Of a stretch of DNA of 64,000 nt, positions 1 through 64,000 are shown piece by piece. A program made the position numbers and the translations under genes. The notes below the pieces were generated by a model. The model saw only the letters and a list, made by a program, of their open reading frames with translations. It made no database searches and was not told the DNA's origin. The DNA is taken from contig NC_089435.1 of the NCBI RefSeq assembly GCF_026210795.1, positions 2,356,001-2,420,000 on the forward strand. Direction: 5' to 3'. Position 1 is the first letter of the stretch. Each line of letters starts with the position of its first letter. The stretch comes from Rhizophagus irregularis. Its lineage: Eukaryota.

Positions 1-405
1 ATTCTATTCTCCTTAAGGACTAAGAGACTAATTAATATTAAATCTAATTTTTTTTGGTAAAATAAAATGAAGTAATTTTTTTTTTACTTATTTATTTTAC
101 TTTTTAAAATTCGACAATAGAAGTTCCCATTATGAATGATAACTAATTTTTAATTTTTTTTTTTTTACGTAATCGTTGATTTGTTAAATTATTTGCACTT
201 TTCAAAATTGTGCTACCCCCTATAGATCATATAATAAAAAAATTATTAGATTACAGGACGATTACCGTGACAAATCGGACAATGCTGTCCTGTAATCGTC
301 CTGTAATCGTCCTGCAATCATAATCACTCAATAATCACAACGTACACAGAATTCTGAAAACTGCGATAAATTAATAATTCGACCCGAATTATATCACTTT
401 CGGGG

Positions 406-758
406 TAGGGATTGGAATCGACTATCGAATCTTTGTAGATTCGATTTTTTGTTCCTTAAAAGATAATCCATTTTAAGCTTTAATAATTATTCCATGATCA
501 GTAAATATATAAATTCTGAATTAAAATTGTAAAATCTATTAAGAAATTATATATCGTTACTAACACCCATCGTTGCCGATCATTTGCCGATCATTTGCCG
601 ATCATTTTGTCATTTTTGAATTTTTATCGATCAATTTTCTTTTTTGAAAATATTTTAAATCATGCATTTAATCTTTGAATGCAATGTTGAATTAATTAAT
701 TTCAATTTTCTCTTCAAATGAGATTCGATTTTGATTCGATTATCGATTCTAATCCCTA
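406..758. mobile_element. hAT-type MITE (353 bp)
   Basis: TIR TAGGGATTGGAATCGA / TCGATTCTAATCCCTA (1 mismatch); 8-bp TSD TTTCGGGG at 398-405 and 759-766; subterminal TCGA repeats. Confidence 0.9.
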
Positions 759-3112
759 TTTCGGGGTCCTATAACAACCTAGTGATATATTCTTTAAGTT
801 TTATAAGATGTATTTCTCAATTTATTTATGCAATAGAATTTGGGAGACATGATATCACACAAAAAAGAAATGATTGCCCAGGCTTAAAAACCGACTAATT
901 ATAATTTTATGATTAAGGTTATAAATACTGTGTTTAATCCTGAAAAAAACATGGAATATAAACACTAACATAGGAATTTGATGCTTGTATAACGATAATA
1001 ATAATAATTATATTAATCCCTACACAGTTTAACGTGAAAATTTAGATAATTATAGTTGCCGTAGCACCAGGATAAAGATTTTCTATCTTTTTTTTTTCAC
1101 AATTTCAAAATTCTTTTAAATTTTGGCTGTGGATGTCACGGGCAATGCAGGAACGTCACAGTCGTCACACCTACTTTACGATCGATTGCATAGTAAAAAC
1201 GTAGAATTCCAAAATTTTATGATATATCACTTTTTTTTTAAAAAGAAAAAAAAATATCAACCCCCAAAAAAAATAAATAAATAATTTATCTGAATTTAGT
1301 CTTATTGCCCATTTTTCTTTGATAAGTTGCTTAATTTAGATTGGTCTTTTTTTTCTTTATTTTTTTATCAAAACAGATGACCAATTTTGAATCGTCAACA
1401 TGCATCGGAGTTTCCAGTAATGCAGCTTTTTTAAAAAAACTTTATTAATTTAATGTCATTTGGAACCTTCTGGAATCAAGTAAAATGAATTATCAATAAA
1501 ATTATGAAAGTTTCTTTGAAGTCTTTTGTGTCGAGTAATTCATTGTAAAATTTTATAAAAATCATACGATACATTATACATTTATTTATTTACTTGTTTC
1601 ACTTTCACATATGTTTACGCCATTTGAAATTATTTATTTAATTGTTATATATATTGATTTAAAAATTTAAAATAAACAACTTATTTTTATAATAAAGAAA
1701 CAAAAATAGTTATTTTTAATCCATTCCTTTTACAAATTAACGCCTTTGATAATCCTATTGTTCTTTGCATTCTTTGTGTAATTCCTTTTAAAGGTCTGGA
1801 ACAAATCTATAGAACGTCTTTACCATTCTTCGTTTTGAAACAAAAAAGGAAATCTGACGTTATCTGACTTTGGCCAAAGTTATGAAAATTATGCAAATTT
1901 ACTCTATGGGTGATTGATCATCTTAAACTCTTTATACAGTACATTAGCCATTCGCATTTACAGATCAAATTTCTATAATCAGAATCATATGAACACATTT
2001 TTTTTCTCTAATGGTGATATGATTTATTTATTTTGGTTTAATGTATACTTATAATATCAGACAATATAATAGTGATAACAGAAAATATATACGCAAAAAG
2101 ATAGTGCAATTAAGAGTGCAATGAAGAATAATGGTAATTACTATATATTATAAAATTTTGCATTTTCTATTTTTAAAGAAAGGTATTAGGTGTATAGGTG
2201 ATTTTTCTATGTGACACACGTTATTTACTTTTGTTGTAAAATTATGGGCAAAAAAAAAAATTGTAGAGCGTCTTTAAAAAAAATATAACATACTTTTTAT
2301 AGTAATGCAATAACGTGCAAAGTACTAAATTCTTTGAAAAAAAACGAAATCAAAATTAAAGTATACAAGATTTTAATAAACCTCTTAAACTTCTTATCAA
2401 AAGTTAGTAGTATAAATAAGTATAATGCTACGAATCTACGATGTTTACTGCGCATATATTGCAATTCAGCAATTGAATAAAAGGGTCTTGAGTCTTTAAT
2501 ATCGCCATACCCTGCATTAGAAATTATATTATTAAAGATTTGGGTTCATCCCATAAACATCGATTACCTGCTTGATTATATTTTTTTTCTCTTAAGCCTC
2601 AAGAGATACAATTCTTCTGCGCGCATTCTTAAAATACATCACATAAATTGTAATTTTTTTTTTACATTGAACTATTCAAATTTTTATTACTATAACTACA
2701 CAGGCTATAGTTTTTTTTTATAACATTTTATTGAACTTCGCTCGAATTGTACGGAAAAATTAAGAAAAAAAATAAAAACAAAAAATATATATAATGAAAA
2801 TAAACTCTAAACAAGCAAATTGAAATCGAGTCTTTTACATTTGGATAGAATTATTTTAAAATTTATAGCAATGTAAGATTCAAGTTAATTTAATTGTAGA
2901 ATATTGAGGCGCAGAAGTTGCAGTATTAAGTTAGGTTCATATTCGATATTCTTGAAATTGTTGAATGTTATCGTCGCTATTATCAAGAATTTGTAGAGGT
3001 GAGATCGTGAGAAGCTATTTCCAATTTGATCTATTGGCATACTAAGAATAGTCCTGTGTAATTTATTAATTATCGAATATACAGTATGATATAATTAATT
3101 AATTATCAAATA

Positions 3113-4333
3113 CAGTGTGGGACAAAAAAAATGCGAATTTTATTTTTGATCATTAACATTAAATTATAATTAAAAAAACGTGAATTTACTGTATTTTAAA
3201 GCTTAAGATAGCTGATTTTATTAAAAAAAAAATTTAATATTATACACTGTAATACACATTCGCCATTATTACAACATCGTCTAATTAACTTTAAAATATC
3301 GATTAGAACGATTTTTAGAGTATTTTGGCATTTCTCTATCATAAGTTCTTCCAAATAATTAAAATTTTTTTTGGTATTCGCTTCTCCGCCTTACTTTTTG
3401 TGATATCCTATAAATTTCAATAGGGTTTGGGTCGGGGCTATCTCATGGCCACCCTGAAACTTCTAATGAACTTTCTTTTACACTGAGCTTAGAAAAATGA
3501 CTATTATGCATGGTAGTTTTCTTGTTGGAATACCAATGAACGATCACAAAGCATCCAGGAGATCTCAGAAGCACGTGTACAAAAAATTTCTGCATAAATC
3601 TCGATGTTCATAATTTGTCTGAAACAAAATAAACTTGCTTTTCCCTTCACAAACAACCGCTCCACGCCATAATTTCTTATATAATCTTCAGACGTACAAC
3701 AAACTGGTCTTTCCTCTTTATACTAATATTTAACAGTGTTACTCAAGAGTTGCAAGGCTGATTTAAAATTTTCCCATTGATCATAATATTATTTTGTGCC
3801 TACTCTACATGTCTTTGCTTTTTTGCTTCGATTAACATAGATAGGAGTTGCTTTGGGAAGTCTTTTTTACATAACCAACACTTAAAAGATGACTTCTAAT
3901 TGTCCTATATTATACTTTTCACCTGCATTTTTCAATTTTCTTGCTAAAGTTCTTGTAGAAAAGGATGTATCATGCCTTACATATTGACTGAGTGTGTGGA
4001 ATGCACTTGCGGTAATTTTTTTTTAGGTCTTCCATTCCCTCTAGAATACCCAAAAAACTAGTTTTTTTTCGATTTTTTTTATAAATTGTTGATTACATGG
4101 GGGTTGTGTAATTCTTTAATATTATTATATATACCATTATTTCATAAGTCTAATGAGAATTTATTATAGGTTTTTCTTTTTGCGCAAGTCACTGTTTTGG
4201 AATTTCTCACGAAAATAAAGGGCGTTAATGGACGCAAAGACAGTCAAACATAGTCTTACAAATTTAGTTTATTTTTGGCGATGTAGATCATTTTTGTCAC
4301 GTGAACACTTTTCTCTTTTTTTGTCCCACACTG
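3113..4333 (-). mobile_element. Tc1/mariner DNA transposon with decayed transposase
   Basis: 18-bp TIR CAGTGTGGGACAAAAAAA; TA at 3111-3112 and 4334-4335. Minus-strand remnants GNGRPKK, STRTLARKL, IMAWSG, KASLFCFRQIMN, VFQQEN resemble Tc1 transposase; multiple stops and frameshifts. Confidence 0.85.
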
Positions 4334-4779
4334 TATCTAAATATAATTTAATCGATAAAATTATACCCGGTTAAATCGATAAACCAAATCTATGTTTGAT
4401 TAACTAGATCTTCTATATTATTATATATAGTCAAAAGTATAATCAAATATAGTCAAATGGAATTTTTACTATGTATTTAGTAGAAAATTATTTGCATCAA
4501 TTATATAAGCAGTATAATTAATTTGACTTTTTTTATATAAACAGTATTAGCTATATAAATAAGAATTACAATTCAGTCAATTCAGTTATTTGATTAGATA
4601 CATCACCATATCTAATATTAGTTATTTCATGTTCATTGATCCGTGATTATCAATGATATCAACAATTTTTAGATTATATTTGCTTACGGCGTAACTCATA
4701 TAACTATAATTATGTAAACAAAAATAAGCGCGTAATATATATACATCGACTTTTGACATTCGAGTTTAAACATTTTTTT

Positions 4780-4910
4780 TTTTTTGACGTTCTTAATAAT
4801 TTTTAACTTGGAGTTAAAAATATTTTTTTTGACATTCTTAATAATTTTTAACTTGGAGTTAAAATATTTTTTTGACATCCTTAATAACTTTTAAATTGGA
4901 GTTAAAAATG
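4780..4910. repeat. Tandem repeat, about 45-bp unit x3
   Basis: TTGACRTTCTTAATAATTTTTAACTTGGAGTTAAAA repeated three times. Confidence 0.8.
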
Positions 4911-4968
4911 AGTTGTAGCGTAGAGAGTAAGTGTGATATATAATTTATGTGAAAATATAATGTAATCT

Positions 4969-5262
4969 TTGCGAACTCATTTTCACATCATTCCAGGAGA
5001 AAATGTTTATACTGAATATTTTAAGCTCATCCCATATGGGATTTGGTCACTCGATGGTTTTGTGACATATGCTTTTTGCAAAGACATTTATGTTGATAAA
5101 ACTATAGCCCATCAAGAGTTTTATGGGGAGTTGCATTGCATTGGAAATTGTGTGGTTTTGCAAGAAGCTAAACGGGCTAGAGAACTTTTACAGCAAAAAA
5201 AGGTTAGTAGATGTTCTTATGTGAAGTGGGATCAATCTCAATCTCTCCCACGCTATTATTGA
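4969..5262 (+). pseudogene. Probable gene fragment of unknown family
   Basis: 97-codon ORF with protein-like composition (IWSLDGFVTYAF) but no ATG start and no clear continuation. Confidence 0.25.
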
Positions 5263-6025
5263 CCTGGGACCCGATAAAGCAAGTAGGTTAGTTTGTTTCA
5301 CCAGTTTATTTATTTATACAGTATCTCTCAGTATTTGTCTAGTCTGTACAGTCAAAATGGTGGTTTTCTGTTAGCTTCTTCTTGCGCCTTCGTTATGTAT
5401 TCTTTATATATATAAAGAAGCTAACTGCCATTTGATTTTTCACTTTTAATTTGATTCTACTTTCTGGAAAATACTTTTTTACACCTAATATTTTTTTTTT
5501 TTAAAAGTTCGATATAAAAAATCAGATCGACATTGGACACCGATGAAAAAAAAAAGAAACGAATATCCCGAACAAAATATCCCTGAACTGAATTACAAAA
5601 GACAAAGAATCGATTATTATTTTGAGGTTAGTATACTTGAATTTGAAATTTCTCCTTGATAATATAACTAATAATATAAATTTTATAGTCAACAATTATG
5701 ATCAGAATACCGGATTATGATTCCATATATAATACATATTTAATGAACAGTCAAAATTGATGTAAGTGCTTTTAAACTTTGTTTTTTATGAGATTTATTG
5801 AATAAACTAAAATCATTTACAATCAATGTTTTTAGATGGAAAGGACCTTTGGATTCGACCATGTCCAAAAAAAAATATATATACAACCTTGGTGGTCTAG
5901 GGATAATCCAGCAAAATATTAAATTTTCATTTTTTTTTCTGGAACCCCATCTTAAAAGAATAATAGCTCCGACGCTCTGTTCAATAACATTATATTTCCT
6001 TTTTCAATAAAGAAATTATCTCATA

Positions 6026-6088
6026 TAATAATAATAATAATAATAGTAATAACAGTAATAATAATAATAGTAATAATAACAATAGTAT
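6026..6088. repeat. (AAT)n microsatellite, imperfect
   Basis: Run of AAT/AGT/AAC triplets. Confidence 0.85.
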
Positions 6089-6212
6089 TGTTAGAGATTT
6101 CACGAAATTGGTTACATCCGTTACGTAAAAATTTATTATTATTTTTTTTTTAAAAAAAAGGGGTCGTTGTTTTCTAGAATTAGATTGACGAAATTATACA
6201 ACTTAAATTAAC

Positions 6213-6380
6213 ATGTCTGATAAAACTAAACTTAACTCATGGACTAGAGTGGTTATTTGACAATAAATATTAAGCTTTATGAATATGAGGATTTTAATAA
6301 TATTCAAGAAATTGGTTCAAAAGATTTTTGTGCAAATTCGAAGAAAAATCTAAAAAATCCGAAAATATTATGCTTTATAC
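6213..6380 (+). pseudogene. Relic of the N-terminus of a TKL-type protein kinase
   Basis: Translation IKLYEYEDFNNIQEIGSKDF resembles the segment leading into the Gly-rich loop of Glomeromycotina TKL kinases; disrupted and short. Confidence 0.45.
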
Positions 6381-7019
6381 TAGTCGAAAAAGAACAAGAT
6401 TTGACTTAATTATAGCCTAACGTAATAATAATTTATTAGACTAATGATTTATTTAACTTTTAAAAAATTTTTTAATTCTACTCCTAATGTCTATAATCTA
6501 CCCACCAAAATTCACCCTGATTCTCTGAGAGTCACTCTAGTTATACATCCGTCATAATGCTCTTTTTATAAAAATGAAAACTAAATAATGCAACATTTTT
6601 ATTTCATATTACTATCTTATATTAGCGGAAGATCCTGATAATCGTTCACTTCGAGTGACGCATAAAAAAATAAATGTGGTCAGATGATCATTAGTAATAG
6701 GAAATTATATGAGTACAGAATTTTGAACTATGTAAATAAAAACTCTCTCCGTTAAATTTTGTAATTTTATTGTAATTCCGCAGTAAAATTTTTTTTATAT
6801 AATTTTGTAATTTTACATATTATTCATCAATACAAAAGTGACTTCAACAAAAGAAAATATAGAATGGCGCATAAAAACATGAATAGATATGCTTTCATGA
6901 AACTTCATACTAGAATAATAAGCTAAAAGCAACTAATAAAGAGTGGAACGCTATGCTACTTTTTACGTTACGGAAACTTTTGTGTTTTTTTTTCTGCTTC
7001 ACAAAACACTGTATCTTAT

Positions 7020-8190
7020 TTATAAATATATTAACTGACATATTGAAAAATGTTTCAGAAGCTGAGTTAGGAGATATCATTTTGATAATTGAGAAAGATA
7101 AACTGTCATAAAGTCACATAATAATCTTCACGACGAGAGGAAAAGGCCAAACGAGAATATTTGAGGAACTAATCTCCTAAAGGATTGCGTTTGTACCCTC
7201 TATTCAATTCTTACTATTTTAAAACAGTAAACAGTTTGGATTCACGACTGTACCAGGTTTAAGATGTAGTATATGGTAATCGTGAGCTGTAGCGTCCTTT
7301 GTAGGAGAAAAGTACTAGTACGGAAGGGAATAAGACTTGTCACATATGGATTAATGAGGAGTAATTAAACAATCTAGGATCTCATATAGGTGAACAGTAC
7401 TAGAGACGTAGGATTATCTTATTGCCTCTCGAGAATATGTGTGGTCCTTTTTAGATGGAGAATTCAAATTCATCGTGTCCTAGCGGTCCAGTGCAGTTGG
7501 TTGTGCAGAAAATACTTCCTCACGTAACATGTAGCCACAAATCCCACTTTTTGAGGAATAGCAAAAATCTTAGGGAAAAGAATCGAACCACGATGTAGTG
7601 GTTCGTAAGGTGGTCATCATATGACATCCCGTGTCCTGGGGCAATATCAAGAAATTAGCGTAGTAGTTAAGACTTCAATGAAGAAACAAGTTGAGCATCA
7701 AAGTATTCAAACTTTAATATCGTTGAAACTCCCTTTTATTCGGATGATTTCCGGATCATTGGAATTGAAAATTCATAAAGGGCGCCAAAGATTCCAATCA
7801 TCAATGGTGAATGTCGGTGGTTGGCTAATTAAAACCATTTAAACTTTAACCCACCAGGATAAACGGAGAAGCTAATGTTCTTCGACAGTTTCAAGAAATT
7901 AAAAGAGGCCACCAGCACTAGTTGGTCAGAATTATAACTGAGTTCTGAGTAAAGAAAGTAAAAACAGGGAATGGTACTGAAAAGCCAGAAGGAGAGAAAG
8001 GTAAGAAAACAAGTCAATATCCATTTTTAGTAGTGAAGTTTATGTAAATTTTGGAGGCATTTGCAAATTGATTAATTTACTGTAGATGGTAATTTTAATA
8101 AAGGAACGGTGCATCAGGAGTGAGTGTCGCCATAGGAGACGTAATGAAGGGTCCGTAAGTAATTGAGAAAATTTTTAAACACGCTTTAAT
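7020..8190 (-). pseudogene. Decayed gene of unknown family (copy 1)
   Basis: Reverse complement aligns by eye with 45455-47013 and partly with 36030-36640; many stops and frameshifts. Confidence 0.5.
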
Positions 8191-9018
8191 TTTTTTATCT
8201 CATTGCCACGTCACCTGAGTGGTCCGCTAAGGTTAATTGATCTAGAAAGCTTTATTATATAGTCATTGCGATTGAGTACTTACATATTATTCCGAGAACT
8301 ACGCTTAATACAAAGAAAAAAAAAAGAAATTAGCTTTCATCTCAAACAATGATCATATATCCTTTCTCTTAAACTTCAAGGAGTTACAATTTTATTTGAT
8401 TTTTTTTACAAGCCGTATGCGAATAGAAATAGTCTTTTAAAAATATCATTAGTCGTATTTATATTAAGTATTATAATAATTTTTTGGGGAAAAAATCTTT
8501 CAAGATTTATAATAATCAAAATTAAATTTAAATCAAAATAAAATCTTTGCGGTCAAACGTGCAAGTTTATAATTTTTCTTGCTCATTCAGGTTACTCTCA
8601 ATTACAAATTTAAATCTTGGTAAAATATGAATAAGTGTTTATTATATTTGTTTTATGTTGAACTGTTCAAACTTCAGACCATTTTTACAATACTATAAAC
8701 ATTTATATATACGCAATAATTGTTCTTATTTATACAAAAAACTTAGAAAAATAATTAAAAACAACAACATAAAATGAGTTAAATCTTGAACAAAAAAATT
8801 AACGCTAATTCTCTTTTAAAGCTTTTTTCATAGAGAAAAAAAAACGCGATAAAGATCGTTTACTTTACGCTAAAATAAAATTAACAAAATAAAAATGAAT
8901 TATCAATTCCGTCATAGCCTTAACTTTAATTGTTGAAATTTAAAAGTAAATAAAAAGATAATAAACAAATTAACTCTATTTTACCAAAACAATTAAATAT
9001 AATGATGTTTCTTAGTCC

Positions 9019-9540
9019 TTAGTGAGAATTTTGGAATCCTGTAACTTCCATATCTTGCATATCATAAGAAACAGTTCCATCAACTGCTGCGTCATTATTT
9101 GAATATTCTTGGGAAGTAGGTTGGGTAGTTTCGAAGGATTGTTGTTGAATATCATTTTGTTGATAAACATTAGGATGTTGAACTTGTTGCTGAATATGTT
9201 GTTGAATTCGAGGTTGTATATTATAATGATGTGGAAAAAGGTAATCAGGGATATGAGATAGATTAATTCCATTATTCAAGAGTTGAACATTTTCTAACGG
9301 ACTTAATTCAGAATAAGAATAAGTAACACGATAAATACGAGTATCATTTGGTAAATTAAAATAAAACTCAAATTTATTATTATTATGAGGCACACTGTGC
9401 AAGGTATTTAAATTCGTATTAGATACTCCAACATTGTTGATTAAAGTATGTTGGATATTTTCGTTATTATTTCCAATTTGATCAATTGGTAAATTATAAT
9501 AATCTTGTGTATTTTGGTTGTTTGAAATCATGTTAATCAT
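9019..9540 (-). CDS. Asn/Gln-rich hypothetical protein, paralog 1
   Basis: Intact intronless ORF; shares NQNTQDYYNL, IQHTLINNVG, FEFYF.LPND.RIY.VTY and GFQNS with three other ORFs in the window. Confidence 0.8.
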   Translation of the reverse strand: MINMISNNQNTQDYYNLPIDQIGNNNENIQHTLINNVGVSNTNLNTLHSVPHNNNKFEFYFNLPNDTRIYRVTYSYSELSPLENVQLLNNGINLSHIPDYLFPHHYNIQPRIQQHIQQQVQHPNVYQQNDIQQQSFETTQPTSQEYSNNDAAVDGTVSYDMQDMEVTGFQNSH

Positions 9541-11527
9541 AAAAAGAAAATGAATAATAATTTAAAGGTGTATTATTCTTTACTTTAGGCTTTTTTTTTG
9601 ACAAGTATTTTGCACGCTTTTATATCTTTTGTTGAATTTAAGTTGGTAACACAGGTCATCATTTTTGTAGATTAAGTTATGAAACAAAAATCTTTTCATT
9701 ACACAACAAAAAAAGGAAATCTTAATTTGTCAAACGATCATTGTGTAATATTTTAATATTTTTAAAAGGAAATTTGAAATTCTACGGATTTCATTCATTC
9801 ATTTTATATCGGCCGATTGGGAAAATTGGGCCTAAAAATATGATCTAGCCAATTAAAAAGCACCTCATGATAAATGACTTTCTACCCTAATTTTAATTAT
9901 ATGAGACTGCGTCTATCCTATGATCAGCCGAGTTTAAAATAAGCTTTTACGTATCACGAATAGCCAATATATAATTTAACTTTGATTTAACTTTAATCAT
10001 TAGTTTACCGGCTGCTATCTCATGACGGTCTATTTTTAAAAATGTACCCCAAATTTTTAGGGACTTCCGATATGCTCTTTATCGGGTTGGGATCAATGAT
10101 CAACAGTTACTAAATTACACAAAAAAAAATGTAAATACTGACCAATGGTATTCACATTAATTTGTTTGTTATTGGAGTAAAGATGCATCAATGAAATATG
10201 ATGATATAGATATCTAAAATTTAGTTTTACAGAATTTATATTGTTTCATCATTCAATGGTGGCGTCGCTTTATTTATCCGCGTTTACCGAAATGAAAAAC
10301 CTTTTTTTAAAGAAAGAAACTTTTTTTTTCCACAAAAAAAAAATTCTTTTTTAAAAACAAGGTAATTATTTTTGGAAGAATTCAAATCCGTGTACTCCTC
10401 TACAACTTGTTTAATCAAGTTATAGATCCTTTTCGTCCTAATTAAGGACTTCAATTATTAATATATCCTTTAGATACTACATATTTTATCGTAACTTTAT
10501 CATAATGAAACAAAAAAAAATAGTCTGAATAATGGCCGAGACTTTCATGTGTTTGTTTTTGTATTATAATACAGTAATATAAAAAAAACATTATCCTAAT
10601 CAAGCTCTTAAATGATAAACAATGATTTTTTTTAGAACATTTCATGTATATGTCATTGTATTCTTATAAATAAACAAAGAATAATGAATGAATTATTTAA
10701 GCAATCAAGTTATCTAATAATAGTAATTTTTGACTTATTAAAATATACGCTATGTATATGGGAACATATGAAAATTTTTCTAATTATCAGACTATCATGA
10801 CCAATTCTATTATAATAATAACGGAAAAACAGATCCTTTTTTGGGCATTAAGAAGCTTAAATAAAGTTGTGGCAGAGTTGTGGCTTGTATTTTATATAAT
10901 ATGCACATTTATATTACTTATTTGGGTTAAACGTATTGATGTTCTTTATTTTCAATAAAACCTTTTGAGTAATAAATTCAATGAAATTTAATTAATAATT
11001 TTTTTTCATGCGACTGCGTCTAATGAGTGTTATGAGTGTTGATTATTTTGGAAATGAATATAATGCAAATGGTAAATATTGGTAAATACTGGTAATTTGA
11101 TCATCGAATTACTACTAGGTAAACGGAACCCATTGAAGTCCATTGCTTATTATAAATACAGTAATTATATAAAAAAAAGGGAAATAAGCAGGGGTAGTTT
11201 AATTCAGAAGGGAATTATGACGTAAGTTGAAGGAAGGGAAAAGGAAAGAAAATTGCGTTGTTGATCATTTAGTACACAACAATAGAATGTCCTTTGCTAC
11301 GCTCCAATCAATAATAAAATTTGATACAACTTTCAATAGATGAAATACGTATTCCTCAGCTGTATATTTATATTTTGATTTTATGTATATATAAATATAT
11401 ATATATAGTTAAAAAAATGTTTTAGAATAAAAAAAAAATGCCAGATTCTTTTAACATAATAATATATAACACAAATAAAAATATAGCCATATCATTATTA
11501 ACAATTCCTTGCAAAGCAAAAATTTCC

Positions 11528-11665
11528 ATGGAAATAATATCGTGGGTCAAAATAAGGATGGCAATATTATTACAGGTCAAAAAGGACGGCAATAATATCG
11601 CACAACATGGATGGCAATAATATTGCGGGTCACATCGAAAATGGCAATATTATTACGGGTCAAAT
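11528..11665. repeat. Imperfect short tandem repeat (about 5 units)
   Basis: ATGGCAATATTATTRCRGGTCA recurring at about 25-30 bp spacing. Confidence 0.6.
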
Positions 11666-11744
11666 CAGATAATCATCTATTCTGTGTATTATATTTAATA
11701 GGAAAGAATAGAGGTGCAGCCTTATCCCTCCCCATGGGTTATAA

Positions 11745-12033
11745 TAGTGTTTGGAATTATGTAATAGTTATTCGAATAACTCGAGTATATTTGAGTATTC
11801 GAATAAGCATAGTGGTTATTCGAGTATTCATTTAGCCAGATATAGTATAGTTAAAATTCTAATTGGGCATTAAATCCTTAAATTTAACTGAGTTAAAATC
11901 ATAATTCAGGCTAAAAATTATGTAAATCGTTACTATAAAAGGAAATTTAACTTATTCGAATATTATTCGAATACACTTTATAAATTTAAATGAATACTCG
12001 AGTATATTCGAATATATTCGATTCCAAACACTA
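11745..12033. mobile_element. hAT-type MITE nested in the left end of the hAT element
   Basis: 13-bp TIR TAGTGTTTGGAAT; 8-bp TSD GGTTATAA at 11737-11744 and 12034-12041; ATTCGAAT/ACTCGAGT repeats. Confidence 0.92.
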
Positions 12034-12335
12034 GGTTATAACATTGCGTCATGTGTCATATGACATGCATAACGCATGTTACAACTCGTGACGTTTGACA
12101 TAATGCTAGCCAATGCCGTAATTAATGACATTTGACGCAAAGTGTGACGTATGACGCATTGTATTTGACGTAACTTGATAATAAATTGTATCTTATCTCT
12201 ACGAAAATTTTTTAAATGCATGCTTGTGGAGTACAATGCGTTATGCTGATCCCATTTTAATAAATCATAATAAATTCGATAAACGCGAAATTTACTTCCT
12301 TCTTTTGTTTTACGTGTCACAACCTACAACTCATT

Positions 12336-14695
12336 ATGACAGAAACAGCTAGAACTGATTTACAAAAGCGCAGTAATGACACTTTATCCGAAACTCCTCT
12401 TTCACGAAAGAAAGCTAATAAAGGAGGCCCAAAATTTGATGAAGTATGGCAATATTTTACTCAAGGAGAAGAATTAAATCCAGGTCATTATAAAGCTACG
12501 TGTTATCATTGCAAAAAGGAGTGGTCAAGGGGAAGGCCAGTAGCTTTAAAAGCTCACTTGGCAAATGAATGTTTGGCATGTCCTGAAGATATTAGCAAAT
12601 ATTGGCGTGATAAACTTGCTGAAAATACGGTGAATTACACCCGAAAGATGCATTTTTCACAAGATCAAACCCAAATTCCAAAGCCTCAGTACAAACAAAC
12701 CAAAATTGTAAACCATTTTAGTTCAGATGAGCCACTTCCTCCTGAAATAAATAACCGTATTGATTGTTCTTTATTAAAGGCATGGGTGATGGCAGGGATT
12801 CCTTTTGAAGTTGTTGAGAATCCCTTTGTTTTGGATTTATTTAAAAATTTAAATCCAGCATATATCCCTCCATCTCGAACTACTTTGTCTGGTAGACTTT
12901 TAAATGAAGAAATTTCGCGTGTTAATAAAAAGGTTACATCTGAATTGGAGATAGCAGATAGTTTAACTTTAAGTAAGAAATTTTAATTTTTAAATTATGT
13001 TAATTATTAATTAGTTATTTTAATTTATTAATTCTCATCATTTATTTTATAATTAGCATTGGATGGTTGGACATCCAAACGAAATGAATCACTTTACAAT
13101 TATGTCATAACAACTTCTGATAGAAAAGAATATTTAGTTGCTTTACGCAATTATTCTATGAAATCACATAGTACAGGAGAATTTCTTGCTTCAGAAATAT
13201 CAGATATTGTAGAGAAAATCGGTTTAGACAAATTTACAGCTGTTGTCACTGACAATGCTTCCAATTCTCAAGTTGCTAGAAGAATAATAGAAGAAAAATA
13301 TGGTCATATTTGGGATATACGATGTGCAGCTCATGCTATTAACTTGATAGCAGCTGATTTAGTAAAACTTAATGATATAAAGGAATTTATCTCAAATTGT
13401 GGGATGATTACAGGGTTTTTTAATAACTCACATCAAGGTTCTGCAATTTTAGCTCAAGGTTTAAAAGATATGAAGATTAATATTGAGAGATTACAAACAT
13501 GGTGTAAGACTAGATGGGGTTCATTGTATATGACAGCAGATTCAATTTTACGTGTGCGTCCTGTTTTTGACTGGGTGAGATAATTTTTTTGATTGTTTAT
13601 TAATATTCTTTATTTTATATAATAATTCTAACAATTAAATACTATAGATTTTATTAGAACATAATGGTATTGTTACAAATTCAAACGTTTATCTCTTGAT
13701 TCAAGATGAAGAATTTTTTACAAATTGTCGTCATATTCGTTCAATTTGGGCTCCCATCAAGGAATGCATTAATATCCTTGAAGCAAAATCAGCTTCTTTA
13801 GCTGATTGTTTCGTGCAAATGATCAAATTAGCAATTGCTATATTTCGTCTCCCTTCATCAAATCCCTTTAAAGCTTCAGCAATTCAGATTTTTAATCGTC
13901 GTTATCTTGAATTTCAGCATCCTGCTTACTTATTATGTTATTTTCTTCACCCTTATTATCGAGGTATTTACTATTTTCCAGTTAATTATTAAAATCATTA
14001 TTGCTAACAATTATTTTGATTTTTTAGGTCTAGGACTTAATGATGAAGGATTTAGAAATGCAGCAATAACTGCCACAACTCTCTGGCAAAATTTAGGATA
14101 TTCTGAACAAGAATGTAGAGAACTTCTTACTCAATTCTGAAAATATGATCAAAAACTTAAACCTTATGATTTATCTTATGATAAAAATATGGATACACCC
14201 GAATTATGGTGGGGTTCTATAAGAAGTAAACCATATTATTTACGAGATTTTGCACTTCGTTTATTTGGTATTGCTGTTTCACAAGCAGGATGTGAACAAA
14301 ATTTTTCTGTACTTAAATGGATTATTGGAGATAGACGCACAAGACTTGATGTTCAAAAGCTTGAAGGTATTTCTAAAATTCGTTCTTATTACTTAGCAAG
14401 CATTAAAAATGAATTATCATATTATGGAAAGCATTTGGATGAAGCAGAATTAAGAGAAGTTGCCAATACCTCTGCAGTTGGTGAAATTATTGCTTTAGAT
14501 GATAATGATAATGATACTAATTATCTGCTATTAGAGGAAGATCAGGAAAGAGAAGGTACACAAGAACGTACTACTTTAATATTGGAGGACATTATTGATC
14601 TTACACAACCAATCTTTGAAAATGCAGAAAATGTGGATAATAATACTAATGAAGAAATCAATATAGATAGAAATATGGATTTTAGTCCTTATTGA
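12336..14695 (+). pseudogene. BED zinc-finger hAT transposase, 4 exons, internal stop
   Basis: Exons 12336-12972, 13057-13574, 13648-13963, 14028-14695 with GT-AG introns. Motifs: BED finger (VWQYF..CYHC..LKAHLANEC), LDGWT, VTDNAS, RCAAH, TRWGS, WW, CEQNFS. In-frame TGA at 14138-14140. Confidence 0.9.
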
Positions 14696-15198
14696 TTTAG
14701 TTAACCAAATTTTAGAAAACTAATTTGTTAGTTATTAATTTGTTGTATTAAATTCAAATTTATTGAATAAACTCATAAATCATATGTCAAATTTGGCAAT
14801 TTATTATATTTTAAGTTACGGCAATATGGTATGCGTCTTAAGTTATGGCATACGTCATTACGTCAAATTTACTCTTGAGTTACATGCATTATACGTCTAT
14901 GACGTGACTTAACTTAAGGTTACGTCACGTCATTAAGGCTGCACCTCTAGGAAAGAAAAAACTTAACTTGTTCCTTAATTTTATTTACGAAAAATAAATG
15001 TATTTATATCACGTTTCCGAATGTAAGTTCATGCTTAAAAGCTAAAAAAAGATAAAAGACATTAAGTTTATAATGTAATTTGGAAGAGTGGTTTCGAACT
15101 CTTCATACAATGAGTTAAAGTTTTTGATACAAAAAAAAATAAGGATTTATATACAAAAAAACTAAATGACCTGATTAAGAAATAAATTATTCAGGTTA

Positions 15199-15295
15199 TA
15201 ATGGTGTAGTTAGCCGAAAAACGGAGCCGAATTCCTGATTACCGATCATCCGGACCCGGTTTAATCGCAGAGAATCCCCTGGAATTCCACGACGT
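15199..15295. mobile_element. Truncated left end of the MITE family also at 27822
   Basis: About 95 bp nearly identical to 27822-27902 (TAATGGTGTAGTTAGCCGA...TTCCACGA); shows the LTR-free site CCACGACG. Confidence 0.75.
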
Positions 15296-15345
15296 GTGTC
15301 ATATGACTAATTATTTAAAAATTTAATCATATCCCACATATTAAT

Positions 15346-16938
15346 CCCTATAAGAAATATGTATACGGAAAGGATACGTTTTGTATACATTTTATGTACG
15401 TTTCTATAGTTTCCGTATACAAATTCCGTATATTTGATAAGCAATTCATTTTTGAACATTTTTTAAAAAAACTAATGTATACGGAAAAAATTAATCATAC
15501 GGAATGTATACGGAATTTTTAAACTTAATATTTTTAGAAAATAATTTTACAAAAATCTCGTATCATAACACGAGATCACGTGATTGTTTATTGTTTTGTT
15601 ATGATACGTTTTTTGTTTTTTATATAAACCTTTACTTTGATGAGTTTGATCTTCCGATCTTCCTTTCTGTCTTTCCCTTCCTTCTCTTTTCTCTTGTCTT
15701 ATTTTTGTTATTTTTTCTAAATTTTTCTTCTTTTTTCGTCACCCCCCTTTTAAAAAAAATTTTTTTTTTCGTACCTCACTTTAAAAATTTTTTTTTTCAT
15801 CACTCTCCTTTAAAAAAAAATTTTTTTTTCGTCACTCCCTTAAAAAAAAAATTTTTTTTGATTTTATTCTTTTATTCCCACTATTCCCACTTTTCTTTTT
15901 TTTAAAAAAAATTTTCTTCTTTCTATTTCTATTTCCTCTTTATAAAAAATTTTTTATTTTTCTAACTTTGACGTCCTCCCTTTAAAAAAAAAATTTTTTT
16001 TAACTTTCCTAACTTCGTTACCCTCTTTTTAAAAAAATATTTTTTTTTGATTTATTCTTTATTCCCCTTTCTTTTTTATTTATATATATCCCTTTTTTTA
16101 TTTCATAGGTCAGCAGATTTTTTTTTGTGAGAAGATTCAGTTTCTTTTTTCTTTTTTGTAGATCAGTTTGGGAGTCCTTTCCTTTTTGTAGGATTGTTTA
16201 GGATTTTTTTCTTTTTTTAGGTCAGTTCAAATTTTCTTTTTTTTTTTTTTTGTAAGTTGGGTTCAGATTCTTTTCTCTTTGTAGGTTGTTTCAGTTTTGT
16301 TGCTTCAGAGTCTTCTTTTTTTGTAGGTCAGTTTTGGATTTATTTTGTTGTTTTGGTTTATTTTTCATCAGATGCTTCATAATTCTTTTCATTTATATAG
16401 GTCAGACATTCTGGAGTTCTCTTTCTTTTTTTGTAGGAATGCTGACCTTTGGTGACTTGGATGATTGCAGATACTATATGAAGGGGGTTTTTGTTTCCAA
16501 TTAAGTTAGACGTTCTTATGTTTCTTTTTTTTGTTTTTTTTAGGTTGTTTGACTCCAAATGAACCTGAACTTATAGGTAATTTTGGTTGCAATAGGTGGT
16601 TTTAATAAGGAGGGAATTTTCATAATGTATTTGTATTTTGTTTATTTTTTATTTTTTATTTAATTTAATAAAGTAAAATTAGATTTATATAAATATATTA
16701 TAGTAAACTGTAATACAAATAGTAAATTCAGTGACCAAATCGTATAAATTTCGTGATAAAATCAGTGATAAAATCATGTAAATTCCATATGAATTCTGTG
16801 CAAATTCCGTATCCAAACCATGTTTTTAGTGATACGGAATTGTGCATTTTTCCGTATCCTATTATGATACGTTATTTCTAAGGAAAAAAAAATCGTATAA
16901 AAACTTTATAAAAAACGTATCCCGATTTTTTTATAGGG
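15346..16938. mobile_element. Non-autonomous CMC/CACTA-like DNA transposon
   Basis: Termini CCCTATAAGAAA / TTTTTTATAGGG fit the CMCWR consensus; 3-bp TSD AAT at 15343-15345 and 16939-16941; ATACGGAA/TTCCGTAT subterminal repeats at both ends; no transposase ORF. Confidence 0.8.
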
Positions 16939-17506
16939 AATCCGTCCCGAAACTGCACTTTTAGTAAACACGATGGCAATGGATTTATTTTTATTTTTTA
17001 AAAAATATAAATTCGCGAATTCATTCTCGTGTGTAAAATTTAGTTTGGGTAATTATTGATCAATAGTAATATTTTAAAAATATTTATTCTGGAATAATAA
17101 TAATATTTAGTTAATATTTACTAATAAGAAAAAAAAATAAAAAGAAAATGATGAAATAATAAAGAATAATTCAATAATATTAGTTTTATTTATCCAATTT
17201 CATTTTATTCTTTTTTTTTCGAACTCTATGACAAATGTTACATTTAATTTTATACAAATAGATTATTATATTTATAGCAACTAATACAGTATAATCTTTT
17301 CTTTTACTAAATATATGAGAAGCAAGGGTAGGGGAAGGGGAAGGGGAAGGGGAAGGGAACTATTTAAAAATTTACAGATAAAAAAACTATTCACATAATT
17401 TCGATTTTTTACAAGAAAAAAAAAATAATTTGAAACAAATTAAAATTCTGAAAGGTAATTAATTAGTAGATAGATAAATTTTATATATAAATCTATTTTA
17501 AAAACT

Positions 17507-18793
17507 TTAATAAGAAGATTTCTTGTCATCTTTTTTGTTTTTCTTGTAGTAATCATCTTTTTTGTGGTAATCGTCTTTGTGATCATCTTTCTCGTAGTAG
17601 TACTCATTTTTGTAATCATCATCCTTGTAATAATCGTCATTGTAGGTATCATCTGGTGAAGCTAAGGCATTACGTCTGTAGTATTTCTTGTCCTTATCTT
17701 CGTAGTCATCTTTCTTGTGGTAATCGTCTTTGTGATCATCTTTCTCATAGTAGTACTCATTCTTGTGGTCATCTTCCTTATAATAATCGTCATTGTATGT
17801 ATCATCTGGTGAAGCTAAGGCATCACGTCTGTAGTATTTCTTGTCCTTATCTTCGTAGTCATCTTTCTTGTGGTAATCGTCTTTGTGGTCATCTTTCTCG
17901 TAGTAGTACTCATTCTTGTAGTCATCTTCCTTGTAATAATCGTCATTGTATGTATCATCTGGTGAAGCTAAGGCATCACGTCTGTAGTATTTCTTGTCCT
18001 TATCTTCGTAGTCATCTTTCTTGTGGTAATCGTCTTTGTGATCATCTTTCTCGTAGTAGTACTCATTCTTGTAGTCATCTTCCTTGTAATAATCGTCATT
18101 GTATGTATCATCTAATGAAGCTAAGGCATCACGTCTGTAGTATTTCTTGTCCTTATCTTCGTAGTCATCTTTCTTGTGGTAATCGTCTTTGTGATCATCT
18201 TTCTCGTAGTAGTACTCATTCTTGTAGTCATCTTCCTTATAGTAATCGTCATTGTATGTATCATCTGGTGAAGCTAAGGCATCACGTCTGTAGTATTTCT
18301 TGTCCTTATCTTCGTAGTCATCTTTCTTGTGGTAATCGTCTTTGTGGTCATCTTTCTCGTAGTAGTACTCATTCTTGTAGTCATCTTCCTTGTAATAATC
18401 GTCATTATGTGTATCACCTGGTGAAGCTAAGGCATTACGTCTGTAATACTTCTTGTCCTTGTCTTTGTGATCATCTTTCTTGTAGTAGTCGTCTTTATCA
18501 TTTTTGTAGGAATGTTCTTTTTTCCCTTTTTTATAATCGTAGTAGTAGTAATAATAATCATCTTTGTCTTCCTTCTTCTTATCATCATAATAATATGAAG
18601 AAGGTGACTCGTCACGTTTATCATTCAATTCAATCCCGGTATTAGGAGTAGGAGCAGCAGTAACTACATATATATAAAATGAATTAGAAAAAAACATTTT
18701 ACTTTGTATTCTTTACAGTCAAGTTTTATACTCACCTTCATTAAGGGTTGAAACTCCCAAAATTGCCAAACAAATAGCTATTGTTAACTTCAT
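17507..18793 (-). CDS. Secreted Asp/Tyr/Lys-rich tandem-repeat protein with Kex2 sites, SP7-like effector family (about 404 aa)
   Basis: Exon 1 18793-18736, GT-AG intron 18735-18664, exon 2 18663-17507. Signal-peptide-like start MKLTIAICLAILGVSTLNEVTAAP, then KR, then six 51-aa (153-bp) repeats beginning RR-[D/N]ALAS[P/L]. Confidence 0.85.
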
Positions 18794-21189
18794 AATTGAA
18801 TTTTAGACTTTTATTTTTATTTTTGATTTCGAACTTTTTAATTTATTTCAGATCGAACTGGAGAGTTTTTGAAGGGAGAAGAGTGAGGGTTTATATAGTT
18901 TTTGGAATTCGAAATTTTCTATTTATAGTTTACATTATTTTGACTTACCCAAGTTCCCTTGAATAGAAATTTTCATTGTTATCATCAATGATGCTAAATT
19001 TTAATTAAATAATCTCTTCTCAATCTATTCTTTCAATTGTTACCTTCGTCCGGCTATTCTTCTCATTCTCAATTCATTCTTTTGAAAATTGTCATTATGA
19101 GAATCAGAATTTCCTTTTAAAAAGGAAATTCATACTGGGTAATAATCCTTTAATAGGTTAAATAATTTCTCTACAATACGTAAGCCACCAACAAGTTTTA
19201 TTAGGGCTTGCATAATAAGTAGTTCCGTCCAATTAACTTACATTATTTAAATTTGAATATTCATTCTAATGCAGATCATTCTGGGTCAGTAGTATCAATT
19301 GTAAAACAAGGTTTTCAAAGAACTCGAGGCGAAATGAAAAATTTTATTTGTATTACATTGTCATCATAATATACATGTACGTTTATTATATTTTTTTTAT
19401 ATAAAGAAATGGTAATACCATAAACGTAATATTTTTTTGAATTAACTTTCATAGTCGTACTCGGTATGGCTCATATTAAAGAAGAAAAAATGATAGTCAT
19501 GCAGTTGTGCATAATATGAAAACTTTAAAGCCTTAGCCGTTTTCAAAAATGATTGATCTCTCTGTTGATCATGAAACACAAAATTTCTAAGCCACGCCGA
19601 TCACAACTTTTTTTTACATAAAAAACTTTTTTTTTTGTAAACACCCTTTAAACATTGTATACTATAAACTCGAAGTTCTTTTAGTAGAAATTTTCTATTT
19701 GCTGCTTGACCTTTATATCACACTTTGGATCATACTTTAGATCACAGAACGAACACGCTTAGATTACACTTTCATAGAATAGTGCTAGAATGACATCGTG
19801 GGTATTAATAAAATATATTTTTTAACTTGTTGCGAGACAACGGAATAAAAATATTGTTAACATAATACATAAAATATATGAAATTAATATTATATGAAAA
19901 TTTCCCTAACTAATGATCAAAATTTTTGTATATATATATACATTATTTTTTTTTTTAATTTTATAGACGAGAAGTATAGATAGCGTTTTCGGTAGGCGGT
20001 AGTTTTGTAAGTTTCAGTATGAGTTTTTTATTTACTTGTTATTTTATAATATTTTGTAATTTTTTTTTTTTACAGGAAAAATTTTCTAATTAACTAACTC
20101 ATTTTTTAAAACGCTATACTGTATATAATTGTTTTTTGACCGTTATTTGAAATTTTGACGAAGAATCTGGCGTGAAAACAAGGCATTATATTATTTTGTA
20201 AGTTGAAATAGTGTTGAAATTTATAATTAGAAATTTAGCATCTTCAAAAAGTTATTTAATTTTATAATAGATTTCTTTTGTTTATTTTTTTTTTTAATTT
20301 TAAACATAATCAATTTTTATTTAATTATTTCATTTATTTAATGACTTTGAATATTTAAACAAATAAATTCAATAATTAATGATTAATACAATAAAATTTA
20401 ACCCTTTATTGGCTTCTGATAATATATCTATGTTCAAATTTTTTTATGAAAAAACAAGAACGCGACTCGTTAAATTTATATGATTAGTGATTTTATGTGT
20501 CCCGTTACGATCAAAATAAAAATCTTAATATGAAAATGCAGTGAAGGCCACGTACTTTTTTTTTTTGCCCGAATTAATTAAAAACATTAAATTTGTGTAT
20601 GCAAAGGGGTTAAAGAGTACGATTATATTTTGACAGTTTCAATGAATGATCTAATTTAATATGGAAGGGATCGTAAAAAATCTTCCGATTTAAGTAATTT
20701 AAAAATTCTAACTCGATACGAAACTCAAGAAAAGAGAAACGAACTTTTTTTTAAAAAAATCCAATAAAATAATATAAACCAATGCAAGTTTGATTAATAT
20801 TAAATTTTTGTTACAATTTATTGTCACCACTTCAACAAATCCTCTAAGCTTCTTTAAAAAGGCACTAATTTCTACTAACAACTTTTTGTTGCCTTCCATT
20901 ATTAGTTGACCGGGTCTTAACCTTCTGTCTATTATATTTATATTGTCCAAATAGCTTCTTATCCTGATCATCCTTCATTCCAGACGCTTCCTTTCTTGGA
21001 GTCTTTCTTACGATCTTCGATGTCCGACTAACATCGAAAATCTTTTTCGGGATTCGGGTGTAATCCTTATAAAAACATTGTACATAGTAATATTATCTCG
21101 ATTCATCACATTTTCATAACTTTTTATAACGTGATTAAAAGAATGTGCTACTTCCAAATTACTATTACAGCTTTAATTCATGAATTTCT

Positions 21190-22460
21190 TTTTATTATTT
21201 TATTTTTAAAATAAATACAGAATCTGGGATTACAAGCAACCGCAAGTAAGCTGTAATTTTACAAAAAAGAAAAACAAGACTAAACTGTGCACATGCGAGT
21301 TCATCCAATCCCCTAGGCACTGGAAAGGAACCGCCCTGCCTATTATTCTACGGAATCCTAGGCATAGTCAGATTAAAAGGTAATAAACGGACCAGAAGAA
21401 AAAGAAAAATTAAAAGATGTAATATAAAATACTAAGTTAAAATATACAGATAAGAAAGAAAAATAATCTATAAACTGCGAATGTAAATTTTCAAACGACC
21501 GTCTATCCTGGCAGTCGTGAATAAAACCACTCCATCCACCCGCGTGAAGATAGTTCGAAGTTATGAGTATGATCCATCCTGGAGTTAAAGGACCATTTGT
21601 GTTGCGAGTGTGGTAATAATGTTGTAGTCGTAAACGGTCATCGAAATGATTCAGATTTCAGATGGTCGTACTTTCTTTTAGTCACACGAGATAAAGTCAC
21701 GTAATGATTTGATGAAGTTATGTGTGCGCGAGGATGCGAACGAGCTAAGTGTTTGTTAAGGCGACGTCTGTGAGCGCGATGAAGGTGCTTCTTTTTCTTG
21801 TCGAGGCCAAGGGATTTTCCCAAAGTGGTTATTGAAGTCGTAACCAAATGGCTTTGTAAAAAAAAGTTTGAAATTGAAGCATAAAGCTGATAATTAAATG
21901 TTTGGTTTTAGAAAAATTTCGAACATAAGAATGGACGAGGTCGGTGAGGTTTTGAGGAACCAGAGTATGTATAATCAGGTACGCTGGATTGTTTGATCAG
22001 TAATATTCGAGAAAAAATGATTAGCATCGAATTCACGTGACAAACGTGAATTATCGATGTAAGAATTATTAAGTTCTTTTATTTTTTCCAATAAATTGTA
22101 TTTTGTGATGTCGTTCAATTTCGGCAATGACGAAGGACAAAACCCGAGATGAGAATTTGTATCATTGATTCATTGACGGTCTTGCATATAGGACATTTGA
22201 TAGGAAGTTGAGAAGAATCGTACAGCGATGGATAATGTGCAGCGAGCACCTCGCCACATGGTAAAATGTGGTTTAAGAAGGCCATCTTATTAGATTTGTC
22301 CGAGCTACATATATCGTCAGTTCGTTGTATGTCATCCAATCTTGCGTCAAAGGCCAGTTGATAATGGTCAAGGGATGATCCTGCTGGAATATTTGCTATA
22401 GGGAGGAATTATTATTATATGAATCTAGTGTTTTAGCATCCGCGATGATATTGGCGAATT
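21190..22460 (-). mobile_element. 5'-truncated, decayed non-LTR retrotransposon (LINE 3' end)
   Basis: Frameshifted ORF2 C-terminus (INWPLTQDWMTYN, LNHILPCGEVL..HYPSLY, CPIC..SHLGFC, WEKSLGL, WIILITSNYLHAGGW), then a 3' UTR and A-rich tail; no clear TSD. Confidence 0.75.
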
Positions 22461-22826
22461 TTCTGATGTGTTATTTTCTTTACTTATTTTTATATCATAT
22501 TAGTAAGATTAATTATGTAATACTGAATTATAAAATGATAAATTTTCAATATTATCAATCTCTTTTTTTTATCGTGATATCATCCGATTTGGATCGCCAT
22601 CTAAGATAGGACGAGATGAATTATTAGATAGAAATGCAGTAGCCGTATTTTCTTATCGTTAACGATCATGATGTTTCGTTCGTAAATATTTGTTATCATT
22701 TGATATAATGCCCCAAATGAATAAATTTAGAAATTTATATAATTTATAGAGAGAAACATAAAATATATTTATTCAATTTATTATTAATTTTCTTATAATT
22801 ACAAACTTATCATTATAATATTAAAA

Positions 22827-25800
22827 TTATTTTGCACGTATTTCCTCCAATAATTTCTCCAATTTCTCCAATTTCTCTAATTTTTCTTTATCTGATTTCT
22901 CTAAATTCTCTAACTTATCTAATGTCTTACCATAAGTTTTTTCTAATTCTTCTAACTTATCTAATTTCTTTAATATTACCTTATTGTCAATAGGGTCATG
23001 TTTAATTTGAAGTTTGTCCAATAAATTTTTCCGCATCTCCGCGAATTCCTGTTCCTTAGTATCCCATTCACCCTTTTCAATCAATCTTTCAATTTCTTTT
23101 CGAGTCTTATCAGCATCGGCATAATAATGTCTTGAAAAATAAATTTGAATAATTAATAAAATCATAACATTAAATTCTTTTTAAAGTAAAATTACATACA
23201 TTACTTCAGGAAACCATGTTTGCCAACGTCTCTGATGTGGTAATAGATAAAATAATTCAATCTCAGCCAAAATCTTTAAAAAATAAAAATTGAGATATAT
23301 TAGTATTTTTACAGAAATGGAATGATTAATATTAATATTATTTACTTCTGCTTTCTGTATCAAATATGATACTCTATTATTATCTTCTTCAATTGCAATA
23401 TTGAGTAATCCTATTAACAAGTTCATAAGATATACAACAATTAAGAGGGAAAATAAAACAACTAATACTGCAATAGATGGATTGTTTGTATAAGACCAAT
23501 TGGATAATGCACTTGAATCACCTATTGATAATAAGAATTGCTTGAAATTATTAGAAAACTATTTTTGTATAATTATATAATTATAAAAAATTGAAATATA
23601 CCTGTTAAAAATAAATACATAGCAAAAAGAGATGTTCTAATATCTATAAACATGTTTGTATTTTCATCAGGTATTTGAATCATGAGTGGGTTGGAGTTTA
23701 TATTTCCATCAATTATTTGACCATAACTAGGTGTTAACTTCCAAGGATTATTTGGATCATTATTATTTGTATTATATTGATCAAGTAAAACTTCAGATTT
23801 TGGTGATAATAAAATATAAAATGCATGTGCAAAACTTATTATAATAATGAATAAGACTATTAAAAAAGAAAAAATCTTTTTTCCAACACTAATAATAATT
23901 GCAAAATATACTCCAAAATATTCAAAAGCTCTAAAAAATAACAAAAATTTTATATTCAAAAATAAGCATGAAAAAGAAAGCAATGTAATTAGATAATTAT
24001 CATTCTTATCATTTGTCATGAGCCAGTAAATAGAAGTGTAAATTGAAAGCACATAAGCAATTATATCTGTAATTTAAAAATATTATATAATTAATTTCAC
24101 TTTCTTAAATAAAGATATTGTAAAATAATTAAATTAAATATTTTATATTTACCAAAAATATTCCAAAAATTATAGAACCACTTAATAATATTATAAAAAA
24201 ATTGACGAATTTCAAAAATCAGATGAATAAATCCAAGTATAATTGAAGCAATAAAAAGTTGTTGTCTAACTTCTTCATTGATATATTTCTGAGGAATTGT
24301 TGCAGCAGCAGTAAAGCATCCAAGTAATGTCATAAATAAAATCCAAATCATTATATAATAATATTTTCCATAAGTATTCCATTTAAAATTAATTATTGCC
24401 TCTCCATTCCATGTTTTATAGATAGTTCTATTTATTGTTTCAGTAAATAAACTAGGTTGAGGTTTAATTAATTCTAAAAACCAGTTATAATCTTTTGAAT
24501 AATTAACAAAATTAATATAAGGAATCATGAAAGTGATTGTTGGTGTTGTTGTTACATCTTTAAAAGGTTCAACAATGAGATATTTAAAAAGCAAAGAAAG
24601 GAAATAGTAAACAAGGGAAAATAAATCTGTAATGTAAATGTCATTAATAAAACTGTATTTTGATAAAATATAAAATGTAGTCAAATAAAGGGGTAAAGTT
24701 AAAAGTATTATTAAAACTTGAATAACACATATAATTAAGTATATAAATATCAATAAATCTCCATCTTCTATTATGCAATAAAATTTATAATGGTATTTTG
24801 TCCATAAAAGAGATTGAGATAAATTAGCTACTTGGGGAAATTGAAAAAAAGAATAAAGATGTAAATTTTTATTTCGATGCTCTATACTATAAAAAGAAGA
24901 ATCTATGATCATATTCATTTCCGATGAATATTTTAGAATATATTCTGGATAATATTCATCTAGTAATGGCATTGCAGAAGTGATAATGCTTAGAAATGAC
25001 TTATTGTTCATTAAATCCTCTTTAAAATAAGTCATACATTTTTTATAAATCTCATCAATTAATTCTAACTTATGTTCTTTAATTGCAAATGCTAATAATT
25101 CAACTCCATAATTCAAAAAACTTGACTTATTATTTTTTATAACTGAAACCCATCCGTCTACTCTAAAACTATCAGAATTTGGTAATGGTAAAGTAGATTT
25201 TGAAAATATTTTTTTGTAATATTGAAGTATATTCATATTGTCTTTTCTGACAAATTCAGGTACTGAATAATAAACAAATTTCATAAAATAAAAATAGTTT
25301 AAAGAAATAGACTTGTTATTTTCACTAAAAGTATAAATAAGAATACCAAATGTTGTTAATATAACAACATCATTGTTATTAAATAATGAGCTTGCAATTA
25401 TTTCATGATCATTGTAAAAACCATTAGAAAGTACAAATTTATAAGGACAATAATAGTTATCAGTTCTCCTGATAATTAAATTCCATTCAGTATTATGATT
25501 ACTAATGGTGGAAACTGCTAGGTCAATTTTATTGTCATCAACACATATATCCCATTTAATTAAATTTCCAATCAATTCAGTTGATTTTTTTTTACTATCA
25601 CTATCATCACTATAATCATCGCTTATGACTTTTTGAAATAATGTAGACGCGGTATCCATAAATGAATGAATATTTATGGTTTCGTAAGTTTTCTTGATTT
25701 TATCGTCATCATCACATTCAATAATTTTATTATTTTCTATATTTAATTCATCAGAATTTTTGGATGAAAAGTTCGTTTCTGACATCTTTTCTTTAAATTT

Positions 25801-27072
25801 AGATTTCCAAACACTTCCAAAAACTAAATTTTTTGTTCATCAGTTGGTTTATCAAATAAAGTTTGATTAAATCTATTTTTGTATTTATTGTTCCAGCAAT
25901 ATTTGATTTCTTTATCCGGTGTATAATAGAATAAAGAAGGTAAAAGAAATAAACCATTATAATCCATAAAATTATATAGTCGAATATCTAAATAAGAACA
26001 TAATGGTTTAATATGAATAATAATTAAAATATAAATAAAATTTTTAAAATAGTTACCATTATTTGTATCCAAAGAAGTAATAGGAATTCTAAATTCGATT
26101 GAATAAATGATGATTTTATCATTGATTTTTAGAAAAATAAACTTTTTGTTACTGAATATTCCAATATCTTTTGTTTTTAACTAAACAATAAATAGTATTT
26201 AATATATTTAATTATCGGTCAGTTTGAAAATAATTTTATAATATTTATTACCTTATTCTTGTCATTATTATTACCAAATATTTTTACAGTTTTCTCAGTA
26301 TTAATATCCCATTCATAAATGTAATCATCTGAAAATAGGTAAACTTTATCATATTTTGATATACTAATTAATTCATAATCTTCAGGCGTCTCGTAAAATC
26401 TCTTACATTCCCATTTGTTATTTTCAGTTTGCGTGGGATAAATCCAAATAGTTTTATGATTTCTAAAACTTACAGAACCAAAATTACTATATAAAATATA
26501 TAAAATAAGTTCACCTTTTAAATTAAAGTTACAGTAGTAATCTATTAGTTTGGCAACTTTTGTGTTTATATTTAATGCAATTTTTTCATTATTATTATTC
26601 ATATCGATTACTAAAAAAAATATATTAATGTTAAAATAAATATCAATTACCATAATTTAATAAATACATAATCAAATAATTATCACTTACTAGTAGAAAT
26701 ATATTTACGATCAGTATAAGTAGCATAAGCAAGTTTCTTATCATCAGAAACACACAAACTTTCGATTTCATCTTCATTAATTTTAACAGTTTGATCTAAT
26801 TTAAGTTGAACCTTATCTATATCTTCAACATTCCAACCGACAATTGAACGATCTTCTTTACTATAAGTAATAAGGTATTTTTCATTTGGTGATATTTCTA
26901 TCTTAGTAATAGGTTTACCATTATGTGATTTATTATCGAGGGTAAATATTTTGTCAACATCATTTATATCATCGATATCATTGAAGATAAATATTTTATC
27001 AACATCATCTTTATCAACATCGATTTCGATTTTGTCAGCATCATTGTTAATTTTTACTGGAATGTTATCCAT
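22827..27072 (-). CDS. TRP-like ion-transport membrane protein with WD40-like N-terminus and coiled-coil tail; one frameshift (pseudogene or sequencing error)
   Basis: Eight exons with GT-AG introns: 27072-26691, 26610-26252, 26180-26057, 25987-24153, 24066-23602, 23521-23346, 23273-23200, 23130-22827. Multiple TM segments, NFWNIFD, pore-like GDSSAL, MNLLIGLLN...QKAEILAEIELF. Frame break near 25830. Confidence 0.8.
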
Positions 27073-27821
27073 TGGTAATCGCTTATAAAATATATAAATT
27101 TATTGCCAGAGAAATAATTTTTATCTCGTCCATTTGCGATTTATATGTTATTTTGTGTAACATGCATGACTGTACGTAGAAAAAAAATTTTTTTGTTGTG
27201 AAAAGTTATTTGGGCTTTTTTATTTGCGCCTCCTGCATAAAAAAAATATTTTTATAGTGATTTTTAAACACTTGTGTAAGCAATTTCCACATACTGATAT
27301 TGCCACATCAATTTCTAAATCATTATCAAGTACGGTTCTTACTAAAATAGAAACTAATGACGCCCAATTACCTTTACAAGAAGATGCAAAAATGTTTGTA
27401 TTTATATTTCTAATTTCTACAACAAATGTAGGGTTTTTTTTGTTTGTTTGAAATTTCTTGTGTTATTCATAAAATTAATTTTCAAATGCAAATGATTGAT
27501 TATCTCTTATATCTGGGAATCAGTGTGACAAATGACAAATTGACAAGCCATTTTCTTTGTTTAAAAAAAACTCTACTTCCTAATTTAGTTTACGCCACTG
27601 CAGGTTCCCTTGTATTTTGCAGCAGGTCCACAGTCCACATGATAAACGGATCGACATAAATTTGCCTTTTTGCAAAATTACAATGAAATTTAGTTTTTCC
27701 TAAATTATATTTTTTTATTTTATTTTGTTTTTAAAAAATTTAATGAGTTACGAAATTATATAATATTTAAACCATTTTTTTTTTAAAGAAAAAATATGAA
27801 ATTAGTCGTTATATGGTAACA

Positions 27822-28518
27822 TAATGGTGTAGTTAGCCGAATTCCTGATTGCCGATCATCCGGACCCGGTTTAATCGCAGAAAATCCCTTGAAATTCCAC
27901 GATGTAATACCTAAGCCCATGATAAGTCACGTTGCCACCTTAGATATTGACAAAATAATACTTTATTAATGATATAAATAAATAAAAAAAATAACGGTCA
28001 AATATTTATCCTAAAATTTTAAATAATTCTCAAGATTCGTACCCTCTTTTTAACAAGATCAAATTATCTGCTATTTATAAGAATCCCAATATAGTAATCT
28101 GTTAAACTCAACCTACAACTGTTTATATTATGCGTTGCCTTAAAAACTAAATATTTACTAAATGCATTGCTAAAAAGTATTGTTCCACATTATCCAAACG
28201 ATGTTTATCATTACTAATTCATAATCTATTTCCTTAAACGTAAAGTCATTTTTAAATTATCTTCAAATTTATACTTATGGATCTACAAAATAATCACCTG
28301 ATATCTTAATCACTTGACCTAATAACTCATTTTTTTAGCGTCATCTCGGACGTTACATTTACAACGTCATACTATTTTAAAATACTAAAAATTTTATAAT
28401 TCTAAATATAATACTGCTTTCTAGGTAATATTATTATAGCATTACAACGACGATCTACGCCTGAGCCGGGTCTGGATCACGTTGCGACTAATTTATTTTT
28501 TGGCCAACTACACCATTA
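27822..28518. mobile_element. MITE interrupted by a solo LTR
   Basis: Inverted ends TAATGGTGTAGTTAGCC / GGCCAACTACACCATTA (1 mismatch); second partial copy at 15199. Confidence 0.75.
27903..28446 (-). mobile_element. Solo LTR related to the Gypsy LTR at 54510-55132
   Basis: TGTAA...TTACA ends; 4-bp TSD ACGA at 27899-27902 and 28447-28450; both ends match the reverse complement of the 54510 LTR ends. Confidence 0.88.
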
Positions 28519-28861
28519 TGTCGGTAATGCCAGTCGCAAATATTCAAAAATTATGACCTTTGTAAAAAATTGATTTAGTAAATAGTTTATACGCTAAAAA
28601 AAAAAATTATAAAAGAAATATTGATAAAAAAAGCAAATTCCTACAGACACTCTAGGCCCATTCAAGACAGATACAAATTTTAACCGACAATTCAATTATT
28701 TATAAACAATATCAAAAAAATTCTAATATATATGATTCGCTTTGAAAATGCAATATGATCGGTTAATGACACTCGCAAAAAATTTTTTCGAGTAATTTGT
28801 TTTCTAAAATAAATAAAATAATAAAATCAATTTTCCGAAATGACGATCAACAAGAATCAAA

Positions 28862-29168
28862 ATGAAACTTTTAACTTTTTTCACTCTTGCTCCTCTTAAC
28901 AATCTTTGCTACTTTTGCATCTGCACGAAAATGTTAGGGATGTTGTGCAGACACAAGAATTACTAGTAAGTTTTTCGAAAATTTATGAAAAACAAAATTA
29001 TAATTCTGGCCGCATATTTAGTTATTTTTTTGTGATGTTTTTAAATCTCTTTTTTTTTGGATTATTTTTGTTTTTGGCTGTTTTTGAATTTGCATTGCGA
29101 GCTTTGCAAATGTAATGTGAATGCAAGCCTGATTCAAAACAATAATATTGCACCTTCCATCAGCAATA
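28862..29168 (+). pseudogene. Possible small secreted Cys-rich peptide pseudogene
   Basis: ATG MKLLTFF, then a frameshifted signal-like LLLLLTIFATFASARKC*GCCADTRIT, a GTAAG donor, and later Cys-rich codons. Confidence 0.35.
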
Positions 29169-29477
29169 ATGTATAACCAGTTTTTTTACCACAAATTTCA
29201 AATTTAGATAGTTGAAATTTAGATTTTCTTTGCAAATTGTTAAAAGTGTATATATATATATATAATCAATAATACATACTACGTATTATTTACTTGCATT
29301 ATTTAAAAAGATAAATAATGTTAGTTGTCATTAAATAATTGTAAAATTTGTATCAAAAAAAAAAAAAATTTAAAAATTTTGGTTTATAAATATTTTCAGT
29401 TAGAGTATTTTTGTAAATGCCAGTAAAATGTAACTCATAGATTTGATTTCAATATTTCAATACAAAAAATTAAATAA

Positions 29478-29505
29478 TGGGGGACGAAGTCCCCGCATAA
29501 CATAG
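29478..29505 (+). mobile_element. Helitron-like 3' terminus
   Basis: GC hairpin GGGGAC-GAA-GTCCCC followed within about 10 nt by CATAG|T (canonical is CTRR|T); 5' end not defined. Confidence 0.35.
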
Positions 29506-29783
29506 TAACACGCTGATCATTAAGTCACATTTTTTTGATTAACCGCTTTTTGGTATTAGACTAAGGAAAAAAATTAGATGCCGCAAGCAATAAAGAAGCT
29601 TTTCTACTTTTAGATAACAATATTTTTTAATCATATAATTAAGTCTAACGTAACCATGCCGTCCTTGTAATTCATGCAACAATCGGAGCCTCCATCAAAA
29701 TCTGCATTTCCTACATACTGTAGGTAAATCTGTCAATTTTGGCCGAATTAGCTGAAATTTTTTACTGAGAAAATTTGGCCTTA

Positions 29784-30579
29784 TAGTGCAGAACCTCTAT
29801 ACTCAACTACTTATGTATAGTAACAATTGATTGATTATAAATTCCTAAAAAAAATTTTTTTATATTAAAGTAAAAAATTTAACCGATAATTTTTATAGAT
29901 ATGACCATTAGCTTTAAAAATTATCGGTTATTTTTTTTCTAAATTAAATTTTGGCTGAGTTTTAGCTGTTTAAAATCTGTAATTTAAATATATTGATTAA
30001 ATTTAGTCAAAATTGAGACTAGTTTAAATTTTGTATTACACGTTTTTTTAGCTACATTTAATGTACAGATTTTTTTTTTAATATGCCAAGAAGAAAAAAA
30101 ATTTTAAAACTGCAAAAAAAGATTTAATGAATAAGGTTGTTTAAATATAGGTCAATTTAATGTTATAGATGATAATTATATACCATCAAGTGAATATTTA
30201 AAAGACAGTTCAGATGAATTTATAAATGAAAAAATTCAAAAACTAAGTAATTTTACTTTAATTTAGTCAAAAAATACATATAATAAAATACAAATCTCAT
30301 TATCGTATACCTAATTCATCAGTTTATAATGAAATATAATAAATAAATATATTATATAAATTTTATATCATATAACTTATAAAATCCTAATTTCTGATTG
30401 GTTAATATATGTATTACGTGATGCTTACATAATCTGAAAAATTGAGACTTTTTTTTTATTTTATAAATCAATTCTTTTTAATAAATAGAGTTTAATTTTT
30501 TTTATAAAATTAAAATCCAATCATAAAATTAAATTTTATTTAAATTTTTTTAAGTTCCTATTATAGAGGTTCTGCACCG
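29784..30579. mobile_element. Tc1/pogo-type MITE (796 bp)
   Basis: TIR CGGTGCAGAACCTCTATA (left copy reads TAGTGCAGAACCTCTATA); TA at 29782-29783 and 30580-30581. Confidence 0.8.
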
Positions 30580-31535
30580 TACAAAAGAAGCAATCCATCA
30601 AGCTCTCTAAATTTAATGAAATTTACCCTAAATAATGTCCCCTATAAATTGGAATACGACCTATCGAGTTTTATTTTAGTCGCTATTACTACACAATTTT
30701 ACAACCCTAATTCTTCTTTTTTTATAGTTCCTAATTAACCGACGTCTTTAAAAAAATTAGTTTTTTCTTAAAAATTTAGCAAACAAACTTTGCTGTGTAA
30801 CCGTTAATTTATCTTTAGTGCTGTGGGCATTTTCGTTTCAAATTTCTTTTTTTTGATTAATTTCTTAATTTCATCGAATTTTTTCATTATCGTACTTGAT
30901 TCTCTATTGATAGAGGAACAAACTGAATTAAATTAATAAAATTATTAATTCAACTTAAAATTTTAATAATTTAGGTCGATTCAAATTATATGAGACTGTA
31001 CACATATTGACTTTTAGATCATTATGTAAGAAATCATTCAATCATTCAATCATTCCTCCGTATATTTATTAATTTATACAGTAATTTTACGTAGTATAGT
31101 AGTACAACTGTATTAATATCAAAACTATAAATTTATTGTAATAACAATAAAAAATTATTTTTTTGGACATTTCCACGTCAATTAGCTAGGTGCTTCAGGC
31201 ACCCTGTGTGATTCTTGTCATGTTTAATATTATTTCATGGGGTGTGATTAACTATTTTAACTATTTTAAACTAAAATTAGAAATTTCCCGGTTATCTATA
31301 TGAGACTGCTGGAAAATAAGTATAAACTCAGCAATCACTCGCAATTTTCAAAAATTAATCATGAGTGACACTTAGTGCGAAAGGGGATTAATTTGCTAAA
31401 TCATCGTCCCCCAAAAAATTCGCCCCTTGAAATCAGGAAAACTCTTGAAATCGTGATTATACTTTTTTTATTTCGTTCATATAATGTTATCTAGGCTTTA
31501 CCAATACATTCTCTTTGTATTTATTTATACATATT

Positions 31536-31865
31536 AGCCCTGTTCATTTCCGGTCGGTTACATTTTTCGGTCGGATTTTGTTGTATAAAAATTATCCGAA
31601 AAAATTTTTTATTTTCAATCGCAAATTGAACTGCTTTAGATTGAAATTTAATTCGAACTCCTTCTATTAATATATATTTTTTTTTAAATGTCACGTAAAC
31701 AGAAATTATCTAATTTTGGTTGGTTGTTTTTGGCGTTCGAACAAAAAACCCCAAAAAATTGGGCTAAAAGTTCAGAAAATGGTTGCGTTGTACAAACTGA
31801 TCTGCCCAATCAAAATTAACTTAAATCTGACCAAAAAATGCGACCGACCGGAAATGAACAGGGCT
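31536..31865. mobile_element. PIF/Harbinger-like MITE, copy 1
   Basis: Long TIR beginning AGCCCTGTTCATTTCCGGTCGG; flanked by ATT on both sides. Confidence 0.85.
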
Positions 31866-31868
31866 ATT

Positions 31869-32199
31869 AGCCCTGTTCATTTCCGGTCGGTTGCATTTTT
31901 CGGTTGGATTTTGTTGTACAAAAATTATCCAATAAAATTTTTTTATTTTCGATCGCAAATTGAACTGCTTTAGATTGAAATTTAGTTCAAACTCCTTCTA
32001 TTGATATATTTTTTTCTTAAATGTCACGTAAACAGAAATTATCTAATTTTGGTTGGTTATTTTTGGCGTTCGACCAAAAAACCCCAAAAAAATTGGGCTA
32101 AAAGTTCAGAAAATGGTTGCATTGTACAAACTGATCAGCCCAATCAAAATTAACTTAAATCCGACCGAAAAATGTGACCGACCGGAAATGAACAGGGCT
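31869..32199. mobile_element. PIF/Harbinger-like MITE, copy 2 (tandem)
   Basis: Same TIRs as copy 1; ATT at 31866-31868 and 32200-32202. Confidence 0.85.
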
Positions 32200-34830
32200 A
32201 TTGTAAAGTTATTGAAGAAATTTCAGTCGAAGACCGTACAATAACTGAGTTATAGTTCGATCATTAGGAATACTGCGGTGACCAATAGGAATTAATGCTA
32301 CTAATAACGATTTCAAATATTGGATGTCTCATTAAAAGTTATTGTTCAGCCGATTAAGAATTTAATGACCGATATTTTTTATCTTCAATGTTTATTTCTT
32401 GTTTCATTTCAGATTATATAATTATGTAATAAAATTATTTTAAAACATTTTTTTTGTGGAGCGGAATCATAATTCCATTCTTAACAGGTTATATATATTT
32501 TTATATATTTGTTAATCTTCAATGTTTATTTTCTTGTTTACATTTCAGATTATATATTTATGTAATAAGGTAAATTAAATTAAAAAAAATTTTTTTTGTG
32601 GAGCGGAATCATAATTCCATTCTTACACAGGCTATATGTAAATTACTTATTTCACGGGGAGTCATGAATATCAATGATCTTCACGGCTGCTGATTGAACC
32701 TATCAAATTAAATTTTTTAAACTCATATACAGTATATATATTTATTTATATTTATTTTAATCAATGTTTATATATATTATTGGATGGAAAATATTATCTC
32801 TTTGTATTTATATACTTATTTCTCTATTATTAACAGTAAAAATAACATTGTAAGGTTATTGAAGAGATATCGGTCGAAAACCGTCCAATAACTGAGTTAT
32901 AGTTCGATCATAGTTCAATACTGCGATGACCAATAGGAATTAATGCTATTAATAATGATTTCAATATTGGATATCTCATTAAAAGTTATTTGTTCAGTCG
33001 ATTAAGAATTTAATGACCGATATTTTTATCTTCAATGTTTATTTCTTGTTTCATTTCAGATTATATATTTATGTAATACGATAAATTAAAACATTTTTTT
33101 TGTGGAGCGGAATCATAATTCCATTCTTAACAGGTTATATATATTTTTATATATTTGTTAATCTTCAATGTTTATTTTCTTGTTTACATTTCAGATTATA
33201 TATTTATGTAATAAGATAAATTAAATTAAAAAAAATTTTTTTGTGGAGCGGAATCATAATTCCATTCTTACACAGGCTATATGTAAATTACTTATTTCAC
33301 GGGGAGTCATGAATATCAATGATCTTCACGGCGGCTGCTGATTGAACCTATCAAAAATTTTTTAAACTCATATACAGTATATATATTTATTTATATTTAT
33401 TTTAATCAATGTTTATATATATTATTGGATGGAAAATATTATCTCTTTGTATTTATATACTTATTTCTCTATTATTAACAGTAAAAATAACATTGCAAGG
33501 TTATTGAAGAGATATCGGCCGAAAACCGTCCAATAACTGAGTTATAGTTCGATCATAGTTCAATACTGCGATGATCAATAGGAATTAATGCTATTAATAA
33601 TAACGATTTCAAATATTGGATGTCTCATTAAAAGTTATTGTTCAGCCGATTAAGAATTTAATGACCGATATTTTTTATCTTCAATGTTTATTTCTTGTTT
33701 CATTTCAGATTATATAATTATGTAATAAAATTATTTTAAAACATTTTTTTTGTGGAGCGGAATCATAATTCCATTCTTAACAGGTTATATATATTTTTAT
33801 ATATTTGTTAATCTTCAATGTTTATTTTCTTGTTTACATTTCAGATTATATATTTATGTAATAAGATAAATTAAATTAAAAAAAATTTTTTTGTGGAGCG
33901 GAATCATAATTCCATTCTTACACAGGCTATATGTAAATTACTTATTTCACGGGGAGTCATGAATATCAATGATCTTCACGGCTGCTGATTGAACCTATCA
34001 AATTAAATTTTTTAAACTCATATACAGTATATATATTTATTTATATTTATTTTAATCAATGTTTATATATATTATTGGATGGAAAATATTATCTCTTTGT
34101 ATTTATATACTTATTTCTCTATTATTAACAGTAAAAATAACATTGTAAGGTTATTGAAGAGATATCGGTCGAAAACCGTCCAATAACTGAGTTATAGTTC
34201 GATCATAGTTCAATACTGCGATGATCAATAGGAATTAATGCTATTAATAATGATTTCAATATTGGATATCTCATTAAAAGTTATTTGTTCAGTCGATTAA
34301 GAATTTAATGACCGATATTTTTATCTTCAATGTTTATTTCTTGTTTCATTTCAGATTATATATTTATGTAATACGATAAATTAAAAATTTTTTTTTGTGG
34401 AGCGGACTCATAATTCCATTCTTTAACAGGTTATATATATTTTTATATATTTGTTAATCTTTAATGTTTATTTTCTTTTTTACATTTCAGATTATATATT
34501 TATGTAATGAGATAAATTAAATTAAAAAATTTTTTTTTTGTGGAGCGGAATCATAATTCCATTCTTAACAGATTATATATATTTTTATATATTGGTTAAT
34601 CTTCAATGTTTAGTTTCTTGTTTACATTTCAGACTATACATTTATGTAATAGATTATATTAAAAAAAATTTTTTTGTGGAGCGGAATCATAATTCCATTC
34701 TTACACAGGCTATGTATATATTTTAATACTTAATGTTTATTTTTTGTATTATTATTTACGTAATAAGATAAACTAAATTATTTTTTTTTTTGTGGAGCGG
34801 AATTAATTGCTATCATAATTCCGTTCTTAT
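32200..34830. repeat. Tandem array of about 647-bp units x4 with an internal about 145-bp sub-repeat
   Basis: Unit starts at 32200, 32847, 33492, 34142; ten copies of TTTGTGGAGCGGA. Confidence 0.92.
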
Positions 34831-35034
34831 GCCGATCAATAATTTACCCCTCGTTTCGAAATATTCACCTTAATATATAAACAAACCGCAAAAATATCCG
34901 CTATTTTTTAAATAGAAGTCTATAAAAAATATAAAAACCTTCCATTTTGATTAAAGAATAAAAATTAATTTGCTTTTTTAAATTTAAATTTCCTAATTAT
35001 ATTAATTACTTATTATCATCTGGATTTGAACAAC

Positions 35035-35607
35035 ATGAATTCAAATAACCAAAATACACAAGATTATTATAATTTACAAACGGATCAAACTGAAAATAGC
35101 CCTTCTCCTCAACAAATTTCTAATAATAATAATAATAATGAAAACATCCAACATACTTTAATTAACAATGTTGGAGTATCTAATACGAATTTAAACACCT
35201 TGCACATTAATACTATTAATTCTACGACTCTTGCGCCTAATAATACTACATTTGAGTTTTATTTTTATTTACCAAACGATACTCGTATCTATCGTGTTAC
35301 TTATTCTGAATTAAATCCATCAGAAAATGTTCAAATTTTGAATAATAGGATTAATCTATCTCATGTCCCTGATTACCAGTTGCCGTACCATTATAATGTA
35401 CAATCCCTAATTCGGCAACAGATTCAGCAACAAGTCCAACATCCTATTGTTTATCAACAAGATAACATTCAACAACAATACTTCGATACTACTCAACCAA
35501 CTTCCCAAGTATACTCAAATAATGACACCTATAATACAACTTCAATTTCAGTAGACGGAACTGTTTCTTATGATATGGGAAATATGGGATTCCAGAATTC
35601 TCCCTAA
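35035..35607 (+). CDS. Asn/Gln-rich hypothetical protein, paralog 2
   Basis: First ATG at 35035; intact ORF with the family motifs. Confidence 0.8.
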   Translation: MNSNNQNTQDYYNLQTDQTENSPSPQQISNNNNNNENIQHTLINNVGVSNTNLNTLHINTINSTTLAPNNTTFEFYFYLPNDTRIYRVTYSELNPSENVQILNNRINLSHVPDYQLPYHYNVQSLIRQQIQQQVQHPIVYQQDNIQQQYFDTTQPTSQVYSNNDTYNTTSISVDGTVSYDMGNMGFQNSP

Positions 35608-36029
35608 GAACTACGAGGCTAATTATTAAATTTAATTGTTGTTGGTATGTTGGTAAAATAAAGTAAATGTTGTGTAAAAAAAATTTATTAATAAAAATCT
35701 GTTTATGAAATGATAACTCATTTATTTTTTTACATAATTATTAATTTGTTTAGCGTAAATTAAATGATCTTTGCCTCTCTATAAAGAATGGTTTTCTTGT
35801 TCAAGGCTTATTTAATTAATTTCATTTTATTATTTTATATATTTATTATAATGAAGCCACAGGGTGTAGTGACCTAGTGGTTATTTTTAATTTTATTCTT
35901 ACTTTATTTTGGTTTTGTATTATTAGTAGTATTTTTTTTATTTTCGATATATTTCATTTACATTTATATATAGTTTTCTTCTTTATAATACTTTATTAAT
36001 TTGATAGTAGGTTTTTATTTTCTATTCTC

Positions 36030-36640
36030 GTAAGCGATGACCAACTAGTTGGTAGCCTCTTGTAATTTCTTGAAACTGTTGAAGAACACCACCACGTACT
36101 AGTTTCTTCGTTTATCCTGGCGGATTAAAAGTTTAAATAATTTTATTCACTAGCGATGATTGACGCTCTTTTCGGAACCAATTAGTATTAAAAAATAATT
36201 AATATGTAACTAGTAAAAAAAAATAAAACTATAAATACCAGGAACGGGTAAATCTAAATAAACCGAAAAAGTGATTTTAATGATATTAAATAATATATAC
36301 TGTTTTTTTATCGATTAACTACTACGTTAGTTTCTTGAGCTACGATGCAGTTCTTCTTATTATTCCACAAAAATTTTTTTTCGTTATAGCGATAGGATTT
36401 GTGGTTACAATATAACAGATATGTTCCTGTATCAACACTAAGTTTATAGGAGAGAAAGAGCAAACTGTCAAAATTGCATGATAATTTTCACGAGAAGAAA
36501 AGATCAAATGGGAATATTAGATTGCAGTTCAAAGGAGTATGTTTGTACATCCTACTCAGTTAAACGTTCTGATAGTCACTATACTTTATCGTTAGGGGAT
36601 TCATGACCGTACCAGGGTTTAAATATGGCTGTATTGACCT
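36030..36640. pseudogene. Rearranged relic of the unknown gene family (copy 2)
   Basis: 36030-36415 matches 45600-46520 on the + strand; 36417-36640 matches about 46750-47005 in inverted orientation. Confidence 0.5.
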
Positions 36641-37852
36641 TAGTATGGAATGGTTTCGTCAGCTGTTGGTCTTTTATTAGGATCAGAATCCCAACACCTC
36701 TTCATTAATCTTACATATATAACATATATAGCGGGTAATGTGTCTTCAACAATTTTCGGTCTCAATCCTTTACAAATATCTAAAGAAAGGTCAAAATCAT
36801 GAGGTCTATTGTTGAAAACAGGAATACCAGATGTAAGTTCCCACATAATAATTCCAAAAGAATAAATATCAGAAGCTTTAGTATATAGCTTTCCACGCAA
36901 TACTTCTGGAGCTATGTAAAGAATTACTCCATAAATTTCATTTGTAATAGCAGTTTTATTTACTGGTCTACTTAATCCAAAATCGCTTATAACATGTCGG
37001 TTACCGATACTACTTAGAAGTACATTTCCACTATGAAAATCATCATGAACTAAATTACGCTTGTGTAAAGTTAAAAGTGCTTTTGCAATATACACTAAAC
37101 TATGATATTTTTGATAAGATTTTATTCTTAAATTAGTTCTTAGATTTCCTTCATCCATAAATTTCATTACCATCATATAATTTGATGTTTCTGGATCTTG
37201 CGTTATTCTATATGTGCGTACAGCTGACTCATAAGAACGACTTCGACTCACACATTGCAGATGATTTGTCAACTAAAAATTAAACAATAATATTAAATTA
37301 AAACAAGTATGTACTTTTTTAAAAGAAAAACTTACTTCGTTTAAGAAAATCATCATTAATATTTGATGAATTATTTAAGCTCTTAATGCAACATGAAATC
37401 CCCTTCTTTTTTTATTAAGTGATGATTTAACATCTTTTGCAATTTCATAGTCATTACTATACATAACGAAAACGGTATACCTTTCCCATTTTTTGGCTTT
37501 ATTATTCCACTGTTCTATATACCCATCTAACCAAATAGCTCTATAGACAGTACTAAATCCACCTTTAGAAAGATATTTAATATTTCTAAATCTATTGTAA
37601 GGAATCCATCCTATAACAACTTCTTTTTTTCTTGCTTTCAGTTGAGTTTCTTGAATAAACTTGTCAATATATTTATTTCCACTAGTCCATTTACCAAAAT
37701 CATGTTGAAAATTGGCACCAAACATAGAAGGTTTTTGGTTGTTCACAATCGGTACATAAACCATATTTATTTTTTCTATATTCATATTCACTCAAAGTAT
37801 TTGAATTATTACTTCTGAAATTTCTGAAGTTCCTATTAGACTTTTTAGACAT
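36640..37852 (-). pseudogene. TKL-type Ser/Thr protein kinase pseudogene
   Basis: ATG at 37852; CTDC, WTSGNKYIDKFIQ, KGGFSTVY, VAL, HDDFHSGN, SDFGL, YIAPE, DIYSFG, RCWDSDPNKRP; intron 37335-37273; frameshifts near 37715 and 37380; truncated C-terminus. Confidence 0.88.
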
Positions 37853-39689
37853 GTTAATTTCTTTTGCAAAATATATTTTTTAATTGTACAAAAATTTAAT
37901 TTATATTTTAAAACGTCTTACACAAGTTAATTTATTTAAGAAAAAATTTACGACATTTCGGAGTTTCATTTGCGAAAAGATTGCTGCAACATTCGATCAA
38001 TGAGACTATTTTCAGCAATGATAATAACATTATCATACCAAATTTGATTTAAAGTTTTGGTTACGCGATTTTGCAAAAATAATTCTTAACTGATTTATCC
38101 AGATAAAATAAATTCTTTTAATATCTCAATAAATTAATTTTTGAAATAACTGTAAATAAATACTGTAAATTAACAATTACTATGATATTACGGAAGTTTA
38201 ATCATATCCGCGATCTGCAGAATCGGCCTAAATTAAGGGATTTAATAATTTAACTGAAAAACGTGATATTTGTTTCACAACCCTGCTTTACATGGGCGGA
38301 CTGATAAAAAAAAATGGAACTTTTATTTTTGAAATAAAGAATACCGTCATAAATACAAATAAACAACACGAAGTTGGATTATTTGTATTATCTTCTATGA
38401 CCAATTATGTATTCCTCTTACTCCATATTAGAACACAAAATCAAATAAACATTTTTAATTTGGTTAGTGAGAGAAAAAAAAAAATTTTTTTCTTTGAGTT
38501 TTTATGTTTCTCTTTATTTTATTTTCAGAAAATAATTAAATGTACGTACACGACAAGTTTGGTAAAAATAGTTTAATTAAAAAAAGCTTAAAAATTAGTT
38601 TGTGTTATCTGTAACAGTCTAAGCTATTCTAGAATAAATAAAAATAAAATGACAAAGTTAAAAAAAAAGTGTATCTCAATAATAATGTAATAATTAGTTT
38701 TTGTCTCTGTACATTATAAATTCATTTGATTACAAATCCATTCACTAAAATCTCCATAAAAATCTTGATTAGAATTAATTGAATGTAAAATTATTTATCT
38801 CCTACTGTGAATTAAATAAAAAAGTAAAAAATTTTTAGTCATTTAATTTGCTTTGATATGTTATTTATATTTTCAGTGAAAAATACTCTTTTTTGACATC
38901 CTTTTAAGAATAACAGCATCTTTCACTGAGAATTAACAATTCCTTTTGTGAGTTTTCGCTATTCAAGAAGAGAAATATTCATATTTATATCAAGAGTGAA
39001 AGGTGGAATAACTAATGAAATCATTCGTAAGTAAAGAATGAAGAATATTAATTGGTAAAAACGATTGGTTTTAAGATGATAAAGAAGGTACTATATTCGT
39101 AGTTCCAGAAATGAAATTAAAAACGTTTGGTATTCCATTTCGCCTTCAAAATTTTGCGATCTACACAATATATAACATCCGGGGTTAAAAGTTCAAGGGT
39201 AATGTTTACATCCAGGGCAAACAGGTGATCAATTTTTTAAAAATTGGGGTGATTATCTGAACACGTGTAGCTAAATACCGATAATTCTAATTAGACAAAA
39301 TAACTACAAAATGATGATAAGTACCTAATTGATACTATGAGACAGAGGTAATGGTAGAAATGGTTGAAAATTAAGATATTCACGAGTGAATAAGACGCTT
39401 ACTCAATTCATTATGATACTTTTTTTTTAATTATAGCGAATTTATAATTTTATATAGTTTGAGAATGACTCAAGGCTAAACAATGGTCTTTCATTAACAC
39501 CAATATCTTTTTATAATGTGTCATATTTATTAATTTTTTATAGGTCTTTTTTGGCAATATTAAATATTCAGTAATTTTTTTATTTAAAAACCTGCAATTT
39601 TTTTTGTTAAATATTTTTTTTGTCATATATTATTTTTTTATTATATATATCTTTTGTCAATTCTTACTTCTTCATTATTTTATTTCAAA

Positions 39690-40155
39690 CTGGATAAATT
39701 TAGATAAATTCTGGCCACTTAAATTTTTAAAAGAGGCTGAAAACTGAAGCTGAATTTAAAGAAAAAGGTGTGTAATTTTTATTTGCAAGCTTAGAATATC
39801 AGTATCCTGAAAGACCATGGCAGTAGATCACACCACTTGGATAGTATGGTATCATTTCTTTCCAAAGGCTTTTTTTATGAAATATGGTGATGAAGTGTTG
39901 TCTGTTGGTTCAAGAACTAACTATGTACCTTCTTTATTCTAAATAAAAAGTTCACACTGCTAACTAATATCTTATTTTCTTTCAATAGACAAAATTAAAC
40001 AATGGTTAGAATTATGCTGGAGAAAAATTATTGAAGAACATAATAAAAAGGTGATGTTTATTATTATTTCTTCATTTTCAGGTTGAATTTAAGGGAAAAG
40101 AGGTGTATTTTTATTTTGCAAGTTTAGGTAGAATATCAGTATCCTGAAGGACCTA
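39690..40155 (+). pseudogene. Decayed intron-containing gene fragment
   Basis: LDKFWPLKFLKEAE..EAEFKEK-like codons, splice-like signals, and a local duplication (39749-39815 vs 40083-40155). Confidence 0.3.
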
Positions 40156-40231
40156 TAAAGGGATTAATATAATCCCTATATTTATGTTTTATATTTCATA
40201 TTTTAAGTATTTTCAGAATTTATAACTTATT

Positions 40232-42740
40232 TTTTTATTTTTATTTTTAAAACCACGTGAACAAGATTACAGAAAGATAGACAAGAACAAAAGATAAAAC
40301 AAAAGTCGAACGCTATCTAATACTAAGCTATAATCAAACCGCCCGAGGACAGCACCACTCTGGTACTTTCAACGAACTTGGAGGAGTCCCTAACACGACA
40401 TCACATCCTAATAAACCAAAGTAAAGGCAATCTAAACATAGACCCGTATTTTTCTTTCGGTCGAAAAGACCGCCACCTGTTAATACTGTAAGAGGTGGAA
40501 TGGTTCACACTATTCTTATTGTTGTACGTTGTTAAAAAGGTGTACGTGGGGGTTACCCAAAAAAAAAAAGATGTAATAAAATACTAGTCAAAAAAAGTAA
40601 AAAAAAAGTGGCTAGGTATAACGTAAACTATGACTATCAGCGTGCCACTAAAAATAAAAGATAAGCTGATAGGTGATCTAAAAATTGTTAAAGTGAGGCG
40701 GAGACTTTAAAGTCTGCTGAAGAGAGAATATCTAGTCTCAATTTCTTGATGTGGGTGGTGTGCCTGTCTGCATTTATAGTCAAGACAGGAGGACATTTAT
40801 GTGGTCTGATTTCAAGTTGTTTTGCATCATCGGATGTGTGTCCTTTATAACGATAATGGGAGTCATCAATGTTCATGACTGAGAAATAGTCGATATTAAA
40901 ACGACCAAGCTCCTGTTCTAACTGGAGTAATTGTTTGTTAGTTTTGAAAATGTTTTTTCCCTGTTTAAGCCTGTTCTCTAGAGCAGCACGACGCTCAATC
41001 AGAGGCGAGATTTTCTTGTGATAATGATCCTGGAAATTGGTGAGGTCTTTCGTCATATCTTCACGATATTCTATACGGTTGATAGAGGTACCCCAGAGTT
41101 GAGCTCTGGCATAAAGTTCTTTTTCAAGAGTGAGGCGAGCATTATCATATGCTTCATGATCTTTTTGTTGACGTAAAGCTAATTCATGAGCTTCTTTACG
41201 TTTTTTAATACCATCTAACCAATACGCACAGCCTGGCGTAAAATGTTGACCTTTGAGTTTGGCCTGTCTTTTAGAAATATAAACAGGTTCGTCGGTTACG
41301 TAAGGAAGGAGACTGTTAGGAATCCAAATACCCAGCTTGTCGTGCCAAATGTTCTCATCTTCGACGGGAACGGGTTGTGAATTGGTGGCAGGCGAGCTAG
41401 TACTTGTCGTACTAATTGAATCGTCCCTTGGATAACGTGGAGCGGGTCGGCGGAACGGGTTATGGTAATTCACATGTTGTATAGGTCTGTTAATATGCTG
41501 TGAAGGTAAAAATAGAAAACGGTGTTGTCTAGCACGCTGAAGTTTTTCTTCAAGACTATCCACACGTCTCTGTGACTTTTTGTTATTACCACGATTGTAG
41601 AAAACCGATCTACATGCCCGCTGAAAGCGGGATTTTTGTTTGTTACTCCTTTTACTATTGTCGGAATGGTGTGAACGGAAATTATCTAACCGTTTACGGT
41701 ACATAAGGTGTTTCTTCTGCGTGTTGAAATGTTTATATTCGTTCGCTAAGTACGAGACATCGTACGAAATGCCTAAGCGATTTGAGTAAACGTGTTTTTT
41801 CGTGCCATGTTTCCAGTTGAAATAAGTGCGCAATGCGTGAGCTTCTTTGTGGTTAATAGTGTCATTATGGGTCAATAACGGGGTGTGTTTCTTGACATTA
41901 TGAAAAATGTCTAAATTTTTATGATGAGAAATGCAGGCTCGTCTATTATGAAACATAATGAAGGGAGAGGGGACACTACACAACTGTGTGTGTTCACTTC
42001 CAAAATTGTGAGTAATGGAGAAGTTACATGGTGTGAAAATACCAAAGTAAAAACGATAACGTTTATAAGAAAAATTAAAGAAAGTTTTTGTGCGGGAATT
42101 TCTTTGTGTGACTGTGTCAGCACGTGATTTGATAAGAAAATATCTATCAAGTAATTTGGAACGAATAAGATTAAAATATTTCTTTTGAATAGATCGGGGG
42201 ATGACTTTTTGATGGGAAAAAAAATGTTGTAACATCTTACTAATCTGGTATTTCAGATTAGGAAAGCTACAGGTGGAAGAGTAGCTAATAGGGGTCGATT
42301 TCATGTGATAATCATTTGTGTGTATTTTAAGATGAATATCATTGGTGTTTGTTGAGGGATCGACTAGCTCAAAAAAGAAACTTTTTGATCTCCTGATTTC
42401 ATAAATCTTGTTACATCCAGCCCGTTTGGGTCTAGTCACGTGAAATTTGTGGAATGAGACATCGAAAGAAAATTTTCCCAAGGAAATATGTTTAGGAAAA
42501 AAAGAAGCCATATTTTTCAATATGTTGTATGGGTGTGAGATAAAAAAATATTTTATTATAAAAACTTCTTTCAGAGGTCGGGTAATAAGGAGAAGAACCT
42601 TTCCATAAGAGGCCACCCAGTGGTCCTCTTTCTTCTCGAGCGTTAACAAACGTAAAAAAGGGTAAGTAAAAAAAACAGTATTTAACTGCGGATTTCTATG
42701 TGAAAAAATGGAAAGGGGAAAAAGTTTTTTTTGCCGGGTC
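40232..42740 (-). mobile_element. TSD-flanked, A-tailed retro-insertion with one ORF and no recognisable RT
   Basis: Exact 16-bp direct repeat GAATTTATAACTTATT at 40216-40231 and 42741-42756; A-rich tail AAAAATAAAAATAAAAAA at the minus-strand 3' end; higher GC than flanks. Confidence 0.85.
40688..42511 (-). CDS. Basic hypothetical protein (607 aa) carried by the retro-insertion
   Basis: First ATG at 42511; intact and intronless; K/R/H-rich; Cys/His cluster PC..LC..RRACISH; SNRLGISY; C-terminal coiled-coil-like region. Confidence 0.8.
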   Translation of the reverse strand: MASFFPKHISLGKFSFDVSFHKFHVTRPKRAGCNKIYEIRRSKSFFFELVDPSTNTNDIHLKIHTNDYHMKSTPISYSSTCSFPNLKYQISKMLQHFFSHQKVIPRSIQKKYFNLIRSKLLDRYFLIKSRADTVTQRNSRTKTFFNFSYKRYRFYFGIFTPCNFSITHNFGSEHTQLCSVPSPFIMFHNRRACISHHKNLDIFHNVKKHTPLLTHNDTINHKEAHALRTYFNWKHGTKKHVYSNRLGISYDVSYLANEYKHFNTQKKHLMYRKRLDNFRSHHSDNSKRSNKQKSRFQRACRSVFYNRGNNKKSQRRVDSLEEKLQRARQHRFLFLPSQHINRPIQHVNYHNPFRRPAPRYPRDDSISTTSTSSPATNSQPVPVEDENIWHDKLGIWIPNSLLPYVTDEPVYISKRQAKLKGQHFTPGCAYWLDGIKKRKEAHELALRQQKDHEAYDNARLTLEKELYARAQLWGTSINRIEYREDMTKDLTNFQDHYHKKISPLIERRAALENRLKQGKNIFKTNKQLLQLEQELGRFNIDYFSVMNIDDSHYRYKGHTSDDAKQLEIRPHKCPPVLTINADRHTTHIKKLRLDILSSADFKVSASL

Positions 42741-43071
42741 GAATTTATAACTTATTAAAATCACGAAAATTATAATTGTTAGACACGTGTGAGATCATGT
42801 GATTTTTATATCAACTATGTATGTGTGACAAATAGGATTTCACACCTCAAAAAAGGGCCCTCGAAAAATTCAAGTGACGCATGTGACAAAACAGTTACGT
42901 GATTGATTCGTGAACATTTTTATAGGGTACGCTGGGTAAAATATTGAACCCTTAAGTAATTTCTTTTTAAAAAAATGATGGACCAAATAAATGCAAACTT
43001 TGTATTACTTTTCAAGGATAATTTTCTGGACTTTGTATTCACTGGTTCGTATAAAAAAAAAAATTTGAAAA

Positions 43072-43775
43072 GAATTAAAAGCCTATTTTAGAACTACTCA
43101 CTAAACATTACTAATGCTAAAAAGGAAATTTTCAATTGAAGATCATATTTCTCAGAGTTCAGTGTAAAAAAAAAAAATTTTTTTTTTTTTTGAGAGGAAT
43201 TAAAAAGCCTATTTTAGAACTACTCATTAAATATTACTAATGCTAAAAAGGGAAATTTTCAATTGAAGATCATATTTCTCAGAGTTCAGTGTAAAAAAAA
43301 AATAAAATTTTTTTTTTTTTTGAGAGGAATTTAAAAGCCTATTTTAGAACTACTCATTAAATATTACTAATGCTAAAAAGGGAAATTTTCAATTGAAGAT
43401 CATATTTCTCAGAGTTCAGTGTAAAAAAAAAAAATTTTTTTTTTTTTGAGAGGAATTAAAAAGCTTATTTTAATGCTAAAAAGGGAAATTTTCAATTGAA
43501 GATCATATTTCTCAGAGTTCAGTGTAAAAAAAAATAAATTTTTTTTTTTTTTAGAGAGGAATTAAAAAGCCTATTTTAATGCTAAAAAGGGAAATTTTCA
43601 ATTGAAGATCATATTTCTCAGAGTTCAGTGTAAAAAAAATAAATTTTTTTTTTTTTTAAGAGGAATTAAAAAGCCTATTTTAGAACTACTCATTAAATAT
43701 TACTAATGCTAAAAAGGGAAATTTTCAATTGAAGATCATATTTCTCAGAGTTCAGTGTAAAAAAAATAAAATTTT
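43072..43775. repeat. Tandem array, 6 units of about 105-130 bp
   Basis: AATGCTAAAAAGGGAAATTTTCAATTGAAGATCATATTTCTCAGAGTTCAGTGT six times; units 4 and 5 lack an internal segment of about 22 bp. Confidence 0.92.
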
Positions 43776-43988
43776 TTATTTCATTCACCTCATAATAACG
43801 TACTCGCAATCATTTATTTATTATGCTAATATCGTTACACCTGATGCATAATCTTAGTAAAATATTTATATAAACACCGCGCAATTCTTCTAAAAAAATT
43901 TAAAGACCTTCTATCTAGATTAAAGAGTACAAAAATCTTAAATTTCCTAATCATACTTATTATAATTTGTCTTTTGATATTGAACAAC

Positions 43989-44525
43989 ATGAATTCAAAT
44001 AACCAAAATACACAAGATTATTATAATTTATCAATGGATCAAACTGGAAATAGCTCCGCTCCTCAAAATAATAATGAAAATAATCAGCATACTTTAATTA
44101 ACAATGTTGGTGTATCTGATACGAATTTAAACACCTTGCACATTAATAGTATTAATCCTACAATTCTTGTGCCTCATAATACTACTTTTGAATTTTACTT
44201 TCCCTCACCAAACGATGCACGTATCTATCACGTTACTTATCAGTATACCGAATTACACCCATTAGAAAATGCGAGACTCCTGAATGATAGAATTAATCTA
44301 TCTCACATTCCTGATTATCAGTTGCCGCATAATTATAATTTACAATCTCTAATTCAACAACAGATTCAACAACAAGTCCATCATCCTATTGTTTATCAAC
44401 AAAACAACACTCAACAACAACCTTTCGACACTACTCAACCTATTTCCCAAGTATACTCAAATAATGACACCTACAATGCAGCAACGCAAGATATGGGAGA
44501 TACGGGATTCCAGAATTCTCCTTAA
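43989..44525 (+). CDS. Asn/Gln-rich hypothetical protein, paralog 3
   Basis: First ATG at 43989; intact ORF with the family motifs. Confidence 0.8.
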   Translation: MNSNNQNTQDYYNLSMDQTGNSSAPQNNNENNQHTLINNVGVSDTNLNTLHINSINPTILVPHNTTFEFYFPSPNDARIYHVTYQYTELHPLENARLLNDRINLSHIPDYQLPHNYNLQSLIQQQIQQQVHHPIVYQQNNTQQQPFDTTQPISQVYSNNDTYNAATQDMGDTGFQNSP

Positions 44526-45454
44526 TGGATATTTAATGGTTTTGGTAAATAATGTTAATTTATTTATTTATTTTATTTTGCTTTTTAAAGTTCGAAAAGA
44601 AAAGTTAAGATTATGAAATGATAATTCATTTTCATTTTTTACATAAGTATTATTTTTTTTAGCGAAAATTGAACGGCCTTTATCGCATTGTTCTCTATGG
44701 AAAAATACTTTAAAAGAGAAATAGCTTTAATTTTCTTATTCAAAATTTATTTATTTTTGTTTATTTTTATTTTTGTTTATTTTATTTTTTTTGCTTAGTT
44801 TTTTGTATAAACGGAACAAAATTCAATAAAATGTTATTCATTCTTTAAAAAAAATTTATTTACTCATTTTACTGCGTATAAATAAGTGTTTATAGTATGT
44901 CCGAACAAATATAATAATAAAAGATTTATTCACATTTTTACCGATAATTTAATTTGTAATTAAGAGTAACGGCCAAACGTATAAGAAAAATTATAAATTT
45001 GTACTTCCCTTGAATTTTGATCGCAAAAACTTTATATTTATTATATTATCTGTTCTGTTTGAAAATATATACATCTTTTTAATATTAAAATAGCTATATT
45101 ATCGATGCAGATTTTATTTTGATTTTAAATTTGATTTTGATATTATAATTCTTCTTCACCAAAAAAATATTATATATAAAGACGATTAATTATATTTTTT
45201 AAAAGACTATTTCTATTTGCATACGGCTTGTAATAAGACTTCAAGAAGGATTAACAGATTCGTGTCCCCTTGAACCTTAAGAGAAAAGAATATGTGAACA
45301 TTGTTTTAGATGAAATCTTTTTTTCTTTTCTTTCTTTTTTTTTTAAAAAAAAGAGTAGTTCCCGGAATAATTTGTAACTAGTACTTAAACGCAATTACTA
45401 CATAAAGTAATAAAGCTTTCTAAATCAATTAACCTTAAGATGATAAATTAAAAC

Positions 45455-47013
45455 ATGTTAAAAAAAATTTTCTCAACTACTTACGGACCTTTGTCACGTC
45501 TCCTATGGCGGCACTCCTTATGTTCCGATCCACCCCCTAATATTTCTTTTCTTTTGGACTCTCCTCGCTTTTTAGTACAATTTCCCGTTTTTACTTTCTT
45601 AGTTATAATCCGGGTGGCATCTTGTAATTTCTTGAAACTGTCGAAAAACATTAGCTTCTTCGTTTATCCTGGTGGTAAATGATTGGAATCTTTTGCACTC
45701 TTTATGATGCATTTTCAATTCAAATGATCTGAAAATAGTGTTCCGAAGGGGTCGAGTCGGATCGGGTTTTGAGGTGTATTCGAACTCGACCCGTGCGTAA
45801 AAGTAATGACCCGGATTCGACTTGACCCAATTATAGACTGACTCGGATAACCCGGGTTCGTATTTAATATAAAAAAATTTAAATTTTAGTTAAAAATATA
45901 ATAAAAAGATTCGGGTCGCCGGGTCAAAGTAAAGGTATAACCGACTCGACGAGTCGGGTCGAGTTCATGCGGGTTACGGATCATCAAATCGTGCGACCCA
46001 ACCCGACCCTTAATTTGAAAAAAGTGCATTTTAGAAATAATCAAATGTGTAACGAATCATCAACTTTTCGTAAATTCCAATACCAACTTTCCACCACTAT
46101 CGTATATTATCCCTTACTTTCTCTAAAATTCTCTAAAATTCTTGTATTCCTTTTAATTCCTCACGTTATCATCCAACAACATAATAAATAAATAGTGCGA
46201 CCACTTAATAGTCGTATAACCAAATCTATCAACGGAGTAATCATCCAATTCCCATGAATTCAACGTATATATTTATGACATAACTAGAATAAAGGAGGGA
46301 TTTCAACGATATTAAAATTTGTGACTTTGATACTCAACTTGTTACTTCATCAAAGTTTTAACAGCCACGCTAATTTCTTGATATTGTACCAGGCCACGAG
46401 AATTTCATATGATGATCATCTTACGAACCAGAATATCTTCTATATCGTGGTTTAATTCTTCTCCCTGAATTCTCAAAAAAATTTTTTTTTGTTCTCCAAA
46501 TGTAGGATTATGGCTACAGTACATGAGAAAGCATTGCCTGCACAATCAACCGCGCTGGACCGCTAGTTCACGATGAATTCGAAACCTCCATCTGAGAAGG
46601 ACCACACATATTCCAAGATAATCCTACGTCCCTAGTACTGTTATCTACATGAGGTTTAGATTGTTTAATTACTTCTCATTAATTCATATGTGACCCATAT
46701 TACGAAGCCCTTCCGTACTAGTACTATTTTCTCTCAAAGGACGCTACAGCTCATGATTACCACTTAAACTGGTAACCTGGTACGTCGTGAATCCCCAACT
46801 GTTTACAATTTTAATAGTAAGGAATTTATAGAAGGCACAAACGCAATCCTTTTAGGAGATTTGTTCCTCAAATATTCTCATTTGGCCTTTTCTCCTGTCG
46901 TAAAGATTATTATGCGATTTTATGACAGTTCATTATTTCTCAACTATCGAAATGATATCTCCTATCTTAGAGATATATATGTGCGTCAATACGGGAACGT
47001 ATCTACTATATAA
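45455..47013 (+). pseudogene. Decayed gene of unknown family (copy 3), interrupted by a MITE
   Basis: Starts MLKKIFSTTYGP; protein-like C-terminal stretches FNSKEFIEGTNAILLGDLFLKYSHLAFSP and DSSLFLNYRNDISYLRDIYVRQYGNVSTI*; homologous to 7020-8190. Confidence 0.5.
45746..46012. mobile_element. Degenerate MITE with GGGTCG/CGACCC repeats
   Basis: Imperfect inverted ends (about 14/19 matches); absent from the homologous copy near 7740; no TSD found. Confidence 0.6.
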
Positions 47014-47462
47014 TATTTTGATATCTTTCAGTATGTTTGTTATTGTATTTATAAAATAAGATAGAGTATGTTGTGAGGTAGAAAAAATACCAAGTTTTCG
47101 CAAAAGGTCGCATAGTGCACCACTCTTCATAAGTTGTTTTAACTTGTTGCTTTTGAAGTTTCATGAAAGTCTATATTATATAATATATATTCATGCTTTT
47201 CTATATTTTCTTTTAAGTTGAGATCAATTTTGTGTGAAGAATAAATATTAAAAACTACAAAATTATAAAAAAAATTTTTTTACTGCGGAATTACAATAAA
47301 AATTACACAATTTCGGAAAGAGTTTTTTTTTTATTTATCGTCAAAATTCTGTATTCTTATAATTTCCGTCTGTATTTGATCGACTGATCGCCAAGCTCGC
47401 ATTTATTTTTACGTCTACAGACGTCACCATCATTCTATTTGGTAAAAAGTTACTTTAATATG

Positions 47463-47856
47463 TAGGGATTGGAACCGGTTAATGTTAACCGGTTAATTAA
47501 CCGGTTAAGACGGTTAACCGGTTAAAGGATTTTGAAAATCGGTTAACCGGTTAAAACTATATTTATCATAATCCTAGTCAGATTTATATAATGCGGCCCA
47601 GAGATATGTAAATTGCGGCCACGTGTTCCTAAACTTGAAGTTTTAATGCCGAATTTTTTTCTATTTATTTATAATAATTTTAGTGATATATAGTCTTCCT
47701 ATAACTAAATATGCAAGTAAAATCAAAAATTGGTACAATTTGCAGTAAAAAAAGTTTTTAAAATATTTTTAATATTAACCGGTTATTACCCGGTTAAGAC
47801 CCTTGGTTAACCGGTTTTTAACCGGTTAAGGTTTTTTTGGACGGTTCCAATCCCTA
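47463..47856. mobile_element. hAT-type MITE (394 bp)
   Basis: 15-bp TIR TAGGGATTGGAACCG; 8-bp TSD TTAATATG at 47455-47462 and 47857-47864; many AACCGGTT palindromes. Confidence 0.93.
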
Positions 47857-48298
47857 TTAATATGACTTTTGAATCAATTATCATCATGGGTTAACAGTTA
47901 TTAATCTGGTTTATCAATATAAATTCATTAAATAAAGAATTAATGAATTAGATTGAAAATAAAAAAAAAGAAAGTTCAAATAAATTCGAGTTCTCTAAAC
48001 ATATTATTGGTAGTTATTACAAAGACTTTTCGGAAAAGAGATTAAAAAATTCAATACAAAACTTACTCTGAATAATATTTCATGAGAATTATAGAAAATG
48101 ATTTATTTATCAAAGTATTTTATAAAAATTTGGCAGCTGTAAAACCCAAAATTGCAACAATTATATTAATTCTAATAACAATAGTAATTATTATGATAAT
48201 TAACACGTTCGATTAAATTATATTAGATATTCGATAATTATATTAGATATTTTAATAATTTTAATTTAAAAATCCTTTTTCAATTGAAATTGAAAAAC

Positions 48299-48420
48299 AT
48301 GAATTCAGATAATCAAACTAAACTGGAAATAGTTCCTCTACAAATTCTTGATAATAGCAACGCTAGCTTCAATTGACAACGTAAGGACATTTAATACAAA
48401 TCTAAACTTTTACACATTAC
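48299..48420 (+). pseudogene. Relic fifth member of the Asn/Gln-rich family
   Basis: TGAAAAACATGAATTCAGATAATCAAA, AAACTGGAAATAG and TAATACAAATCTAAAC match the 5' parts of the paralogs; disrupted. Confidence 0.55.
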
Positions 48421-49894
48421 AGTAATATGACTCAAAGTTTTAAATAAAAAATATTTGTAACTTTTTATTGAAACCTCAAAAAGAAAAAGTAAATCTAACA
48501 TCCTACTGGCAAATAACAAGAACGTAAAACTTAAAAGGAATTCATCTTTTTTCACCGACATAAAATTGATCGTGAAAATTTGCTTTAATTATTAATAACT
48601 GAACCTGCTTATTTTTCATTTAATTTATTTTTTCTGCTATATATAACAAAAAATATTGTTTATATAAAGTAAATAATAAAATGTTTGCATAATTTTTTCT
48701 TCCTATAATTATATGTATTCCACTGATGATGTCATCCTTCAATATATATTATTTTATGTTATTTTATGTTCTGGATAATCAAGTTCAATAAGTTCATGCA
48801 CAGACCAGAATTCTGGCGGGTGGATGATATAATGATTGATAATGAAGATTTTTCGTTTTTTTTTTAAAAAAAAAAGGGATTTATTTGGAAAAATTTCAAA
48901 AATCTTTAATATGACGTATGATTTTCTAAGTTGAGTAATTTTTATATCGATAAATTGCGATTTAGCGAAATAAAGTCATGCAGATTTTCATTGAAACTGC
49001 CTAACCAAAAATAAATTATTTGTTGTTAATAAAGTAAAACGTGAAATGTCTGTCGGTAATAAAACGGTAAAACGTATCATTAACTGTAACTAATAATCTA
49101 ATTTAAATAAATGAATAAACAAATTTTAAGTCGTATAACAATAGTCTCATCATAGACATCACTATAACTCATTTTAGTAAATAATAAACTAAAAAAATGA
49201 GAGTGATACGGAAAGTTATGTTGTTGTTTGACAGTTTACTCAAACACGACGGGCCAAACACGTGATTCAGAGTGGGCCGAGATACTATTCATCACCTGAG
49301 TACGTTTCACATCCCTTATGTTACACGCCGCCAAATGTCACTCTAAACTATTCGTCTCACCGAAAAAATGAATGCTAGTTGCGGATCTTTGTCGTACAAA
49401 CATAATCAAATGATCTTTTTCTCTGTCGAAGAAATTTTAGATCAAAATAATTTGAAACTCATTAGGAGGTCTTCTTTTGGATTTTCCTTTATTTCTTAAA
49501 ATATCAATTTGTTACAAACATTAAATTATCTCTTATTTGGATTTGGATTTACGTCATTCCGATATGTCATGTGATAGCGTCTTTAACATCCGAAAATCAT
49601 TGACTAATTTAGGAAGTTATAAAATGCTGTCAGCTGTAAATAGAATATGTGTGAAGTTATATAGTAACTATGTAAGTAACTATATAAAAGACATATATAT
49701 AATATATAGTTACAAAAAAATTGTATATAAACAAATAACTATTCTTTCTTTTCGATAGAAAAAAAGTCTAAAAAAAATTTATAAACATTCCATCCAGATT
49801 AAAGAGTAAAAAATTTATTCGCTTCTAATTTTAAATTTCCCAATTATATTTAATTATTCATTGTCTACTTAATATTATTGTTTTTTGAAAAAAC

Positions 49895-50437
49895 ATGAAT
49901 TCAAATAACCAAAATATACAAGATTATTGTGATTTATCAATGGATCAAACTGGAAATAGCTCCGCTTCTCAACAAATTTTTAATAATAAAAATGAAAATA
50001 TTCAACATACTTTAATTAATAATGTTGGAATTTCTGATTTAAATACCTTGCATATTAATTCTACAACTCCTGCGCCTTATAACACTACATTTGAGTTTTA
50101 TTTCCATTTACCAAATGATACTCGTATCTATCGTGTTACTTATTCTGAATTAAATCTATCAGAAAATGTTCAACTCTTGAATAATGGAATCAATCATATC
50201 CCTGGTTATCTTTTGCCGCATCATTATAATGTACAATCTTTAATTCAACAACAGATTCAACAACAAGTCCAACATCCTATTTATCAACAAAATGATATTC
50301 AACAACAATCCTTCGATACTACTCAATCTACTTCTCAAGTGTATTCAAATAATGACACCTACAATACAGCTTCAATTTCAGTAAATGGAACAGTTTCTTA
50401 CGATATGCAAGATACAAGATTCCAGGATTCTTCCTAG
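49895..50437 (+). CDS. Asn/Gln-rich hypothetical protein, paralog 4
   Basis: Intact 180-aa ORF with the family motifs. Confidence 0.8.
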   Translation: MNSNNQNIQDYCDLSMDQTGNSSASQQIFNNKNENIQHTLINNVGISDLNTLHINSTTPAPYNTTFEFYFHLPNDTRIYRVTYSELNLSENVQLLNNGINHIPGYLLPHHYNVQSLIQQQIQQQVQHPIYQQNDIQQQSFDTTQSTSQVYSNNDTYNTASISVNGTVSYDMQDTRFQDSS

Positions 50438-51088
50438 ATCTATTAATACATTTTTCAGGTAAAATGAACGAAATTTTTCTCTTTTTTTATTTTACTTTTT
50501 TAAAGTTCAACCACAAAAAGTTCCACCATGAAATGATAACTCATTTTTTATCTTATATTTATACCATAAAATTCTTTTTAACATAATCAAGCGGCCCATT
50601 ATCATTAACATTTTTTTCTAATAAACCGGCAATATAAAAAATTTAGCAAAGAATGCTTTTGCAAATGAAAATTTATTTTTTGCAAGGTTTAATTATTTTA
50701 TCTCATTTTATTTATTTTATTTCTTTTTGATCATTTTATTTCATGTTTTTTTTTAAAATATAAATAGGACAATAAATTAAATTTTATTTTTTTTTAAAAA
50801 AAAATATATATATATATAAATATATATAAACTGCGCATCATTATTTAGTATTTTTATAAATAATCCGGAAATTTAGCTCAATGTTTGTTTCAAGGAATTA
50901 ATTGTATACTGTGGACTAAATATTCTTAACATTAGGTCACATGAACTGTAGGACCACTCATCACACTTTTTCTTCTTGACGTTGTTGATCGAATGTCGTA
51001 ATTGCATATATTTATAACTATTGGGGTAGTCATTTTTACAGTAATTTTTCAATTTTCAAAGTGTGATTAATTAGAAAAAATTTATATA

Positions 51089-51462
51089 TAGAGATTGGGA
51101 ACCGATTAACGTTAATCGATTAATTAACAGATTGATCGATTAAATCATATTTCTGGTCAAATTATTTAATGCGGCCCAGAGATGTGAAATTCGGTCACGT
51201 GTTCTTCATACTAAAATTTCTAACGGAATAATAAGATCAATAAAATATGACTTCGCTGCAACTAAATATACGAGTAAAAACAGATTGAACTATTTAACAG
51301 CGTCAATTAATCAATTGGTTAAGGCCCTTGTTTAATCGGTTCTTAATCGGTTAAATTTCCGAAACTTCTGGAAATTCATATAATAATTAACTGATTAATT
51401 TATTAATCGATTACGGTAGTTGGTTAATTAATCGATTATTAATCGGTTAAGGTTTTTTTTGA
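51089..51462. mobile_element. Decayed relative of the 47463 MITE
   Basis: Starts TAGAGATTGGGAACCG; shares the core ATGCGGCCCAGAGAT...CACGTGTTC; AACCGGTT motifs changed to AATCGATT/AATCGGTT; right TIR lost. Confidence 0.7.
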
Positions 51463-51715
51463 TCCTTAATAATTACTTTTATGTTTCGTTCAAATTATTA
51501 TGTTGCGATAATCATCATGTGAAGTACTTTTTTATTACTCGTTATATGGAAAAATATGGCTTATTGAATGGATGAAAAATATAATGAGAATTCGTTCAAG
51601 CTGAAATACAGTAACAACCGTCATGGAAATTATTAGACTAATAATGGCAAATAATTGTTTTATTTTTTTTATAGACAGCTTATCTAAAATCTGAATAATT
51701 TATACAAGAAATTAT

Positions 51716-51995
51716 ATTTCTCAATTTTATTATGCAATAGACGACACGATATTACACAAAAAAGAAATAATTGCCTAAGTTATCCCGACTAATTGTAATT
51801 CCATGATTTAAAGTTTTATAAGTTATATATTACCGGAAAAACATGGAATATAAAACATGATACAGATATTTGACATTCATATAATTATTATACTAATTTG
51901 TAATAATTCCTTACAGTATAACGTGAAAAATCTTGTTTCGAATTATAAATAATTATAGTAAACGTATTTTGATGTAGCCCCAGGATAAAGTTTTT
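51716..51995 (+). repeat. Diverged direct duplicate of 812-1082
   Basis: Shared blocks ATTTCTCAATT..TATGCAATAGA, ACACAAAAAAGAAAT, AAAACATGGAATATAAA, TAACGTGAAAA, CCAGGATAAAG in the same order. Confidence 0.7.
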
Positions 51996-54509
51996 TTTCA
52001 TGCAATTGAGAACGAAAAAAATAATCGTATGAGAATATTTATCATATATATATGTTGATATAACATGAAATCTATTTTTAAATCCACCTTTTTATGGCAA
52101 ATTCCCTCCTGTGGCAAATATTTATGTTACACCAATTTCCTAAAAGGACATTTCAGTTACCTTAAGAAAGATTTCACTAAAGGAATTTTAACATTTTAAC
52201 GGAAATTTTATTATTCAAAATTTCAAAAGAAATTTTTAGGATTTTTGTCACTTTTCAACTGAACGGTACACATTTATTACCTGTTACCAGCTTTGAAAAT
52301 TGTAATGGACGGATGTATTTTTTTCAGTAAATCTTGTCAAACATTTAATTGCTACAGGGAACGTCCATCCAGTCAATACGTTGGTTACATTATTACAGGG
52401 GAAGTTGTAAACATTCTCCTATATATCCTTCCACAAATATGTTAGTAACCTATTGCGTGCGATTGTTGCGATTGAATTTGTTGAGGAAAATTTGTTGAGA
52501 AATTTGTTGAGAAAGTTGCGATTGAATTTGCTGAGAAATTTGCGATAAGCGTCGTAGCCGAGATAAATATTATGAACTTTTTGGCACAAACCGCTAAAAA
52601 ACCATGTAATCTTTTGATTTTTTTCTTGTTTCTATTTTTTGTAAGCAATTTTGAGATATAACCCAAATTATCTGCTGCAGTAGTTACAATTTTAGATTAT
52701 ACATCTCTTCTGTAAATTACAAGGATTTTGCGGTCTCGGATTTTAACAGTCCTTACATTAACACTTTATGTGGTTATTTCCGGTAAAGGTAAAGTTGTAT
52801 ATTTTTTTATTTTAATTTTAGTTGTTTTATCGATCGTTTCAAATGGTTTGTTCAACTATTTCGTTTCTTGATGGTGGAAATGGAGGTTGGGTGTAAAGAT
52901 TTATGAGTCGATGATTTTTTGTTGTTTCAAAAACAATAAGACATCATGAGTTATTGTATTCATTTCAAATGAGTTAAAAAAAAATCATGTTATCAATAGA
53001 TAAGAAAAGAAAGAAAATCGTTAAAATCGTCATTGTTTATTGATAATGAAAAAAAGGGCAATGATAAAGCCTGTTTTTTTTCTTTACCTTATAGTTATAT
53101 ATACTTTTTTTTTAATAATTAAAAAAACCTGAAACAGCGAAAAAAAAAAATAACGCATATTAAGTACATCTAGTATTATTGGATCTTTTGTTTTGACATA
53201 ATACATGCATTTAAGAAAAACGCCACTTACGCCAATATTGATGTTATGCATTGTCGCATTTTTTAGATTTTCAGATTTTTAGACGTTTAATGTGTGACAT
53301 TATCCCATAATCACGTGTAGTAAACATGTGATCTCTTTGATGCTGCGGTTGAATATTTACTTGTTATAAATCAATATAAATTATTATTTATTTATTTGTA
53401 TATTTTTTTTTATAGAATCTGGAAACTCAAAAGTTAAAAAGTCAATGGATATATTATTTTTTTTCGTAACACAAATTAATATATCTTCAAGAACCATTAT
53501 TTCTCAGCCTTCCTACTAAATACGTATTTACTACGCACAGGATGATCTAATGCTTGATCAATAAATATTATTAAGCGCATTTTTATGTATTATAATTCTC
53601 TTAGTAATTATACTGTAAATTATGGTAATAATAACGCAAAAAAAATATTTTCAAACACAATATGGATACTTATTTATTTAACACGTGATATAAACAGGAA
53701 TATAAAAAATGTTAGACTAAGCCAAACGAACTTTTCTCCATAATCAATTTGAAAAATTTGAAAATAGGCTCAGCTTAAAATCAACTTGATTGGATCATTT
53801 CTTAAAAATAAATACTAAATACCATACCAGTATTAAAGATTTTTATACCTAAATATTAGCTGACTTAAATAATTCATATTTTAGCTGAATATCGGCATCA
53901 CTTTCACAGAACGGCACAAAAAACTTGTACAAAAGTAGAAGATACACTATTAATCATTAAACTTTATAATTTCGGAAACGCCGAATTGTTCATATAGGTG
54001 AAACTAACCTTCTTTAAAATATTTTTTATTATTTAATAGAAAAGGACATTAATTATTTAGTTTATGCTTTCTCTTTTCGTATTAATAAAGTTGACTTAAA
54101 ATTTCAAAAACTCTTTCAAAATAAAAAATGAGCTCATCCAAAAAAAATTCAAAATAAAAATGGAAATCACTTTCCGTTTTTGATTTATCTTTTTTTGAAA
54201 AGATTCATTTCACAAGTACATTAATAACTGTTAATTTTCATAGATATGAATGATTGATTATAGAAAATACCTACGATCTTTGTTGTCAATTGTCGATTTG
54301 CGTTAGCTGACAGTTGATGTGAGTCAGAACCCTATAAAAAATTTATTCCGTGTTTTTTTTTATTCATATAAGTTAATACATTATAAGCAATAATATTAAA
54401 CTGAAAAATTAAAAGCAATAATGTTAAAGCTATAAGTCCATAGATATATATTTAAAATTAATCAATAAAAGTTTATTAATAATATATCGCAACAGAGGAA
54501 TTTGTACGG

Positions 54510-55132
54510 TGTAATGCCGTAGTATACCTAGTAAATTTATTAATTGTGAGGCGCAGTATTACATTTAGTCTTAGTGTATAAAATTTTAACTTATTTTTAT
54601 TTTTATTTTAATTGGACCGAGAAGTCGTTAAACTAATAATCACATGGATCAAGGTAATTGGTCCGTGATGACCTTAAACTATTAGTCACGAGATTTAAGG
54701 ATAAATGAAGATCCGAAAGATACTAAATTGAATGAAATCAAGTGATCTGAGGTGTCAAGTGATTAATTTGTTGATCACTACGTTAATATTATAAATCATA
54801 ATTCAGGAGTTCATGATGATCAAATGGATACAAAATTAAGATAATGGAAATACTTTAAAACAATGGAAATACTTTAATAATTTAAATCCATGAATCGAAA
54901 TTATGAATTTAGTTACACAAAAACAAACATAAAAGGGCGTGAAGATCACCTTTTGGAAAGGACAGAGAGAGAGAGAGAGAAAATTGGACGAATTTTGTTA
55001 TGAATTATTTATTTTATTATTTAATGTTATTAAACCAAGCATATTATTGTATTTATTTATATTATTAATAAAGAGTCATTTTGTTAATACCTGAGGTGGC
55101 AAACATAATTTTCTATGGGCTCAGGTGTTACA
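54510..55132 (+). repeat. 5' LTR (623 bp)
   Basis: TGTAA...TTACA termini; ends match the TSD-flanked solo LTR at 27903-28446; PBS follows 2 nt downstream. Confidence 0.85.
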
Positions 55133-55134
55133 AG

Positions 55135-55150
55135 TGGTGCATGCTCCGAG
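55135..55150 (+). promoter_or_regulatory. Primer-binding site TGGTGCATGCTCCGAG
   Basis: Begins TGG (complement of tRNA CCA) just after the LTR; implied tRNA 3' end CUCGGAGCAUGCACCA resembles tRNA-Gly ends (inference). Confidence 0.75.
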
Positions 55151-55723
55151 AAAGGAAAAGTGATCATCCTCACATGATCACTACAGGTTATAAGTATAGG
55201 ATCTCTGAGAAAAGAAAATGATCACCCCCACGTGATCATTAGAAGTTACAAATAAAGGATCGACGAAGTTAAGGAATTATAAAATTAAAAGTTCTAAGTC
55301 TTGGTTAAAAAAGAATTTAAGGTGTATTAACGTTAAATTTTAATAAAATAAAGTTAAATATTTTAAAGGATACGTGAAAATAATGGTTACCAAGGTAAAA
55401 GGTATTAATTTGGGTGAGTATGACCATAAATGTATAAAGAGATAATGTTAAAAATTAAATTTTTGATCTAACTTGACCACCGGCTGATAAGTCAATGAAA
55501 AATTATTATTATAATAATTTTCATACATATGAACCAAATATGTATGGTAGTAATTGATTATCAAGGGAAATGCGAGGCTAATCAAGTTAGAAGGGGTTTT
55601 AATAGAATATTGTAAATAAGTTCCATGAATTAAGGATTAAAAATAATTTTTATAAATAATTGAGGTTAAGTTAAGGATAAAAAGTGTACCCAAAAACCGA
55701 CACTATAAATACGATGGTAGGGT

Positions 55724-55920
55724 AATTCTGTGTGAACTCAATTGAGGTTTTCTGTGTGATCAATTGAGAATAATTCTGTGTGAACTCAATTGAGGTTTTC
55801 TGTGTGATCAATTGAGAATAGTTCTGTGTGAGCTTTTTCTGTGTGAACTCAATTGAGGTATTCTGTGTGATCAATTGAGAATAGTTCTGTGTGAACTTCC
55901 AAAAACAATTCTGTGTGAGG
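55724..55920. repeat. Tandem repeats in the Gypsy leader
   Basis: Eight TTCTGTGTGA motifs interleaved with (C)TCAATTGAG palindromes; main period about 48 bp. Confidence 0.85.
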
Positions 55921-56444
55921 GTACCCAAGAAAAATCATGATTAACGTTAACAAAAATTAAAATAATATTTGCTGGACAAATATATAAAAGTTAAGGATGA
56001 ATTAAAAATAATAAAAATAGGAAGATTGACAAAAATCACATGACCAAGGAAAAATATAAATATAGGAGGGAGATTTGGATCTCCCACTTATTATTTCAAA
56101 ATATAACAAAATAACGATAATAATAAAATAATAATAATTATAACAAGAAATTAAAATGATTGTACATAAAATCAATTTAACTGAAGAAGAATTGGGAAAA
56201 TATGTGTATAAAAGGAGTTAAATTAAAGATACATAATGAAATTAATGAAATCAAATATGGAATCACATTCCAACTTTAGGTTGGGAATTTCAAGGAAAAT
56301 GTAAATTTATTTGTACAAACCTGTAAACTACCATACTCAGTAATGAACAAGTGAGGTAAAGGCAAGCCCAGTATAGGTCAAATAAAATATAAAAGAAGGA
56401 TAAAAAGTAAAAGACGTGAAAATTTTTAGAGAATTTTATTAAAA

Positions 56445-59400
56445 ATGGAATGGTACCATGTTTGGAACGCTGAATATATAAACCATAAACAAGAACATGA
56501 CCTAGGAGTGATAGAACCAGAGGAATGTTTAGCATGTGAAATATGTAACCCAATAGAAAGAGAAGTATCAGCGGCATTCAAGAAATTTTGGGATGCTTTG
56601 TTTAAATTCGAGGATACAATACTAATGTACAATAATGTAACACATAAAGAATTATTGAATTTATTAAGTATGGACAATAGAGAAAGGGAGGATACAATAC
56701 ATAAGGGAAAATGTAGGAATATAGTAGATAGAATAATTGAATCAATAAGGTACAGACAACAACCAAAAATGAAGGAAAAAGGATTGAGAATAATAATTGT
56801 AGTAATTGTAAGGGATTGTATTGAAGGAAACTTGGAAAATGAAATATTTGATCGATTAATAGGATGCCCAGAAATAATGAAACATGGATACATTTTAGAA
56901 GATTGGGATGTTGAAAATAGGTTTCAAAAATTTTGGGATTGGTATAACACGATATTGGAAAATGAAATGAAAGCAATACATGTTAAGAAGTTAGCAATGA
57001 AGTTATTCAGGGATCTATTATATGAAGAAACAGAAGATCTGTTGAGGAAAGAAGAGGTAATTGAATTATTACTCCAGATAGAATATCAAAATAGATGTGA
57101 GGTAGACACGCAAGAAGGAGGTGATGCATGGGTAAGATATGTATCAAAAGTAAGACAAAGATTTATTGATACCAAACAATTTACAAGGGAACCTGAGGAC
57201 CCAGAAAGTGCTAGTCCTGAAAGTTATGAATTAGAGGACAGTGATGGTAGTATACATTATGAAATAAAAATAGAGGATGATGTCGAATGGACAGTAGAAT
57301 CATTAAAAAGAAAAATTGAAGAAATGGGTGGAAGGTTCACCGACAAAGATATACAAAGGATGTGGGACCTAAGGATAAGGATAGAATTGATATTAACAGA
57401 GGACTTTTTAGGTACATTTTTCGAATTAATGAGACTAAGTGATGAAAAATTAAAAGATGAAATAAATGAATGGTTAACAAAAGAAACATTAATATGTGGA
57501 AATTGTAGGAATAGAAAGTTACCTGATATGATAGCAGACATTGGACAATGTAAAAATTGTGAACAAAAAGAATTATTAGAATTAAAGGATGACTTAGAAA
57601 AACTAGGATACGAATTAAATGTGTCAGAAATAGAGAGAATAAGAAAATTCAGGATAAGCAATAGTATAATATTAACAACGGAATTTATGGAAAAATATTT
57701 TCAGGAAATTGATACGAATGACAAAGAATTAAGGACAAAATTATATGAATGGATAAATGAAAATACCACATTTTGTGATGAATGTGGAATAAGATGGATG
57801 AACAATAAATTTGACGAAGGAAAAACCAAGTGTAGGGATTGTGAGAATGACGAAAATGAAATTGATATCAGGGTCAAAAGATTAAAACAAATATGTGATG
57901 ATAATAAAATAGAAATAACTGATGGAGAGTTATTAAGGTTAATCAGTATGGGATATACTGATGGAGAAATATTGGATCAAGAATTTATTGAAATATTCCA
58001 AGGAAATAAAAATGATTTGGAGAAAAATTTAAGGCGGATATTAGATAAATTTCTAAAACAGCAAGCTGGAATTGGGGATAGTGAAAGCAGTGGAAATGAA
58101 TCTGATAACGAAAAATCTGATGGATCTGAAAAAGAATCAGATGGATCTGAAAAAAATAGAGAAATTTTAAATCCAAATGATACCGATAGCAATGAAAATT
58201 TTGAAGAACCTTATGAAGAAAACATTATAAATAGACCCGGTTTTGACTCAAGTGAAAGTTCAGAATCAAATTCTGAGGATAAAAGTGAAATATCTGATTA
58301 TAATATAGAAAATTTATTTGAAACACCTTTAACACCACCGATACCACCAATCCCACCAATAGTACCAATAATTATGGGAGCAACAAGAGCTGAAGTAAGG
58401 GAAGATGTTAGAGCGGCTTTACTAGCAACAACAGGACATGATATAGGAGGTAATTGGGCTGGATTAATCGCAGCCAACCCATTAGCAAATGCAATTGAGG
58501 ATGCAGGAAACGCAGCTGGAGGAATAATTAGTTTGCCACACTTTTATGGAAAAGAAGAAGAAGATGTTAATGATTGGGTAAGACAATTTGAAACAGCATT
58601 CACTGCCATAGGAAAAGCAGCAGGAGTAAATGGAGCTAGACAAGCAGCAATGGCAGCTACCTGTTTGAAAGGTGCAGCAGCACAATGGTATAATGAAAAG
58701 AAGGAAGCAAATAATGGACATTTAGTAAATTGGGCAGACAATGATGATGATAATGATTTGAAACATAGAGTTAAACAAAGATTTACCAGAGAGGATGTTA
58801 GAAAAAGGAAAATGTTAGAATTAAGGAAAATAACACAAGGAGTAAATGAAAATGTTGAGGCATATACGATAAGGTTTAGACAAATATTAAGGATAGCTAC
58901 CAGAGGCCATGCATTAGATGATGAATTACAAGTGGATAATTATATCGAAGGATTAACACCAACATTGGGATATCAAGTCAGAAGACAAAACCCAGCAAAT
59001 CTAAATGATGCGGTGAATACAGCAAGAAGAGAGGAGGAAGCTACTAATGAATTAATAAGAAAGACACGTGGTATATCAGTTAGTACCCAAAGAAAAGGAA
59101 TCGATATACAAGATGACAAGCCAAAGAATATATTTGAAAAACCATTGGAGAAAAATTATGAGGATGACCTTGCCGACATGTTTAAAAAATTAGAGGTAAA
59201 ACTAGTAAATCAACTTGGAGGGCAAAAGAGACCACCAAACAATAACAATAGACAAGGACCACCACCTCGAGCATGTTATAATTGTAAACAACCAGGACAT
59301 TATGCAAATGAATGTAGGGTAAATAATGGTCAAAGAAACTATGGAAGACCAAATAATCAAAATTATAATAGAAGATCAAATAACTATAATGGAAGACCAA

Positions 59401-60032
59401 ATAACTATAACAGACCACCAAACCACCAAAACAATAATCGAGGATTCAATGTAGTGGAATATGATAATTATAATGATCAATATGACCAATATGATTATGA
59501 TAGTCAGGATTATCAGGATAATTATGATCAAGGATATAGTTATGACGACCCGTATTATCAAGATAATGATGTAACATTTAACCATGTTGATCAAGACTTT
59601 TATATTGGTGAAAGACAAACGAGAAGTAACATAAAAAATAGGTCAAGTAATCGAGATATAGATATGGAAATTGACCAAGAACAAGCACGAAGAAGGAATA
59701 ATAAATATGCAAGCCAAGAGGAAAGGGCAGCAGCATTACCAAAAAGAGGATTCACTGATGAAAGTCTGAGGAAAGCACAAGAAGCAAGGAGAAATAATAA
59801 TACATGTGGAAATTGTGGACAAAGAGGTCACTATGCAAAACAATGTAAAAATGAACGTGTTGAAGGTATCCATAGGACAAGCGCATTTCAGAGGAACACA
59901 CCAGAATATAACGTATTAGAGGATATGAAAAATACCAGAGCAAATGCAACCTTTTCACAAATTATAAACATAAGTCCAGAGCAAAGAAAAATATATCATG
60001 AAGGAATGAGAAGGTATCCACAAACAGATTGA
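56445..60032 (+). CDS. gag: Gag polyprotein with long N-terminal extension (1195 aa)
   Basis: Capsid-like region (FYGKEEEDVNDWVRQFE, LKGAAAQWY, ITQGVNENVEAYTIRF); two CCHC knuckles CYNCKQPGHYANEC and CGNCGQRGHYAKQC. Confidence 0.9.
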   Translation: MEWYHVWNAEYINHKQEHDLGVIEPEECLACEICNPIEREVSAAFKKFWDALFKFEDTILMYNNVTHKELLNLLSMDNREREDTIHKGKCRNIVDRIIESIRYRQQPKMKEKGLRIIIVVIVRDCIEGNLENEIFDRLIGCPEIMKHGYILEDWDVENRFQKFWDWYNTILENEMKAIHVKKLAMKLFRDLLYEETEDLLRKEEVIELLLQIEYQNRCEVDTQEGGDAWVRYVSKVRQRFIDTKQFTREPEDPESASPESYELEDSDGSIHYEIKIEDDVEWTVESLKRKIEEMGGRFTDKDIQRMWDLRIRIELILTEDFLGTFFELMRLSDEKLKDEINEWLTKETLICGNCRNRKLPDMIADIGQCKNCEQKELLELKDDLEKLGYELNVSEIERIRKFRISNSIILTTEFMEKYFQEIDTNDKELRTKLYEWINENTTFCDECGIRWMNNKFDEGKTKCRDCENDENEIDIRVKRLKQICDDNKIEITDGELLRLISMGYTDGEILDQEFIEIFQGNKNDLEKNLRRILDKFLKQQAGIGDSESSGNESDNEKSDGSEKESDGSEKNREILNPNDTDSNENFEEPYEENIINRPGFDSSESSESNSEDKSEISDYNIENLFETPLTPPIPPIPPIVPIIMGATRAEVREDVRAALLATTGHDIGGNWAGLIAANPLANAIEDAGNAAGGIISLPHFYGKEEEDVNDWVRQFETAFTAIGKAAGVNGARQAAMAATCLKGAAAQWYNEKKEANNGHLVNWADNDDDNDLKHRVKQRFTREDVRKRKMLELRKITQGVNENVEAYTIRFRQILRIATRGHALDDELQVDNYIEGLTPTLGYQVRRQNPANLNDAVNTARREEEATNELIRKTRGISVSTQRKGIDIQDDKPKNIFEKPLEKNYEDDLADMFKKLEVKLVNQLGGQKRPPNNNNRQGPPPRACYNCKQPGHYANECRVNNGQRNYGRPNNQNYNRRSNNYNGRPNNYNRPPNHQNNNRGFNVVEYDNYNDQYDQYDYDSQDYQDNYDQGYSYDDPYYQDNDVTFNHVDQDFYIGERQTRSNIKNRSSNRDIDMEIDQEQARRRNNKYASQEERAAALPKRGFTDESLRKAQEARRNNNTCGNCGQRGHYAKQCKNERVEGIHRTSAFQRNTPEYNVLEDMKNTRANATFSQIINISPEQRKIYHEGMRRYPQTD

Positions 60033-60572
60033 CTACAAGAATCAATGAACAACATTGAAGCAGAACACTTAACTGCATTAAGGGGTAAATTAATAATAAA
60101 CCAAGAATTAAAGGACGTAATGTTTGATACAGGAGCAGCAGTAAGTGTAATAACTAGTCAGATAATGGATGAAATGGACCTAAAAATTGAGGAACCAAGT
60201 ACAGTAAGATGTGTGATGATAAATGAGGATAAATTAGCATCTAGGGGTACCACGACAATATACATACAATTTGGGGATAAGGAGATACCCATTAAGGTTG
60301 AAGTAATTGATTCAGGAAAAAACGAAATTGTGTTAGGAAATGGAGTATTAGATATGTTTAAGGCGAATATAGATTACACGGATAAAACAATAATAATTAG
60401 AATGAATGATGAAACTATGGATATACCAGTGAAATACACACAAAGGACCATTAAAGGGTTTGAAGAAACATTTGATGAAGAGGAAATATTAGAAGAATTA
60501 TACCAGGATGAATTGTATAACATATATGAAGATGACCATGAAGGTCAGGAAGATGAAAATTTTAAAGTATAA
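60033..60572 (+). CDS. Aspartic protease, in frame with gag after a single TGA
   Basis: MFDTGAAVSVI catalytic motif and IVLGN; first ATG at 60045. Confidence 0.88.
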   Translation, partial: LQESMNNIEAEHLTALRGKLIINQELKDVMFDTGAAVSVITSQIMDEMDLKIEEPSTVRCVMINEDKLASRGTTTIYIQFGDKEIPIKVEVIDSGKNEIVLGNGVLDMFKANIDYTDKTIIIRMNDETMDIPVKYTQRTIKGFEETFDEEEILEELYQDELYNIYEDDHEGQEDENFKV

Positions 60573-62047
60573 GTCTTGGTCAGAATGATACTGAAGAGAC
60601 GATAAAGAAGCACAAAAGTGACCATGAAAAATTTACTGAAAAATTTAAAGTAGGGGACATAACCAATGAACAAAAAGGTAAATTAAAGGTATTAGTAGAA
60701 AAATATAAGGATATATTTGAGTATGATGGTGAAAAATATAATAGGACAAACCTAGTAAAACATGAAATCAGATTAAAAGGGGGTACTGAACCAATAGCCC
60801 AAAAGAGGTACAAAGAAAATGATGAAAAAGGTAAATTCATCAGAAAAGAGGTTGACGAGATGTTAAAATTGGGAAAAATTAGAGAATCCAGAAGTCCATG
60901 GTCTTCACCAGTGACTTTAGCAGGAAAAAAGTCTGGAAATTATAGGTTTTGCATCGACTATAGAAAATTAAATAAAGTTACAATAACAGATGCATATCCA
61001 TTACCAAGGATTGATGAACAATTAGAAAGGATAAGTTCAGGAAGATGGTTTACTAGTCTAGATTTAGCATCAGGGTTTAATCAGATAGAAATGGCTGAGG
61101 AAGATATTGAGAAAACAGCATTTATATGCTCAGCAGGATTATATGAATATAATGTCATGCCATTTGGGTTAACAAATGCGCCTGCAAGTTTTCAAAGGTT
61201 AATGGATAAAGTATTAAAGGAGTACCTAAATGAATTTGTGATAGTATACATTGATGATATAATGATATATTCGGAAAATTTTGAAGACCACCTAAAACAC
61301 ATAAAGTTAGTGTTAGAAAAATTAAAGGAAGCCAGTTTAATACTAAAGTTAAAGAAATGTATATTTGGAAAAACAGAAATAGAATTTTTAGGACATGTAG
61401 TTGGTAAAAATGGATTAAAACCAAGTCCAGGAAAGGTTGAAAAGATACAAAAATTAACAGCACCTATAAATATAAAAGGTGTAAGGTCAATATTGGGGTT
61501 ATGTACGTATTATAGAAAATTTATTAAAGATTTTTCAAAAATAGTAAAACCAATAACATCTTTATTGAGAAAAGATGAAAAGTTTGAATGGGGCATCAAA
61601 CAACATGAAGCATTAGAAATATTAAAAAGGAAATTAACCGAAGAACCGGTGTTAAGACAACCAGATTGGTTAAGGAAATTTATATTAATTACAGATGCTT
61701 CAGGAATAGGATTAGGGGCAGTGTTAGCTCAAAAAGATGATAAAGGTCAAGAATACGTAATAGAATATGCCAGTAAAAGTTTAAACAGGACAGAACAAAG
61801 ATGGCCAATAACCGAACAAGAATGTTATGCAATTGTATGGGGAATACAACATTTCCATAAATACTTGATCAATAGAAAATTTGAGGTAGTAACAGACCAT
61901 GCAGCTTTAAAGGGATTAATGACTGCAAAAGTACCAAAAGGAAAGAGATCAAGATGGGTCATGGAATTGGAACAGTATGATTTTGAAATAACCCATAGAC
62001 CAGGAAAAGAAAATAAAAACGCAGATGCCTTATCAAGAATAATATAA
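60566..62047 (+). CDS. pol: Reverse transcriptase - RNase H
   Basis: Frame open from 60566; SPWSSP, RFCIDYRKLN, LDLASGF, MPFGLTNAP, YIDD, TDAS, TDH, NADALSR; stop right after RNase H. Confidence 0.95.
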   Translation, partial: SISLGQNDTEETIKKHKSDHEKFTEKFKVGDITNEQKGKLKVLVEKYKDIFEYDGEKYNRTNLVKHEIRLKGGTEPIAQKRYKENDEKGKFIRKEVDEMLKLGKIRESRSPWSSPVTLAGKKSGNYRFCIDYRKLNKVTITDAYPLPRIDEQLERISSGRWFTSLDLASGFNQIEMAEEDIEKTAFICSAGLYEYNVMPFGLTNAPASFQRLMDKVLKEYLNEFVIVYIDDIMIYSENFEDHLKHIKLVLEKLKEASLILKLKKCIFGKTEIEFLGHVVGKNGLKPSPGKVEKIQKLTAPINIKGVRSILGLCTYYRKFIKDFSKIVKPITSLLRKDEKFEWGIKQHEALEILKRKLTEEPVLRQPDWLRKFILITDASGIGLGAVLAQKDDKGQEYVIEYASKSLNRTEQRWPITEQECYAIVWGIQHFHKYLINRKFEVVTDHAALKGLMTAKVPKGKRSRWVMELEQYDFEITHRPGKENKNADALSRII

Positions 62048-62083
62048 ATAGATGGGTAAAAGAGTTACTTTTCAAAAATAAAA

Positions 62084-62323
62084 ATGGAACAAGTGGTAAG
62101 AAATACAAATCATAAAATAAAGGATATAATCGAAAATTTAGAAGGTATAACAAAGGAATTAAACAGGATAAATTATAACTATAAATTCAAAGCCAAAAAT
62201 TTTGAAGATAGTGAAGAAAGACCATTAATATTGGAAACTCAAGGGGAAATATTACAAATAGAGGTGATATTAAGTAAAGTAAACAAGCTAAAATTATCAG
62301 AATTATGTAAAAATGGGACCTAA
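62084..62323 (+). CDS. Small helical/coiled-coil-like ORF (79 aa) inside the retrotransposon
   Basis: AAAAATGG start context; same A-rich codon style as gag and pol; overlaps the next ORF by 11 nt. Confidence 0.5.
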   Translation: MEQVVRNTNHKIKDIIENLEGITKELNRINYNYKFKAKNFEDSEERPLILETQGEILQIEVILSKVNKLKLSELCKNGT

Positions 62324-64000
62324 AATAATAATCATATGTGGAGTTGATGGTACTGGAAAAACATTCATTGTAAATAAACTTATAAAAGAATTTGAAAAAG
62401 TAGGACAAAGTGTGAGGTTTAACACCTTTAAAAGGAAAAGAGAGGACAATGATAAGTATAAATTACCAAAGAAAGGTATAGAATGGGAATTCAGGAAGGA
62501 AGTTGTTGAACAAATCAACAGGAGAATGGAAGAACATGATAATGAGGATTGGTTAATATTAGATAAAAGTCCCTATAGTGAGTACTTTTATCAACAAACA
62601 CCATCATTCGACAGAGGATACATAACAAGATATGAGAACCACCTATTAGAAAAGGAAGTATTTAGGAACAAAAGGATAATTGATGAATCAATAGTGATAT
62701 TTTTAGAAAATGAAAAATGTTGGGAAAATTACAAAGGTAGAGAATATTCGAAAAAGGATCAAGGACATAAAACATCATATCCATTATTAGATGAAGAAAG
62801 ATATATGGAGATGGTGAAATCATTTAAAGAATGTCAAGATATTTACAAAGGAGAAAAATATGCTAATATTAAAATATCAAATAATGACACAGATTGGGAA
62901 AGAGTATATAATAAAATAATAGAATTAGATGGAGATAAACCACCAATAGAGGTTAAAAATGTTGAGATTAAGGATAACATCAGGGTAACTGATGGTAAAA
63001 AGCATATTGAGAAAAATGGTAAAAACATCAGAATAATAGAAGATTTTGAAAAGATGGGAGCACTATATTTAGCTCACAGTCATGAATTATCGGCACATAT
63101 GGGAATCAAAAGTACTTATGATAATTTAAAAGATAAATATTATTGGGAAAATATGCTGAATGACGTTGAAAGATATGTAAGGACATGTGATGAATGTCAA
63201 AGAAGAGGAAAACCACAAGGGAAAAATGAATTACACCCAATTAAAGTAGTAGAACCATGGTATCAAATCGGGATTGACTTTGTTGGACCATTGAACACAA
63301 CAACAAATGGTAATAAATACATCATAGTTGCAATGGATTATTTTACAAAATGGCCAGAAGCCAAAGCAGTAAAAGAAGCAACTGCCAAAGAAGTATCAAA
63401 ATTTATTTATGAAGACATCATTTGTAGACATGGATGTCCAATGAAAATATTGAGTGATAGAGGAAGTCATTTCAATAATGAAATGATTAAGGAATTAATG
63501 GAAAAATTTAAAATTAAATGGAATTTTTCTACAAGTTATCATCCAGAGACAAACGGACTTGTTGAAAGATTCAACCGAACATTAGGTCAAGCATTAGCAA
63601 AATTATCAACCAAAGATGATTGGGATCAAAGGATAGCACCCATATTATTTGCTTACCGAAATAAAAAGCATAGTTCAACGAGAATTCGACCATTTTATTT
63701 AACATACGGAAGAAATGTACGGACAATAATGGATGAAAATATCAAAGAAATTAACCTAAACGATAGAATAGTTGGATTATTAGAAGAACTACCAAAAATC
63801 CGACATGAAGCCAAAGAACAAATACTGAAATCTCAAACAAAACAAAAAGAGTATCATGACAGAAAAATAAGCAAAGAACACACCTTTGGAATTGGAGATA
63901 AAATACTACTCTATGATAAAGCCAAAGCACAACAACTATCGGGAAAATTAGAATCAAAATGGTTGGGACCATTTTACATTCATGAAATACTACCGAATGG
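62313..64000 (+). CDS. Thymidylate-kinase-like P-loop domain fused to integrase (partial, at least 562 aa)
   Basis: Manual translation is open to the window end: MGPKIIIICGVDGTGKT, LILDKSPYS, IVIFL, then HSHELSAHMG..CDEC, GIDFVGP, MDYFTKW, SDRG, NGLVERFN, KWLGPF. Confidence 0.88.
   Translation, partial: MGPKIIIICGVDGTGKTFIVNKLIKEFEKVGQSVRFNTFKRKREDNDKYKLPKKGIEWEFRKEVVEQINRRMEEHDNEDWLILDKSPYSEYFYQQTPSFDRGYITRYENHLLEKEVFRNKRIIDESIVIFLENEKCWENYKGREYSKKDQGHKTSYPLLDEERYMEMVKSFKECQDIYKGEKYANIKISNNDTDWERVYNKIIELDGDKPPIEVKNVEIKDNIRVTDGKKHIEKNGKNIRIIEDFEKMGALYLAHSHELSAHMGIKSTYDNLKDKYYWENMLNDVERYVRTCDECQRRGKPQGKNELHPIKVVEPWYQIGIDFVGPLNTTTNGNKYIIVAMDYFTKWPEAKAVKEATAKEVSKFIYEDIICRHGCPMKILSDRGSHFNNEMIKELMEKFKIKWNFSTSYHPETNGLVERFNRTLGQALAKLSTKDDWDQRIAPILFAYRNKKHSSTRIRPFYLTYGRNVRTIMDENIKEINLNDRIVGLLEELPKIRHEAKEQILKSQTKQKEYHDRKISKEHTFGIGDKILLYDKAKAQQLSGKLESKWLGPFYIHEILPN

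Follow-up and report, generated by a model that had tools for sequence, protein, structure and literature searches.

Among enzymes of nucleotide metabolism, dUTPase is the only one that we found described in the pol region of retroelements. In non-primate lentiviruses it lies between RNase H and integrase, as the earlier note on this DNA correctly stated when it proposed the analogy used here, and it is reported to be required in non-dividing cells (PMC4531489, available text). Fungal Gypsy elements with a captured dUTPase at varying positions are described in the available part of PMC2864245. A separate literature concerns stop-start junctions, by which the fungal virus CHV1 and the SART1 retrotransposon achieve termination-reinitiation (PMC2699510, text in part). 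No retroelement with a nucleotide kinase appeared in the full-text literature as far as its text was available, in line with the earlier note; GyDB, Repbase and most subscription journals lay outside this scope. The available main texts of PMC11075540, PMC8647823, PMC13465315, PMC3248453, PMC5408684, PMC6431247, PMC10799480, PMC6416283 and PMC12440569, supplements and repeat libraries being outside the scope, mention no such kinase. Several relatives of the protein discussed below carry the automatic JGI label "thymidylate kinase", so the domain has been annotated and yet seems undescribed. Gypsy elements have recently expanded in Rhizophagus irregularis, a major plant symbiont, according to the available text of PMC8647823. 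Here we report a kinase of a Gypsy lineage from this fungus that is real, under selection and apparently undescribed.

The window, meaning the whole stretch of 64,000 nucleotides analysed here, ends inside a Ty3/Gypsy element whose last reading frame joins a predicted nucleotide kinase to an integrase. The frame is open on the forward strand from ATG 62313 to the window end (62313–63998, 562 aa, no stop), just as first described, and the motifs named at that time are in place: IIIICGVDGTGKT at aa 5–17, LILDKSPYS at aa 81–89 and IVIFL at aa 127–131. Profile and structure-model comparisons assign aa 1–206 (62313–62930) to a nucleotide kinase domain with a predicted fold of the thymidylate kinase (TMPK) or deoxynucleoside kinase (dNK) type. 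It contains a P-loop GVDGTGKT (62340–62363), visible in translation and alignment, a conserved basic loop N37-T-F-K-R-K-R-x-D45 following strand 2 in the alignment (62421–62447), and DKSPYSEYFYQ (62562–62594), which alignment and profile comparison place at the site of the TMPK DR motif with Arg changed to Lys. A short in-frame linker follows (62931–62960), where locus comparison shows a stop and a new ATG in relatives, and then the integrase (62961–64000), which runs past the window end.

The HHCC-DDE-GPF integrase said to follow directly has its motifs intact in the same frame, its C-terminal end being lost at the window edge. Profile search locates Integrase_H2C2 at aa 251–299 (E 1.5e-17) and rve at aa 318–411 (E 8.3e-11). 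Residues H255, C292/C295, D322, D382 and E418 were all found, giving a D-D(35)-E triad; H262, the second His, and the GPF at aa 552 were read off the translation (HHCC at 63075–63197, D at 63276, D at 63456, E at 63564, GPF at 63966). Integrase copies elsewhere finish at 593 aa, i.e., 31 residues past the window end, and a tail of this length leaves no room for a chromodomain. Contigs of two other runs, X1 (60899–63354) and X16 (60959–63354), cover the RNase H stop, a 79-aa ORF and the kinase–integrase junction with 17 substitutions and zero gaps relative to the window; since they bridge this whole interval, an assembly error was rejected as the source of the fusion.

The kinase–integrase ORF is not joined to the reverse transcriptase (RT)–RNase H, which stops at 62045–62047; ORFs of 9 and 79 aa lie in between. 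The element as a whole shows the Ty3/Gypsy (Metaviridae) domain order Gag, protease, RT, RNase H, integrase, all on the forward strand. It begins with tandem repeats (55726–55922; a 62-nt family in 4 copies) presumed to represent the 5′ LTR or leader, the 3′ LTR being beyond the window. The gag gene (56448–60032) encodes 1194 aa with an N-terminal extension of ~640 aa, a capsid domain and two CCHC knuckles. The extension (56448–58370) contains five CxxC pairs and clearly matches no Pfam family; proteins P0060 and P0062 and the metagenomic locus L011 begin in a related way. A short motif upstream of gag, TGCTGGACA, is common to the window (55969–55978) and L011 (5933–5942) and possibly corresponds to the end of the LTR or to the primer site.

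The gag stop (60030–60036) stands in a UGA-CUA-C context with the protease in frame, and L011 (372–378) has a UGA followed by CUAC, again with the protease in frame. We take this context to be a readthrough signal, and programmed readthrough into the protease is likely. The aspartic protease (60033–60572, FDTGA at 60123) is followed by a junction (60556–60580) where RT lies in the −1 frame with a 7-nt overlap and both frames are stopped. Similar junctions in L011 (880–900) and L020 (55–75) share a conserved AAGTCTTGG and stops in both frames, and no standard slippery site into the RT frame was found in any of the three. Because the junction is stopped in both frames and there is no early Met, RT would require splicing or an unusual frameshift. 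The RT-RNase H itself (60566–62047, YIDD at 61247, ending in TAA) matches the RVT_1 and RT_RNaseH profiles, and the best of its 12 PDB matches is the Ty3 RT (E 1.3e-97). Third-position GC is alike in kinase (0.23), RT (0.22) and integrase (0.21). RNA-seq cover is near nil, with 25, 41, 24 and 7 reads per ~11 million records in four runs, both strands counted.

Elsewhere, the window holds a fragmented DNA transposase (12264–14695), presumably hAT-like from its zinc finger and dimerisation-like end. A 401-aa ORF on the reverse strand (17507–18712) has Tyr/Asp/Lys-rich tandem repeats behind a hydrophobic start. There are four paralogous Asn/Gln-rich orphan ORFs (9019–9561 on the reverse strand, 34969–35607, 43845–44525 and 49889–50437), and a basic, intron-free ORF of 687 aa on the reverse strand (40688–42751) that possibly comes from another mobile element.

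Dozens of relatives at 45–69% identity are located between RNase H and integrase. A metagenome scan reduced 155 pattern matches to 23 loci, and 21 of these also show RT-RNase H or integrase (the short L002 and L005 reveal neither). The kinase adopts three layouts in the lineage. Five loci (L003, L004, L009, L011 and L013) have it in one frame with RNase H, eight (L001, L010, L012, L014, L018, L020, L022 and L023) have it as an ORF of its own, and the window has it fused to integrase; the remaining 10 of the 23 loci are cut or ambiguous in this respect. In all 14 metagenomic loci showing both genes, the kinase is closed by a stop and the integrase has its own Met. The kinase–integrase fusion described in the earlier note is therefore no defining trait of the lineage and is a feature of one clade only. 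That confinement also weakens the suggestion that the kinase regulates integrase, at least as a general role.

In a 60-sequence tree, three integrase-fused rows form one clade (100/99) with their sister P0034, whose frame continues into the beginning of the integrase, while the nearest relatives of this clade, P0004 and P0035, stop after the kinase. Rooting with five outgroup proteins failed owing to long branches; the direction of change rests on parsimony, by which the fusion is derived, since outside relatives are also without an integrase fusion. The fusion of the window subfamily would have arisen by loss of a stop-start junction. In L008 and L021, kinase and integrase share a frame and are a single stop apart, so a fusion of this kind can arise easily. 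Six Rhizophagus gene models (P0011, P0023, P0031, P0066, P0081 and P0085) also join kinase to integrase; they lack the last helix of the kinase and the first helix of the integrase, and we treat them as probable predicted introns across the stop and leave them out of the fusion count.

The gene following the kinase tends to start at its stop codon. In 16 of the 21 loci with a visible stop, the next ORF of at least 25 aa begins −8 to +6 nt from it, often at ATGA or TAATG, whereas the background is 1203 of 3337 stop triplets. The resulting p is 2e-4, rising to 9e-4 when three near-copies are collapsed into one; both values are generous because the loci are related. In the window the chain runs from the RNase H stop through the 9-codon mini ORF (62052–62081) to the 79-aa accessory ORF (62084–62323), probably helical, whose stop overlaps the kinase ATG lying 8 nt before it. 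We propose that the downstream ORFs would be translated by termination-reinitiation at these overlapping stop and start codons.

The content of the cassette varies. A homologue of the 79-aa ORF sits downstream of the kinase in L013 (blastp E 2.8e-9) and matches another one in L005 (blastp E 1e-15). A conserved ORF of ~50 aa lies just after the kinase, stop-start linked, in L002, L003, L006, L009 and L019; its L006 copy gave no Pfam match. An F-box ORF is placed between kinase and integrase in L015 (670–1086, E 2e-5), an ORF of L018 (945–1128) begins similarly, and it is possible that this accessory gene hijacks host ubiquitin.

An NMP-kinase fold, as claimed for the N-terminal part, is consistently predicted by an AlphaFold2 model, chain comparison and Foldseek. 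The model, built on a 23-sequence alignment (A1), has a pLDDT of 89.9 and a five-strand NMP-kinase layout. The top of 48,161 chains compared was the S. aureus TMPK 4dwj_A (Z 16.2, rmsd 3.0, 180 aligned), tied with a human dGK (Z 16.1, rmsd 3.1, 193 aligned) and a Giardia dAK (Z 15.7, rmsd 3.2, 192 aligned), the top matches having ~13% identity. Foldseek searches of PDB and viral models returned the same two families, TMPK and dNK. Since these folds tie and identity to solved kinases is only 8–20%, the comparison leaves the substrate unfixed.

Sequence profiles place the domain near the same enzymes. The phage family phrog_761 ("thymidylate kinase") matches all 23 members of A1, and the window protein at aa 3–195 (E 3.2e-12). 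Residues 1–205 give weak Pfam matches to AAA_28 (E 4.6e-6) and to Thymidylate_kin (E 2.4e-4), and they miss the family cut-offs of PF02223 (21.3 vs 27 bits) and TIGR00041 (21.5 vs 83.25 bits). Against eight TMPK-like proteins, the lineage profile scores E 3e-17 and puts DKSPYSEYFYQ on the DRY...YQ helix. No dUTPase family occurs among the profile matches of the kinase frame, whose fold is of the P-loop type. A language-model search returned phage, archaeal and bacterial clusters, several labelled TMPK or AAA_28, and serves as a lead only. Kinship with FtsY, raised by a PDB sequence search, was dropped, the matches being limited to the P-loop region. One dNK gave a full-length profile match (E 1e-8). 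Deoxynucleoside kinases use a glutamate after strand 2 as catalytic base and carry an ERS motif. In this low-identity alignment the glutamate of the dNK EP motif falls on Asn37 (Asn in 59 of 60 sequences) and ERS on DKS, so that neither has its counterpart. Judged from sequence and model, the protein thus probably resembles TMPK/dNK superfamily enzymes in its mode of action, yet it belongs to neither family.

Conservation was counted over 60 aligned sequences (59 for some columns). In the P-loop, G10 and D12 are kept in 54 each, G15 in 59, K16 in 57 and T/S17 in 59; among other catalytic-looking columns, D84 and K85 are kept in 59 each and R143 in all 60. Basic residues are near-invariant at K40, R41, R42, R43, R61, K62, R71, R101, K120, R143 and K147. 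At two positions the window subfamily departs from most relatives, with Cys9 in place of Asp/Glu and Phe18 in place of Thr/Ser. The lysine that had been pointed out in this copy in place of the DRxxxS arginine turns out to be invariant (59 of 59 aligned sequences), which sets the kinase outside the canonical TMPK family; the DK motif sets off a new branch within the TMPK superfamily. PMC12995831 (text in part) calls the DR arginine essential to TMPKs and reports its replacement in the inactive rPPK3, and the importance of this arginine is also stated in the available part of bioRxiv 10.1101/466938.

Among 1.84 billion representatives, 81 proteins matched the profile at E ≤0.001, 45 at ≤1e-10 and 27 at ≤1e-30. 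Beyond the lineage lies a second tier sharing the DK motif (28–39% identity to the window kinase), the closest being P0077, P0078 and P0151 (31–39%, E ~1e-29), and canonical TMPKs and dNKs surface only at E 1e-5 or weaker. An N-terminal NUDIX domain is detected by Pfam in P0077 (E 3e-9), P0078 (E 4e-11) and P0103, and by alignment in cluster mates. Proteins combining NUDIX with a DK-type kinase comprise the P0077/P0140/P0142 cluster (71 members), P0078, P0151 and P0103, all metagenomic records. A bacterial, endosymbiont or viral donor of the kinase is possible. Pattern scans insensitive to distant relatives returned none from IMG/VR (A1, P0077 and P0078 patterns) or from GTDB genomes (A1 and P0078 patterns), and among annotated phages gave no matches or chance-level ones. 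A looser P-loop scan yielded 37 viral loci with weak matches, of which 17 were translated, and the 16 usable ones are ordinary phage kinases. One of these, on a 176-kb viral contig (L028, 4662–5906), is a NUDIX–thymidylate kinase fusion with a canonical DRY, a likeness of layout only.

We hypothesize that the protein is a dNMP kinase supporting reverse transcription, by analogy with the retroelement dUTPases, and give this reading a probability of roughly 0.5. It would use ATP to convert a dTMP-like dNMP to the dNDP, a host NDP kinase would complete the dNTP, and the supply for reverse transcription would be eased when the host pool is low. The job would be independent of the partner, because RNase H-fused, free and integrase-fused forms keep the pocket unchanged; a fusion would couple the amounts of kinase and integrase, though the kinase's job would not need it. 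The reading is favoured by the predicted fold and the profile matches, the kept catalytic-looking positions, the purifying selection, a divergence no faster than that of RNase H, third-position GC equal to that of RT and integrase, the dUTPase precedent, and distant relatives whose kinase has a NUDIX hydrolase as partner, which likewise serves the nucleotide pool. Against it stand the loss of the DR arginine, the missed family cut-offs, the low identity and tied folds, the Cys9 and Phe18 of this subfamily, the rows on which the kinase and RNase H trees differ and the near-nil RNA-seq cover. In addition, a host assumed to have an essential TMPK of its own may need no second one.

The same NUDIX relatives could be read differently, with the kinase acting on damaged or modified nucleotides, in pool cleaning or anti-defence, as one half of an ancestral NUDIX–kinase pair. 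P0077, P0078 and P0151, the closest relatives from outside the lineage, have the NUDIX domain N-terminally and share DK, and an invariant DK suggests an unusual substrate. However, the retrotransposon kinase is without a NUDIX domain, and its N-terminal extension aligns with NUDIX C-termini no better than shuffled sequences do, P0090 excepted. We consider this explanation unlikely, although it is the best placed of the alternatives to dNMP kinase activity. The ~50-aa extension of most lineage kinases accordingly finds no support as a NUDIX remnant; the exception, P0090, is itself NUDIX-less.

Loss of the DR arginine, which goes with inactivity in rPPK3 (PMC12995831, text in part), would also suit a module that binds nucleotides but catalyses slowly or not at all, and whose part is to regulate, localise or tether RT or integrase, perhaps as a sensor or by nuclear import through the KRRR loop. 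Such a role is in keeping with the fusions of the domain, which involve RT-RNase H in several clades and integrase in a single clade. Nevertheless, the kinase is a free ORF in eight loci, partner swaps leave the conserved pocket unchanged, and the P-loop Lys and Thr and the LID Arg are kept. We rate a module of this type as improbable, second among the alternatives.

A third alternative starts from the many near-invariant basic residues and assumes a polyphosphate-dependent nucleotide kinase, with fungal polyphosphate recharging (d)NTPs, that arose within the TMPK superfamily like PPK3 and PPK2. Polyphosphate is abundant in these fungi. Chains of S. tokodaii ST1543 (Z 13.9, rmsd 3.8, 190 aligned) and of a PPK2 (Z 12.0, rmsd 4.2, 184 aligned) resemble the model, but TMPK and dNK chains outscore both, and the PPK2 profile matches only 2 of the 23 members, both weakly. 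A basic cleft is reported for PPK3 enzymes, which had carried a TMPK annotation (PMC12995831, available text). We regard this option as quite improbable, behind the two preceding ones.

The persistence of the kinase can be followed among copies. A domain search found kinase relatives in 32 of 828 candidates of 309–984 aa, 29 of 205 of 114–364 aa and 1 of 391 longer ones; the organism names given are R. irregularis or R. clarus only, the remainder being metagenomic. The selection analysis covers the window kinase and 17 loci, the other 6 of the 23 being broken or short. In it, dN/dS lies at 0.056–0.214 in 29 of the 30 closest pairs of 153 (one is saturated), with a median of 0.23 over 115 unsaturated pairs. 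These values, obtained by one of the checks named in the earlier note, are far below 1 and mean purifying selection. With dozens of sister elements holding the gene at the RNase H/integrase position under such selection, the kinase is not a one-off capture. In 23 elements the kinase and RNase H have the same mean p-distance (0.28 each) and correlated distances (Mantel r 0.70, a value reached by none of 999 permutations). Some rows (P0014/P0022 and L011) are placed differently in the two trees, which indicates that modules were swapped; we infer one old kinase capture with later module swapping.

The integrase-fused subfamily has expanded recently. P0003 (98% identical) belongs to a cluster of 47 members, the named ones from R. 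irregularis, and among the 15 listed, nine are 593-aa kinase–integrase proteins, 96.5–99.2% identical among themselves and encoded on contigs of nine different lengths; some of them may be one locus in different assemblies. That the kinase is a passenger, a captured gene useless to the element, is largely refuted and barely credible, because dN/dS is far below 1: four loci are broken (L016, L018, L021 and L022) and the P-loop is damaged in one of nine full-length copies (P0168), but broken copies are normal for transposons, conservation equals that of RNase H, and the gene is kept across clades 45–69% identical.

The feature to be noted is a lineage-wide kinase in a modular stop-start cassette, of which the integrase fusion is one recent arrangement. 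A conserved kinase would be a second means, beside dUTPase, for reverse-transcribing elements to manage their nucleotides. The natural series of layouts, from RNase H fusion through free ORF to integrase fusion, permits a direct test of the importance of fusion. How an integrase that begins at its own ATG is packaged becomes a question, and the DK-motif kinase is small and easy to assay. We also speculate, tentatively and as a doubtful possibility, on a broader picture that combines two propositions: a polycistronic, virus-like Gypsy lineage that would express integrase and swappable accessories (kinase, small helical ORFs, F-box) by stop-start reinitiation and without a Gag-Pol polyprotein, and a DK kinase that would be a new family derived from a NUDIX–kinase module, with a non-canonical donor or substrate (polyphosphate, modified nucleotides).

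Among known systems, the closest are the dUTPase-bearing retroelements, i.e., non-primate lentiviruses, Gypsy elements of Postia, Phanerochaete and Tuber, and bdelloid LTR elements, which likewise hold a captured nucleotide-metabolism enzyme in pol (PMC4531489, PMC2864245, PMC5408684, all in available text). The lentiviral dUTPase has the same RNase H/integrase position as the kinase, and shifts of position between families are as in PosPlaTy3. In contrast to the dUTPase elements, the enzyme here is a P-loop kinase, mostly in a separate ORF or fused to RNase H with the integrase in an ORF of its own. Ty3 shares the Gag-PR-RT-RH-IN order, supplies the closest solved RT-RH and has a GPF integrase; the present lineage differs by its long Gag extension, a pol split into several ORFs and an accessory cassette before integrase.

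Thymidylate kinases (PF02223, TIGR00041, phrog_761) share the fold, the GxDGxGK[ST] P-loop with its acidic residue and the YQ ending the DR helix. Unlike them, the lineage has DK in all members and 13–19% identity to solved structures, and the acidic residue just before the P-loop motif is Cys in the window protein. Deoxynucleoside kinases (dCK/dGK/dAK, PF01712) tie with TMPK in fold, and the lineage departs from them by Asn37 in place of the EP glutamate and DKS in place of ERS. Finally, the UAAUG, AUGA and near-overlap junctions are the same as those of CHV1, Hv190SV, caliciviruses and the non-LTR element SART1 (PMC2699510, available text), whereas here they occur in an LTR element, are chained over several ORFs and would supply the integrase.
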